Source of the DNA: Ranitomeya imitator
Lineage: Eukaryota
Reading direction: 5' to 3'
Assembly: GCF_032444005.1 (NCBI RefSeq)
Contig: NC_091283.1
Coordinates: forward strand, 558,868,001 to 558,932,000
DNA: 64,000 nucleotides
Shown piece by piece: positions 1-64,000 of this stretch. The notes under the pieces are model-generated. The model was not told the DNA's origin, made no database searches, and saw only the letters and a list, made by a program, of their open reading frames with translations. A program made the translations under genes and the position numbers. Each line of letters begins with the position of its first letter. Position 1 is the stretch's first letter.

Positions 1-132
1 TATGTACAAGAGTTTGATCTTAGGGCTCTCGCTCTCCAGGTCTTGAAGGATTTTCCTACGATCTGCTACAGGCAACTTGGAATTCAGAGAACAAGCTTTA
101 ATCTTCAGGGAAATGAGGTGATCTACCTGATC
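1..132 (-). CDS. RECQL5: RECQL5 coding exon 3, truncated by the window edge (DQVDHLISLKIKACSLNSKLPVADRRKILQDLESESPKIKLLYI)
   Basis: Manual minus-strand translation after a tttag acceptor (AG at 134-133). Matches vertebrate RECQL5 [20 protein letters not shown]...KILYI and is in phase 0 with the previous exon. Confidence 0.95.
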
Positions 133-799
133 CTAAACATTGTGAAAAAGAGAGAGAAGTCAGTGCGAAAAGAATCCATGAAGGGCGATTGTCACAATGA
201 GAATATACGAACACAAGGTCTTCTTCAGCAGGCAAACCCGACAAGGTTTTCAATGGAAACCGCTTTAGGAAATGCCAGCAATTTTCTATTTCTCAAGCGT
301 CTCTTTTAGCATTTTTTTAGTCATTCCCTGGGGGCATTTTCAATATTTTGAACCACCAGTGGATTTTCTCAGTGTTCTTCCAGAATTTTAGGAGTGTCTT
401 TGTTTTACTAGTGTTATCTACGTGGTTTTTTTTAACTCCATTCAACAGTGTAGAAACCGCTAGTGGTTTTTCAAGTAAAGATGCTGACCAAAGCCTCAAA
501 AAGAAGTCGGGGCATCTTTTGAGCCTTCCCATTCTTTTATATTGTAAGTAAGGAGCATCGTCCAATTGTAAAGCGACTCAAAAATTCTCATGTCACTTCT
601 GCTAAGTGCTTGGAATTTTTGAAAATCTGAAGAAGTAAAAAGATGCAGAAAAGTCAGAACATACGAATAGTAAGGGTTTTTTTTATCATATAAATGAATA
701 TTTTATTCTGTTGAGCATATCATGGGTGCATTTTCAGGCAGTTTTCAGAGTCCAATCAGGAGGCAGCATTTTATAGAGTAGGAGGAGCTGAGTATATAC

Positions 800-1445
800 C
801 ACACATGACAAGAGCCAAGGTGCAGACTATGCAAAGAAACCTCAGAACAGTGCTACACATAGTGGCAGGATGCAAAATGCAAGCGGGAACAGCGTATACC
901 GAACACCACAACCAAGTAGCGGGAATTGTATACAGGAACATCTGCACAGCATATGGGCCAAATCCCCCTAAGTCCAAGTGGGAGACCCCAGAAAAAGTGG
1001 TGGAGAATGAAAGGGCTAAAATCCTGTGGGACTTCAAGATCCAGATAGATAAGAAGGTGTTGGCTAACCAACCAGACAGTGTGATAGTAGACAAGGATCA
1101 GAAGACAGCAATGATAATAGATGTGGCAGTGCCAAGTGACAGCAATATCAGCAAGAAGGAATATGAGAAGCTGGAGAAATACCAGGGCCTCAAAGGAGAC
1201 CTGGAGAAGATGTGGAAGGTGAAGGCAACAGTGGTGATAGTAGCACTTGGAGCAGTGACCCCTAAGTTGGAAGAATGGCTACAAAAGATCCCAGGAGCAA
1301 CATCTTAGCTCTCTGTCCAGAAAAGCGCAATGCTGGGAACAGCCAAGATCCTGCGCAGAACCCTCAGACTCTCAGGCCTCTGGTAGAGGACCCGAAAATG
1401 GCAAAGGACAAGAAAGACCACTTCCATTGGGGTTGAGAAGGAAGT
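800..1445 (+). mobile_element. 5'-truncated R4-clade (Rex6/Dong-like) non-LTR retrotransposon: CCHC knuckle and restriction-like endonuclease
   Basis: CRLCKE..E-TVLHIVAGC (frameshifted), HHNQVAGIVY, ILWDFKIQ, NQPDSVIVDK..IIDVAVP..KLEKY. Premature TAG at 1306-1308 before LSVQKSAMLGTAKILRRTL. Confidence 0.8.
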
Positions 1446-2581
1446 TTTTGTCTTTTTTATGTGTGTTTGGGAGAAGGTTCAGTGTAAGCAGTGTTTTCTT
1501 CATTTGTAACTTTCTTCATTCCCAGCTTTCCAACCAAGTGGGTGATTCTATTCTTTGTACAGGTGTGCCTACAGGGATGGCCATCAATCACTGATAAGAC
1601 TACCCACTTGGCTGAAATACCAAGAGTAGGCACAGGTCTAAATCAATGAAACAAGTTATGCTGACACTTTGCTTTGCAGAACTACAGTATATATCAATCT
1701 TCTCAGCTCATCCTACTCTATAACGTGGTATCTACAGGATGTACTGCATTTTCAATGTGACAGGTTCCTTTTAAATAACCAGTTAGACATGTACTCCAGA
1801 TGATGGTTTATTTGGATCCAGAGTATAGTGCTGCAGCAGCCTCATGTCCCATGACTCTCCAAGCTGGTAGATCAGGGGCATATTAGAAATAACTCTTACA
1901 CAAGTACAGTTTATGCCAAGCTGTGATATATCATCACATGAACAAAAGCACGGTCACTTTTTTGGCTACATGATCATTTAAATTAAAAGGATAATAAAAT
2001 GGTTCTCTAAAAAAAGGAGAATTTTTTTTTATTGTTTGGCATATGTACAAAACAAACACACTTTAATCATTAAAATATCTAAAATTGCTGGATTTTGGCC
2101 CTGCTCCAGTATGCACCATTTCAGCTGTCATTCTCACACAGGCAGGGGTTGCGTGCCCGGCTCAGGGCATTAGCTAAGCCAGGCCCCTTCTCTAATTCTG
2201 AATTAGAAGAGGAGCTGTCAAGAAACCAGCAGTGAAATTCAGCATTCTACGCAGTTCTTATAAACAAAGCAGATGATTCAGGTACTTTATTTTACATTGG
2301 CCAAGCAATATAGAACTTTTTACTTGTCACGCAAACCCTTTACTGACTTGTTTATACAAAGGAGATCAAATAATGAACATTGATCAGGTATCTGATGACT
2401 GAAGTGTACACCTATGATCTTTCACTGCTGCATAGATCATTTACAATGTCTTTTTTTATATACACAGTTTTGCTTTTCCTGCCTCTCTCCAATGTAACCA
2501 CATACGATAACATAGTATAAAAACCTTTTGCTAGCACAAATTCTGGGTATTATGTAAAGCTTTAAATAACAGTGTTGGCTA

Positions 2582-3851
<1,270 letters not shown>

Positions 3852-3904
3852 TATGCGTATGTATGTATGTATGTATGTATGTATGTGTGTACGTATATAT
3901 ATAT
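3852..3904. repeat. (TATG)n/(TA)n microsatellite
   Basis: Direct inspection. Confidence 0.85.
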
Positions 3905-4459
3905 TATCACAGTCTGGTCAGGATCTGGATTTTGCTGTCTGATCGGAGTCTATATTTTGGAGTGAGTAATTATTTTGAAGGTCTGTTTATACTTAAACTC
4001 CATGGTCTTTACTAATTTCAAGAAATGATGGAGGTTATACAGTCTTTGTGTGAATGGAAAGCATCAAGTTAATGGTGTCTGGGGACATGGCCTATGTAAA
4101 AGGGTCTTGCAGACAGATCTAGTTGTACACCAGTGATTTTCGCATCAGACAGAACATGAAGAAGAGAATTGAGAATTGGACACCAGGTACTTGACTTAGA
4201 AAGGCAACCATTACCTATTCATCTTCATGCCACCACTGATCTTTCCAATAAACTCTACCAATGAACCAATCACTCTCATTCTTGTCCCAGCCATTAAAGA
4301 CAGACTACTTTATGAGCCATTGGGGCTACTAGAGAAGTAGATCTTTCTGAGTGTTATGCTGCCTTATTTACTGTCTTCTCTTCCCCAAGTCATGCACACA
4401 CAACTGACCATACGGATGGTATAAGGTGTGAGAGAGAGAGAGAGAGACTTGAAAAATCG

Positions 4460-4812
4460 TTCCGGGCATGCTCAGAATGAAAAGACGGGATAAATCGCTG
4501 GATTTCTGTGTTTGACGGTCAGCGACGGATCCTGCGTCCATAGGCTTCCATTATAGCCGATGACGGGCAGCGCAGGACCAGTAGCTGAGCGATTTTCCGT
4601 CATGCAGAAAATTTCTCCACACGACGGACAGCTATTTTCCAACGGATCCAGTGCACGACGGATGAAGCGGATGGCCATCCGTCGTAATCCGTCGCTAATG
4701 CAAGTCTATGGGGAAAAAAAACAGGATCCTACAGAAAAATTTGCAGGATTCTGTTTTTTCAAAACTTGACGGATTTCGACAGGAGGAAAAAGATGGAAGT
4801 GTGAAAGAGGCC
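4460..4812. mobile_element. One-ended Harbinger derivative
   Basis: Ends in GTGTGAAAGAGGCC|TTA (reverse complement GGCCTCTTTCACAC). Internal GACGGATCC/CAAGTCTATGGG motifs are shared with the subterminal regions of the autonomous Harbinger. Confidence 0.6.
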
Positions 4813-5200
4813 TTACTTGGGGAAGAGATGACAGTAAGTTACGCTATGGAAAGATGGTAAGCCAACAGAAGCATTACGATGCTATGGGCAATGCTCTCAC
4901 AGAAATCACCAACCTAAACACTTTCAGAAAGAGCACACTCCTTAAAGGCAACAGCATTCCCTAATGGCAGTGAGGAGAATAAGGCGTCCTACAAAAAACT
5001 GTACAGGATTAACTGTGGAACATGCGAGGATGTGCTGGAAAATAGCTCTGATCCCTGGAGGCGCCATGTGGCAACATAAAGGACTCTGCTGATAATTTCA
5101 ATAGGACAGAGTTCTTTTTTGGCCCAAATAGACACCTGCATGATAAAAGGGAGGTATGTTATGTCTGGTCGATGTATACTACAGAGGAAACATGTCTCAC

Positions 5201-5345
5201 CTTTAACCACAGTGCGTGTTGCATTTTCCTGCAGATCTGAACGAAAAGTGTTAAATTCAAAAACTTTTTTCAGGGTGGAGAGAATTCGGCATTTAGAGCT
5301 TGTTGATGATGAGGATGCTGATGAGGATGAAGACTGGGGGTTCAT
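5201..5345 (-). CDS. RECQL5: RECQL5 first coding exon (MNPQSSSSSASSSSTSSKCRILSTLKKVFEFNTFRSDLQENATRTVVK-G); whole exon 5201-5359
   Basis: Matches the RECQL5 N-terminus [30 protein letters not shown]. Donor G|gtgaga, acceptor ttacag at 5361-5360. 145+122 nt gives 89 codons. Confidence 0.93.
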
Positions 5346-5587
5346 TTCGAGATAATGTCCTGTAACAAACAAATTAGCAGTCAGTATTCATCGGAATATT
5401 ACTGCCTAATGACTGAAAAGATTAAGCTGGAAAGAAAATGTAATACCAGAAAACGGTGACAAACAGAAGCAAAATGTAGATTAATTTAAAGAACATAATG
5501 AAAATATTCCTAGTACGCCCTGCCGTCATATGTGAGAACATGTTACAACCTCTAATACATATTTTTTGAGGATCTTTTTTACAATAA

Positions 5588-5856
5588 GGCTTTGTGCACA
5601 CGTTCAGGATTTCTTGCAGAAATTTCCTGAGCAAAACCGAACATTTTCTGCAAGATATCCGCATGCGTTTTTTGTGCGTTTTTTTCCGGAGCTTTCCAAT
5701 GCATTAAATAGCGGGAAAAATGCGAAAAATCCACAAAATTAATGAACATGCTGTGTTTTTTAACGCGATGTGTGTTTTCGCGGAAAAAAAACGCATCATG
5801 TGCACAAAAATTGCGGAATGCATTTTGCGAAAAATCTGCAACGTGTGCACACAGCC
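5588..5856. mobile_element. Harbinger MITE (GGCTWTGTGCACAC family)
   Basis: TIR GGCTTTGTGCACACGTT ... ACGTGTGCACACAGCC with TAA on both sides. Confidence 0.85.
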
Positions 5857-6459
5857 TAAATGTGAATAGTTTCAGAAACCATCTGCCTATCGCGCTTTTT
5901 TTGTATCTATGTCAGGTGTTATATTACAGTCTTACAACTATTTTGGAAAGATCTTACTTTAAAAATTCTTCAGGTGTGATCAACCTCCTCTGGAACCCAT
6001 TCAAGTGGACATCAAATTTTCAGGAAGAGATGATGTTCCATCCAGGGTCTGCAATGGAAGTGACTCTGTGGATAGGACATCATCAATGAAGTTGTGCCCA
6101 GAGGAGTAAGGGGGCAGACTCTTAGACCACTGAGGTCCATGATTGGCTGCATTGGTCACATGGATATTCAATATGAGACAGCTCATAATCCACAAAAAAA
6201 ACACCAGTATAAGATAAAAATGCTGAGAACATGCCAATAACAAGGAACGATTCCTGAAGCATCTTTCGCTTGAAAAAAAGGAAATTTTTTGACAACAGTA
6301 AAAAAAAAAAAAATGTAACAAGAACATACCCTAAGGACATATTCTGGTTGATTTAAAGTTGTCTCAAGTTATTTATATGGTTAAAATTGGAAAGTGCTTA
6401 CAAAAACAAGCAACTTTGATACATACTTCTCATTTACTGAGGGATATTTGATTAGTTAA

Positions 6460-7036
6460 AGGGAACCTGTCACCCCCAAAATTGAAGGTGAGGTAAGCCC
6501 ACCGACATCAGGGGCTTATCTACAGCATTCTGGAATGCTGTAGATAAGCCCCCGATGTATCCTGAAAGATAAGAAAAAGAGGTTAGATTATACTTACCCG
6601 GGGCGGTCCGATCCGATGGGTGTCGCGGTCCGGGGACTCCCATCTTCATAGGATGATGTCCTCTTCTGGTCTTCACGCTGCAGCTCCGGCGCAGGCGTAC
6701 TTTGTCTGCCCTGTTGAGGGCAGAGCAAAGTACTGCAGTGCGCAGGTTCCGGGCCTCTCTGACCTTTCCCGGCGCCTGCGCACTGCAGTACTTTGCTCTG
6801 CTCTCAACAGGGCAGACAAAGTACGCCTGCGCCGGAGCCGCAGCGTGAAGACATGAAGAGGACGTCATCGTAAGAAGATGCAGCGGGAACGCCCCTGGGT
6901 GAGTATAATCTAACCTCTTTTTCTCATCTTTCAGGATACATCGGGGGCTTATCTACAGCATTAAAGAATGCTGTAGATAAGCCCCTGATGCCGGTGGGCT
7001 TAGCTCACCTTTGATTTTTGGGGCGACAGGTTCCTT
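6460..7036. mobile_element. Kolobok/T2-type MITE, largely palindromic
   Basis: TTAA|AGGGAACCTGTCA ... GACAGGTTCCTT|TTAA. The two arms are reverse complements. Confidence 0.85.
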
Positions 7037-8099
7037 TTAACAGCTTATTACCTAGGTTACCGGCCACCGTGCAGTCTCAGAGTGGTCGGTTAACTAGGCA
7101 AGTAGCACTAGCAGGCTCTGCACGGTTGTAAAGCTGGCCGGATCACTGGAGCCCCCCTATGCTGCAGAAGCAAAGCTACCTCCGATGAATGAAATGAGCT
7201 CAGGTCCCACCAGTTGTGATAGAATACTGCTTGTCCAAACTGTCACGCTTCAGGGGTAAGATGTGAGTGCGCCCCAGAAGAAAAGAAGCTGAGACAACAC
7301 CAATGAGGAGTGCCTGCATCCCTGCACAACTCCATGTGGACTGTTCCGGAGCACTGTGCATAGGCATATACATTTGTCTTTGGAAAGTTTTCATACACAG
7401 CATCTTTAGAGAGAAAAAAAGACTCCAATCTTTCAGTAGCTTTGTAAGACATTGTAGCAGGAAGGTCCCACAGGACGGGTAGGGGGTCTCAGAGATCAGA
7501 ACCCCTGATGACATGTAATAACGTCACAACATGGGAAACCCCATTCCTGCACTACAGATATAGGCCCGCACCCGAGAACATGGGGTATTACATAAACTAA
7601 AACAAATGTAGAAGGTAAACTTTGCCCCCAAGATTATCCTTGTAGGAACAGATGGCGGACCTAAATAACAAAAAAACGTAAAGGAGTATCCAAACAAACA
7701 GAAATGTGGAATCCACACTAGGACTACACAATAGTCATGGAAGAGTAACCCAAAGATCTCACAAGCAGGAGTCTGCTGACACCACAGGGGTAATGGCTGT
7801 TAGAAGGGTGGATTACCCCCAACTCCTCTCACCACACTGACTGTCACCTGGCAGCCTAAGAAGCTTATGGCTGAGGCATGGTGCTAGGTCTCAGGAAAGG
7901 AGTAACAAATCAGATGCCAGCTTTCATTTTACCACTGCTGGTGTGAAGGTGAAAGCTGCACTCTGATTGGTTGTTGGTTCTCACACCCAATACCCCGCTG
8001 CCTGCACCATGGCCCCGTGTATAGCAAGCAATGCTGCGAGCCCCAGCGCCACACAGACAGCCACTAACTGTTCAGCCGAGCGTCATCTCCCCGCAAACT

Positions 8100-8232
8100 T
8101 CCTCTGAACTTCCGCCAGTCCCGGCGCACAGTAGTGACGTCACCGGACCCAGGCACGGTTACCGTGGCGACTACGGCTCGCCTTGCTTCCGGTTCTAGGA
8201 GGACGTCACAGCGAGCGACCACGGCAGAGATG
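8100..8232. promoter_or_regulatory. Bidirectional GC/CpG-rich promoter shared by RECQL5 and SAP30BP
   Basis: Full CRE palindrome GTGACGTCAC 8134-8143, ETS-like CTTCCGG 8186-8192, GACGTCAC 8202-8209, YY1-like AGATGGCGGC over the SAP30BP ATG. Candidate donor CACG|GTAACC (8163/8162, minus) for a non-coding RECQL5 exon 1. Confidence 0.75.
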
Positions 8233-8320
8233 GCGGCGAATCGGAAGAATGTGCTGTCCTCGCTGGCCGTGTATGCCGGGGACTCGGAGCCGGAGCAGGA
8301 CAGTGACGGGGGCGTGGAAG
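8230..8320 (+). CDS. SAP30BP: SAP30BP coding exon 1 (MAANRKNVLSSLAVYAGDSEPEQDSDGGVE-)
   Basis: Matches human MAGKKNVLSSLAVYAEDSEPESD. Donor G|gtgaga. Head-to-head with RECQL5 as in human. Confidence 0.95.
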
Positions 8321-9117
8321 GTGAGAATAATGGCGGGGGTGATATGGTGCCATAGGTGAACTACCTGAGGAGAGAAAACATGGCTGCTCCTCACAGGGCT
8401 CTGCCAGTAGGAAAAATGGCGCTGGATCTCAGGAATCCTTTTAATTCTTTAAAAATGTCTCCTGTTTCCAGTTTTCTTCGTTCTTCCTTCCAAGATCCAT
8501 CATTTTTACTTCTTTTCCCGTCTATTTAGGCTTTATGGGCTTTTTTGCAGGACGAGTTGTAGTTGTGAATGACTCCATTAAGCTTACCATATAAGCTAGT
8601 GATAAACGTAGTGATGACGCCCCCAAATGTGGGGTTTTGGGAGGGTTTGTGTTTCCGTTGTTCATTGTGCGCTGATAATCGCCCAGGCCGTGCGGCTTCT
8701 TCAGGTCGGCACCATTGCGGGGGCCACACTTGAATAGATTTTATTTTTCATTATTTTAGTTCTGATCTTTGTATAAGATGCCAGTTTTGGGTCTTGTCGT
8801 ACTTCGAAACCAATAACTTTCTGCTTCAATGGATCTGAATTAGATCTTGTTCATACATGGCGATGTGTTGTCTTTAAATACACCATTGTGTGGTGCATAC
8901 AGCGCTTTAATCGCTTTGTTTATTGTATTTTTGGAGGAGCAATTTTGACTTTTTTTTTTTTTGCTTCAGACAGTTGCAAACCCAGGTAGTGGTAATACGT
9001 CCCAAAAGGCACTAAGAACCATAGCAATACCAAAAAAACAAAAAAGTGCCAGGACAATTGTTTCAAGATATAATTTATAATTAATCGATTTTTATTAACT
9101 TCAAATATAATTATCTG

Positions 9118-9308
9118 CGATATAATTGTCTAAGGGGTACTTCCGTCTGTCTGTCTGTCCTTCTGTAATGGTTATTCGTTCGCTGATTGGTCTCGGCAGC
9201 TGCCTGTCATGGCTGCCGCGACCAATCAGCGACGTGCAAAGTCCGGAAGAAAATGGCCGCTCCTTACTCCCCACACTCACTGCCCGGCGCCCGCATACAC
9301 CCCTCCAC
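9118..9308 (+). mobile_element. Probable Helitron 5' terminal fragment
   Basis: ATATAATTGTCTAAGGGGTACTTCCGTCTGTCTGTCTGTC start and a GCTGATTGG..CCAATCAGC hairpin, resembling anuran non-autonomous Helitron 5' ends recalled from memory. Confidence 0.4.
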
Positions 9309-9309
9309 C

Positions 9310-10480
9310 AAGTGGCCAATTCCTGATTGTAGGGTGGCTGCCTTATCGGTATTATTGCACCTGTGTATCTGCCATCTTAACTTGGGCCCGCTGCACCTTG
9401 GTTAGTGCAATTGTTGGAGGCCTTGGACTGGTAAGCATCTCTGCCTGTGTACTGGTGTTTTTTTTGTCTAGAATAGTGGAGGTTTTTCCTCTTACGGTGT
9501 TTTTCTAGCTCTATCCTTGTCCGCTCAGCCATCTTTTCCTTCAGATCAGTACGCACATCAGCCATCACCTCTCGTATGATCTCTACTGCAGGGTTTGGGC
9601 CATAGAATGCCAGTCTGTTCTTTACCTCCCTCTGGAATTCAGTCTCCTCCACGTTCACATTGGGGGGCGCTGCACTGTCGTGTTCCATGATGGCTGCTAT
9701 CAAATCCGCTTTTGTTTTGATGCTGGCGATTAACCCTCGGGCTTCCACCAGATCTTTTAATGTAGTCCTCTTTAACAGGGGTGTCAAACTGCATTCCTCA
9801 AGGGCTGCAAACAGGTCATGTTTTCAGGATTTCCTTGTACTGCACAGGTGATAATTTAATCACCTACACACATAATGATTCCAGCACCTTGTGCAATGCT
9901 AAGGAAATCTTGAAAACACGCATGGTTTGCGGCCCTCGAGGAATGCAGTTTGACACACCTGCTCTTTAACTTCTGGTAGTTGTTTTCCATTCATTCGTTT
10001 CCTCCTGTAGAAGAGGTATCAGATCCCACTGCTGCCACCAGTGTAACGGGGTCTACCAATCTGGGGTACCTCTTTCAATACCACCCCGTGTTTCAGGAGG
10101 TCCACTTTGCTTTGGCTGGAGTCTGAATGAAGGACATTGGCTGGAATCCCTTGATTACATGGGCGCATATAAAATCTCACTGCTTCTCCACGTATTTCCA
10201 GTCTGACAACACTTTATTCACAGGACACAGAATATATCACACAGATACAGAGGGTAGACCAATAGAAAAGCAGCATGCCAGACATACATTACAATAGCCG
10301 CAGGGGGCCGGAGCCTGCCGATATTTACTGTGGGAATTACAAAGGTGGGGGGAGGACAGAAGGGGGATATCTTGTCCCCTCTGCCCAGGGGCGCAGCCTG
10401 TGGGCTGATGCATCTCACATGGAACCTATTATACATATATATAACTCAACATATTCTGGGTGCTGTGGGGTTCCGTAACA
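9310..10480 (-). mobile_element. Truncated Gypsy element: LTR 10042-10480, tRNA-Leu PBS 10023-10040, gag N-terminus with SAP/HeH-like motif
   Basis: LTR TGTTACGG...CCGTTACA. PBS TGGTGGCAGCAGTGGGAT is complementary to the tRNA-Leu(AAG/UAG) 3' end. Gag starts at ATG 9990 and reads MENNYQKLKRTTLKDLVEARGLIASIKTKADLIAAI once the hAT MITE is removed. Confidence 0.8.
9776..9961. mobile_element. hAT MITE (186 bp) inserted in Gypsy gag
   Basis: TIR CAGGGGTGTCAAAC...GTTTGACACACCTG with perfect 8-bp TSD CTCTTTAA (9768-9775, 9962-9969). Confidence 0.92.
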
Positions 10481-12479
10481 CGTAACAATTAGGTCTAGCA
10501 GTGCCCCACTTGTTGGGTCCTGAACCAGTTATGAAAGGTAATTGCCTCTCATAGTTGTCCAAAACCGATTACCTTTGCTGCAACTGCAGGTTTCTGTTCC
10601 CCAACCTATTTCAGGGTAGTTGAAGTCCCCCATAATAATGACTTATCCTTGAGTCGCAGCTTCATCTATTTGTTTTATGAGGATATTCTCCGTGGCTTCC
10701 ATTATTTTTGGAGATTTATAACAAACCCCTACCAGTAATTTATTATTTTTTCCCCCTCCCCTTATCTCCACCCACAGGGACTCTACATTTTCATTAGATT
10801 CACCTATATTATCCCACAGGATGGGTTTTACATACAGACACACACCTCCCCCTCACTTATCCGTTCGGTCATTTCTGAACAGGCTATAGCCCTGCAAGTT
10901 AACAGCCCAGTCATGGCTCTCATCCAGCCATGTCTCAGCTATCCCCACTATGTCATAATTATGCTCCAACAACATTAATTTGAATTTGTCCATTTTGTTG
11001 GCGAGGCTTCTGGCATTAGTATACATGCACTTTATGTATCTCTCTGCACCTCTATTCTTTCTTAAATTATTAATTGTTCTAACCCCACCCCCCATGCCAC
11101 CGCCACCCCCAGTTTCATTATTTGTACCCAGATCTCTATCTGCACTATCTCCCCCTCCTATAAAATGAATCCCCTTCCCCCCATTCCCTAGTTTAAACAC
11201 TCCTCCAACCTTCTAGCCATTTTCTCCCCCAGCACAGCTGCACCCTCCCCATTGAGATGCAGCCCGTCCCTAGCGTAGAGCCTGTAGCCAACTGAGAAGT
11301 CGGCTCAGTTCTGCAGGAATCCAAACCCCTCCTTCCTACACCAATTCTTGAGCCACTTATTAAAGGGAAGATACCGCGTTTGTAGGTCATTAATAAATCA
11401 CTGTAATGTAGCATAACATGCTGCTATAAGCAAGTTTGAAATGCATGTGAAACAGATTTCATGTGTTATATGAGTTTAAAGAATGCACTGGGGGCTGACA
11501 TCTTGGTTTTGCAGCAGTAGCAGGGCACTATCAGTGTCAGATTACGGCACCCCATGGACATAGGAGATAATAGACCGGTGTGGACCCTATCTGTAACATT
11601 GCAGCAGCATTAGCAGTGAGCTGGGCACGCCTCTGTGGGCTGCACAACTCACTGCTGTAGGTGTGACTAGCTGCCATTTTATTATAGCCCTGTGCTCTCT
11701 ATCACAGGACAGAAGAAGCCCTCACTGCTCCTCTGTACTCCAAGCAGGCACGTCCTCTGCTCCTCACAGGCTGCCCTGTGTGCTTCTCCTGCCATGTCTC
11801 CCCCTCCCCCTCACACACAGTCCCTGTGATCTCAGGTAAGCTGCACTCACAGCCTGCAGAGAGGGAGGTGGCACCTGGAGAGAGAGAGAGCAGGGCAGCT
11901 GACAGGACAGGGATTAAGGTGGGGGATGGCAAGAATGTTGTTCACAAAAAATGCTGCTGAGTCCACTGTGTTCTGCTCCTCTGTAACCAAGCTGTGCCTC
12001 TGATGCAGTAACTGCTGGTGATAGCAGGTCACAGGGCAGTCACACACAAAATGGCTCTGCCCTGTGATGCTGCTCTGCAGTCTTACTGTTAGGAGCAAAA
12101 TTGGGGCAGTAACTGCTGACATCACCATTTCCCTCCCCTTTTGGGTGGTCTAATATCCCTGGGGCAGAGCTGCTAAATCTTACTATAGCTGCTTGAGGTC
12201 TAAAACGGAAAATGCTCCCCCTAGTGGTAAATATGTATATTTGTAGAAAAATATATAATATTTTTCATATAGAAATGTTTGCAAACAGTGCAAACATTGC
12301 ATTAATACATTTTAATTACTATTTTAAGCTTAATTTCACAAAAAAACAAAATGCAAGAAAACTGGTGGCACCTTCCCTTTAACCTCCCTAATCTCCCGTT
12401 GCCTTTCTGGCGTGGCACGTGGTACAGGCAGTATTTCAGAGAATACCACCTTGGAGGTCCTTGCTTTAAGCTTGCAGCC
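10481..12479 (-). mobile_element. CR1 LINE fragment (end of ORF1 esterase and start of ORF2 APE), split by a T2 MITE
   Basis: CMYTNARSLANKMDK, GIAETWLDESHDW, GYSLFRNDR, VESLWVEIRG, IIMGDFNY. Near-identical to the plus-strand CR1 at 31550-32480. Confidence 0.9.
11364..12378. mobile_element. Kolobok/T2-type MITE, copy A
   Basis: TTAA|AGGGAAGATACC ... GGCACCTTCCCT|TTAA. Reverse-orientation paralog at 25172-26506. Confidence 0.88.
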
Positions 12480-12482
12480 TAA

Positions 12483-13171
12483 AGGTACCGTCACACTAAG
12501 CGATGCTGCAGCGATACCGACAACGATCCGGATCGCTGCAGCGTCGCTGTTTGGTCGCTGGAGAGCTGTCACACAGACCGCTCTCCAGGGCCCAACGATG
12601 CTGGTAACCAGGGTAAACATCGGGTTACTAAGCGCAGGGCCGCGCTTAGTAACCCGATGTTTACCCTGGTTACCAGCGTAAAAGTAAAAAAAAAAAAAAC
12701 ATTACATACTTATCTTCCGCTGTCTGTCCCTGGCGCTCTGCTTCTCTGCCCTGTGTAAGCACAGCGGCCGGAAAGCAGAGCGGTGACGTCACCGCTGTGC
12801 TTACACAGGGCAGAGAAGCAGAGCGCCGAGGGACAGACAGCGGAAGATAAGTATGTAGTGTTGTTTTTTTTTTTTACTTTTACGCTGGTAACCAGGGTAA
12901 ACATCAGGTTACTAAGCGCGGCCCTGCGCTTAGTAACCCGATGTTTACCCTGGTTACCAGCGAAGACATCGCTGAATCGGTGTCACACACGCCGATTCAG
13001 CGATGTCAGCAGGAAGTCCAGCGACCAAATAAAGTTCTGGCCTTCTAGCTCCGACCAACGACATCACAGCAGGATCCTGATCGCTGCTGTGTGTCAAACT
13101 GAACGATATCGCTAGCTAGGACGCTGCAACGTCATGGATCGCTAGCGATATCGTTTAGTGTGACGGTACCT
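12483..13171. mobile_element. Harbinger MITE, AGGTAC(C/T)GTCACA family, copy 1
   Basis: TAA|AGGTACCGTCACACT ... AGTGTGACGGTACCT|TAA. Two long internal palindromes (GGTAACCAGGGTAAACATCGGG...). Confidence 0.88.
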
Positions 13172-13368
13172 TAATTCTTTTGCGTTTTTGTCCGAATGCG
13201 TCCACTAGTCACTAAATCAACATCTTTCCTTTTATCCCAATCACTCCAACCACCTAGTAATGACAAGGTGTGTATGTAACGAATTAAATATGCAGTAGGA
13301 CTCGGGAGAGGAAGAAGATTATTTTGTTTACTGTTCTTTTCTTTGATACCTCTAGTTCTCTATTGCAG

Positions 13369-13472
13369 ATGAGAATGGAGGGTTAGTGTCCCGGTCATAT
13401 GGACAAGATGAAATGTCCCGGGTGGAAGAGGATGGATCAAACAAAGAGGATGAAGAGTCAAGCCAGCACTCT
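13369..13472 (+). CDS. SAP30BP: SAP30BP coding exon 2 (-DENGGLVSRSYGQDEMSRVEEDGSNKEDEESSQHS)
   Basis: Acceptor ttgcag and donor gtaagt. Phase 1 to 0. Similar to human EEKGGLVSDAYGEDDFSRL...ENSRQS. Confidence 0.9.
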
Positions 13473-14239
13473 GTAAGTAACTTAGGTTGCATGGAAGGCC
13501 GCACCACCTGACCTTATCAGCTATAATCTTTTATATTAATAATCTGATAGATCTGAAAGTCGGGGTTCAGCTACATCTTTATAGAAAATCTAATAGCAGC
13601 AATATAGATGTACAGAAAATCATTGTGCAACTATGTGGACACTAGTCTTCAAATGAAATGCTCCATATCCAAATGTAGACTAGAAAAAAACAAGCTGTTT
13701 TTGCAGTATGTAGTTCAGTATTTAGAAACTGTGGTAGTTATAGAAATAGAATTAGTATGTTCAGCGGACCAGAATCAAACAGTGCATCTAAGCTTACTGG
13801 GTCGTGACGTTGGATCAAAACCACTTGTCTGAAAGCATTTGTTTGTATATGTGCTGAATAAGCGTTACAATGTAACAACTTAATGACCGCCAATACTCAT
13901 TTCTACTGACCTAAGGCTACTTTCACACTAGCGTTAACTGCAATCCGTCCCAAAAACGTCTTTTTCCCGAAAAAACGGATGCGTCAAAAAACTGCAAAAC
14001 GTATGCAACGAATACAGCATTTCGACGGATCCGTCGCAAAACCGTCGCAAATCCGATAAACGGTTCCGTTGAAATGCTGGATGCGTTGCATACGTTTTTT
14101 CCATCCGTTGCATACGTTTTTACGACGGATCCGTTTTTAAAATGGGAGGCACCAAAATTTGATTGGCTACTGGAAACTAGGGAAATCTATATACTGACTG
14201 TATTTACAGCCCATCTTTGAGGGTTTTAGTTTAGTGGCA

Positions 14240-15796
14240 ATGATGGATGGTGTAATTGGGAGGATTTCGAGTTTGGTTACTGAAGTTATATTTGAGACGA
14301 ATCGCCTGGATATCATAGTGCGGGAGAAGGAGGCGGCAGCAGAAAGACGGATGATGCAACGGAGAAGGCGACGATTCTGGATACATCCAATCAATGAGCT
14401 GCGGATGACCAGGGGTGTCCAGTCCACTCTATCTGGAGTTGCGGTGCAACCCCCAAAAATTCTTTAGTTATGTACGGATGAGGATGGAGCATTTCGATTA
14501 TTTGGTTGGAAAAATAGAGGATGTCATCCAAAGGCAGGACACAAGGATGAGGCTTGCCATCACACCGGCGGAGCGGCTCATGGTGACACTGCGGTAAGCA
14601 TTTTTTCTTTATGTCATTGCTCATATTGAATGTGAGTACATGCTGCAGAGAATACTGCGCTGACACATTGCGCCGCATTTACTGTAGCATGTCATTTGTT
14701 GGTTTATGTGAGGCCATTCCACTTGTTTTTTTTTCTTGTGTCATTGGTCATATTGAATGTTATTACATGCTGCAGAGAATACTGCGCTGACACATTGCGC
14801 CGCATTTACTGTAGCATGTAATTTGTTGGTTTATTTGAGGCCATTCCACTTGTTTTTCTTGGTTGATGGTCTGTGCAATTTTTTTTTACATTTTTTTTTA
14901 TTTTTCCCTGCAGCTTCCTAGCTACGGGTGAGTCTTTGACTTCACTCCATTTCCAATTCCGGCTGGGGATTTCCACTATTGGCGGAATTGTGAAGGACAC
15001 ATGTCGTGCGATTTGGGACACTTTACAGCTGGAGTATATCCCACAACCAACAATGGAAATCTGGATGAGAAGTTCCGAACAATTTGAGCGAATGTGTAAT
15101 TTTCCAAATTGTGTTGGTGCTGTGGACGGCAAACACATTAGGATTGCAAAACCGGCAGGAACAGGATCAGAGTACTATAACTATAAAAAATACTTCTCAA
15201 TTGTACTCATGGCTATTGCTGACGCCAACTGCCGATTCCTTGCTGTGGATATAGGAGCGTATGGCCGGTCCAACGACTCCCAAGTGTTTAAAAACTCTCC
15301 GATGGGTCGCTGCCTGTATGGAGATACATACAATTTCCCGCCAGCAAGACCGCTCCCAGGAACCAGTGAACCAGCCATGCCATATGTGTGTGTAGGTGAT
15401 GAAGCCTTTCAACTGTCGCCGCACCTACTGAAACCATACAGCAGCCGTGAATTACACCGCACCAAGCGGGTATTTAATTACCGTCTTACCAGAGCAAGAA
15501 GAGTGGTAGAGTGCTCTTTCGGTATTTTGACAGCAAAGTGGAGAGTTCTGCTGACGGCAATAAAACTGGATACAAAAACTGTAGACGATGTTGTCAAGGC
15601 ATGTGTGGTGCTCCATAATTTTGTTATTTCAAAGGAGCCCGTTACCTTGGATGACGAACAATTGGAGACATCCTTGTGGGATTACCGAAGTGCCTCTGTT
15701 CGCTCCACAGGTTCTGTTACTAGGATGAGGGAACAGTTTGCTGAATATTTTTTGTCACCTGTTGGGCGGATTCCATGGCAAGACATAATTGTGTGA
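14240..15796 (+). pseudogene. Harbinger (HARBI1-like DDE) transposase; exons 14240-14593 and 14914-15796; one 2-nt frameshift near 14428-14431
   Basis: Splice CG|gtaagc...ccctgcag|C joins TLR-FLATGES. Catalytic GAVDGKH, GDEAF and VECSFG are intact. The frame changes between RGVQSTL and YLELR. The restored CDS would be 412 aa. Confidence 0.92.
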
Positions 15797-16134
15797 CTTT
15801 TTTTTAATTTTTTTTCTTTTTTTTTTCCAAAATTTTTTGGTAGCAACTGCCACAAAAAAAAAAAAAAAAAAAACAGTGTGTGTGGTTTGCTTGCTAATAT
15901 AATATAAAACCATTTTGTTAAACCTTGAAAACGTCTGGTGTTTCTTTTCACTTAACCTTTCATATTTACCTTAATTAATGAACACACACACACAGTAGAT
16001 TGTAAACCAGAATTATGTTTATTTCAAAAAATATATTTTTTGTGGGTAATTTTCCCACACAATTTTTTTTTTGGTAATTTAAAGAACCTTTCTTTTTTTG
16101 GCAAAAAAAAACTATGTACAAGTACATTCCAGGT

Positions 16135-17777
16135 TCACAGGTCCTGGTATTGTTGGGTGGAGTAACTATGGGAGGAGGGGCTGGAAGGTTGGACCACGTC
16201 GGTAGGTGGGATTGGGGAAACCCTACCTGTTGCGTCTGTAGTGGAAGGGGGGGGGGAAACAGGAGGCTGACCAGAGGGGTGTTGTGTTGGGGTAGGTGGA
16301 AAACTTACTGGGGAAGGAAAGCTGGGCAAAGATGAAGAAAACACGGGTGAATACATTTGGGTTGTGGGCCGGGTTGGGTATTGGTAGTGATGTTGATATT
16401 GAGAGTGATGTGGATATTGGGACTGGCGGTGATATTGTGGGGCATGGTGTTGAAATTGGGACTGGGATGTGTGGGGAGGTGTGGGGGTAGATTGGGGTTC
16501 GTTAATTACCTTCAGCAGAGCGTTATGGCAGCTATTCATTACCCGCATCTGCTGATCAAAAGAAAGCTTTTCCATGCTCCTGAGCATGGACTGAAAAAAA
16601 AGATTGGCTGGAGCTTGACTTACATCTAAATGCAGTCTATCCAAGCGACTGCTGATTTCATGGTGGTTTTCACTCATGCGTGATTGCATCATGCTGAAAC
16701 CAGCAGTCACTTGTTCTCCCAAAATTTTAAATGAATTTTGGAAGCCTGCATTTAGATGCAAGAACTCAGGAGCATAGCTCCTTTCCTGACCCCTCTGACG
16801 CTGCCGCCATGAACCTACCGGTGGTGTAGAGGTGGCAGGGTCAGAGGGGTGGGGTAAAGGGAACGCTATCTGTTGACCATCAGATGCGAGTAAGGAAGGC
16901 TGCACTCCACTGGTAGAGGCGGATGAAGTGGAGGGGACAGAGGGGTGAGAGGTGTGGGGCCTACCGACGTGGTCCCCGGTGGCGGACTCAGGAGGGATCG
17001 CTTCAGAGGGTGCAGAGGTAGATGCAGGCGCACGGTGGCTGGAGTAGGTGCTGTGAAAGAAAAAAAAATAAGTTAATATATTGATATGAAAAAGGCCGGA
17101 CTGAAACAAAAGTTTTGTGATTAGACAGGTTCTTACTGTGATGTTGAATACTTACACTCTACTCAGCATGGTTTCCCTCAGGAAGGAGAGGTTCGGGCCA
17201 TATCTGTACCTCCTCTTCTTCCTTGCTGCTGAGCCACTCGGGGCCTGCATCTCCTCGTTAAACTCCCTCTTAAAGCGATCCCTCAATGACCGCCACCGCT
17301 TCCTAACCTTGGTACCTGTGAAGACAGGAATGAAGAAAAAAAAAAAAATATTCGTAAATGCAAGACATTACATTCAGCTCAAAACATCACTGAAAAGTGA
17401 ATACTTACATAGTTTGCTCTGCTGCTGTGGAAGAAGGTCCTCCCACCTCGCAAAGATGTTCCGGCATACTTCCAACCAGAGCCGACGGGTGACACTGGTA
17501 TCAGCATGCCTGCGGTCAGCCATGTTCCACAGTGGCTCCCGTTCACGAACCTCCTCGATGAGGGCTTCAATATCGATATCTGAATCGTATTCGGGAGCAC
17601 ACTGTGAAGCCTGTTAGAACAAAAAAAAAAGAAAGAATTAAAAATTAGTAGACTGAAAGCAAAAAATTAACAATTGAAGCCCCACAAAAAACCGACTCAC
17701 TGATGGCCGACCGCGGCGTCGAGTCCGCCGACTCTGGGAGCGCCTGGGAGAACCTTCATGCTGTGCTGGACGTTCAG

Positions 17778-17817
<40 letters not shown>

Positions 17818-18141
17818 CTGAAATAAAGGATAAAAAAATTAGCTTTAATGTATGTATATGTTTTCTGTGTTACGTTATATTTGAAATTCTGTTTTGTGTA
17901 CGGTGCAGTGTGATGTGTGAAGCAAGTGTTTCACCACTACTTACACTTGGTTCCTCCTCCACTTCGATGTCTCCACCCGTCTCGGTCCCTTCCGACAGCT
18001 CCTCATCGGATTCTGATTCCTGTTTAAACATAATAAATGCATGTAGTGACTCAAAATGATGTAAATTTTTAAAAAAAAAACAAAAAAATTTTTTTTACTT
18101 ACCGATACCTGCTGTGGAGGAGGGCTGCCGGAAGAGGACAT
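16135..18141 (-). CDS. Harbinger MADF/Myb-SANT-like protein, 502 aa; exons 18141-18103, 18019-17945, 17817-17701, 17610-17409, 17315-17156, 17050-16135
   Basis: All introns GT-AG and phases consistent (1509 nt). MADF core DIEALIEEVREREPLWNMADRRH...KVRKRWRSLRDRFKREF. Poly-Ala from a (CAG)n tract. Confidence 0.88.
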
Positions 18142-18142
18142 T

Positions 18143-19299
18143 GTGTGGCTGTGGTCCAGGTGGCTGTGGTCCTGGTAGGTCTGTAAGTTAAAAGACACTT
18201 GCAATCTGCTCTACACATTGAAGTAGCAGATTTGGAGTCTTCAAAACTTACTTTTCAGGTTTTCTGGATGTGGGCCAGGTGGCTGTGGTCCAGGTGGCTG
18301 TGGTCCAGGTGGCTGTGGTCCAGGTGGCTGTGGTCCAGGTGGCTGTGGTCCAGGTGGCTGTGGTCCAGGTGGCTGTGGTCCTGGTAGGTCTGTAAGTTAA
18401 AAGACACTTGCAATCTGCTCTACACATTGAAGTAGCAGATTTGGGGTCTTCAAAACTTACTTTTCAGATTTTCTGGATGTGGGCCAGGTGGCTGTGGTCA
18501 AGGTGGCTGTGGTCCAGGTGGCTGTGGTCCAGGTGGCTGTGGTCAAGGTGGCTGTGGTCAAGGTGGCTGTGGTCCAGGTGGCTGTGGTCCAGGTGGCTGT
18601 GGTCCTGGTAGGTCTGTAAGTTAAAAGACACTTGCAATCTGCTCTACACATTGAAGTAGCAGATTTGGGGTCTTCAAAACTTACTTTTCAGATTTTCTGG
18701 ATGTGGGCCAGGTGGCTGTGGTCAAGGTGGCTGTGGTCAAGGTGGCTGTGGTCCAGGTGGCTGTGGTCCAGGTGGCTGTGGTCAAGGTGGCTGTGGTCCA
18801 GGTGGCTGTGGTCCAGGTGGCTGTGGTCCAGGTGGCTGTGGTCCAGGTGGCTGTGGTCAAGGTGGCTGTGGTCCAGGTGGCTGTGGTCCAGGTGGCTGTG
18901 GTCCAGGTGGCTGTGGTCCAGGTGGCTGTGGTCCTGGTAGGTCTGTAAGTTAAAAGACACTTGCAATCTGCTCTACACATTGAAGTAGCAGATTTGGGGT
19001 CTTCAAAACTTACTTTTCAGATTTTCTGGATGTGGGCCAGGTGGCTGTGGTCAAGGTGGCTGTGGTCAAGGTGGCTGTGGTCCAGGTGGCTGTGGTCAAG
19101 GTGGCTGTGGTCCAGGTGGCTGTGGTCCAGGTGGCTGTGGTCCTGGTAGGTCTGTAAGTTAAAAGACACTTGCAATCTGCTCTACACATTGAAGTAGCAG
19201 ATTTGGGGTCTTCAAAACTTACTTTTCAGATTTTCTTGATGTGGGCCAGGTGGCTGTGGTCCAGGTGGCTTATGCCGGTCAGTGTGGTCCCTACTCTAT
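18143..19299 (-). repeat. Tandem array of five 71-nt introns alternating with exons built of 15-bp repeats (ACCTGGACCACAGCC)n
   Basis: Introns 18181-18251, 18390-18460, 18614-18684, 18943-19013 and 19152-19222, each gtaagt...ttacag on the minus strand. Intervening exons are 138, 153, 258 and 138 nt. Confidence 0.9.
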
Positions 19300-19880
19300 C
19301 TGCAATATAATAAGTATAATGGATTGAAAGTTAGACCAAAGCAGAAATAGGTAATGTTTACCACTAAACACCATGTTAAAATGAGAAAAATATGTGAACA
19401 CCCAAACCCAAAAACTGGTGCACGTTATACCATTCTTTTCCATGTCCCAAAAACAAAAAAAGGTAAACTGTGAGACACCTTTAAAAATATTTTTATGTTT
19501 TAAAAAAAAAACAATTACCTCCCCGAAATAAAATTTCAAAGGATAACCTTTATTAAAAAATGACCACTCAAACAACTCTGTATTGCATGTGTAACCATTG
19601 GTACATACACCTGATTTAAATTTACCTTTAAGAAATTATACTACGGACAATTTTTTAAGAAACATTTTATTAATATATAATTTTTTTCTTTTTTTTTTTT
19701 TTTAAATCACAATGGAGCAGAAATGCTCTTTATTTTAAAATACAAGTACATCGAATGGGAATGGTTAAGTAAATTTAAAAAAAAAAAATATAACCTCAAG
19801 CTGCAGACCATTAGACTTTGCAATAATACATCCATTTTAATAAACAAAAAAAAAAAAAAGTGCACAAAACACTATACTAA

Positions 19881-20609
19881 AGGTACTGTCACACTAGACG
19901 ATATCGCTAGCGATCTGTGACGTTGCAGCGTCCTCACTAGCGATATCGTCCAGTGTGACAGGCAGCAGCGATCAGGCCCCTGCTGTGATGTCGCTGGTCG
20001 GGGAATAAAGTCCAGAACTTTATTTGGTCGCTGGACTCCCCGCAGACATCGCTGAATCGGCGTGTGTGACACCGATTCAGCGATGTCTTTGCTGGTAACC
20101 AGGGTAAACATCGGGTAACTAAGCGCAGGGCGGCGCTTAGTAACCCGATGTTTACCCTGGTTACCAGCGTAAAAAAACAAACAGTACATACTTACATTCA
20201 GCTGTCTGTCCCCTGCCGTCTGGTTCCTGCAATGACTGCTGGCCGGAAAGTGAAAGTGAAAGCACAGCACAGCGGTGAGTCACACAGCGATGACTCACCG
20301 CTGTGGCTGTGCTCTGCTTTCACTTTACGGCCAGCATTCAGTGCAGTAACCAGACGGCAGGGGACAGACAGCTGAATGTAAGTATGTACTGTTTGTTTTT
20401 TTACGCTGGTAACCAGGGTAAACATCGGGTTACTAAGCGCGGCCCTGCGCTTAGTTACCCGATGTTTACCCTGGTTTACCGGGGACCTCTGGATCGTTGG
20501 TCGCTGGAGAGCGGTCTTTGTGACAGCTCTCCAGCGACCAAACAGCGACGCTGCAGCGATCCGGATCGTTGTCGGTATCGCTGCAGCGTCGCTAAGTGTG
20601 ACGGTACCT
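19881..20609. mobile_element. Harbinger MITE, AGGTAC family, copy 2 (inside the autonomous Harbinger)
   Basis: TAA|AGGTACTGTCACACT ... GTGTGACGGTACCT|TAA. Confidence 0.88.
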
Positions 20610-20612
20610 TAA

Positions 20613-21304
20613 AGGTACCGTCACAATGAACGATATCGCTAGCAAACCGTGACGTTGCAGCGTCCTGGTTAGCGATATCGTTCAGTTTGACACACAGCGG
20701 CGATCAGAATCCTGCTGTGATGTCATTGGTCGCTGCAGAAAGTCCAGAACTTTATTTCGTTGCTGGACTTTATGTAGACATCGCTGAATCGCCGTGTGTG
20801 ACGCCAATTAAGCGATTTGTTCACTGGTAACTAGGGTAAACATCAGGTTACTAAGCGCGGCTCTGCACTTATTAACCCGATGTTTACCCTGGTTAACAGT
20901 GTAAAAGTAAGAAAAAACACAAACACTTCATACTTATGTTCCGCTGTCTGTCCCTCGGCGTTCTGCTTCTCTGCCCTGTATAAGCACAGCGGCCGGAAAG
21001 CAGAGTGGTGACGTCACCGCTCTGCTCTGCTTTACGGCTGGCTGGCGCTCACAATGCAGAGAAGCACAGCACGGGGACAGACAGCGGATATTTTTTTTTT
21101 TACTTTTACACTGGTAACCATGGTAAACATCGGGTTACTAAGCGCGGCTATGCACTTAGTAACCCCATGTTTACCCTGGTTACTGGCATCGTTGGTTGCT
21201 GGAGAGCTGTCTGTGTAACAGCTCTCCAGCGACCAAACAGCGACGCTGCAGTGATCCGGATTATTGTCGGTATTGCTGCAGCGTCACTCAGTGTGACGGT
21301 ACCT
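20613..21304. mobile_element. Harbinger MITE, AGGTAC family, copy 3 (shares a TAA with copy 2)
   Basis: GGTACCT|TAA|AGGTACC junction at 20603-20619. Right end GTGACGGTACCT|TAA. Confidence 0.88.
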
Positions 21305-21771
21305 TAATTAGTAAATACATCAAAAATCAATATTAACCAATATGGCATTGACAAATGCACATGCAACCAACAAGACGCACACAAACATACCTGCAAGCCG
21401 AGTCATAACGCAAGCATAACACATGAACAGTCGCAATATTGACGAAGGCATAATAAGGTGCAGGCACGTGAACACATACATACAAAAGCACACAGCAGTA
21501 CAAAAATAAACACACACACCCACACACACACACACACACACGGCCATCAGTCCTCCGGCTGGAGCTTGATATCTTCACAGTGGCAGGCCTCACGGTGGAT
21601 CTGGACTGTAGCATGGCAATGGCTGTTGCAGGATGACGGCAGGCCTCAGGTTGGATTCAGGTTTTATAAGCTCTTGCTATAGTCAGTACGTCATACACAA
21701 ATGCGCACACACACACACACACACAAATGGCAATATACTCACACTGTTGTAGTGTGTCTGGTCCTTGCTGC

Positions 21772-22128
21772 CAGGCTGGGCTCTTGGTGTCCGGCAGGGC
21801 TCTTGGGGTCCAGGCTGGGCTCTTGGGGTCCGGCTGGGCTCTTGGTGTCCAGGCTGTGCTCTTGGTGTCCGGCAGGGCTCTTGGGGTCCAGGCTGGGCTC
21901 TTGGGGTCCGGCTGTGCTCTTGGTGTCCAGGCTGTGCTCTTGGTGTCCGGCAGGGCTCTTGGGGTCCAGGCTGGGCTCTTGGGGTCCGGCTGGGCTCTTG
22001 GTGTCCAGGCTGTGCTCTTGGTGTCCGGCAGGGCTCTTGGTGTCCGGCAGGGCTCTTGGGGTCCAGGCTGGGCTCTTGGGGTCCGGCTGGGCTCTTGGTG
22101 TCCAGGCTGGGCTCTTGGTGTCCGGCTG
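21772..22128. repeat. 19-20-bp minisatellite (GGGCTCTTGG(G/T)GTCC(A/-)GGC(T/A)) in the Harbinger right arm
   Basis: About 18 tandem units visible directly. Confidence 0.9.
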
Positions 22129-22193
22129 GCTGGAGGCTTCTTCTTCTCTCTGAGTCTTGCTGGCATATGTGGGGGTTGAAGGCCCAGACCAGG

Positions 22194-22201
22194 TTTATAT
22201 A
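22194..22201 (-). promoter_or_regulatory. Candidate TATA box of the Harbinger MADF transcription unit
   Basis: TATATAAA on the minus strand upstream of a chain of GT-AG bounded leader exons. Confidence 0.5.
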
Positions 22202-23039
22202 GATTTGGGGATGTCTGGCCATTTAGATAAAAACACCTGTTTCTGAGCATGCTCAGTAGAAAAAAACGTATTGCAGCGCTGCATTGCGTCGTACGACGTG
22301 TCTCGACGCATCCGTCGCTCATAGACTTTCATTCTAGCAAAAGACGCATGCCGACGAATGCGCCGAGACACGTTTTATTGGCGGAGACAAAAAACGTTAC
22401 AATCTTCTTTTTTCCAGACGACGTGTCGCCTCTTTTCGACGCATCCGTCGAAAGACGTATACCGACGAATGCAAATCCGTCGCAATACGTCGCCAATACA
22501 AGTCTATGGGGAAAAAACGTATGCAGCAAAATATTTTGCTGCATACGTTTTTTCTGCAAAACGACGCATTTTAACGTATTGCAGTTAACGCTAGTGTGAA
22601 AGTAGCCTAAGAGATGAAAAAATAGCCCCTCCTGAAAATGCAGCAGATGTTGGATGTATTCTATAGCTGCATCAGCCACTATCGGTGTTGGCACGGTTCA
22701 TGGCCGTTTAAACCCATTAGATGCTGTTTTTAAAAGTGGCATTTAGATGGTTAATTGCAGGAGAGGGCTTTTTATTTAAAGCACCACTCCAGTGGGGTTT
22801 TTTATTGTGAAGAAGTAGCACTTCTAATCTAAGCTGCCCCTAGTCTTACACTTATCTGCTGCCATCTTCTCTTTTTATGGCCATCGCAGTCATATCTTTT
22901 AGTGACAAGATGGTTCCGATGAAAGGTGAAGGCACCAGTGGGAAAGACCGAAGGCCTCATTCAAAAGTTCCTTTTTTTTTTTTTTCCCCCACACATCACA
23001 CACAAGAAAATCAGACTGAGTATTCTGATCAGAGTTTAA

Positions 23040-23425
23040 AGGGAACCTGTCACCCCGTTTTTTCAAGATGATATAAAAATAGCGCTAAATAGGGGCAGAG
23101 CTGGGCTTTAAATTAGTGTGTTTTTGGAGCCTTTATTCCCCACCTATGCTGCCGAAATACCTTTGTAAAGTTGCCGTTTTGGGCTGTCACTCACGCTGGT
23201 CTGGTCATATGGGCGTGGTGACAGCGCTGTTTCTCCCCCAGATCTCTGTTGGTGGCGTAATGGTGTGCGCATGCCCAGCAGGCGAATCCAGTGCGCAGGT
23301 GAAGGAAAAAAGCGCGATCTGCGCTATTCCGCGGTTTATTGGTGGGCGCGGCCATCTTTGTGAGGCCGCGCGTGCGCAGATGGTACTTTTCGGCTTCCCG
23401 GGGCTTCAGGAAAATGGCCGCGAAA
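23040..23425. mobile_element. Truncated Kolobok/T2 MITE (left arm of the 28433 family)
   Basis: TTAA|AGGGAACCTGTCACCCCGTTTTTTCAAG, highly similar to 28433-28800. Confidence 0.8.
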
Positions 23426-23975
23426 ATGGACCCATTGATTTGTATTGCAGATTTTGATTCGACCCTGGGATCAAAATTGGACGTGTTTCCAATATTTTCT
23501 GCGGATCACGAAAATCAGACATCTGAATGAAAGCTAAGGTCAGGGACCTTAGATTAGAAGCACCACATTAGTGGTTGCCATGGCAGTACAAGGCCAGGTC
23601 ACGGCCTCTAGGTCTGCCAGCTACGATGGACTGTGAGAATGTTGGCAACATTTTAGTGGAAAAAAAGTATATAATTTTTCATTTTATTCACTCCACTTTG
23701 CGATAGTTTGATAAACATTCACAGAAATTTGACAGCAATTTTAAATGTTTGAGGGGTATTGTTTTCAAAATGGTGTCCATTTTGCGGTTTGTCCATATGT
23801 AGGACTCTCAAATTCACTTCAAAACTGAGTTGGTCTCTAAAAAAACTATGTTTTGTGAACTTCCTTAAAAAAGGAAAAATTGCTAAACATTTAGGCATCC
23901 AAGCAAAATAAAGGGAGATGTGAAAAATGATGCTGAAGCAAAGTAGACATATTGAAATATTAACTTTTTTGTGTA

Positions 23976-24763
23976 CAGGGTGGGCCATTTATATGGATAC
24001 ACCTAAATAAAATGGGAATTGTTGGTGATATCAACTTCCTGTTTGTGGCACATTAGTATATGGGAGGGGGAAAACTTTTCAAGATGGGTGGTGACCATGG
24101 TGGCCATTTATTTTGAAATCAGCCATTTTGGATCCAACTTTTATTTTTTTCAATGGGAAGAGGGTCATTTGCCACATCACACTTATTGAGCATTTCACAA
24201 GAAAAGCAATGGTGTGCTTGGTTTTAACATAACTTTATTTTTATTTTATTTTACAGGCTTCCAGTATCCGTTGTTTCAGATGCGGCACATCTCGTATCGT
24301 AAGGCAATTGTCTATGCTGTGAAGATACGAGATGTGCAGCATCTGAAACAACGGACACTAGAAGCCTGTGCTAGCATTTCTTCTGCGGTGTTACCATCAG
24401 TGTGTCAAGAGTGGGAGAAGAGGGTTGTATTGACAATCCAACACAATGGGCAGCACTTTGAACACATTTTATAAGTGGTCATAAACTTATAAATAACTCA
24501 GGAACGAATAAAGTTACGTTAAAAACAAGCACACCATTGTTTTTCTTGTGAATTTCTCAATAAATTTGATGTCACATGAACCTCTTCCCATTGAAAAAAA
24601 TAAAGTTGGATCCAAAATGGCTGCCTTCAAAATGGCCGCCATGGTCACCTCCCCTCTTGAAAAGTTTTTCCCCTCCCATATACTAATGTGCCACAAACAG
24701 GAAGTTGATATCACCAACCATTCCCATTTTATTGAGGTGTATCTATATAAATCGCCGACTCTG
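23976..24763. mobile_element. Tc1/mariner-superfamily deletion derivative
   Basis: TA|CAGGGTGGGCC ... GCCGACTCTG|TA with long imperfect TIRs. Transposase C-terminal remnant KAIVYAVK...WEKRV...NGQHFEHIL. Confidence 0.8.
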
Positions 24764-25171
24764 TAGTATAGCTACCGATATGTTTAAGAGTCTAAATATT
24801 CAAAGTTTGGAAATTGCTAATATCTGTTAGTCACAAAATTTCCAATATATTCATTAATGCACTGGTGTATATAAATCCCTTTAAAAGCATATATTTATTT
24901 AGAAATTATAAAACATGCACCTATAAACCCCTGTGCACAGTGAAAAGCTAAGTTTGTATCTGAAAGATCAGTCTATTGCTATTGCACTGATATGTAGGTT
25001 ATGTCTGCACTACCAGCCCACAAATATTTTGCCAATGCTAAATCCTCAGGAAATAAAAAAGATCCCCACGGCCTTCAGATAGATATATTGTGAGAGCGCG
25101 CTCATGAACTGGATTGGGGAACACTCATTTGGCAGCGGGATTAAGGCACACAGGAATGATTTTCCACCTAA

Positions 25172-26506
25172 AGGGAAGGTGCCACCAGTTTTTTTTGTAG
25201 TTTGTTTTTTTGTGAAATTAAGCTTAAAATTGTAAATAAAATGTATTAATGCAATGTTTGCACTGTTTGCAAACATTTCTATATGAAAAAGATTATATAT
25301 TTTCTTACAAATATATATATTGACCACTAGGAGTTTCCGTTTTAGACCTTAAGCAGCTATAGTAAGACTTACCAGCTTTACTGTTAGCTGGAAAATTGGG
25401 GCAGTAACTGCTGACATCACCATTTCCCTCCCCTTTTGGGTGGTCTAATACAGGGGTCCCCAACTCCAGTCCTCAAGGCCCACCAACAGGTCATGTTTTC
25501 AGGATTTCCTTTGCATTGCACAGGTGATGCAATTATTACCTGGGCAAGACTAAGGAAATCCTGAAAACATGACATGTTGGTGGGCCTTGAGGACTGGAGT
25601 TGGGGACCCCTGGTCTAATATCCCTGGGGCAGAATGAAGAGCAGCATCACAGGGCAGAGCCATTTTGTGTGTGACTGCCCTGTGATCTGCTATCACCAGC
25701 AGTTACTGCATCAGAAACACAGCTACAGAGTTTACAAAAAAGCAGAACACAGTGGGCTCAGCAGCATGGTGGACTGGAGGAAAAGTGAAGACATGTGGTG
25801 TTTATGTATGGAGCAGCATTGTCTGAGGGGAGCTGACTGTGACTCATCCCTCAGTAAGATAAGAAGGAGGAGATCCAGGTCTGCTGAGAATGGCCAGGCA
25901 TTGTGGAGGGAGGGGAGAGATACATTGTATGGCAGAGAGAGAGGCAGGCTGTGAATGCAGCTTACTGGAGATCACAGGGTCTGTGTGTGAGGAGGCGGAG
26001 AAGAGCAGGAGAAGCACACAGGGAGGGCAGTGTGTGAGAGCAGAGGATGTGTGCTCAGGACGTGTAGTGCCTGGAGTACAGAGGAGCATGGAGATAAAAC
26101 GCCCGCACTCCCCATCCTCCGTTTCCAGTGAGTGCTTCTCTCCTGCCATAGAAAGTAAGTGGAGCTCAGCAGATAGCACTGGGCTATAATAAAATGGCAG
26201 CTAGTCACACCTACAGCAGTGAATTGTGCAGCCCACAGAGGCGTGCCCAGCTCACTGCTAAAGCAGCTACAATGTTAGAGATAGGGTCAGCACTGGTCTA
26301 TTATCTCCTATATCCATGGGGTGCCGCAAAATGACACTGATAGTGTCGTGAACTGCTGTGAAACCAAGATGTCAGCCCCCAGTGCCTTCTTTAAACTCAT
26401 ATTACACACGTAATCTGTTTCACATGCATTTAAAACTTGGTTATAGCAGCATGTTATGCTACATTACAGTGATTTATTAATTATCTACAAACGCGGTACC
26501 TTCCCT
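25172..26506. mobile_element. Kolobok/T2-type MITE, copy B, inside the 3' LTR
   Basis: CTAA|AGGGAAGGTGCC ... GGTACCTTCCCT|TTAA. The other LTR shows the empty site CCACTTAAATAGTCC. Confidence 0.88.
25451..25612. mobile_element. hAT MITE (162 bp) inside T2 MITE copy B
   Basis: TIR CAGGGGTCCCCAAC...GTTGGGGACCCCTG with 8-bp TSD GTCTAATA. Single GTCTAATA at the same position in copy A (about 12148-12155). Confidence 0.93.
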
Positions 26507-27419
26507 TTAAGTAGTCCATACGGTTTTAGTTAGACACAGCATAAACCCGCGTAAGGTACAGTCCATTTCATTACATCAGCAACACAGGTTCTGGCTATCA
26601 GTCTTGTTCCAAAAGCAGATACACTTGTCTGCCTTTCCTACAACCCTCTTGTCCGAGGTTAACTTACAGGAGCTCCGCTCCACACGCTTCTAGTCAGTCC
26701 TGACTTCCAGAGAAATTGCCTTGCTGAGACCACTGACCGTACTATGACTGGCTCGACAAGCTCCAATCTGTCAGCTCCAGACCATCAAAAGGACGGTAGC
26801 TTCCTTATTTCAGATAGCCGTCCCGGACTCTGCAGGCCCATGACCTCCTCCATGTGCTTTCCAGGAAGCCTGTCTTCTTCCAGGAACTTCCAACACAGAG
26901 ACCATGCGACCAAACAGTCTTGTTATATCCAATGAGACACACCTATTGATGGGAGGCAGGTGGTTAGCCAGACCCGCCCAACTTTCCGGCTAACCTGCAA
27001 GCCCAGCCGTTATAAACTAAATAAGGCTCGTGGAACTACAGGTCCCAGAGAAACCTTCCAGGCTTAGAGCGCAGAGGACCTCCACCTCAGAGACACATAC
27101 CAGCCATTCACAGTAATGTCAGTCACTGTCTCACATATTTCCCCCTCCCCTGTTCAATCTTTTGGGGTTGAACACCTGTCATAAGCCAGGGATGCCGAAA
27201 CAGGGCACCCACGTTACTTTCCCTACTAGTTGAGAGGGCCTTCTCAGTCGTTTTTGAGCGTTTGTTACTGAAACATAGTCCCATCGCTGTCACCACATTC
27301 CTCTCCGTGAACAATGCACTATCGGACTTTGTCACTTCATGTTTTAGAGTCAGAACTTTCTTAGGCCTCCTCCACCCCCAGCGGTCAGTATGTAGGCACA
27401 ACTCCCTTGCACCCATAAC

Positions 27420-29315
27420 TACTGTCTGGCCTTGGGCTTCACCCCTTGAGTCACAGTCTGTCAGTGTCACCAGTCCTTTTTTAGTCACCACACTTCTCAA
27501 GTACGCCTCTTTAACAGACTTCTCTCCCCATGACCGCCTCCAATGGTTTGTGAGGCAGTGAGACTCACTTGCAGTCGAGCCTACTGTCTGATCTGACACT
27601 GACCTATCTAGTACGCTACAGGGGCTACTACCTGGGTTAACAGAGGAGTCACTATCTCTAAGCCTTCCGTGTCCTCTTCCATCAGTCCACCTTCGGTTCT
27701 CTCTGTTGTCAACTTCTCCCATTTCCTTTATTAACCAGAGACCAGTCATTCCATTTATCTCTACTTTCCATATTGGCTTCAGATTAAGTACATCCACTCT
27801 TTAGAGAACCCCTTCCATCTCTCTATATTTCGGGTTGAAAGTGGTCACCATCTTCTTTCCATTTCCTGCAACTGTTTATTAATTTGTAGTCTGTCAATCC
27901 TCAGCTGCTCTATCTCTTGGGTACGCCATACAATATTTAAAGAGTATTTGAACATTTCTAAGGCTTTCCATTGATCTGATAATGGCGAGTGGAACCATCC
28001 CATCTTCACCAGCTACCTGGGCTTCGTCATTAGCCTGAATCCTCACTCTCGCCACACTGGACTTATTCACGATTTCCTGCATTACTTTCTCAAGTCTCCT
28101 AATAACTTTCCTCGCCATACTTCTGGGCACTTGAGCGAGGTCTTCCACAAACCCCAACCTACTCTGAGCTTTCCTTGTACGCTCCAGACATCGAGCGGCT
28201 TCCTTATTCCTGAACAAGATCATCTGTTTCGTGTGAGAACCATGTAGGTGCATGTCACTCAGGATAGCCACTTGCTTCACTGTGACTTCCCTAGTTGACA
28301 GTATAACAAACTGCGTAGTCTCTGGCGCCCAGTTCACACTACACGCTTCCACCGCCTTCCTAAATTCTTCATGCACAGACTCACTGGCACAAGCTTCTCT
28401 CAAGTTCTCGGGTACCTCTACTACCCCCTTAAAGGGAACCTGTCACCCCGTTTTTTCAAGAAGAGCTAAAAATAGCGTTAAATAGGGGCAGAGCTGGGCT
28501 TTACATTAGTGTATTTTGGAGCCTTTATTCCCCACCTATGCTGCCGAAATACCTTTGTAAAGTCGCCGTTTTGGGCTGTCACTCACGCTGGTCAGGTCAT
28601 ATGGGCGTGGTGACAGCGCTGTTTCTCCCGCAGATCTCCGTTGGTGGCGTAGTGGTGTGCGCATGTCCAAGTGGCGAATCCACTGCGCAGCTTCAAGGAA
28701 AATAGCGCGATCTGCGCTATTCAGCCGTTTATCGGTGGGCGCGGCCATCTTTGTGAGGCCGCGCGTGCGCAGATAGTTCTTCTCGGCTTCAGGAAAATGG
28801 CCGCGGGATGCCGCGCGTGCGCAGATGGAGATCGCGGCGGCCATTTTACTGCAGCCGAGATGCGAACTCGGCTTCAGGAAAATGGCCGTCGAGATCGCCA
28901 TCTGCGCACGCACGGCATCCCGCGGCCATTTTCCTGAAGCCCCGGGAAGCCGAGAAGAACCATCTGCGCACGCGCGGCCTCACAAAGATGGCCGCGCCTA
29001 CCGATGAACGGCTGAATAGCGCAGATCGCGCTATTTTCCTTGAAGCTGCGCAGTGGATTCGCCACTTGGACATGCGCACACCACTACGCCACCAACGGAG
29101 ATCTGGGGGAGAAACAGTGCTGTCACCACGCCCATATGACCTGATCAGCGTGAGTGACAGCCCAATACGGCGACTTTACAAAGGTATTTCGGCAGCATAG
29201 GTGGGGAATAAAGGCTCCAAAATACACTAATGTAAAGCCCAGTTCTGCCCCTATTTAACGCTATTTTTAGCTCTTCTTGAAAAAACGGGGTGACAGGTTC
29301 CCTTTAAAGAGCGAA
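27420..29315 (-). pseudogene. FXR1: Intronless FXR1-derived sequence (post-Tudor region, KH2, part of the C-terminal region; KH1 missing) with frameshifts and a MITE insertion
   Basis: [43 protein letters not shown] vs FXR1 [74 protein letters not shown] vs [63 protein letters not shown] and GLVTLTDCDSR also align. Confidence 0.88.
28433..29303. mobile_element. Kolobok/T2 MITE, 871-bp near-perfect palindrome, inserted into the FXR1-derived frame
   Basis: TTAA|AGGGAACCTGTCA ... TGACAGGTTCCCT|TTAA. Removing it rejoins ...[15 protein letters not shown]. Confidence 0.92.
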
Positions 29316-32300
29316 GCCTCATCCTCTTCAGGGATCGACGGCTCCTGCTTTAGCTTGGAAGTTTCCATCAAGTCATCTGCCACGACTAGGTGTTTGTCTT
29401 GTTCAGCCTGTAGCGCAAACTCTCCCTGAGCTTCACACTCTTCAAGACACCTCCCCAAGATAGGAATTTTCAGCTCAGCCTCCTTATCACTCTGGAACTG
29501 CTGCTTTAAATCTATGACCACCATCTCCTTCTCCTGGTAGAAGTCCCCTTAATGCTTCTTTGAGCACCTCCATATCTTCAAATATATCCTTGTTCACTGT
29601 TTGACATGTTGACAGATGATCCCTGAGCTCAGAGACTTTTCTCCAGCTCATCCACTCCGTGTTCACTCACTTATCTCAAGACCTTTCCTTGCTCAACATG
29701 GTCTTTTACTGTCTCTCGGATCTCTGCTGGGTATCGCCGAAGCTTCCATCTTCTCTTTCCCACACTCCATCACCGAGCCTCGGGTTCTCTAGAGTCCTCG
29801 CCACCCACTGTCATGGGGTCACATGCCTCAATACAGTTCCCTTCCCCTTCAAGAGTTTTGACACCGTTGTCATTTTCCTCCACCGCAGAGTTGAAGGGAC
29901 CACCAAGACTGCTCTCCATGACCTTTGTGGGTTTTTCCTCCACCTGCGCTCTCAGGGATTCCTTCACCTACCGTGATTTCCGTTGAAGGATCTCTACCGT
30001 CACCATGTGTTAGTTTTCTTTTCAGCACATCATTGACTACCTCTTTGCTGGGGTTTGTCACTGGCAAGGTGACCTCCATATCGAGGACATTAACCTTGTT
30101 TGCATTTGACCCTGTCACTTCGTCAGTCCTCTTTTCAAAGGGTGTAGCCTGTCCTGCCTTTCTGCGGTCGCCATGTCCCCGACAACAAGAGGAAGACTTG
30201 CCACTTGTACCCGGCTCCACGTTACTGCTCTCTCTTTCCCTTGCGTTAGAGTTACAGTCTGAATGGGAGTCACCACCACTCACCCTGTCACCCTGGAACA
30301 ACAAGTCCACCTGGAGCTGTCCCGTTTCCAACGTGCCTGAGTTGGTCAAACCCACACTTTCTTCCGGTCACCCCTAAATCTGGGCCATCGACCTTAGGGG
30401 GCGCTACCTCATCCTCTTTATACATCATACTACCAAGAACCCCTTCAGCCGCCTGCTGCGGTGGGACTCCCTTAGGGTAGTTCCAGCTCCCTTCTGAGCA
30501 ATCACACTTCCCCTTCTCTCCCACAAATCCCAAAACTATTCAAAGTCCCGGCCAATTATAATAGGGTATGGCTAAAGGACATTGTGAAAAAGTTGAGCTG
30601 CTGAAGGTGCGCTGATATTACTGCGAATAATTTGCTGCTATTACATACAAACCACTTCAATCTTTGGACATCGACACATACTGGACGGGAAGAATGACTC
30701 TGTAATATACTGTATAATAGTTTTTCCTACTGTTCATAGTAACATTGTAATATTTTTTGGTTCAATCCCAATTAGGAAATGTGCTCCACTATTGTAGGAA
30801 ATGTGCTCCACTATTGCTAATGCCATCCAGCGTACATCTTGCCACATGTATGCAATCCTTGAGCAGCCGGTCGAGGGTGCATACTGCTGTGCGAGATGTG
30901 AGCACGTTGTGCATTTGGAAGCCCAGATACTGGATCTAAATGTGCAGCTGGCAACACTGAGATCCATAGACAATATGGAAAGGAGTCTTCTCCTCACTGA
31001 GCAGACGCTCAATGGGATAGATGGGAGGGATGGTAGGATGGTGCTGCAGGACAGCGAAGCAGCAAGCTGGGTAACAGGAAGCAGGGTAGAGGGAAGAGTG
31101 CCAGGGAGGCTAGTCCTGATCTGGCACACCCCAATAAGTTTGCCAAGTTGGCAGATGGGGGGGTGCCAGTACAGGGGTAGCACTGCTGCAGCAAGGCATG
31201 TCCTCTGAAAGCTGGAGGAGTGGCTGCTACAGTAAGGAGGGAAATAGGAGAGCAGGGCAGGCCAGACAGGTGCTGGTAGTGGGCGATTCAATTATTAGGG
31301 GAACAGATAAGGCAATCTGTCACAAAGACAGGGATCGTCGAACGGTGTGCTGCCTACCTGGCGCTCGAGTTCGACACATCGCTGATCGGGTTGACAGATT
31401 ACTGGGAGGGCCTAGTGAGGACCCCAGCGGTCATGGTGCACATTGGTATAAATGACAGAGTTAGAGGTAGGTGGAAGGTCCTTAAAGATGATTTCAGGGA
31501 ATTAGGCTGCAAGCTGAAAGCAAAGACCTCCAAGGTGGTATTATCTGAAATACTGCCTGTTCCATGCCAGAGAGGCAACGGGAGATTAGGGAGGTTAATA
31601 AGTGGCTCAAGAATTGGTGTAGGAAGGAGGGGGTTTGGGTTCCCGCAGAACTGGGCTGACTTCTCAGTTGGCTACAGGTTCTACGCTAGGGACGGGCTGC
31701 ACCTCAATGGGGAAGGTGCAGCTGTGCTGGGGTTGAAAATGGCTAGAAGGTTGGAGGAGTGTTTAAACTAGGGATTGGGGGGAGGGTATTCATTTTATAG
31801 GAGGGGAAGATAATGCAGATAGAGACCTGGGCCCAAATAAGGAAGTTGGGGGTGGCGGTGGCATGGGGGGGTGGGGTTAGAACAATTAATCATTTAAGAA
31901 AGAATAGAGGTGCAGAGAGATATATATATCGTGCATGTATACCAATGCCAGAAGCCTCGCCAACAAAATGGACAAATTAGAATGAATGTTTTTGGAGCAT
32001 AATTATGACATGGTGGGGATATCTGAAACATGGCTGGATGAGAGCCATAACTGGGCTGTTAACTTGCAGGGTTATAGTCTGTTCAGAAATGACCAAATGG
32101 ATAAGCATGGGCGAGGTGTGTGTCTATATGTAAAACCCATCCTGCGTGATATTATAGGTGAATCTAATGAAAATGTAGAGTCCCTGTGGGTGGAGATAAG
32201 GGGAGGGGGAAAAAATAATAAATTACTGATAGGGGTTAGTTAGAAGTCTCCAAAAATAATGGAAGCAATGGAGAATATCCTCATAAAACAAATAGATGAA

Positions 32301-34374
32301 GCTGTGACTCAAGGAGAAGTCATTATTATGGGGGACTTCAACTACCATGAAATAGATTGGGGAACGGAAATCTGCAGTTCCAGCAAAGGTAATCGGTTTT
32401 TGACAACTATGAGAGACAATTACCTTTCACAACTGGTTGAGGACCCAACAAGAAGGGGGGCACTGCTAGACCTAATATTAACCAACAGGCCAGACCGCAT
32501 AGCAAATATAAGGGTTGGGGGTCACTTGGGGAATAATGATCACAAAATAATAAGTTTTCATGTATCCTTTAATAAGATGGGTAGTAGAGGGGTTACAAGG
32601 ACACTAAACTTCAGGAGGGAAAATTTCCAACGAATGAGAGATGATCTTGGTGCAATTAACTGGGAAGATATCCTGAGACATAAAAATACACAAAGAAAAT
32701 GGGAGACATTTATTAGCATTCTGGATAGGACCTGTGCACAGTATATACCGTATGGGAATAAACATACTAGAAATAGGAGGAAACCAATATGGCTAAATAG
32801 AGCTGTGAGGGGCGCAATAAGTGACAAAAAGAAAGCATTTAGAGAATTAAAGGAAGTAGGTAGTGAGGAGGCATTAAATAAATACAGAAAATTAAATAAA
32901 TTCTGTAAAAAGCAAATCAAGGCAGCAAAGATTGAGACAGAGAGACTCCTTGCCAGAGAGAGTAAAAATAATCCCAAAATGTTCTTTAACTACGTAAATA
33001 GTAAGAAACAAAAAGATGATAGTGTTGGCCCCCTTAAAAATAGTCTGGGTGAAATGGTGGATGAGGAAAAAGCCAATATGCTTCATCAGTATTTACACAA
33101 GAAAATCCCATGGCAGACAATATAATCAGTGATAACAAAAATTCACCATTAAATGTCACCTGCTTAAATCAGCAGGAAGTACAGCGGCGTCTAAAAATTA
33201 CTAAAATTGACAAATCTCCGTGCCCGGATGGGATACACCCCTGAGTACTGCAGGAATTAAGTACAGTCATTGATAGACCATTATTTTTAATCTTTAAAGA
33301 CTCCATAATAACAGGGTCTGTACCACAGGACTGGCGTATACAAATGTGGTGCCAGTATTCAAAAAGGGGAAAAAACTGAACTTGGAAATTATAGGCCAGT
33401 AAGCTTAACCTCTACTGTGGGTAAAATCCTGGAGGGCATTCTAAGGGATGCTATACTGGAGTATCTGAAGAGGTATAACCTCATGACCCAGTATCAGCAC
33501 AGGTTTACTAGGGACCGTTCAAGTCAGACTAATTTGATCAGCTTCTATGAAGAGGTATGTTCCGGACTGGACCAAAGGGAACCCAGTGGATGTAGTGTAT
33601 ATGGACTTTTCAAAAGCTTTTGGTACGGTGCCATACAAAAAGTTTGATACATAAAATGAGAATAATGGGGATAGGGGAAAATAGGTGTAAGTGGGTTAAG
33701 AGCTGGCTCAGGGATAGGAAACAAAGGGTGGTTATTAATGGAGCACACTCGGACTGGATAGCGGTTAGCAGTGGAGTACCACAGGGGTCAGTATTGGGCC
33801 CTCTTCTTTTTAACATATTTATTAATGACCTTGTAGGGGGCATACAGAGCAGAAATTCAATATTTGCAGATGACACTAAACTCTGCAGGGTAATCAGTAC
33901 AGAGGAAGACAATTTTATATTACAGAATGATTTACTGTATATAAACTAGAAGCTTGGGCTTATAAATGGCAAATGAGCTATAATGGGAATAAATGTAAGG
34001 GCATGGACATGGGCAGAAGTAATAAGATGTATAACTATCTACTTAATTGTAAAACCATCAATGAAAAAGACCTGGGTGTATGGGTGAACGACAAACTCAA
34101 ATTTAGTGGCCAGTGCTACAAAGGGAAATAAAATAATGGGATGCATTAAAAGAGGCATAGATGCTCATGAGGAGAACATAATTTTACCTCTATACAAGTC
34201 ACTAGTTCGACCACACTTAGAATACTGTGTACAGTTCTGGTCTCCGTTGTATAAGAAATGGTTAGAGAAAAAAGAAATTCCTTTCTTGGCGCTTCCGAAA
34301 GACAAGGATAGTTTGAAGGTTGAGGTAATTTGCTCAGTACCAAATTTATTAGGACACTTTAATAAGAACAAAAC

Positions 34375-34406
34375 AACGCGTTTCAGCCCACAACGGCCTT
34401 CATCAG
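34375..34406 (-). ncRNA. Minimal hammerhead ribozyme core (Penelope-type)
   Basis: CUGAUGA-AGGCC-GUUGU-GGGCU-GAAA-CGCGUU. Palindromic helix III ACGCGU. One mismatch in helix II. Confidence 0.6.
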
Positions 34407-34425
34407 GTATTATATGTGCTTTTAA

Positions 34426-35384
34426 CCCCTTAATGACCGCCAATACGTCTTTTAACTGACCTGAGTTATAAGAGAATAGTATCCCCATACAGGTGACAAT
34501 CCAGCATCTGTCAGTTGTACACTATAGCTGACAACTTGCTGTACCAGCCACGATCAGTATTTGCACCATCTAAATCTGTTTAACCCCTTAGATGCTGCTG
34601 TCAATAGTGACTACATCATTATAAATGGTTAACAGAGCGTGGGGGCTTCTTCTTTGTCCCAATTGGTACCCTCAGATCATGATTTTGTTGTCCTGATGTT
34701 TGCCATGGCAATTCATGGCCAAATAGTGGCCTTAGAGTCTGATTGCTGTAGTAATCTGTTTAGAAGTTAGAGACATTTAGGTGGTAAAAATACACATTTT
34801 CATTTCTGTCATACCACTTTGCATTAATTCCTGTAAAGCACCTGAAGGGTTAATAAACTACCTGACAGCAGTTTTTGATATGTCAGGGGGTGCTGTTTTT
34901 AAAATGGTATCATGTTTGTGGGTTTCCCAATATATGGGACCCCTAAAGTCACTTCAAACATGGATAAGTCCCTAAAAAAATAAATTTTGTAATTTCTTTG
35001 AAAAAATGAAAAATTGCTGCTACATTTTTAAACCTCCTAAACTGCTAACAAAATAAAATAATATTTTACAAATGGTCCTGATGTAAAGCATACATGTGGG
35101 AAATGTTATTTATTAATGGTTTGCTGTGGTATGACCATCTGGATTAAAGGGATAATCATTCGAATTTAGAAAATTGCTAATTTTTTAACATTTTTCTCAA
35201 ATTTTTGATATTTTTTATAAATAAACACAAAAAATGTTGAACAAAATTTACCATTATCATAAAGTATAATGTGTCACGAAAAAACAATCTCAAAATCACT
35301 GGGATTTGTTGAAGCGTTGCAGAGTTATTACCACATAAAGTGACACTGGTCAGATTTCAAAAATTTGGCTCGGTCACTAAGGGG
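34426..35384. mobile_element. piggyBac-type non-autonomous element
   Basis: TTAA|CCCCTTAATGACC ... GGTCACTAAGGGG|TTAA. Confidence 0.8.
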
Positions 35385-36277
35385 TTAAAATTGTTTTAAA
35401 AGAAAGTTATCTTTATAGACTGGTGACTCCTAACACATAGCAGGGGTGTGCCTGAATTAATTGGGATTAACACTCCACCCCAAGTGAGTCAGTGTAATCT
35501 TAAACCAATCCTGGTGTATCAAATGTTATAATGGTATAATAAAAAAAAAACAAATTATATATATATGTAAATAAATATACAAGATATATTATAAATTGTA
35601 AAGTTACACAGTAAATCCTTTTGAAAAGTATTTAAAAAACAATTAAATTACATATCGTCTTAGCAAAATTTAAAAATTTAAAAGTTGGGTAAAGAGAAAA
35701 AAAAATAAATAAAAATAAAATAAATGGATGAATAAATTAATAAATATGCGTTGTTTTGTTCTTATTAAAGTGTCCTAATAAATTTGGTACTGAGCAAATT
35801 CTCTCAACCTTCAAACTATCCTTGTCTTCCGGAAGCGCCAAAAAAGGAATTATTTTTTTTCTCTAACCATTGTATTCACATGCAATCCTTGGATCAAGGC
35901 TGGCATAGTTCCTGCAATAGTGCTGCATACCGGAATATTATAAGGCGTGGATCCATTATACGGATCAATTGAATGTACATACAAGACATCTAAAGGGTGA
36001 GTGCAACAATATATATTTCTTGCTGTGAATATACACCTACACTTAGACTCTGCGCCCCTAGTCTCCCCTTTTATATCTCCTTCCGATATTGTTGTATAAG
36101 AAAGACATAGCTGAACTAGAGCGGCTGCAGAGAAGAGCGACCAAGGTTATTAGAGGACTGGGGGGTCTGCAATACCAAGATAAGTTATTACACTTGGGGC
36201 TATTTAGTTTGGAAAAACGAAGGCTAAGGGGTGATCTTATTTTAATGAATAAATATATGAGGGGACAGTACAAAGAC

Positions 36278-36971
36278 AAAATCATAGAAAAAAGGCTGGC
36301 GCACTCTGATATTAAGTACTCATATAAGAAAAATGGGGGTGCGAACCCAAGTGGCTAAGATAATATCAAAACAAACAGAAAAAGACGCCACTGAAACATA
36401 TTCGCACACCACCAATAATGCATATCAAAAAGGAACAACTTTATTGGAAGCATAGTTAAAAACAGTTAAAACCAATACAAACAACAACTGCCTCCCCCCC
36501 ACACATAAGGCCTGTACGACACTGCATGTGCTGCAGATATAGCACCAAAGTAGTAACGAATTTTGTACAAAATATTAGATGTGTACCGCTATTGGGACAC
36601 ACTGCAAAGGATCAAAGTATACTCCTATACAAGGTTACAACCACAAATAAGGGACATCAAAACTCCGTATAGATAAATGAATGGTCCTTTAAATCCCTAA
36701 CTGATGCACAGATTTAAACCAAGAATTGGCGCACCATTGAGAATCAGAGTATAATGAAGCGGATGTAACCCATGCCACCTCCTAATAGAGGCAAGAAGCA
36801 GAGTAGTCCCATGAGGAAAAATACCCCAGACAGGGCGGTGTGCAACCCAATTACCCAATAGTCACCTGAAATAGGGAGGGTGAAGACGGCAGCCAAGAGT
36901 GTGACAGGCCCGGGAGGCAGATGAGCCCAACGCGTATCGCGGCAGAAAAAAGCCGCTTCGTCAGGGGAAGT
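36278..36971 (-). mobile_element. Second Penelope-like insertion in CR1
   Basis: 14-bp TSD GACAGTACAAAGAC (36264-36277, 36972-36985) and a hammerhead-like core at its right edge. Confidence 0.65.
36929..36964 (-). ncRNA. Degenerate hammerhead ribozyme core
   Basis: CUGACGA-A-GCGGC-loop-GCCGC-GAUA-CGCGUU. GAAA is changed to GAUA. Confidence 0.5.
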
Positions 36972-37017
36972 GACAGTACAAAGACCTTTCTAATGATCTT
37001 TTTACTTGTAGACCTAA

Positions 37018-37741
37018 AGGTACTGTCACACTAGACGATATCGCTAGCGATCCGTGACGTTGCAGCGTCCTCGCTAGCGATATCGTCCAGTGTGACAGGC
37101 AGCAGCGATCAGGCCCCTGCTGTGCTGTCGCTGGTCGGGGAAGAAAGTCCAGAACTTTATTTCGTCGCTGGACTCCCCGTAGACATCGCTGAATCGGCGT
37201 GTGTGACACCGATTCAGCGATGTCTTCGCTGGTAACCAGGGTAAACATCGGGTAACTAAGCGCAGGGCCGCGCTTAGTAACCCGATGTTTACCCTGGTTA
37301 CCATCCTAAAAGTAAAAAAACAAACACTACATACTTACCTACAGCCGTCTGTCCTCCAGCGCTGTGCTCTGCACTCCTCCTGCTCTGGCTGTGAGCGTCG
37401 GTCAGCCGGAATACAGAGCGGTGACGTCACCGCTCTGCTTTCTGGCTGCCCGGCGCTCACAGCCAGACCAGAGAAGCAGAGCGCCGAGGACAGACGGCTG
37501 TAGGTAAGTATGTAGCGTTTGTTTTTTTACTTTTTAGGATGGTAACCAGGGTAAACATCGGGTTACTAAGCGCGGCCCTGCGCTTAGTTACCCGATGTTT
37601 ACCCTGGTTACCGGGGACCTCGGGATCGTTGGTCGCTGGAGAGCTGTCTGTGTGACAGCTCTCCAGCGACCAAACAGCGACGCTGCAGCGATCCGGATCG
37701 TTGTCGGTATCGCTGCAGCGTCGCTATGTGTGACGGTACCT
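37018..37741. mobile_element. Harbinger MITE, AGGTAC family, copy 4, inside CR1 ORF2
   Basis: TAA|AGGTACTGTCACACT ... GTGTGACGGTACCT|TAA. Removal restores DLFTCRPKTGTRGH. Confidence 0.9.
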
Positions 37742-37904
37742 TAAGACAGGGACAAGGGGGCATCCTCTACGTCTGGAGGAAAGAAGGTTTATGCGCAATA
37801 ACAAACTCGGATTCTTTACTGTAAGAGCAGTGAGACTATGAAACTCTCTGCTGTATGATGTTGTAAAGAGTGATTCATTACTAAAATTTAAAAGGGGACT
37901 GGAT

Positions 37905-38703
37905 ACTGATCGTGGGCGTCTCAATGAACACCCTGGACACCGGGTAGTCCCTAGCGACCCAATGGTTGCAGTTGACTTCCTTCTGGGAATCAGGCAGGGA
38001 GTGTGGCGCTGACCAGGGTCAACGAGCTCCCGAGTCTAGAAGTCCAGTCACGCGTTCTTCATTGACTTCCACAAAACACCTCTGTGATGTCTTGTCAGAT
38101 TGATATTCAGTACAGGATAGCTGACATGCACTGTTCGAACCTTGTTCCCGGCAACAGTACAAATGGCACAACTGCCGCCCCTTTTGCCTTGGGACACTCC
38201 CCCCTTTTTGGACCCCACCCCCTTTTGAGCAACCATACCCTTTTGGGCCACTGCCCCTTTTTAGGCCACTGCCCCTTTTTGGGTCACAGCCCCCTTTTTG
38301 GACTCCGCCCCTTTTAGGGATATCACCCCTCTCTGGGGTACACCCTGTGGACTCCCCACGGCACTCTCAGGCCACAGTTCGCACAGTACACTATCTCTCT
38401 GGGCTTGCACTGGCCCTTTAAGAGTTTGTATGACCTGGTCCACCAGTGTCCTCTTAGGACACCCCACCAGCTCCTGCTGGGGCTGCGACAGCTCCTGCTG
38501 GGGCTGCGATAGCTCCTGCTGCAGCTGCTGGCCCTGCACAGAACTTTGTGGACCCACCAACGCAAGCTGTAATCACTTTAATCTTCGTGGACCCACCGAT
38601 CCACGACAAGCCGCCCGGAGTTCGTGGACCCGCCGATCCACATCAATCACCTGCTGTAATCCTCCCAGGCACCTCCTGGATCGATGCCCACAGTCTAGCA
38701 CCA
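37905..38703 (-). pseudogene. Decayed gag and aspartic protease N-terminal half of the FXR1-carrying Gypsy; PBS-like site 38686-38703
   Basis: VTGLLDSG-SSLTLVSA, then RDYPVSRVFIETPT. Gln-rich gag-like remnant. About 20-bp tandem repeats at 38175-38325. Confidence 0.7.
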
Positions 38704-38705
38704 AA

Positions 38706-39335
38706 TGTGAGATAGCGCTCAGTGAATGTGTTGGGGAACACTCACATGGCAGCGGGATTAAGGCACGCAGGAATGATATTCCACTTAAATAGTCCATGCG
38801 GTTTTATTTAGATACAGCATAAACCCGCATAAGGTACAGTCCATTTCATTACATCAGCAATACAGGTTCTGGCTACCAGTATTGTTCCAATAGCAGATAC
38901 ACCTGTCTGCCTTTCATACAACCCCCTTGTCCGAGGTTACCTTACAGGAGCTCCGCTCCACATGCTGACTACCAGAGAAGCTGCCTTGCTTGGGACCACT
39001 GACCATACTGTGACTGGCTCGACAAGTTCCAGTCTGGCAGCTCCAGACCTTCAAAAGGACGGTAGCTTCCCCAGTTCAGATAGCCATCCTGGACTCTGCA
39101 GGCCCATGACCGCCTCCATGTGCTTTCCAGGAAGCCTGTCTTCTTCCAGGAACTTCCAACATAGAGACCATGTGACCAAACAGTCTCATTATATCCCATG
39201 AGACACACCCATTGATGGGAGGTAGGTGGTGGTGGTTAGCCAGACCCGCCCAACTCTCCCGCTAACCTGCAAGCCCAGCCCTCATAAACTAAATAAGACT
39301 CCATCATTCACAATAATGCCGTTCACTGTCTCACA
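38706..39335 (-). mobile_element. 5' LTR (630 bp) of the FXR1-carrying Gypsy
   Basis: TGTGAGA/TCTCACA termini, homologous to 25089-27135. Confidence 0.9.
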
Positions 39336-39512
39336 AAATATATACAAAGTAACAGAAGGTCAAATTATATCTCTTTACACGCATTAGAATAGTTGCTTTG
39401 TCATATAGGATCAATAAGTATCATATCAGATTTTATCACAGATAATGAGACTATACAGCCCTATGATGTCCACTAGGCTGTTCTTGCTTAGCAGCGGTGC
39501 TTGGCACCCTTA

Positions 39513-39758
39513 GGCTATGTGCACGCGTCAGGATTTCATGCAGAAATTTTCTGCACAAAACCAGACATTTTCTGCAAGAAATCCGCATGCGTTTTTTTCG
39601 CTTTTTTCTCCCTTTTTTTGCGGATTTTCCCAATACAATAATATAGTGGGAAATCCGCAAAAAATCCGCAAAATTAATGAACATGCTGCTTTTTTTTACC
39701 GCGATGCGTTTTTTTATGCGTTTTTATAGCGAAAAATCCGGAACGTGTGCACACAGCC
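39513..39758. mobile_element. Harbinger MITE (same family as 5588-5856)
   Basis: TTA|GGCTATGTGCAC ... GTGTGCACACAGCC|TTA. Confidence 0.85.
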
Positions 39759-42274
39759 TTATAATACAGGATTTGGTGCCTCTGCGCTACGGTGGCTTGC
39801 TCTTACTTGTCCTATTACTCCCCCAATGCTAAGGTAAAAAACATTCTACAGTAGTCTAGACAAAGTAAACCTATTCTCAAGATAATTCAAGCACTCCCGA
39901 TTAGAGGATATAATAAAACTTAACGTTTTGTTGTTCTCTCATGATGGCAGGCTCTACATCTCATGCCTAAGTATATGTTTGCTACTCAACCCTTTGGTAT
40001 AAATCTTTTACATGTTTTTATTCATTAATGCAAAATACATTGACCTAAATTTACCAACAAAATAAAGTACAGTTTGTCAGAAAAGAACAATCTTAGGGTA
40101 TGTGCACATAACGTCTTTTTCAGGTAGATTCCGCTCAAAGCTTTGCGTAACCTCAGCTTTAGGGTTTGTAAGCCACTTGTTATAGTTTAAATTAGAGAAA
40201 ACAGATGCTGCAAAAGCGATTGCAAAACCATCAGCAAAGCCGCTTCAGGAAGAATATCTCCAAATTTTTCCTGAATCCGCTTTGCCTTGGAAAGCTTTGG
40301 CACATCTATTGGTACAGAATAACTGTTCATCAGGCTCTCAGGGCATCATAGCAAGGCCAAACATTTGACTACACCTTCCCACCTGCTTGTTTTCCATGTA
40401 TGCCCTTCTCTGGCTTTATTAAGCTAGAACTGTCAGTCAAAGGAGGAGGGATGGAGATAGATGGAAAACAAGTAGGAGAGATTGTTGTTGTATTGTCTTG
40501 GTGATTATCAAGATGTTTCCTGTAAAAATTGAGATTAGCCTTTATTTGCCAGCAATCACTTTTTCTTTAAACGAACCCCCGCCCCCCTCCCCCGGACAGC
40601 ACACGGGAGGATGTAACCCCTTTAATAGGGACGGGAAACACAAAGGAGCTCAGATAGCCCCTATCACATCCTCCCCTCAGTGTTATTCCTGTCCTTGTCA
40701 GGGATGAAAAGGTCATCCAACAGTGTGCTGTGCTAACCGACCGCAGACACCCAGTGAAAATTGGCATAGCCGAGCAGCAGGGAACCGACAGGCATTCCTC
40801 TCCTCCTCAGACGCTGCTCCCGTCTCCATAAGGGATTCGGGACTCCCGCCAGTCCGTACCTTTAGGCAAGGTCTGAGGGTTTCTTTGGGCTGGAGGCCTA
40901 TCCGAGCTATCCAGCCCATCTCTGCTGGTGTGAGAAGCTTCGATGCATCACGCTGAAGCGCATGCAGCTTCCTGGTCTGTACGTGCAGCGGCGCCGTAAG
41001 TGCTTCCGGGTCCTTGCGTTCCACCCTGGAACGCATTGCAAAAGACCGTTATAGGAGAAACAGTGGTTTCGGTCGCTGATAGGTGTTGGGCCTTGCCCCT
41101 CACACCTGGACATCAGGGGGAGAAGGTCCCCTAATGAGGAGGGCAGGTGTTGGATTCAGTCACCTATATAAGAGCCCCAGATAAGAAAGACACCTCAAGG
41201 TTGGACCAACCTTATGTTTGTATCATGGAGGTGCCAGGTTCTTCCCGCTCTGCATCTGCAGATCCCACCACCTATCCAGTCCCAGTTAGTATGCTGGTAC
41301 TGGGAGTCATTCACCTGGGTGCAAGTGCAATATATTACTATTCCTTCGCCTGTCTCTTCCAGGGGAACAAGGAACCTGCACCAGAGAGCAGATCCAAGCC
41401 TTCACGCAAATGTGCAGCCTGCACAAAAAAACTGGATTCTTCCCATAAAGAAAGCCTTATGTAAAGCAGGCACTGAAAGGATCATCAGGGAAGAACAGCT
41501 TTCCTTAATAGAAGAAATCAGAGGCATAGTCCGCCAGGAGATCAAAACCTCCCTGGCCTCTTTCTCAGCCCACACCCTCCCCCAGTGTCCCCCCAGGGTC
41601 TAAAAAAAGAAAGATTAACCTGAAAATGGAAGGGGACGATGAATATCAGGATGAAATGTCAATTCTGGAAGGGTGCGAGCTAGGTCTGGACACGGAGACC
41701 TCACAACAGGAGAAATACTACTTCTCGTAAAATATGGAAGAACTCCTTTTGGGTGTAAGGAGAACTATGGCGGTAGAGAAGGAGAGAACTTCCCAGACAG
41801 TACAGGAAGAAATGTTCGACAGTCTCTGGTCAAGGATAAAACAAGTATTTCCCATCCATTAAAATATTTGGGACCTTGTACTAGAGGAGTGGGAATACCC
41901 AGAGAAAAGGCTGAACACTCCCGCTGAGCTGAAAGACAGATTCCCTGGCTGCATGCTGGTCAGAAATACCGGAAATTAATGTCCAGATCGCACGTATAGG
42001 CAAGAAGACAACCTTGGCGCTTGAGGATTCCTCACAGGTGAAGGACCCCCTAGAGCGCAAGATGGATAGTCTTTTAAGAAAATCCTGGGAGACCTCGGCG
42101 ACATTATTGAATACCAACGCCATCTCTACCTGTGTGGTTCGGTCCATATCCCGTTGGCTTGGACAACTGGAAGAACACCTGCCTACGGGTACTCCTAGAG
42201 AGGACATTCTGGTTTCTCTACCTCTCCTCAAGAAGGCAACGGTGTTCCTGGCAGACGCCTTGGAGAGTCCGTAA

Positions 42275-42539
42275 GGCTACGTTCACATTAGCGTCGCTGT
42301 TGCGTCGGCGACGCAGCGGCGACGCGCCCCTATGTTTAACATAGGGGACGCGTGCGTCTTTTTGCACGCGTTTTCCGACACGTGCGTCGTTTTAGACGCT
42401 AGCGTCGGACGCAAGAAAACGCTACAAGTTGCATTTTTCTTGCGTCCGATTTCGGCAAAAAACGACGCACGCGTCGCAAAACGCGTTTTTCCGTGCGTCG
42501 CCGACGCAACAGCGACGCGTTGCTAATGTGAACGTAGCC
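42275..42539. mobile_element. Harbinger MITE (GGCTACGTTCACA)
   Basis: TAA|GGCTACGTTCACATTAGC ... GCTAATGTGAACGTAGCC|TAA. Confidence 0.9.
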
Positions 42540-42650
42540 TAAGAGTGGCAGCAAGGTCATCAGGCTTATCAAACTCGGTAAGGCGAGCACTCTGGTTTAG
42601 ATCCTGGAGGGGAATGATGAAGTTATGCTCTATTCCTTTAAAGAGAAATA

Positions 42651-43985
42651 CAAGTGCTTCTCGCAAAATTAGAATATCATCAAAAAGTTAATTTATTTCA
42701 GTTCTTCAATACTAAAAGTGAAACTCGTATATAGAGTGATTACAAACAGAGTGATCTATTTCAAGTATTTATTTCTCTTTAGGTTGATGATTATGGCTTA
42801 CAGCCAATGAAAACCCAAAAGTCATTATATCAGTAAATTAGAATACTTTATAACACCAGCTTGAAAAATGCTTTTAAAATCCAAGATGTTGGCCTACTGA
42901 AATGTTGAGTAAATGCACTCATTACTTGGTTGGGGCTCCTTTTGCATCAATTACTGCATCAATGCGGCATGGCATGGAGGCGATCAGCCTGTGGCACTGC
43001 TTAGGTGAAAGGTTGCTTTGATAGCAGCCTTCAGCTAATCTGCATTGTTGGGTCTGGTGTCTCACATCTTCCTCTTGACAATACCCCATAGATTCTCTAT
43101 GGGGTTAAGGTCAGGTGAGTTTGCTGGCCAATTAAGCACAGTGATACTGACTGTTTTAAACCAGTTATTGGTACTTTTGGCAGTGTGGACAGGTTCCAAG
43201 ACCTGCTGGAGAATTAAATTTCCATCTCCAAAAAGCTTTAGCATGAAGTGCTCTAAAAATTCCTGGTAGACGGCTGCGCTGACTTTGGTCTTGTTAAAAC
43301 ACAGTGGACCTACACCAGCAGATGACATGGCTCCACAACAAACCATCACTGATTGTGGAAACTTGACACTAGACCTCAAGCAGCTTGAATTGTGTGTCTA
43401 TCCACTCTTCTTCCAGACTCTGGGACCTTGATTTCCAAATGAAATGCAAAATTTACTTTCATCTGAAACCAACACCTTGGAGCACTGAGCAACAGTCCAA
43501 TTCTTTTTCTCCTTGGCCCAGATGAGATGCTTCTGGCGTTGTCTATTGGTCATGAGTGGCTTGACACAAGGAATGCGACACTTGTAGCCCATGTCCTAGA
43601 TACATCTGTGTGTGGTGGCTCTTGAAGCAATGACTCCAGCAGCAGTCCACTCCTTGTTAATTTCTCCCAAATTTTTGAATGGCTTTTTCTTAACAATCCT
43701 TTCAAGGATGCGGTTACCTCAGTTGCTTGTTCACCTTTTTCTACCACACTTTTTCCTTCCACTCAACTTTCCATGAATATGGTTGGATACAGCACTCTGT
43801 GAACAGCAATCTTCTTTAGCAATGACCGTTTGTGGCTTACCCTCCTTGTGGAGTGTATCTGTGACTGCCTTCTGGACATCTGTCAAGTCAGCAGTCTTGC
43901 CCATGATTGTGGAGCCTACTAAAACAGACTAAGGGACCATTTTAATTGCTTAGGAAGCCTTTGCATGTGTTTTTGTTAATCTTTT
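42651..43985 (-). mobile_element. Tc1 transposon with one TIR and a decayed transposase (ATG near 43904)
   Basis: TA|CAAGTGCTTCTCGCAAAATTAGAAT. SDESKF, QQVLEPVH (second Asp lost), WPANSPDLNPIENLW. Confidence 0.88.
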
Positions 43986-45679
43986 AGATGACTCTAATTT
44001 TGAGAGTAAAGGTGACACAACTCTCCTCTCCAGAACTACAAGCCACCTTGGTTGCGGAAGTAAAAACCTACTGTCCTCAAAGGTAGTCTCCCTTGTCCCT
44101 TAAAAGGAAAAGAACAGATTACAATATTCCAATCTTTTCCTAATAAAAAAAAAACTGAACTCATCAGGCCATAATCAACTTGAAACCCCTTAACCATTAC
44201 ATAGTATAAAGAAAGTTCAAGATGGAATCCGTCAGGTCAACAGTCCCTCAAATAGGCCAAGATTTAGTCACGGTAGCGATCGATCTACAGTATGCATACG
44301 ATCACATTCCTAATCATCTGACCTATTATTTATATAGCACCATTAATTCGATGACCTATCAAAGTTCCTAAGGTTCGTGGTCGTCAAGTGAAAATATATA
44401 GTACCCTATCAGTTCAATGTTTTCCCAGTCGGAATATCATCTTCACTAGGGATTTTCACAAAGATCATGTCTCAAGTCATGGCATACATCATTCCGTACC
44501 TCAACGAACTTTCTGCTGGTGGCATCCTTAATACCGATACTCCAGGAACATCTGCATATAACAACTCAGATCCTGTCATCCCTGGGTTGGTTAGTGAACC
44601 AGAAAAAATCAGACATGGTTTCTACATTCTCACAAACAAACATCCTTTTTGTCCAAACAAAACATATCCTATTAAGATCAAGGATAAAAATACTACAAAG
44701 CAAGAAGGTAACGTCAATAAGGTGTGCCATGTCAGTCCTCGGATCCATGACATCCTGCATCCAGATGGTAGCGTGGGCCCAGGCATATACGAGAATTGTA
44801 CAGGCTCATATTCTTCCAAATTGGGATGGATCCCCAGAGTCCTTAAACAGAAAGATCCCAATACCACCTCAGGTAAAAGCGTCTTTATACTGGTGACTCT
44901 GCCCAAAGAACCTAAACAAAGGTGTACTTTGGATGCAGAACCCCCATGGTCACCATAAAAGTAGATGCAAGCAGAAAGGAATGGGGAGCCATGCTTTCCC
45001 AGGAGGTATCCCAGGATCTCTGGTCAGACAGTCATCCAACAATCCTCAAACGTCAGAGAACTAAAGGCGGTAGAGGAGGTGCTCAGAGCCGCTATATCTC
45101 TAGTTCAAAGTACCCATGTGAAGCTCTACTCAGACAACATGACAACAGTAGCCCACCTCCGTCATCAAGGGAGCACGAGACACGAACATCTAAAATCAAT
45201 TTCGGCAACAATATTCTCCTGAGCCGAAGAACACCTCTCGTCTGCTCTCCACATAAAAGGGGGTCAATCAACATACAGGCCGACTTTCTCAGCAGAATGA
45301 GAATTCATCCAGGGGAATGGGGTCTAGACCCTCAGGTCTTTCAAACATTAACCAGAAAGTGGAGTCTTCCGGAAGTGGACCTCTTCGCAAGTGGTCAGAA
45401 CGCGAAGGTGGCTCAATTTTTTTTTTTCCTAGATCCACACGATGCTTGCCCTAGGGGTGGACGCGTTGGCTCACCGGTAGAAATTCAAACTGGCACATAC
45501 CTTCCCTCCTGTGCCAATCCAACCAAGAGTCCTACAAAAAGTAATATCCGAAAAAGCCAAGGTGATTCTAGTAGCACCATTCTGGCCAAAGAGAAGCTGG
45601 TTCGGTACACTAAACAACTTAAGTATAGAAGGGGTCGTAACACTTCCTCCATTCAGAGACCACCTTCACTAGGGACCAG

Positions 45680-45812
45680 TTCATTATTTTTTATTTATAT
45701 AGCACCATTGATTCCATGGTGCTGTACATGAGAAGGGGTTACATGCAAATTATAGATATCACTTACAGTAAGCAAACTAACAATTACTTACTGATACAAA
45801 GGGGCAAGGACA
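45680..45812 (-). mobile_element. L2/CR1-group 3' tail fragment
   Basis: Reverse complement of TGTACAGCACCATGG..TGGTGCTATATAAAT. Same tail at 52188-52330 and, short, at about 44325-44350. Confidence 0.6.
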
Positions 45813-47149
45813 TTCATCATCCGAATCCCAAGAAGCTACACCTAACTGCCTGGCTTCTGGATTCTTGATTCTGAAAACCAGTGGTTTTTCAGATATTTAT
45901 TAAAACTCTGCAGAGAAGTAGGAAACTAGTGACGAACGCCATATATCAGTAGATATGGAAGACCTTCATCTCATGGAGTGCACATGAACAGCAAGACCTA
46001 CATCAGCCAAACATTTCAAGAATCCTGGATTTCCTACAGGAAGGTCTGAAGAAAGGTCTCAAACCTAGTACCCTCAAGGTCCAAGTGGTAGGTCCAAGTG
46101 GTGGATCCAAGTTCCTATTTCGACCAGACCCTAGCCAACCACCACTGGGTTAAGGTAATTTATAACAGCAGCATCTCGCCAACGTCCTAGAATTACTAAA
46201 CTAATCCCTTCCTGGGACTTCAATATCGTTCTTAAAGGGCTCACACTACCACCTTCTGAACCATTATCATCTATAGATAACTACAGCCAGGAGAGTTTGT
46301 GAATTACAGGCTCTGTCAATTAATGAGCCCTACATGAGGGTTGTGGAAGACTGACTTATTCTTCAATTAGACCCATCGTTCTTACCTAAGGTGGTTTCGG
46401 AGTCCCACAGGTCTCAGGAAATAATCCTTCCCTCCTGTCAAAAAACAACGAATGAAAAAGAAAAGGAGTTCCGCACTCTGGACATAAGGAGAATTGTTCT
46501 TCACTATCTCCAGGAAATGGGGAAGTGTAAATTCTCAGAGGGGTGTAATTTCCAAAATGTGATCACTTTAGGGGGGATTCTGCTCTTCTGGCACTTAGGG
46601 ATCTGTATATGGAGTCCGCAAACTATTCTATAATAATTTGTTGTTCAAGAGGCAAATAGCGCTCCGTCCCTCCCAAGTTTCTCTTAATGGCTAAGTAATA
46701 CTGTATAGCCACATATGAGGTATTGCCAGGTTCAGCAGAAATTGTGGGACTAATTTGTTGTGCCATTTTTACCCGTTTTTCCCTGGGAAAATTTAAATCT
46801 GGGACTAAAACATTTTTTTTGTGGTTAAAATCTGTGTTTTAACCCAGCATGTCTTCACATTACATAGCAAAAACTTGCTGACAGATTCCCTTTAATTATT
46901 GCCACATAGTACTTTGTTTTCCTGCAGTGCCATCTGAAGAAATATGTATGACTGTGTGTAGCTTCCCCCAACAACCCCTTGATTTACCCAAACTCATGGA
47001 ATTACATGCTAAGCATATATTAGGAATTGCTGTAAGTTGGTTTCAGAATGGGTGGTCCCACCATTAAATATCTTATCCATTGCGCAGATGATAGAATCTA
47101 AAAGGAAAAAATATCCATTTTATAAAGGATCTCGTAGAGTTACAACATG

Positions 47150-48294
47150 CAGAACAGACTGAAAGTTTGGACACACCTTCCCATTTTCTGATTTTTCTGT
47201 ATTTTCATGACAGAAAATTGTACATTCATACTGAAGGCATCAAAACTATGAATTAACACATGTGGAATTATATACTTAATTTCCGTTGTTTCACACTTTT
47301 TTGTTATGTCTTATATTTTAGGTTCTTCAAAGTAGCCACCTTTTGCTTTGATGACTGCTTTGCACACTCTTAGCATTCTTTTTTTTATGAGTTTCAAGAG
47401 GTGGTCACCGGGAATCTTCTTCCAACAATCTTGAAGGAGTTCCCAGAGATGCTTAAGTCCAGCTCTCCCCAAACCATCTCGATTGGGTTCAGGTCTGGTG
47501 ACTGTGGAGGCCAGGTCATCTGGCGTATCACCCCATCACTCTCCTTGGTAAATAGCCCTTACACAGCCTGGAGGTGTTTTGGGGTCACTGTCCTGTTGAA
47601 AAATAACAGCATTGACCTGGTCTCTAATCTGAGCTGCTGTTAACCTGCGAATTCTGAGGCAGGTGACTCGCATAAACTTATCCTCAGAAGCAGAGGTGAC
47701 TCTTGGTCTTCCTTTCCTGGGGCAGTCCTCATGTGAGCCAGTTTTTTTGTAGCGCTTGATGGTTTTTGCCACTGCACTTGGGGACACTTTCAAAGTTTTC
47801 CCAATTTTTCGGACTGACTGACCATCATTTCTTAAAGTAATGATGGCCACTCGTTTTTCTTTACTTAGATGTTTTTTTCTTGCCATAATACAAATTCTAA
47901 CAGTCTATTCAGTAGGACTCTCCGCTGTGTATCCACCAGACTTCTGCACAACACGACTGATGGTCCCAACCACATTTATAAGGCAAGAAATCCCACTTAT
48001 TAAACCTGACAGGGCACACCTGTGAAGTGAAAACCATTCCCGGTGACTACCTCTTGAAGCTCATCAAGAGAACGCCAAGAGTGTGCAAAGCAGTCATCAA
48101 AGCAAAAGGTGGCTACTTTGAAGAACCTAGAATATGACATAATTTCAGTTGTTTCACACTTTTTTGTTATGTATATAATTCCACGTGTTAATTCATAGTT
48201 TTGATGCCTTCAGTGTGAATTTACATTTTTTCATAGTCATGAAAATACAGAAAAATCTTTAAATGAGGTGTGTCCAAACTTTTGGTCTGTACTG
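47150..48294 (-). mobile_element. Internally deleted Tc1 (long-TIR family) with the transposase HTH region
   Basis: TIR CAGTACAGACCAAAAGTTTGGACACACC. MARKKHLSKEKRVAII...RKGRPRVTS. Confidence 0.85.
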
Positions 48295-48798
48295 TATATC
48301 GTGGCGCCATCTTGTGTTCAAAGCATAGCAGTGTGCATGGCCACGTAATGAGCAGCATATCCTGAATATTTGGTCATTTTCCCGTAGCTATTTATCTGTA
48401 CAGTAAGCCTCTGTTCACTACAGAACATCAAAAGAAATGACTTATGGCCTGCCCTGCCTGTTGTAGCTTAGCAGTATTGCTGGGAAATCTCCTATTGATG
48501 GGGAAAGTATACAGGGACTATTTTGTCAGCTGTCAGAAGGTGAAGGAGACTGATTATGCCCATAGCTACCCTAATCAGCACAGATTAGTGGCAGCACCTA
48601 GTAACCGGGTGTGTTTTAAGTGGTGTTTGATGCACTATTGTGATTGGTAAATAAGCCCCAAAATTTCAGCGTTACAAGTGAATTTTCCCTCCACTCCTCC
48701 AACACCATGTCTGCTGTTTGTGTCACAGGCATTTCTTCCTCTCTAGCGTAATGATTGGACTCCTATTTCCTAAACCCTGTAAATTCTTGTTTTTGTAG

Positions 48799-48846
48799 GA
48801 AGAGGACGATTCTGAGAAAGACAATCAGGAGACTGATGAAACAAAG
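48799..48846 (+). CDS. SAP30BP: SAP30BP coding exon 3 (48 nt; EEDDSEKDNQETDETK)
   Basis: ttttgtag|GAA ... AAG|gtattt, phase 0-0. 16 codons aligning to human EDDDSETEKPEADDPK. Confidence 0.85.
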
Positions 48847-51800
48847 GTATTTTGGGAGAGGGTTAGATGGCATGGCTAACTCCTGTGTGTCCTCTGCCCT
48901 GCTAACACCCTTCCTGTCTCCTATAGAGCAAGTTCTCTTATCTTATGCATAGTATTTGGATGTAAATAGTGTCCTGAGGTTTTTATGGTGTCGCTTACCT
49001 GTCTCTGCTATATATGTATAGTTTGTAGTTCCCACCTTTTGTTGCTTTGTTTTTTTTATTCGTATGAATATTGTGCCTATTGGTTTTGCTCGATCTTCTC
49101 TTCCATGCTCCTGACATTTTCAATAAGCAGTGAAATGCAAAGCTGCTTGTTTTTAGACACTTTAAAATTTTACCCATTTTACGAAGTTAAGGCAACACCT
49201 TTAACCCTTTTAACGACATATGACTTACAGTTACATCATATGAAGGCTCCCTGACTTTGATGGGGGCTCAGAATTTTTTTGCCAGCAGATGAACGGCTGT
49301 ATTATTCAGCCATCATCTGCCTCTAACAGCCGCACATGGAAAAAAGCTCCGCCTTTTGCTGTAAAGCTGAGTATTGCTGTCAATCTGTGACTACGGCATT
49401 TACAGCCTGTCACAGGGGGTAAGCTTTTCTAACCGCCCATTAGCACTCCCGTAACGTAGCAATAGGGCCACTATGGGTTTCCGAGACCGCTAAGGATCTG
49501 CTGAAGACCACCATGCCTGTGTTAACTTCACTATGAAAGCTAGCTCATGGCTAGAGTTCATAGGAGACTGTGATTTCTCCTTCGCCTCATTGAGGAACAC
49601 AGACCGTGGGTGTATGCTGCTGCCACTAGGAGGCTGACACTGAGTGATACAAAGAAAGTGATCTCCTCCTCTGCAGTATGCACTTACCACTGGCTCCAGC
49701 CCGAACCAGTTCATGCTTAGTGTCCGTAGGAGGCACATGGGTCTGCTATTCAGACCATAATTTATTTTATTTTTTACTTTTTACTATTTTCTACAAGGAA
49801 TATAGGGGCGATAGATCCTTTCAAGGATTCGATCTCCCCCAACCAACAACAGGCGGAAACGTGGAGTGCACCATGCAAGCCAGGCCTGAGCTATTTTAGG
49901 GGTGACTGTTCCCTTCAGGGCGCCGATCTTCCCACACCAGCAACAGACGGGAACATGGATTGTCGCCTTCTTGTACCCCCTTCTGAGCCAGGCTACAGCC
50001 GGACAACAGCCCTGTCCCATCCTAGGGGAGTTAACCCTTAGAATGTACAGAGGCACCATTGGCGTCTATGCAGCCCCCACTGCATCACCACTGATTGAAC
50101 AGAGGTGATGGACGGAGGCGGATGGTCCCTCTCCACCTCCCTGACAAAGAGATGGTGGATTGAGGGTTTCTGCACCGTCCATACTGCAGGCAGAGCAGTA
50201 GCTCTAAGTTTTTTCAGCATCAACAATGCTTTTTCTACTCTGGTGGTGAGTACCGGGGTGGGGGGCTCCTGCAGCGTGTCACGGCTCCTTGGTGTTTTCC
50301 CGTCCGGCATCGGTAATTTAGTCCCCTGCTTGGCATTTCTCACTCAGTGCGAGAGCGCCTTCTTTGAATCCCAGGGGCCATCTTTAGTGGCACCAGAGCA
50401 AACCTGACATATTTCAGCGGTTCCTTGACAGAAGGCTCCAGGAGGACCACTCTCAGGGCCGCAGGACCTTGGGTAAGTGCTGCACTGCCATATATCCACT
50501 GGCCTTTTTAGGCAGAGCTGCACTGCCATACACATAGTGCACTTGCTTTTGCAGACCTGCGCTGTCTTAGAGCTGCGTAGTTATTAGCCTTCCCTGCAGT
50601 ATATATGCAGTATATATTTGGAGATTAGCCATTTCTGTCCCGTGCTGGACAAGGGTACAGCATGTCTTTCCCTAAAGCATCCAAAAGGGCTATCAAAACA
50701 AAACACATACAGTGTTACTCTGTCGCCTCATTGGGGGACACAGGACCATGGGTGTTAATGCTGCTGTCCACTAGGAGGCGACACTATGCCTAATCTGAAA
50801 AAGATTAACTGTGGCTCCTGCTCTTCAGTATACACCCCTGGACGGCGTCAGCCTTCTCCAGTTTTTGCTTAGTGTCGCATAGGAGGCACACCTAAAGATT
50901 TTTTTTTTTTTAACACCGTTTTTCCCGACGGGATTACAGATGAAGAAAAGAGGGTCTCCTGTGAGACTCCCGGCATGGCTCCTTCCTCGGCCCCCTATTA
51001 CGGGGTGCTTAGTTGAAGTAGAGATGGCTATTCCCCATGTTGCTCCTTCCCCAGTCCCTCGGGTGCTGGTTCGAAGTCGAGACCCCCCTCCTTCCCCAAT
51101 TCCTTTTGGTTTCTGGGTTGAGGTCGAGGCGAGGATAAAGGCCCCTGAAGGTGTGACAACAGCACCCTCCCTAATCCCCCTCTGGGGGTATTAGGTTGAG
51201 ACACCTCAGGTAGGGCCTGTACAGGCAGCACTTTACAGGTCCCAGCAATGGCCCAGCACACTGCGCCTGCATCCAGGGACCCCAGCCCAGCTGCGGGCTC
51301 TTGTTAGGGCCGGGGGGAGTGCAGGCAGGCATGGCACAGACAGACACAGGGCTCCCTGCACCCCTGTCTCTGCGGCAGCATCAGCTCTATACTGCCTCAG
51401 GGAGACCCCAACCAGGCTCCCCCTTCCGCTTATAGCCCCACCGCCATCCTGCCTTTAAATCCGGGGGGGGGGGGTCCGGTTCAGATCCGACCCTCTCCCG
51501 GACTTTCGCGCCGGCCTGGAGCCCTTCTGGGCCTCAGGCATCTAATTTAGGCCCCGGCTTCGGCCTAGCTGAAGCCGCCGCCTCCTCTCCTCCCCCCAGC
51601 CCACCCCCCGGATGACAAATATGACACTCTATAGTGTCATAAAGGGGGTGGATCAAGGCAGAAAGGGCGCGTTTTTACACAGCCTTGCCGCCTTTTTCCA
51701 GCTCTCCGCCCCCTCCTCCTCCTTCCTCTCCTTCTCAGCAGCCATTTTCTGCTGTAGATTAACCCTGCATCTCCCGGTCTGTAGGACCAGGACCAGGCAG

Positions 51801-52187
51801 CCAGTCTCCCGGGGGCACAGGACAGTGGATCTTCTGCGCTGGACCTAGGGGCACACTGGTGGGGTAAGATCGCAGCTGGGTTCTTTACTCAGCTGTGAAT
51901 TCATATTACCTATAAGGCTCCCCTATAGGTTTCTCTACCCCTGTAAGGTCCTCTGCCGGCAGCCCTTCTGCACTTTGTGCACTATGCCGGGCTCAAGGTC
52001 CAAGAGAACCAGGCAGAACTGCTATTATGCATTCTGCACAGCCTGCGGGACCGGTCTCCCCAGTGGCAAGCACGTACCCGCATTGCCAGAACTGCATGCA
52101 AACTAATGTGTCCGAGCCCCAAGAAGCCCCTGCCAATGCCTCGGTGTCTAATGCCACGCCGGAATGGGCTACTCCGATATCGCAATC

Positions 52188-52330
52188 TATTATTATTATT
52201 ATTATTATTTATTTATATAGCACCATTATTTCCATGGTGCTGTACATGTGAAAAGGGGTTACATACAGGGTTATAGATATCGTTAACAGTAAACAAATTT
52301 ACAGTGACAGACTGGTACAGAGGGGAGAAG
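52188..52330 (-). mobile_element. L2-type 3' end with an (AAT)n tail inserted in DIRS A gag
   Basis: (ATT)n followed by TTTATATAGCACC..GGTGCTGTACA. Confidence 0.7.
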
Positions 52331-53649
52331 ACTGTCTATGACGCAGTCTATAGATAACCTAACCTCCACATTGCTTCAGGCTCTGCAGGGTCATGCCTCG
52401 GCTATGACTGTTACCCAGCAAAGGGAGAGCTTGACTCAGGAACAAGATGACCCTGGCACATCCACGTCTAGGTCAGGACGCAAGCAGACCCATAGATCAA
52501 GTCCATCTGCGTCATCCCATAGCACACGGTCATCCCCCTCTAGGTAGAGACACCGTCGTTCCAGGTCATCTAGACCGTCCCATTCCAGGGACAGACAATG
52601 CAGATCTCCGCAATCCCCGACCAGAGAAGGACTCCTCCCCAGCTCACCCAGCAGGGGATGCCTCAGTGATACACAGGATTCGGAAGGCACCTGATCCCAA
52701 TCCATCCTAGCAATACAGCGCTAGTTGAGGACATAATCTCTTCCATCCATCGGGTGCTGGACATTTCTGATCCGCCACCAGAGGCCCCAGAACATAAGAT
52801 TTCCTTTGAAGGACCTCTGAAGCCGCCTAAGGTTAAGGCGATCCTTAAGAAGCAGCTCTCACAGCTTGAGAAAAAAATCGCTAATCGCAAATATCTGGAG
52901 GCGAGGTACCCCTTCCCACAGAAGGACACCAAGGAATGGACAGATCTACCCTAAGTGGACCCCCCAGTTTCTAGGCTAGCAGCACAGACCCTTTTTTCAC
53001 TGCCAGATAGCTCAACCCTCAGGGATGCAGCAGACTGGCAGGTAGAACGCATGGCTCGTTCAATTTTCGAGGCAGCAGGAGCATCCCTGGCTCCCACGTT
53101 CGCCTCAGTTTGGGCTACCAAGGCCATTCTGGCCTGGGCAAAAAATTTACCAGCTCTCCAAGCATCCGCTCCTGAGCTGTCGGACCAAGCGGTTCAAATA
53201 GCAGTTGTAGCAGACTACATGCTTCATGCAGCTCTGGATTCAGCAAGAGGAGTAGCGGGGATAGCATCAAACGCCATCACAATTCGTTTTATCCTCTGAC
53301 TACGGGAATGGAAAGCGGACGCAGCCTCAAAGTCCCTCACACACCTCCGCTACCTCAGTGGGAGACTTTTCGGTGAACAGTTGGACACTGATATCCAATG
53401 CTACCGGGGGTAAGAGTACTTCTCTTCCCCAACTCAGACTTAAACGCCCTTACAAGAAGCGTAACCAAACTCCATTCCGATCCTTTCAGAATTCCTCGGG
53501 CGGGTCCGTCTCGCGTCCAGCACAAAATCGAAACCGTTCCCCACGCAGGGACAACTCACGATCGACGCAAAGGTCGGACAAGACCTGGCAGTCAAAAGCA
53601 GGCCAGCCTAAGCCCAGAGGAGGAAAATCTCAGACTTTCTCCTCATCAT

Positions 53650-55555
53650 GACTCACGGACTCCGGAAGACACCACACCAGTAGGCGGCCGACTTTTGCTC
53701 TTTCATCAAGTCTGGCTGCCTATTACAGAAGACAGGTGGGTCAGGGAACTAGTGTCTTCCGGATACAAAATAGACTTCACCTCCAACCCACCGGACCGAT
53801 TCTTCCTCTCTGTCCCCCCCAAAACCGCCAGCCAAGGCTCGTGCCTACCACCAAGTGGTGGTCTCGCTTTTTCAAGCAGGAGTCATAGTACCGGTCCCCA
53901 CGACCGACCGCTTCCGAGGGTTCTACTCCAATCTGTTCGTAGTTCCCAAGAAAGGAGGCAGCGTACGGCCCATACTGGACCTAAAACAGCTCAACAAATA
54001 TGTACGTGTCCGTCACTTCCGCATGGAGTCCCTTCGGTCCATCATTGCGTCCATGGAGAACGGAGACTATCTCGCCTCCATAGACATACAAGACGCATAC
54101 CTGCATATACCCATTGCACCTGCCCATCAGAGGTCTCTCAGGTTCGCAATAGGCCAGGACCACCACCAATTCGTGGCTCTCCCTTTCGGACTTGCCACGG
54201 CTCCCAGAGTGTTCACCAAAGTCATGGCAGCCACCATGGACGTCCTGCACTCCAGAGGCATAGTAGTCGTTCCATACCTGGACGATCTACTCATCAAGGC
54301 TCCCACCTTCAAGGACTGCGAGCTCAGCGTCTCAATCACAACCGATACTCTCAGTCGCATGGGCTGGTTAATCAACCTACAAAAGTCATCACCAACCCCG
54401 AGTCAGTCTCTGACCTTCCTGGGAATGCTATTCAACACCTCCAGGGGTCTAGTGCTCCTTCCCAAGGACAAGGCACTGGCTCTCCGCCTAGGAGTTCGCA
54501 CCCTCCTGCGCAAACCCCTTCGATCTCTCCGGTTTGCTATGAGAGTCCTCGGCAAGATGGGGGCAGCAATAGAAGCAGTCCCATTTGCCCAGTTTCACCT
54601 CAGGCCTCTCCAACTAGCCATTCTCAAGTCCTGGGACAGGAATCCCTTTTCTCTCGACAGGGAGTTCCAGCTAACGTCGTCAACCAGGAGGTCCCTGCAC
54701 TGGTGGCTCAAGCCAACTTCGCTAGCAAAGGGGAAATCCTTTCTCACAGGTAAATGGAAGGTTCTGACCACCGACGCGAGCCTGACGGGTTGGGGTGCGG
54801 TGCACCTACACCACAGGGGACAGGGCAAGTGGTCCCCAGTGGAAGCGACCATGCCCATCAACATCCTGCAAATTCGTGCCATCCTCCTGGCATTGAGGGC
54901 CTTCCATCACTTACTGGCAGCCTCTCATATCAGAATACAGTCGGACAATGCCACGGCCGTGGCATATGTGAATCACCAAGGGGAAACCCGCAGTACCCAG
55001 GCGATGCGAGAAGTGTCACACATCCTCCGCTGGGCGGAGGATACAGGGTCTGTTCTTTCGGCGGTCCACATTCCGGGTGTGGACAACTGGGAAGCAGACT
55101 TCCTCGGCCGACAGGGAATAGATTCGGGAGAGTGGTCTCTCCATCCCGAAATTTTTCACCAGATCTGTCACCGCTGGGGAACCCCAGATGTGGATCTAAT
55201 GGCATCCCACTTCAATGCCAAGGTCTCCAACTTCATGGCCAGAACACACGATCCACGGTCGCTCGGAGCAGACGCTCTGGTTCAGGACGGGACTCAGTTC
55301 CAGCTCCTGTATATTTTTCCACCTCTTCCCCTGATATCCAGAGTGGTGAGGAAGATCAAACAACAGGGAGTTCCAACCATCCGAATTGCACCGGACTGGC
55401 CCAGACGTATATGGTACGCCGACATTGTACAACTTACAGCAGAAGCCCCCTGGTGTCTCCCCGACCGCCACGATCTTCTATCACAAGGCCCGTTCTACCA
55501 CCAGAACTCAGGGGCTCTCAATTTGACGGTGTGGCCCTTGAGACCTGGGTTCTAA
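53650..55555 (+). pseudogene. DIRS RT / RNase H / methyltransferase-like ORF (frameshift near 53830-53855)
   Basis: SNLFVVPKK, RPILDLK, IDIQDAYLH, LPFGL, YLDD, TTDAS, SDN, DLMAS, YIFPP. INILQIRA has Q where an Asp/Glu catalytic-type E is expected. Confidence 0.9.
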
Positions 55556-56558
55556 CCCAGGCAGGGTTCTCGCCGGACGTCATTGGAACCATGATCAGGG
55601 CACGGAAGCCAGCCTCTGCCAAGATTTATTACCGTACCTGGAAAGCTTTCTTTACCTGGTGCGAATCTCGTGGCCAGATCCCACTCCCTTATTCTCTACC
55701 CAAAGTACTTGGTTTTCTCCAATCCGGTCTGGAGGCCAGGCTGTTGTTGGGCTCGCTTAATAGCCAGGTGTCAGCCCTCTCAGTGCTTTTTCAAAGGCGC
55801 ATTGCTACCAAGCCGCAAGTAAGGACTTTCCTTCAGGGAGTTTCCCGATTTGGTTCCCCCCTTCAGACGACCACTAGAAATGTGGGACCTTAACCTGGTC
55901 CTGACAGCATTGCAGGAACCACCCTTCGAGCCCATTAAGGAGGTCCCGCTCCGCCTTCTCTCCCAGAAGGTGGTTTTCCTAGTGGCAATCACCTCGCTAC
56001 ACAGGGTGTCTGAACTGACAGCACTCTCCTGCAGACGGCCCTTCCTGGCTTTTCACCAGGACAAGGTAGTTCTTCGTACGGTACCATCCTTCCTTCCGAA
56101 GGTTGTGTCCAACTTCCACCTCAATGAGGAAATTTCACTACCATCCCTTTGTTCATAGAGTGGAGAAGGCTCTGCATACGCTTGACCTTGTCAGGGCATT
56201 GCGTATATACGTGTCTAGGACTGCGTCCTTCCGGAGGTCTGATTCTCTTTTCCTCCTTCCGGAAGGCGGCCACAAGGGTCTGCCAGCTTCCAAAGCTACC
56301 CTTGCCAGGTGGATCAAATCCACCATACAAGAGGCCTACTGCCTTAAGAATTCTCCTCTTCCAGCCGGTATTACGGCACACTCTACACGGGCGGTAGGGG
56401 CCTCCTGGGCCATTCGGAACCAGGCTTTGGCACAACAGGTGTGTAAGGTGGCAACTTGGACTAGCCTACACACGTTTACTAAACACTACAGGGTTCATAC
56501 TCAGTCCTCAGCGGATGCGAGCCTGGGTAGATGTGTCCTGCAAGCGGCGGTGCCCTAA
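55540..56558 (+). pseudogene. DIRS tyrosine recombinase (frameshifts near 55850 and 56150)
   Basis: ITSLHRVSEL (R), AHSTR (HxxR), TFTKHY (Y). The same frame extends upstream over RT (ORFs 53398-54753 and 54754-55893). Confidence 0.9.
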
Positions 56559-58833
56559 GTATAGGGGCCTGTCTGCACAATATTCGTCCATTGCTTTCCA
56601 CCCAGGGACTGCTTTAGGACGTCCCATGCTCCTGTGTCCCCCAATGAGGCGACAGAGTAAAGGAGATTTTTGTGTACTCAACGTAAAATCTCTTTCTCTT
56701 AGCCTCTAATTGGGGGACACAGCTCCCACCCTGTTTGCCCTTTTCGGGCTGTTGTTACTGTTGAGTTCTCATATTGTTCCTTGAGCTCGTACATACTGGC
56801 CTTCTTATAGGCATGTCTATGTTATTCACGTTACGTTCCTCCTACTGCTTTTGCACAAAACTGGAGAAGGCTGACGCCGTCCAGGGGTGTATACTGCAGA
56901 GGAGGAGCCACAGTTAATCTTTTTCAGATTATGCATATTGTCGCCTCCTAGTGGACAGCAGCATAACACCCATGGTCCTGTGTCCCCCAATTAGAGGCTA
57001 AGAGAAAGATTTTACGGTGAGTACACAAAAATCTCCTTTTTTCCCCTCATGTACCTACTGTCAGGCTGCATTGCCACGGCGACAGAATACTCCACTCTGT
57101 GACACCTGTGACCCTGAACGCGCTCAGAAGCCCTCCGTCGCGACCGATCCCAGTGTACCTAGCCCCCTGAGTGGGCTTAATCACTGTCGCAGTCCATGGC
57201 TTCCTTAGCCAAAGCAATTCCCTCTGGGGGTAGGGACATTAGTCTGTCTGTCTTAGAAGGTTACCCTACATCATGGGAATCGTTGGCCTGCAGGGGCCGT
57301 TCTCAGTCGAAGGAGATACGGGCATCTAGAAATAGGACACATAGCAAGTCTCGCGGGCCCTCTGGCGCCTCGGCATCCATGAGCTCCGTTTCTTGCTCTC
57401 CCTCTCTGAGTTGGTAGCGAACAGAACTCATGAGTACGAGTCTAATGGGCCGCTCGACCTGGACTCGCTGGGCTACCAGGCAACGGTGGGTAATCTCTTA
57501 AAGACCATCAACCAGACTTTGAAGGTTGACGAGGAATCTACTTCTATCCCAAATCACGTGGTGTCCTTCAAAAGGACCAAACGTCCTTAACGCGTGTTTG
57601 CCAGTCAGCATGAGTTTCAGGACATAGTTCAGTGGCATAGAGAGCGGCTGGACAAGCACTTCACATTTCAAAAGCCTCTTGAGGCCAGATACCCTTTCAC
57701 CCATATCTCGCTTTGCCTCCAAATCTGTTCACGGTCCCCAAGTAGGATGGTACAGTCAGACCCCTCCTGGATCTAAAGCTTTTAAACAGATTTGTCAGAG
57801 TCCGGCATTTCAGGATGGAGTCCCTTCGTTCCGTCATCGCCTCGATGGAGCAAGGCGAGTTCCTAGCCTCCATCGACATTCGGGATGCGTATCTTCACAT
57901 TCCATTCTTCCCTCCTCACCAAAGGTTCCTTTGCTTCGTTGTTCATGGAGAACATTTTCAGTTCACAGCCTTACCACGGCCCCCAGAGTCTTCACAAGTC
58001 TTCTAAGTCAGCAATAGCCAGATGGATTCGGTCGACTATTCAAGAAGCTTACCGCTTCAGAAGCAAGACAATTCCAGTGGGGATCAAGGCACACTTCACT
58101 CTGTCAGTAGGCGCTTCGTGGGCGATTCAGCATTAAGCATCTGCAGAGCAGGTTTGCAAAGAGACGACCTGGTCCAGCCTGCACACTTTGTCAAAGCATT
58201 ATAATGTCCATACTCGGGCATCTGCAGACGCGAGCCTGGGTAGACGTATCTTGCAGGCAGCAGTAGCGCATCTTTAGATGGCAGGTGCCGTGAGTTTACT
58301 CTGTTATGGTGTCCTGTCCCCCTCCCCAATGAGGCGAAGGAGAAATAGGGATTTTTGTGTACTCACCGTAAAATCCTTTTCTCCGAGCCACTCATTGGGG
58401 GACCCAGCACCCACCCTTCTGACCTGTTGCCTATGATAAGTGTTATAATTTTGACATGTTGTACCTATGGTTAATTTTTGTTATTCTACTGCTTGGTCAC
58501 TGAACTGGTTCTATCCGAAGCCAGTGGGTGGTGTTTACTGCAGAGGAGGAGCTAACCGTTTTTGTATATACTTAGTGTCAGCCTCTTAGTGGCAGCAGCA
58601 TACACCCACAGTACTGTGTCCCCCAATGAGTGGCTTGGAGAAATGGATTTTATGGTGTGTACATAAAAATCCCTATTTTTTTCACTATTTTACTGCATTT
58701 TTTTACTTACATCTAGTGCATCACATGATAAAATTGACCGTGTAATGCAAAAGTGCTACTTTTCCTGCAAAAAACAAACCCTCACATAACTATGAAAAAG
58801 TAGAAAAAATGCCATCAACTGCAAAAATGAATA

Positions 58834-59400
58834 CCGTATGTACTGGTGTATAAGCTGAGATTTTCAGCACACTTTTTTGTGCTGAAAACTCCCCCCTCGG
58901 CTTATACACTCATTGTCCAGAAAGCCAGCTGGGGAGTCGGTGGCTGTAGCACAGTTCCAGCTGCAACCGCAGGCTTCCAAAAGACATCAATACTCTCCCT
59001 CCGTCACTGCATCTCTGTCCCGAAGCCGGCAGCTATTCCTGTGCTTAGCGGTCAGGTGGTACCGCTCAGTAAGGTGATGAATATGCATGCGTCTCCACTC
59101 CCATAGGCGTGGAGTGCATATTCATTAATGAGTAGTACCACGTGACCGCTAAGCACAGGAACAAGGAAGAGCTGCCGGGACAGAGATGTAGGGACGCTCA
59201 AGGTGTGTGAGTAGGACGGGGGAGGGGTGTGAGCCATGCGGGGGACCGTGGGAGCCATGCATACAATAGGGGGAGCCACACATACCAGGACAGGATGGGG
59301 TTGTCACACATACCAGGAGAAAACGGGGGAGCCACATATACCATAACAAGACGGGGGGAGCCACATATACCAGGACAGGATGTGGGGAGGAAAGATACTG
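58834..59400. mobile_element. pogo/Tc2-like MITE fragment with internal tandem repeats (about 59230-59390)
   Basis: TA|CCGTATGTACTGGTGTATAAGCTGAG resembles CCGTATATACTCGAGTATAAGCCGAG termini. No second end seen. Confidence 0.55.
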
Positions 59401-60328
59401 CTGGAAACGAGTTTAGTCTGAGTACCAAGTTTCATACTTGGCATTCCATTTGCCTCAATCAAGTGAATGGCTAATTTTTTTTCAGGGATTCAGAACATGG
59501 CGTTGGACTAAGTTATTAATTGGTTGCCAATTACATTATGAGTATGCTCTAAATTTCTAGTGCATATGATAATGTGTTTATTAACCACCAGTTGCAAGAA
59601 AGGACATTGAGATCATACAAAATATCCAAATTTTAAACTAAGAGAGACTTGTTCACAGCATCTCACAGATCCAAACAAGGAATCCGCATTGGCACCGCAC
59701 CACACCGGTGAAATGTCTATCGATCTAATTACTGCTTACCCATTTTATATGTAATGTGGCATCTACTCTTTGCGCCCCAACTTGCGTTTTGCAATTACTG
59801 CTTTTTCAAGGGGATATGCTCTAATGATACATGTAGAGAGAAAATATCCAAGCTCCCTCTGAAATAAAAATTTCTCTATGAAAACATTGTTTTATTAATA
59901 ATGCTTTTGGAAGGATGGCTTAAAAATATGAAAAACATGGCCTACAAGTTTTGAGCGTGAACTCTTAATCGTAGCCTAACGTGTAGGCCAAGTGTTCCAT
60001 ATTTTAACCCTTTATTTTAAGAATGTATCAATAAAATAATGTGATATATATTTTCACATATATTCACTGCTGGAGCTTGATATTTCACAGTGAATATGCT
60101 GTAATCACACCCATGCTGTTTGACGGCCTAGTACCCAACATATATGTGCAGTGCTGGCCGTTGAGCAATGTGCACGAAATGATTACAGAGCGTTCGCTAT
60201 GTAATGAGCGGTGAGTGTAACAGGAAGCGAGTGGCTGCAAGAAGAATTAAACTTAATTTTCTCCCTCTAGCCACTATTCCAGCAAGCCAGCTTCATTGGG
60301 GTTTAAATGCCATTTCTCTACACATTAA

Positions 60329-60640
60329 AGGGAACCTATCACCAGGTTTTCCCATATGAGTTAAGGCCAGTACCTGTAAGCCCTCATATATAGAATTCTA
60401 ATATGCTGTATATATGCCCCCAACCAAGCCTGCAAGACAAGAAAAAGACCTTTTATTGTACTCACCTAGGGGGTGGTCCGGTCTGGTAGGCGTGGCTTGA
60501 CTTCATCCGGCTTCTTCTCTGTTCCTTGCTTTGTGTGGATGATGCGTCGTACGTCATCCACACAATATCCCCGGCATTGCACTCCTGCGCAGGCGCACTC
60601 CTCTCTGCCTAGTCTTGGGCAGTGTGAAGTAGTGCAGTAA
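60329..60640. mobile_element. Truncated Kolobok/T2 MITE
   Basis: TTAA|AGGGAACCTATCACC. Confidence 0.55.
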
Positions 60641-61309
60641 AATGCCAAAGAGTACCGGCGCACGTGCACTACATTACTTTATGCTAGAAAAGAGAATGGA
60701 CAGCACCTCTAAAAATCATACGTGGATCTAATACCGCTAAGCAAGAATCTATATAACTGAACATGAGGGTCTCAGTTTCACATTCTAATCTGAGCTTACA
60801 TCTGAAATTTTGGAAAACTGGATTTGCACACTGACGGGGCCATCGACTGTAATTATGCAGTTGGAGTCAGCGTGTGCTCTGTTGGACATAATTTTTGGTC
60901 TCATCAGCCAATTTGAGGTGGGTGCCCAAATGCAGGTGACCATATCTTGGTGCCCACCTCAAATAGGCAAATACGTCCCAAAATTGTCCGGTGGAGTAAG
61001 TGACATGGGAATTAAAATATGGACGCTGCCTTACAATGACAGGTAACACTTGTATACACAGCTTATAACATAGGATGCACCTATTATACTATTCAACATG
61101 CGTTACCACTCCCCCTGCTCTTCATTTCATTTCACAATGACTTTTGTACGCACAGGGAATCTGACACCACATTTGACCTATCTAAACTATTAATCGAGGC
61201 ATATAGGTGCAGACTGATGAAAAAAGTCTTCCCTGTATTTCTTCTTACATGTATTGTTGAGAAATCATCTTTAATCACTTTATATAAATGACCTGTTCTA
61301 GGCTTTGGA

Positions 61310-61468
61310 AGCTCTTCTGTATGTATTTTTATAAGCTTGCGAGCAGGACCCTCACTCCTCCTGTAATTGTTGGAGTTTGTTTCATTGTATTGTTTTTATT
61401 GTCTGTACATGCCCCCTTTTAATTGTAAAGTGCTGCGGAGTGTGTTAGCGCTATATAAATGAAAATTA
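61310..61468 (+). mobile_element. L2 LINE 3' end
   Basis: TAAGCT..GAGCAGG.CCCTC ... TGTAAAGTGCTGCGGA..GCGCTATATAAAT. Confidence 0.65.
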
Positions 61469-61766
61469 CCATTGTGTCTCATATCAGATATTTGTTGTTG
61501 AGAAATCCTCTTTTATCACTTTTTTTATAATGAGCTATTCCAGGCTCTGGGAGGATGGCTCCTGCGCCGTAGCATAATTCGGAATGCTATAGATGCTATT
61601 GCATAGGCTCTACCGCCAGCGCCATTTTCTTACAGGAAAAAAAATTGTCCCTACAAAGATGGCGCAGTTGCATTTATCGGATCGCCATCTTAGTAGAGAC
61701 AATTTTTTTTTTCTCGAGGAAAATGTCTTGGCGCCTGCGCAGTAGCATCTATCACGTTCCGAATTA

Positions 61767-62091
61767 CAGTACAGACCAAAAGTTTGGACACACCTTCTCA
61801 TTTAAAGATTTTTCTGTATTTTCATGACTATGAAAATTGTACATTCACACTGAATCATGAGAATGCCAAGAGTGTGCAAAGCAGTCATCAAAGCAAAAGG
61901 TGGCTACTTTGAAGAACCTAGAATATAAGCCATATTTTCAGTTGTTTCACACTTTTTTGTTAAGTATATAATTCCACATGTGTTAATTCATAGTTTTGAT
62001 GCCTTCAGTGTGAATGTACAATTTTCATAGTCATGAAAATACAGAAAAATCTTTAAATGAGAAGGTGTCTCCAAACTTTTGGTCTGTATTG
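61767..62091. mobile_element. Tc1-derived MITE (same family as 47150-48294)
   Basis: TA|CAGTACAGACCAAAAGTTTGGAC ... CCAAACTTTTGGTCTGTATTG|TA. Confidence 0.9.
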
Positions 62092-62521
62092 TATGCTTCT
62101 GCACTGGCAAACCCGGCACCATTTTAAGGAAAACATTTTTTTTTCTTAAGAAATTAATATCACAAAATGAAACGAATATATGGATATTATAGATACGGTC
62201 ATGCGACAGCGCCAGCATGATGAATGTAATTTTTTTTCAAACAATAAGATATACATTATGTAAACTAGGGGGCAGGTCAGTGAGGGATCAGTGAGCTGTC
62301 ATTAGCCATACAGATGAATATGTAAGCAGAGCACCACATGGAGCCCTCCCACAGGCTGCCCCGAAGCTCAAGAATCTCATTAACTGAAAAGTACAAATAA
62401 ATATTAAACAACAACCACAAGACAGATTCCATCAACCAAGGTATCATTGTAATCAGTATAACGGTGCCTACCTGACACTGTAGATTACTGTGCACAGTCC
62501 TGCTGACAGGTTCCTTTTTAA

Positions 62522-62989
62522 GGCCGGCGTCACACTGGCGTTTTAAACGGCCGAGTGCAATGCGATAAAAAATTGCATTGCACTCGGACCAATGTTGAGC
62601 TATGGGGCAGCTCCCAGCAGCCGACTTTTTGTCGGCCGTTTTCCTCGGTCCGAGACAATCACAGCATGCTGCGATTGTCTCGGACCGAGGAAAACTCTCG
62701 GCTCACTCGCACCCATATAAGCCTATGGGTAGCGAGTGAGACAGCGCACACCACTCTGATATCATCCGAGTGATGTGCGTTATAAGCGGACCCCAGCAAT
62801 GGAGGAGATGGAGAAATTCATTTCTCCGCCTCCTCCGCCGTTGTGCTCCGATCCTCCCTGTGCGAGAGAATCGGAGCACAGACGCATGACACTCGGCTCC
62901 TGCTCTGCTACGAACAGGAGCCGAGTATCATTAGCATATGGCATCCGATTATCTCGCATCGGATGCAATACGCCAGTGTGACCCCGGCC
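62522..62989. mobile_element. Harbinger MITE (GGCCGG(C/G)GTCACACT)
   Basis: TAA|GGCCGGCGTCACACTGGCGT ... ACGCCAGTGTGACCCCGGCC|TAA. Confidence 0.88.
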
Positions 62990-63425
62990 TAATGCTTCAT
63001 TACCAGATATGTGGTCGAAGACTGCTCATTGCAGCTAATGTATGTGTGGATTTTCTGAAACCACAGGAAGTTAGAGACTAAAAAACCCAGTGACCAGTAT
63101 GAAAGATTGTGATATGGGAAAAAAAAAAAAATCTTGCTCTAATTTGAAAACTATCCCCTATCTGAAGAGCTTTGTTTGCGTGAAGCAGAGGTCCATCATG
63201 CACAATGCCAATCTAGTCACTGTTATGGGAGGCCAAACAACAGCTAAGCTCAGTGCTCAAAAATCTCCAGAGGTCACGTTACTGAATGGAGCAGCAGAGA
63301 GCATGATTTATTCATATGGGTTTCTTGGAGCCCCAGTTCTCTGGATCGGTCAGGCACCAGTGGTGAACCCCCAGCGATTGGCAAGTTGTCCACTATCCCC
63401 AGTGTAGAAGCTAACTTCCCAACAT

Positions 63426-63802
63426 AGAGGTTGTCCACTACTTTATCATTGATGATTTATCCTTAGGATAGGTCATCAATGTCTGATCAGTTGGGGTCCA
63501 GCACCCGGCACCCCCATCAGCTGTTCTCTGAGGCAGCGGCCGCTGGCCAGAAGTGCTCGACTGTGGAGCTGCTCAGGGTACTACACATCTGCCTCCTATT
63601 GATTTGAATAGGAAGCAGATGTGAGGTACCCGGCCACTATCAGAAGACAGAGCAACTCCGCAGTTGAGTATTTTGTCCAGCAGCTGCCGACTCTGAGGAC
63701 AGCTAATTGGCAGGGGATGCCGGATGTCCGACCCCAACCAATTCAACATTGATGACCTATCTTTAGGATAGGTCATCAATGATAAAGTAGTGGACAACCT
63801 CT
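63426..63802. mobile_element. Kolobok/T2-type MITE (AGAGGTTGTCCACTAC)
   Basis: About 55-bp TIRs. TTAA on the right; the left TSD is degenerate. Confidence 0.8.
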
Positions 63803-64000
63803 TTAAGACTACCATTTTCTTTTAGTTCTGCACCCAGAATTTCCCATGTGTACCACTAAGTGGCGCTATAATACAATAGTACAGGGTTACATGTAGCACA
63901 TGCTTGTTGTTACATGCCCATGTACCATAGAACAGTGAACTCGAAGAAAATTATACCATGAATAAGGAATGAGCAAAAGAAATAATTACCATAGATGATT

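Follow-up and report, generated by a model that had tools for sequence, protein, structure and literature searches.

The region at positions 25089-39335 of the window (the whole 64,000-nucleotide stretch of Ranitomeya imitator DNA analysed here) is a single LTR element on the minus strand that carries an intron-less segment derived from FXR1. As a copy of a non-autonomous LTR family it is old and dead, having decayed after insertion. It probably (about 0.8) belongs to a multi-copy family of chimeric LTR elements in which the captured FXR1 module has been conserved. The LTR family occurs in poison frogs (Dendrobatidae), and Aromobatidae contain FXR1-like relatives. In at least six deep lineages from three species the chimeric ORF was kept open, and its KH domains, GXXG loop and coiled coil are the most conserved parts.

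Structure of the element

The features are given below in the 5' to 3' direction of the element, with window coordinates and strand. Identifiers beginning with P denote family proteins.

38706..39335, minus: 5' LTR, 630 bp, starting with TGTGAGA and ending with TCTCACA; direct repeat with 26501-27135 plus 25089-25172
38686..38703, minus: PBS-like site TGGTGCTAGACTGTGGGC, TGG-type, 2 nt past the 5' LTR, read from the sequence
38100..38685, minus: leader and gag remnant, with a 'VDRRVHE' leader peptide and KGAVAQ-type repeats (tblastn of P0157, P0006 and P0005 onto 38500-38138)
37886..38078, minus: N-terminal half of the PR-like domain (CFVEVNEERVTGLLDSGAR*...VNCNHWVARDYPVSRVFIE), with one in-frame stop; aligned to P0177 across the nested block
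30581..37885, no strand assigned: nested insertion block, about 7.3 kb long, lying within the PR-like domain; the family protein is in frame across it
30473..30580, minus: C-terminal half of the PR-like domain (..PYPIIIGRDFE*FWDLWERRG; tblastn P0177 q70-101, P0005 q127-141, P0157 q435-452)
29722..30472, minus: linker (tblastn P0177 q226-306, E ~1e-12; P0004 q187-251)
29529..29721, minus: coiled-coil segment (..SELRDHLSTCQTVNKDIFEDMEVLKEAL..) with two frameshifts (tblastn, 57-68% identity to P0157, P0006 and P0005)
29309..29528, minus: pre-KH0 spacer (..ALQAEQDKHLVVADDLMETSKLKQEPSIPEEDEASLFK), found by tblastn, conserved in the family and not Agenet-like
28429..29307, no strand assigned: palindromic MITE, 879 bp, with 362-nt arms 98% complementary and TTAA-type flanks; the family protein is in frame across it
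27300..28433, minus: FXR1-derived intron-less segment with KH0, KH2, the start of the C-core, FXR_C1 and 'KKGLVT' (Pfam, PDB, phmmer)
27164..27299, minus: family-conserved tail (..DRWG..AQKRLRRPSQLVG / NVGALFRHPWLMTG..), from tail alignments
27136..27163, minus: polypurine tract (PPT) AAAAGATTGAACAGGGGAGGGGGAAATA / GGGGAGGGGGAAATA, adjoining the 3' LTR; reads as (Q)KIEQGRGK in ORF 27123-27797
26501..27135, minus: 3' LTR, upstream part, direct repeat with the 5' LTR
25173..26500, no strand assigned: MITE-like insertion, 1.33 kb, splitting the 3' LTR, with a TTAA-type target and a copy at 11360-12381 (self-BLAST)
25089..25172, minus: 3' LTR, terminal 84 bp, with the TCTCACA end

The two LTRs are 89.6% identical (K2P 0.113) and have TG...CA termini (TGTGAGA...TCTCACA). 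The PBS-like site beside the 5' LTR and the PPT beside the 3' LTR are the structural marks of an LTR retrotransposon. The flanks of the element, ATATTT and ATATAT, are equal at five of six positions, which is weak as a target site duplication (TSD) in AT-rich DNA. Neither the sense strand of the window element nor the family proteins gave Pfam matches to RT, RNase H or integrase, and no capsid or zinc knuckle was detected in the window element. The element is therefore non-autonomous. The first-pass annotation had described an LTR pair, a PBS-like site, a PPT and an FXR1-like segment in place of integrase, RT and RNase H, and both the element bounds and the Pfam results agree with this description.

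The copy is a pseudogene, as had been proposed. Four TEs are nested in it, its reading frame changes at least six times and is broken by at least eight stops, and its LTRs have diverged by 11%. The largest nested block (30581-37885) contains a plus-strand LINE with endonuclease and RT ORFs at 31986-33949 (Pfam Exo_endo_phos_2, 6.7e-12; RVT_1, 1.5e-11). A palindromic MITE-like repeat lies in the same block at 37012-37745, and self-BLAST and inverted-repeat searches place further copies of it in the window.

Segments upstream of the FXR1-derived region

The leader and gag remnant is rich in short tandem repeats (TRF): a 21-nt unit present 2.9 times at 38468-38528 and an 18-nt unit present 7 times at 38189-38319, which yields the KGAVAQ-type peptide. 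It has no Pfam matches.

The domain that follows was originally called an aspartic protease. The motifs behind this call are present (LLDSGA and IIGRDF, parted by the 7.3-kb nested block in the window copy), but the domain has no Pfam match at E<=1, a PDB profile search returned no retropepsin, and its AlphaFold2 (AF2) model has a pLDDT of 41. P0001 and P0177 have VDSGG and IIGRD at the corresponding places, and other lineages read DPG or ESE, with DPG in place of DSG in several of them. We refer to it as PR-like, an identity drawn from motifs alone.

Between this domain and the FXR1 homology lies the stretch of about 1 kb which the first-pass annotation regarded as unknown coding-like sequence. 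It is real and conserved in relatives, as tblastn matches demonstrate. The linker, which forms part of it, has no Pfam match and includes a family-conserved block at about 30316-30068 (GGDSHSD...SSS, then a basic patch). The coiled coil of an intact relative is modelled by AF2 as a single helix of about 100 residues with pLDDT above 90, and the pre-KH0 spacer is predicted to be disordered (pLDDT below 50).

The FXR1-derived segment and the 3' tail

The FXR ancestry of the next segment and its capture without introns are both well supported. Pfam detects KH_9 (the KH0 of FMRP) at 28442-27897 (E=1.9e-20), FXR_C1 at 27800-27126 (3e-4) and FXMRP1_C_core at 28012-27848 (0.014), the 'KKGLVT' motif is present, and the segment matches the KH0 and KH2 chains of human FMRP in the PDB at 1e-17 to 1e-18. 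In phmmer searches it is 56-63% identical to family proteins and 53% to FXR1; its bit score is 171 to FXR1, against about 125 for FXR2 and FMR1. Introns are absent, and the only interruption is the palindromic MITE at 28429-29307. Frameshifts and stops break the reading frame of this copy, whose KH2 GXXG loop now reads RRLE.

Coverage of FXR1 is narrower than first described. KH0, KH2 and the C-region are there without introns, but KH1 and the Tudor/Agenet domains are absent. KH0 is fused straight to KH2, and KH1 is missing as a clean gap of 60 columns in the hhalign alignment, in which homology with FXR proteins begins only at KH0. Pfam matches no Tudor/Agenet pair in the window or in the family proteins.

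The sequence downstream had been read as the C-terminal stub of a Gmr1 pol. In Gmr1-like Ty3/gypsy elements the integrase lies upstream of RT, so the RNase H end (..ADALSR) is the C-terminus of pol (PMC8220671). The family tail consensus, ..SRLVGQGD.G.R..PW.M..VQPHKFEQ.G, gives no convincing ADALSR match and has significant matches to nothing; the 'NVGALFR' of the window copy differs from it. The pol reading is not supported. ORF 27123-27797 was taken to fuse the FXR tail to that stub; its last 15 codons are nothing more than the PPT followed by 13 nt from the LTR start, and part of it is out of the reading frame of the family. The tail at 27164-27299 is likewise frameshifted in this copy relative to the family frame.

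A family of chimeric copies in poison frogs

An exhaustive protein search for relatives uncovered about 20 NCBI gene models with the same layout in Ranitomeya imitator, R. variabilis and Dendrobates tinctorius; these other copies are known as proteins and gene models, from which their LTR pairs, TSDs and copy number are inferred. The order is leader, KGAVAQ repeats, PR-like domain, linker, coiled coil of about 100 residues, KH0-KH2 and FXR C-region, and the ORF runs on into the PPT and the start of the LTR. Each internal segment of the window element has a counterpart, in the same order, in the family proteins, and the alignments continue through both nested insertions. The KH_9 matches of these proteins in Pfam range from 1e-15 to 7e-25. 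In five models (P0004, P0005, P0006, P0151 and P0177) the read-through from the PPT into a homologous LTR start is visible as 'VQPHKFEQ.G'. Shared junctions and an open frame among copies, which the first-pass annotation had named as support for the chimera, are thus found at the protein level in three dendrobatid species.

The gene spans of the relatives equal their ORF lengths, that is, they are intron-less, and the copies are dispersed. Eleven models are at least 90% identical and lie on different scaffolds, and some of the family ORFs sit inside introns of unrelated host genes. In D. tinctorius one young burst accounts for many models.

Phylogenetic analysis placed the window copy within the family clade (support 100), which is sister to a group of Anomaloglossus FXR1-like models (98). 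The two together join R. imitator FXR1 (99) and stay separate from FXR2 and FMR1, in a tree that contains one bona fide FXR1 reference and in which both derived clades are on long branches. The tree therefore agrees with the earlier assignment of the captured sequence to FXR1. Family copies cluster by genus. The Anomaloglossus relatives have kept KH1, and one of their models spans 16 kb and contains introns, resembling a host gene that uses a retrocopy as an exon.

Conservation of the chimeric ORF and alternative explanations

The ORFs of 700-999 aa stay open in relatives even though deep lineages are only 42-57% identical pairwise. Neutral drift would have closed them: none of 200 neutral simulations retained an open frame, not even at 85% identity to the ancestral sequence. 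Identity is uneven along the protein, with the highest values in KH0 (0.67), KH2 (0.64) and the coiled coil (0.60), and much lower ones in the PR-like domain (0.35) and the linker (0.32). In the KH2 GXXG loop G887, R888 and G890 are invariant in intact relatives. The AF2 model of an intact relative (pLDDT 82) consists of a long helix followed by KH0 and KH2 domains that match FMRP structures 4qvz and 2qnd (Foldseek; KH0 against 4qvz, rmsd 1.2 Å). That other copies kept the chimeric gene intact suggests that the element uses the captured protein.

Constraint could act at the level of the host instead. A Gag/PR-FXR1 retrogene would then have been co-opted and kept by host-level selection, and the LTR-flanked window copy and the young D. 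tinctorius copies would be by-products of occasional retro-duplication. We consider such a domesticated gene family unlikely. Long open ORFs, conserved KH domains, the annotation of the models as genes by NCBI and the grouping of copies by genus would all suit it, and so would the KH1-containing Anomaloglossus relatives with their intron-bearing 16-kb model. A host gene is, however, hard to reconcile with many paralogous lineages per genome, with 11 near-identical copies on separate scaffolds, some of them inside introns of unrelated genes, or with ORFs that run into the PPT and LTR and have neither their own stop nor a 3' UTR. The window copy has LTRs, a PBS and a PPT and was left to decay.

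It is more doubtful still that the ORF is needless, i.e. that this is a passive non-autonomous element whose intact models are merely the youngest copies chosen by annotation. A dispensable ORF would gather stops in the lineages that transmit it, about 8-15 of them by expectation, whereas intact ORFs occur in at least six lineages and none of the 200 simulated ones remained open. Gene models do over-represent intact copies, since gene prediction favours them, and the young D. tinctorius burst supplies many of the models. Against this reading also stand the uneven divergence, which is smallest in the KH0, KH2 and coiled-coil parts, and the invariant GXXG loop.

The idea of a single-copy, LINE-mediated processed FXR1 pseudogene that landed inside an unrelated LTR element or between solo LTRs can be dismissed, because, despite RT-encoding LINEs in the window and the weak TSD of the LTR pair, the FXR 3' end adjoins the PPT with no poly-A or TSD, the order PR-linker-coiled coil-FXR-PPT-LTR recurs in about 20 proteins from three species, and the FXR part shares with those proteins the KH1 deletion, the 5' limit and a higher identity (56-63%) than it has to FXR1 (53%). 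With this, the outcomes named in advance as fatal to the chimera (a single-copy retrocopy with poly-A, unrelated LTRs, or a peptide without an FXR match) are all three excluded.

Proposed origin and role

The favoured reading, a multi-copy chimeric LTR family, would have begun with template switching: in an ancestral element, RT would have passed from the element RNA to a host FXR1 mRNA packaged with it. A 5'-truncated, spliced FXR1 cDNA starting at KH0 would thereby have taken the place of RT, RNase H and integrase, and KH1 would have been lost on the stem of the family. An element without pol must be copied in trans by a partner, presumably an autonomous one; no autonomous partner element was found.

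A multimerising RNA-binding protein would aid the RNA of the element through cis-preferential RNP formation, packaging or translation, and the FXR1 chimera would in this way stand in for the lost capsid and nucleocapsid. We give roughly even odds to the chimera being a multimerising RNA-binding factor which helps its own RNA. LINE-1 ORF1p is likewise encoded by a retroelement, and in it too a coiled coil precedes the RNA-binding domain, which is an RRM and not a KH domain. It has no sequence or fold relationship with the frog family, and any functional analogy would be hypothetical.

Somewhat more tentative is the wider proposal that a vertebrate LTR lineage depends on the FXR1 module and has kept it over tens of millions of years. 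Fused to the coiled coil, the module would serve either in place of Gag/nucleocapsid, as an RNA chaperone and packaging factor of the element, or as a dominant decoy in the germ line that targets translational control and small-RNA silencing linked to host FXR1/FMRP. If true, this would make it the first animal retrotransposon family of long standing to have a captured host RNA-binding protein as adaptive cargo. The family also offers a natural experiment in three respects: how non-autonomous retroelements gain new protein functions; which parts of FXR1 are enough for a selectable activity, given that KH0, KH2 and the C-region are present here without Tudor/Agenet or KH1; and what happens between TEs and the pathways of the FMRP family in dendrobatid genomes, which are very large and rich in TEs.

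Comparison with known systems

In acutely transforming retroviruses (Gag-Onc) and in maize Bs1, host cDNA replaces replication genes and is fused to the N-terminal protein of the element, which needs a helper. Transduced oncogenes are short-lived laboratory or tumour isolates, and Bs1 is a low-copy plant element. In contrast, the frog family kept an RNA-binding module across species and bears no sign of env or of an infectious cycle.

The closest mechanistic parallel is LTR-mediated retroposition (Tan et al. 2016, Genome Res, PMC5131818), in which a spliced partial host mRNA replaces part of the internal ORFs between LTRs through RT template switching in the particle, leaves no poly-A and may undergo further rounds of retroposition. 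The frog elements have the same features: intron-less host mRNA between LTRs, no poly-A and secondary retroposition (about 20 copies). The cases of Tan et al. (fly, mosquito, zebrafish, chicken, mammals) differ in being young and mostly polymorphic single loci, while the frog chimera is a multi-lineage family in several genera whose captured ORF is fused in frame and conserved. LTR-mediated retroposition is thus a known capture mechanism, but a long-lived family conserving a captured RNA-binding module appears to be undescribed. Most captures so far are either single young loci in decay or oncogenic retroviruses of short life; in this case the capture has spread through several poison-frog genera, with its frame kept open and its RNA-contacting parts conserved.

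LTR elements of bdelloid rotifers (Rodriguez et al. 2017, PMC5408684) also captured and kept extra protein modules. In them gag and pol are retained next to an additional ORF3, which is env-like or encodes a GDSL esterase or a DEDDy exonuclease, whereas the frog family lost pol and has a vertebrate RNA-binding protein fused to a gag/PR remnant.

Vertebrate FXR1 shares with the chimera KH0, KH2 with its GXXG loop, the C-core helix, FXR_C1 and the 'GLVT' junction. The frog family differs from it by having neither the Tudor/Agenet pair nor KH1, by an Arg-rich C-region that is shortened and degenerate, by an N-terminus made of a coiled coil and retroelement-derived sequence, and by being intron-less and multi-copy. 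Retrotransposon ORFs are the most likely identity of the approximately 20 RefSeq models that in these frogs are called 'FXR1-like', 'FMR1 homolog', 'restin homolog' or 'uncharacterized'.

LTR element and its secondary insertions

Sequence reading combined with self-comparison delimited one LTR element on the minus strand, running from 39335 to 25089. The first-pass annotation had bounded it by an LTR pair, and this was confirmed: the LTRs are 89.6% identical (K2P distance 0.113), start with TGTGAGA and finish with TCTCACA. A TGG-type primer-binding site (PBS), TGGTGCTAGACTGTGGGC, lies two bases 3' of the 5' LTR, and the polypurine tract (PPT), AAAAGATTGAACAGGGGAGGGGGAAATA, immediately adjoins the 3' LTR. 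The flanking hexamers (ATATTT vs ATATAT) match at 5/6 positions, which in AT-rich DNA is weak evidence for a TSD. By the K2P distance the insertion is old, very roughly tens of millions of years when typical vertebrate neutral rates, uncalibrated for the species, are applied. The 64-kb window holds no further family copies or solo LTRs, and an Rfam scan of the element gave no match.

Features of the LTR element and of the insertions within it
39335-38706, minus strand: 5' LTR, direct repeat with the 3' LTR
38189-38319, minus strand: KGAVAQ-type tandem repeat, 18-nt unit, seven copies
30581-37885: nested 7.3-kb block with a plus-strand LINE (endonuclease and RT ORFs) and a palindromic repeat
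28429-29307: palindromic MITE of 879 bp with TTAA-type flanks, a secondary insertion in the internal region
27135-26501 and 25172-25089, minus strand: 3' LTR in two pieces, with a MITE-like insertion between them
25173-26500: MITE-like insertion of 1.33 kb within the 3' LTR; second copy at 11360-12381

With the insertions set aside, the sense order is leader, KGAVAQ-type repeats, protease-like stretch, linker (about 0.75 kb), coiled coil, spacer, FXR-like part, tail and PPT. The protease-like stretch reads CFVEVNEERVTGLLDSGAR...VNCNHWVARDYPVSRVFIE // PYPIIIGRDFE and is split in two by the 7.3-kb block. No RT, RNase H, integrase, capsid or zinc knuckle was detectable with Pfam on the sense strand of the element. 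To map alignments across the insertions, the three internal sense-strand segments were joined without the LTRs, and stops and frameshifts were left unaltered.

Extent of the FXR-derived segment

The stop-free piece 28442-27897 matches Pfam KH_9, the KH0 domain of FMRP (E=1.9e-20), and the pieces downstream of it match FXMRP1_C_core (0.014) and FXR_C1 (3e-4). Compared with PDB, the same stop-free piece aligns to human FMRP residues 132-214 (KH0) and then passes straight to KH2 of the KH1-KH2 crystal construct. Aligned as profiles with hhalign, the family and the FMR1/FXR proteins are homologous from the first KH0 residues (approximately FXR position 131) onward; KH1 is missing as a clean 60-column gap, and the alignment continues into the C-core helix. 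By these alignments the captured cargo therefore consists of KH0, KH2 and the C-terminal region, without the Tudor/Agenet pair or KH1. A diverged Agenet-2 domain in the stretch preceding KH0 was ruled out by hhalign and by predicted disorder. The family tail was also considered as a possible FXR1 C-terminus; in the tails, Pfam matches the start of C_core and nothing beyond it.

The FXR segment has no introns in the window element and, given the established structure of this gene family, covers many exons; the only reasonable origin is therefore through an RNA intermediate. Its 3' end carries neither poly-A nor a TSD. The earlier description of an intron-less segment derived from FXR1 thus holds as to homology and the lack of introns, but it overlooked the missing Tudor/Agenet and KH1 domains. 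The reading of 'GLVT' without an insert as a non-muscle isoform may be right, and it fits FXR1 exon 15.

A family of chimeric proteins in poison frogs

The window KH piece was compared exhaustively, by HMMER, with 1.84 billion representative proteins, and FXR1 was not the best match. The best are seven proteins that align to the piece in one continuous stretch, at 47-63% identity (56-63% in six), and the KH1-less join is therefore common to all seven; in several, whose length is 730-895 aa, the match lies some 500 residues in. In genuine FXR1, FXR2 and FMR1 the match falls into two separate stretches, at 42-53% identity. The matches are RefSeq models of Ranitomeya imitator, R. variabilis and Dendrobates tinctorius, and one cluster comprises 11 D. 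tinctorius paralogues on different scaffolds with at least 90% identity. A search with the full-length Ranitomeya model P0004 found at least eight proteins, while a word-indexed search with the window KH piece, among candidates of 100-318 aa, found no match.

All segments of the window element are present in its relatives in unchanged order: the leader (..VDRRVHE..), KGAVxQ repeats, protease-like domain, GGDSHSD...basic block, coiled coil, spacer ending in ..EPSV.EE...FK, KH0-KH2 and C-region. In tblastn the family proteins are colinear with the window element and, once the nested insertions are skipped, the alignments stay in frame across both insertion sites. What had been listed as about 1 kb of unknown coding-like sequence is thus a conserved part of the family ORF. 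The multiple copies expected by the first-pass annotation were found, as colinear gene models in three species.

The 3' junction with the FXR1 part recurs in other copies too, as had been predicted. In five models (P0004, P0005, P0006, P0151 and P0177) the FXR part is followed by no stop codon; the reading continues through '..PW.M..VQPHKFEQ.G' and then 'GE[VI]C..VT...', a read-through that aligns to the window PPT and the first ~40 nt of the LTR in the appropriate frames. At the other end, the N-terminus of the D. tinctorius model P0157 aligns to the window leader, just 3' of the PBS. Gene span corresponds to ORF length (2,688 nt for 895 aa; 2,748 nt for 893 aa), and copies lie within introns of unrelated genes (one tetraspanin gene, one V-set gene). 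As read from proteins and gene spans, the pattern looks like that of dispersed, LTR-bounded, intron-less retroelement copies. About 20 dendrobatid RefSeq models are labeled 'RNA-binding protein fxr1-like', 'fragile X messenger ribonucleoprotein 1 homolog', 'restin homolog' or 'uncharacterized protein'; these appear to be ORFs of this retrotransposon family and not host genes. No description of an FXR1-carrying frog retrotransposon was found in the searchable literature.

Measured against the reading frame of the family, the window copy is broken by six or more frame changes and eight or more in-frame stops, and it carries four nested insertions. ORF 27123-27797 (224 codons) had been presented as one open frame joining the FXR tail to the pol-like stub; it is open, but its middle is out of the family frame and its last 15 codons are the PPT and 13 nt of the LTR. 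The family 'AQNRLRRFSRQVGQ' corresponds to 'AQKRLRRPSQLVGK' in the other frame of the window copy, and the openness of this ORF is in part accidental.

Phylogeny and origin of the captured segment

In a maximum-likelihood tree from a 'quick' search, with a single FXR1 reference and long branches, all 18 chimeric sequences, the window copy among them, fall into a single clade (SH-aLRT 100). The sister group of this clade comprises three 'FXR1-like' models of Anomaloglossus baeobatrachus (Aromobatidae; support 98), which start at KH0, share derived residues such as MHLQCLRTK and keep KH1, and are without the retroelement N-terminus. Together the two groups cluster with R. imitator FXR1 (99), away from the clades of named FXR2 and FMR1 sequences. 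This grouping supports one FXR1-derived origin that predates the split of Dendrobatidae and Aromobatidae, and a loss of KH1 on the dendrobatid stem. Exon skipping would fit the size of the KH1 loss (~60 codons); it is disfavoured because the Anomaloglossus sister group keeps KH1 and yet shares the 5' limit and the derived residues. Within the chimeric clade all remaining members form the sister group of the window copy (support 89), which belongs either to an old subfamily or to a species outside the annotated set.

The Anomaloglossus models (P0179, P0009 and P0011) carry unrelated N-termini, and one of them extends over 16 kb. They may show the captured gene at an earlier stage or be copies co-opted by the host.

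LTR-mediated retroposition has been described in which a partial spliced mRNA replaces the internal ORFs, stays LTR-flanked and may undergo secondary retroposition (Tan et al. 2016, PMC5131818), and the architecture of the window family fits it. Template switching would put such an mRNA in place of the internal ORFs, with the LTRs still flanking the product, and the chimera would then retropose again. Gag-Onc transducing retroviruses and maize Bs1 are further parallels. What sets the window family apart is its persistence, with an in-frame cargo that was amplified in several genera and is conserved in its RNA-binding parts.

Conservation, selection and possible function

Six deep lineages (models P0157, P0006, P0152, P0177, P0004 and P0005) show 42-57% pairwise identity, with P0157/P0006 at 71%, and all have open ORFs of 700-999 aa. 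When an 895-codon ORF was simulated under neutral substitution alone (200 runs), none was still open even when amino-acid identity to the ancestor was as high as 85%; stops averaged 7.7 at that level and 14.9 at 70% identity. Conservation is regional: KH0 0.67, KH2 0.64, coiled coil 0.60, protease-like domain 0.35 and linker 0.32. The KH2 GXXG loop (G887, R888 and G890 in P0157 numbering) is invariant in ten aligned intact members, and in the dead window copy the loop reads RRLE. The open ORFs and uneven conservation argue for selection, as far as sequence comparison can indicate.

The AlphaFold model of an intact copy from coiled coil to KH2 (pLDDT 82) shows one helix of about 100 residues, a disordered spacer, and then KH0 and KH2, which Foldseek matches to FMRP 4qvz (rmsd 1.2 A) and 2qnd. 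The preferred reading, to which we give about an even chance (roughly 0.5), sees the protein as a multimerising RNA-binding factor that works for the element. The main rival explanation is that these proteins are a host-domesticated gene family.

The protease-like domain is identified by its DSGA and IIGRD motifs and its position only. It had no Pfam match at E<=1, a PDB profile search gave chance matches only, and an AF2 model from a 9-sequence alignment (pLDDT 41) was too poor for a fold search. Protease activity is doubtful, because DPG or ESE occupies the catalytic position in several lineages. In a young D. tinctorius subfamily (P0157, P0159 and P0033) two protease-like domains occur in tandem: the first is degenerate (..GRLESENQVTL..WERGRDF), and the second (..LLDPGSPVSVL..VIGRDLEALWDWW) is similar to the one protease-like domain that the Ranitomeya P0004/P0005 lineages have, a likeness that suggests recombination between subfamilies.

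In Gmr1-like elements integrase lies upstream of RT (PMC8220671), so the RNase H end would be expected beside the PPT. The suggestion that the tail is a stub of the Gmr1 pol C-terminus was not upheld: the family tail consensus is not convincingly like ..ADALSR and no autonomous relative was found. A search with P0157 residues 1-620, aimed at an autonomous partner or at the source of the linker and coiled coil, returned family members only. These two parts may derive from the element itself or from a second gene that it captured.

Other repeats in the window

The MITE-like elements at 28429-29307, 23035-23422 and 25173-26500 (copy at 11360-12381) have TTAAAGGGAAC/G-type ends and TTAA-type flanks. 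The first is a near-perfect palindrome with 362-nt arms, and 23035-23422 resembles a single arm. Their TTAA flanks suggest that they come from a piggyBac-type family whose activity postdates the insertion of the LTR element. A repeat of ~730 bp (37012-37745, 12479-13172, 19877-21307) with nested inverted repeats and TGGTAACCAGGGTAAACATCGGGTAACTAAGCGC hairpins has at least four copies in the window, two of them tandem at 19877-21307.

The degenerate LINE at 30800-36400 (plus strand; Exo_endo_phos_2 6.7e-12, RVT_1 1.5e-11) is interrupted by an element with a 124-bp inverted repeat (34257-34379 / 35748-35871), and its part 31502-32476 is repeated at 10488-12482. Another retroelement at 53398-55893 (plus strand), which may be DIRS-like or gypsy-like, contains a 566-aa ORF with RT (3e-19) and RNase H (8e-7); no similarity was detected between it and the LTR of the FXR1 element. 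The surrounding 50-58 kb is GC-rich (GC ~0.52-0.55). The ORF at 14873-15796 (plus strand) encodes a PIF/Harbinger-type DDE transposase domain (DDE_Tnp_4, 6e-29).
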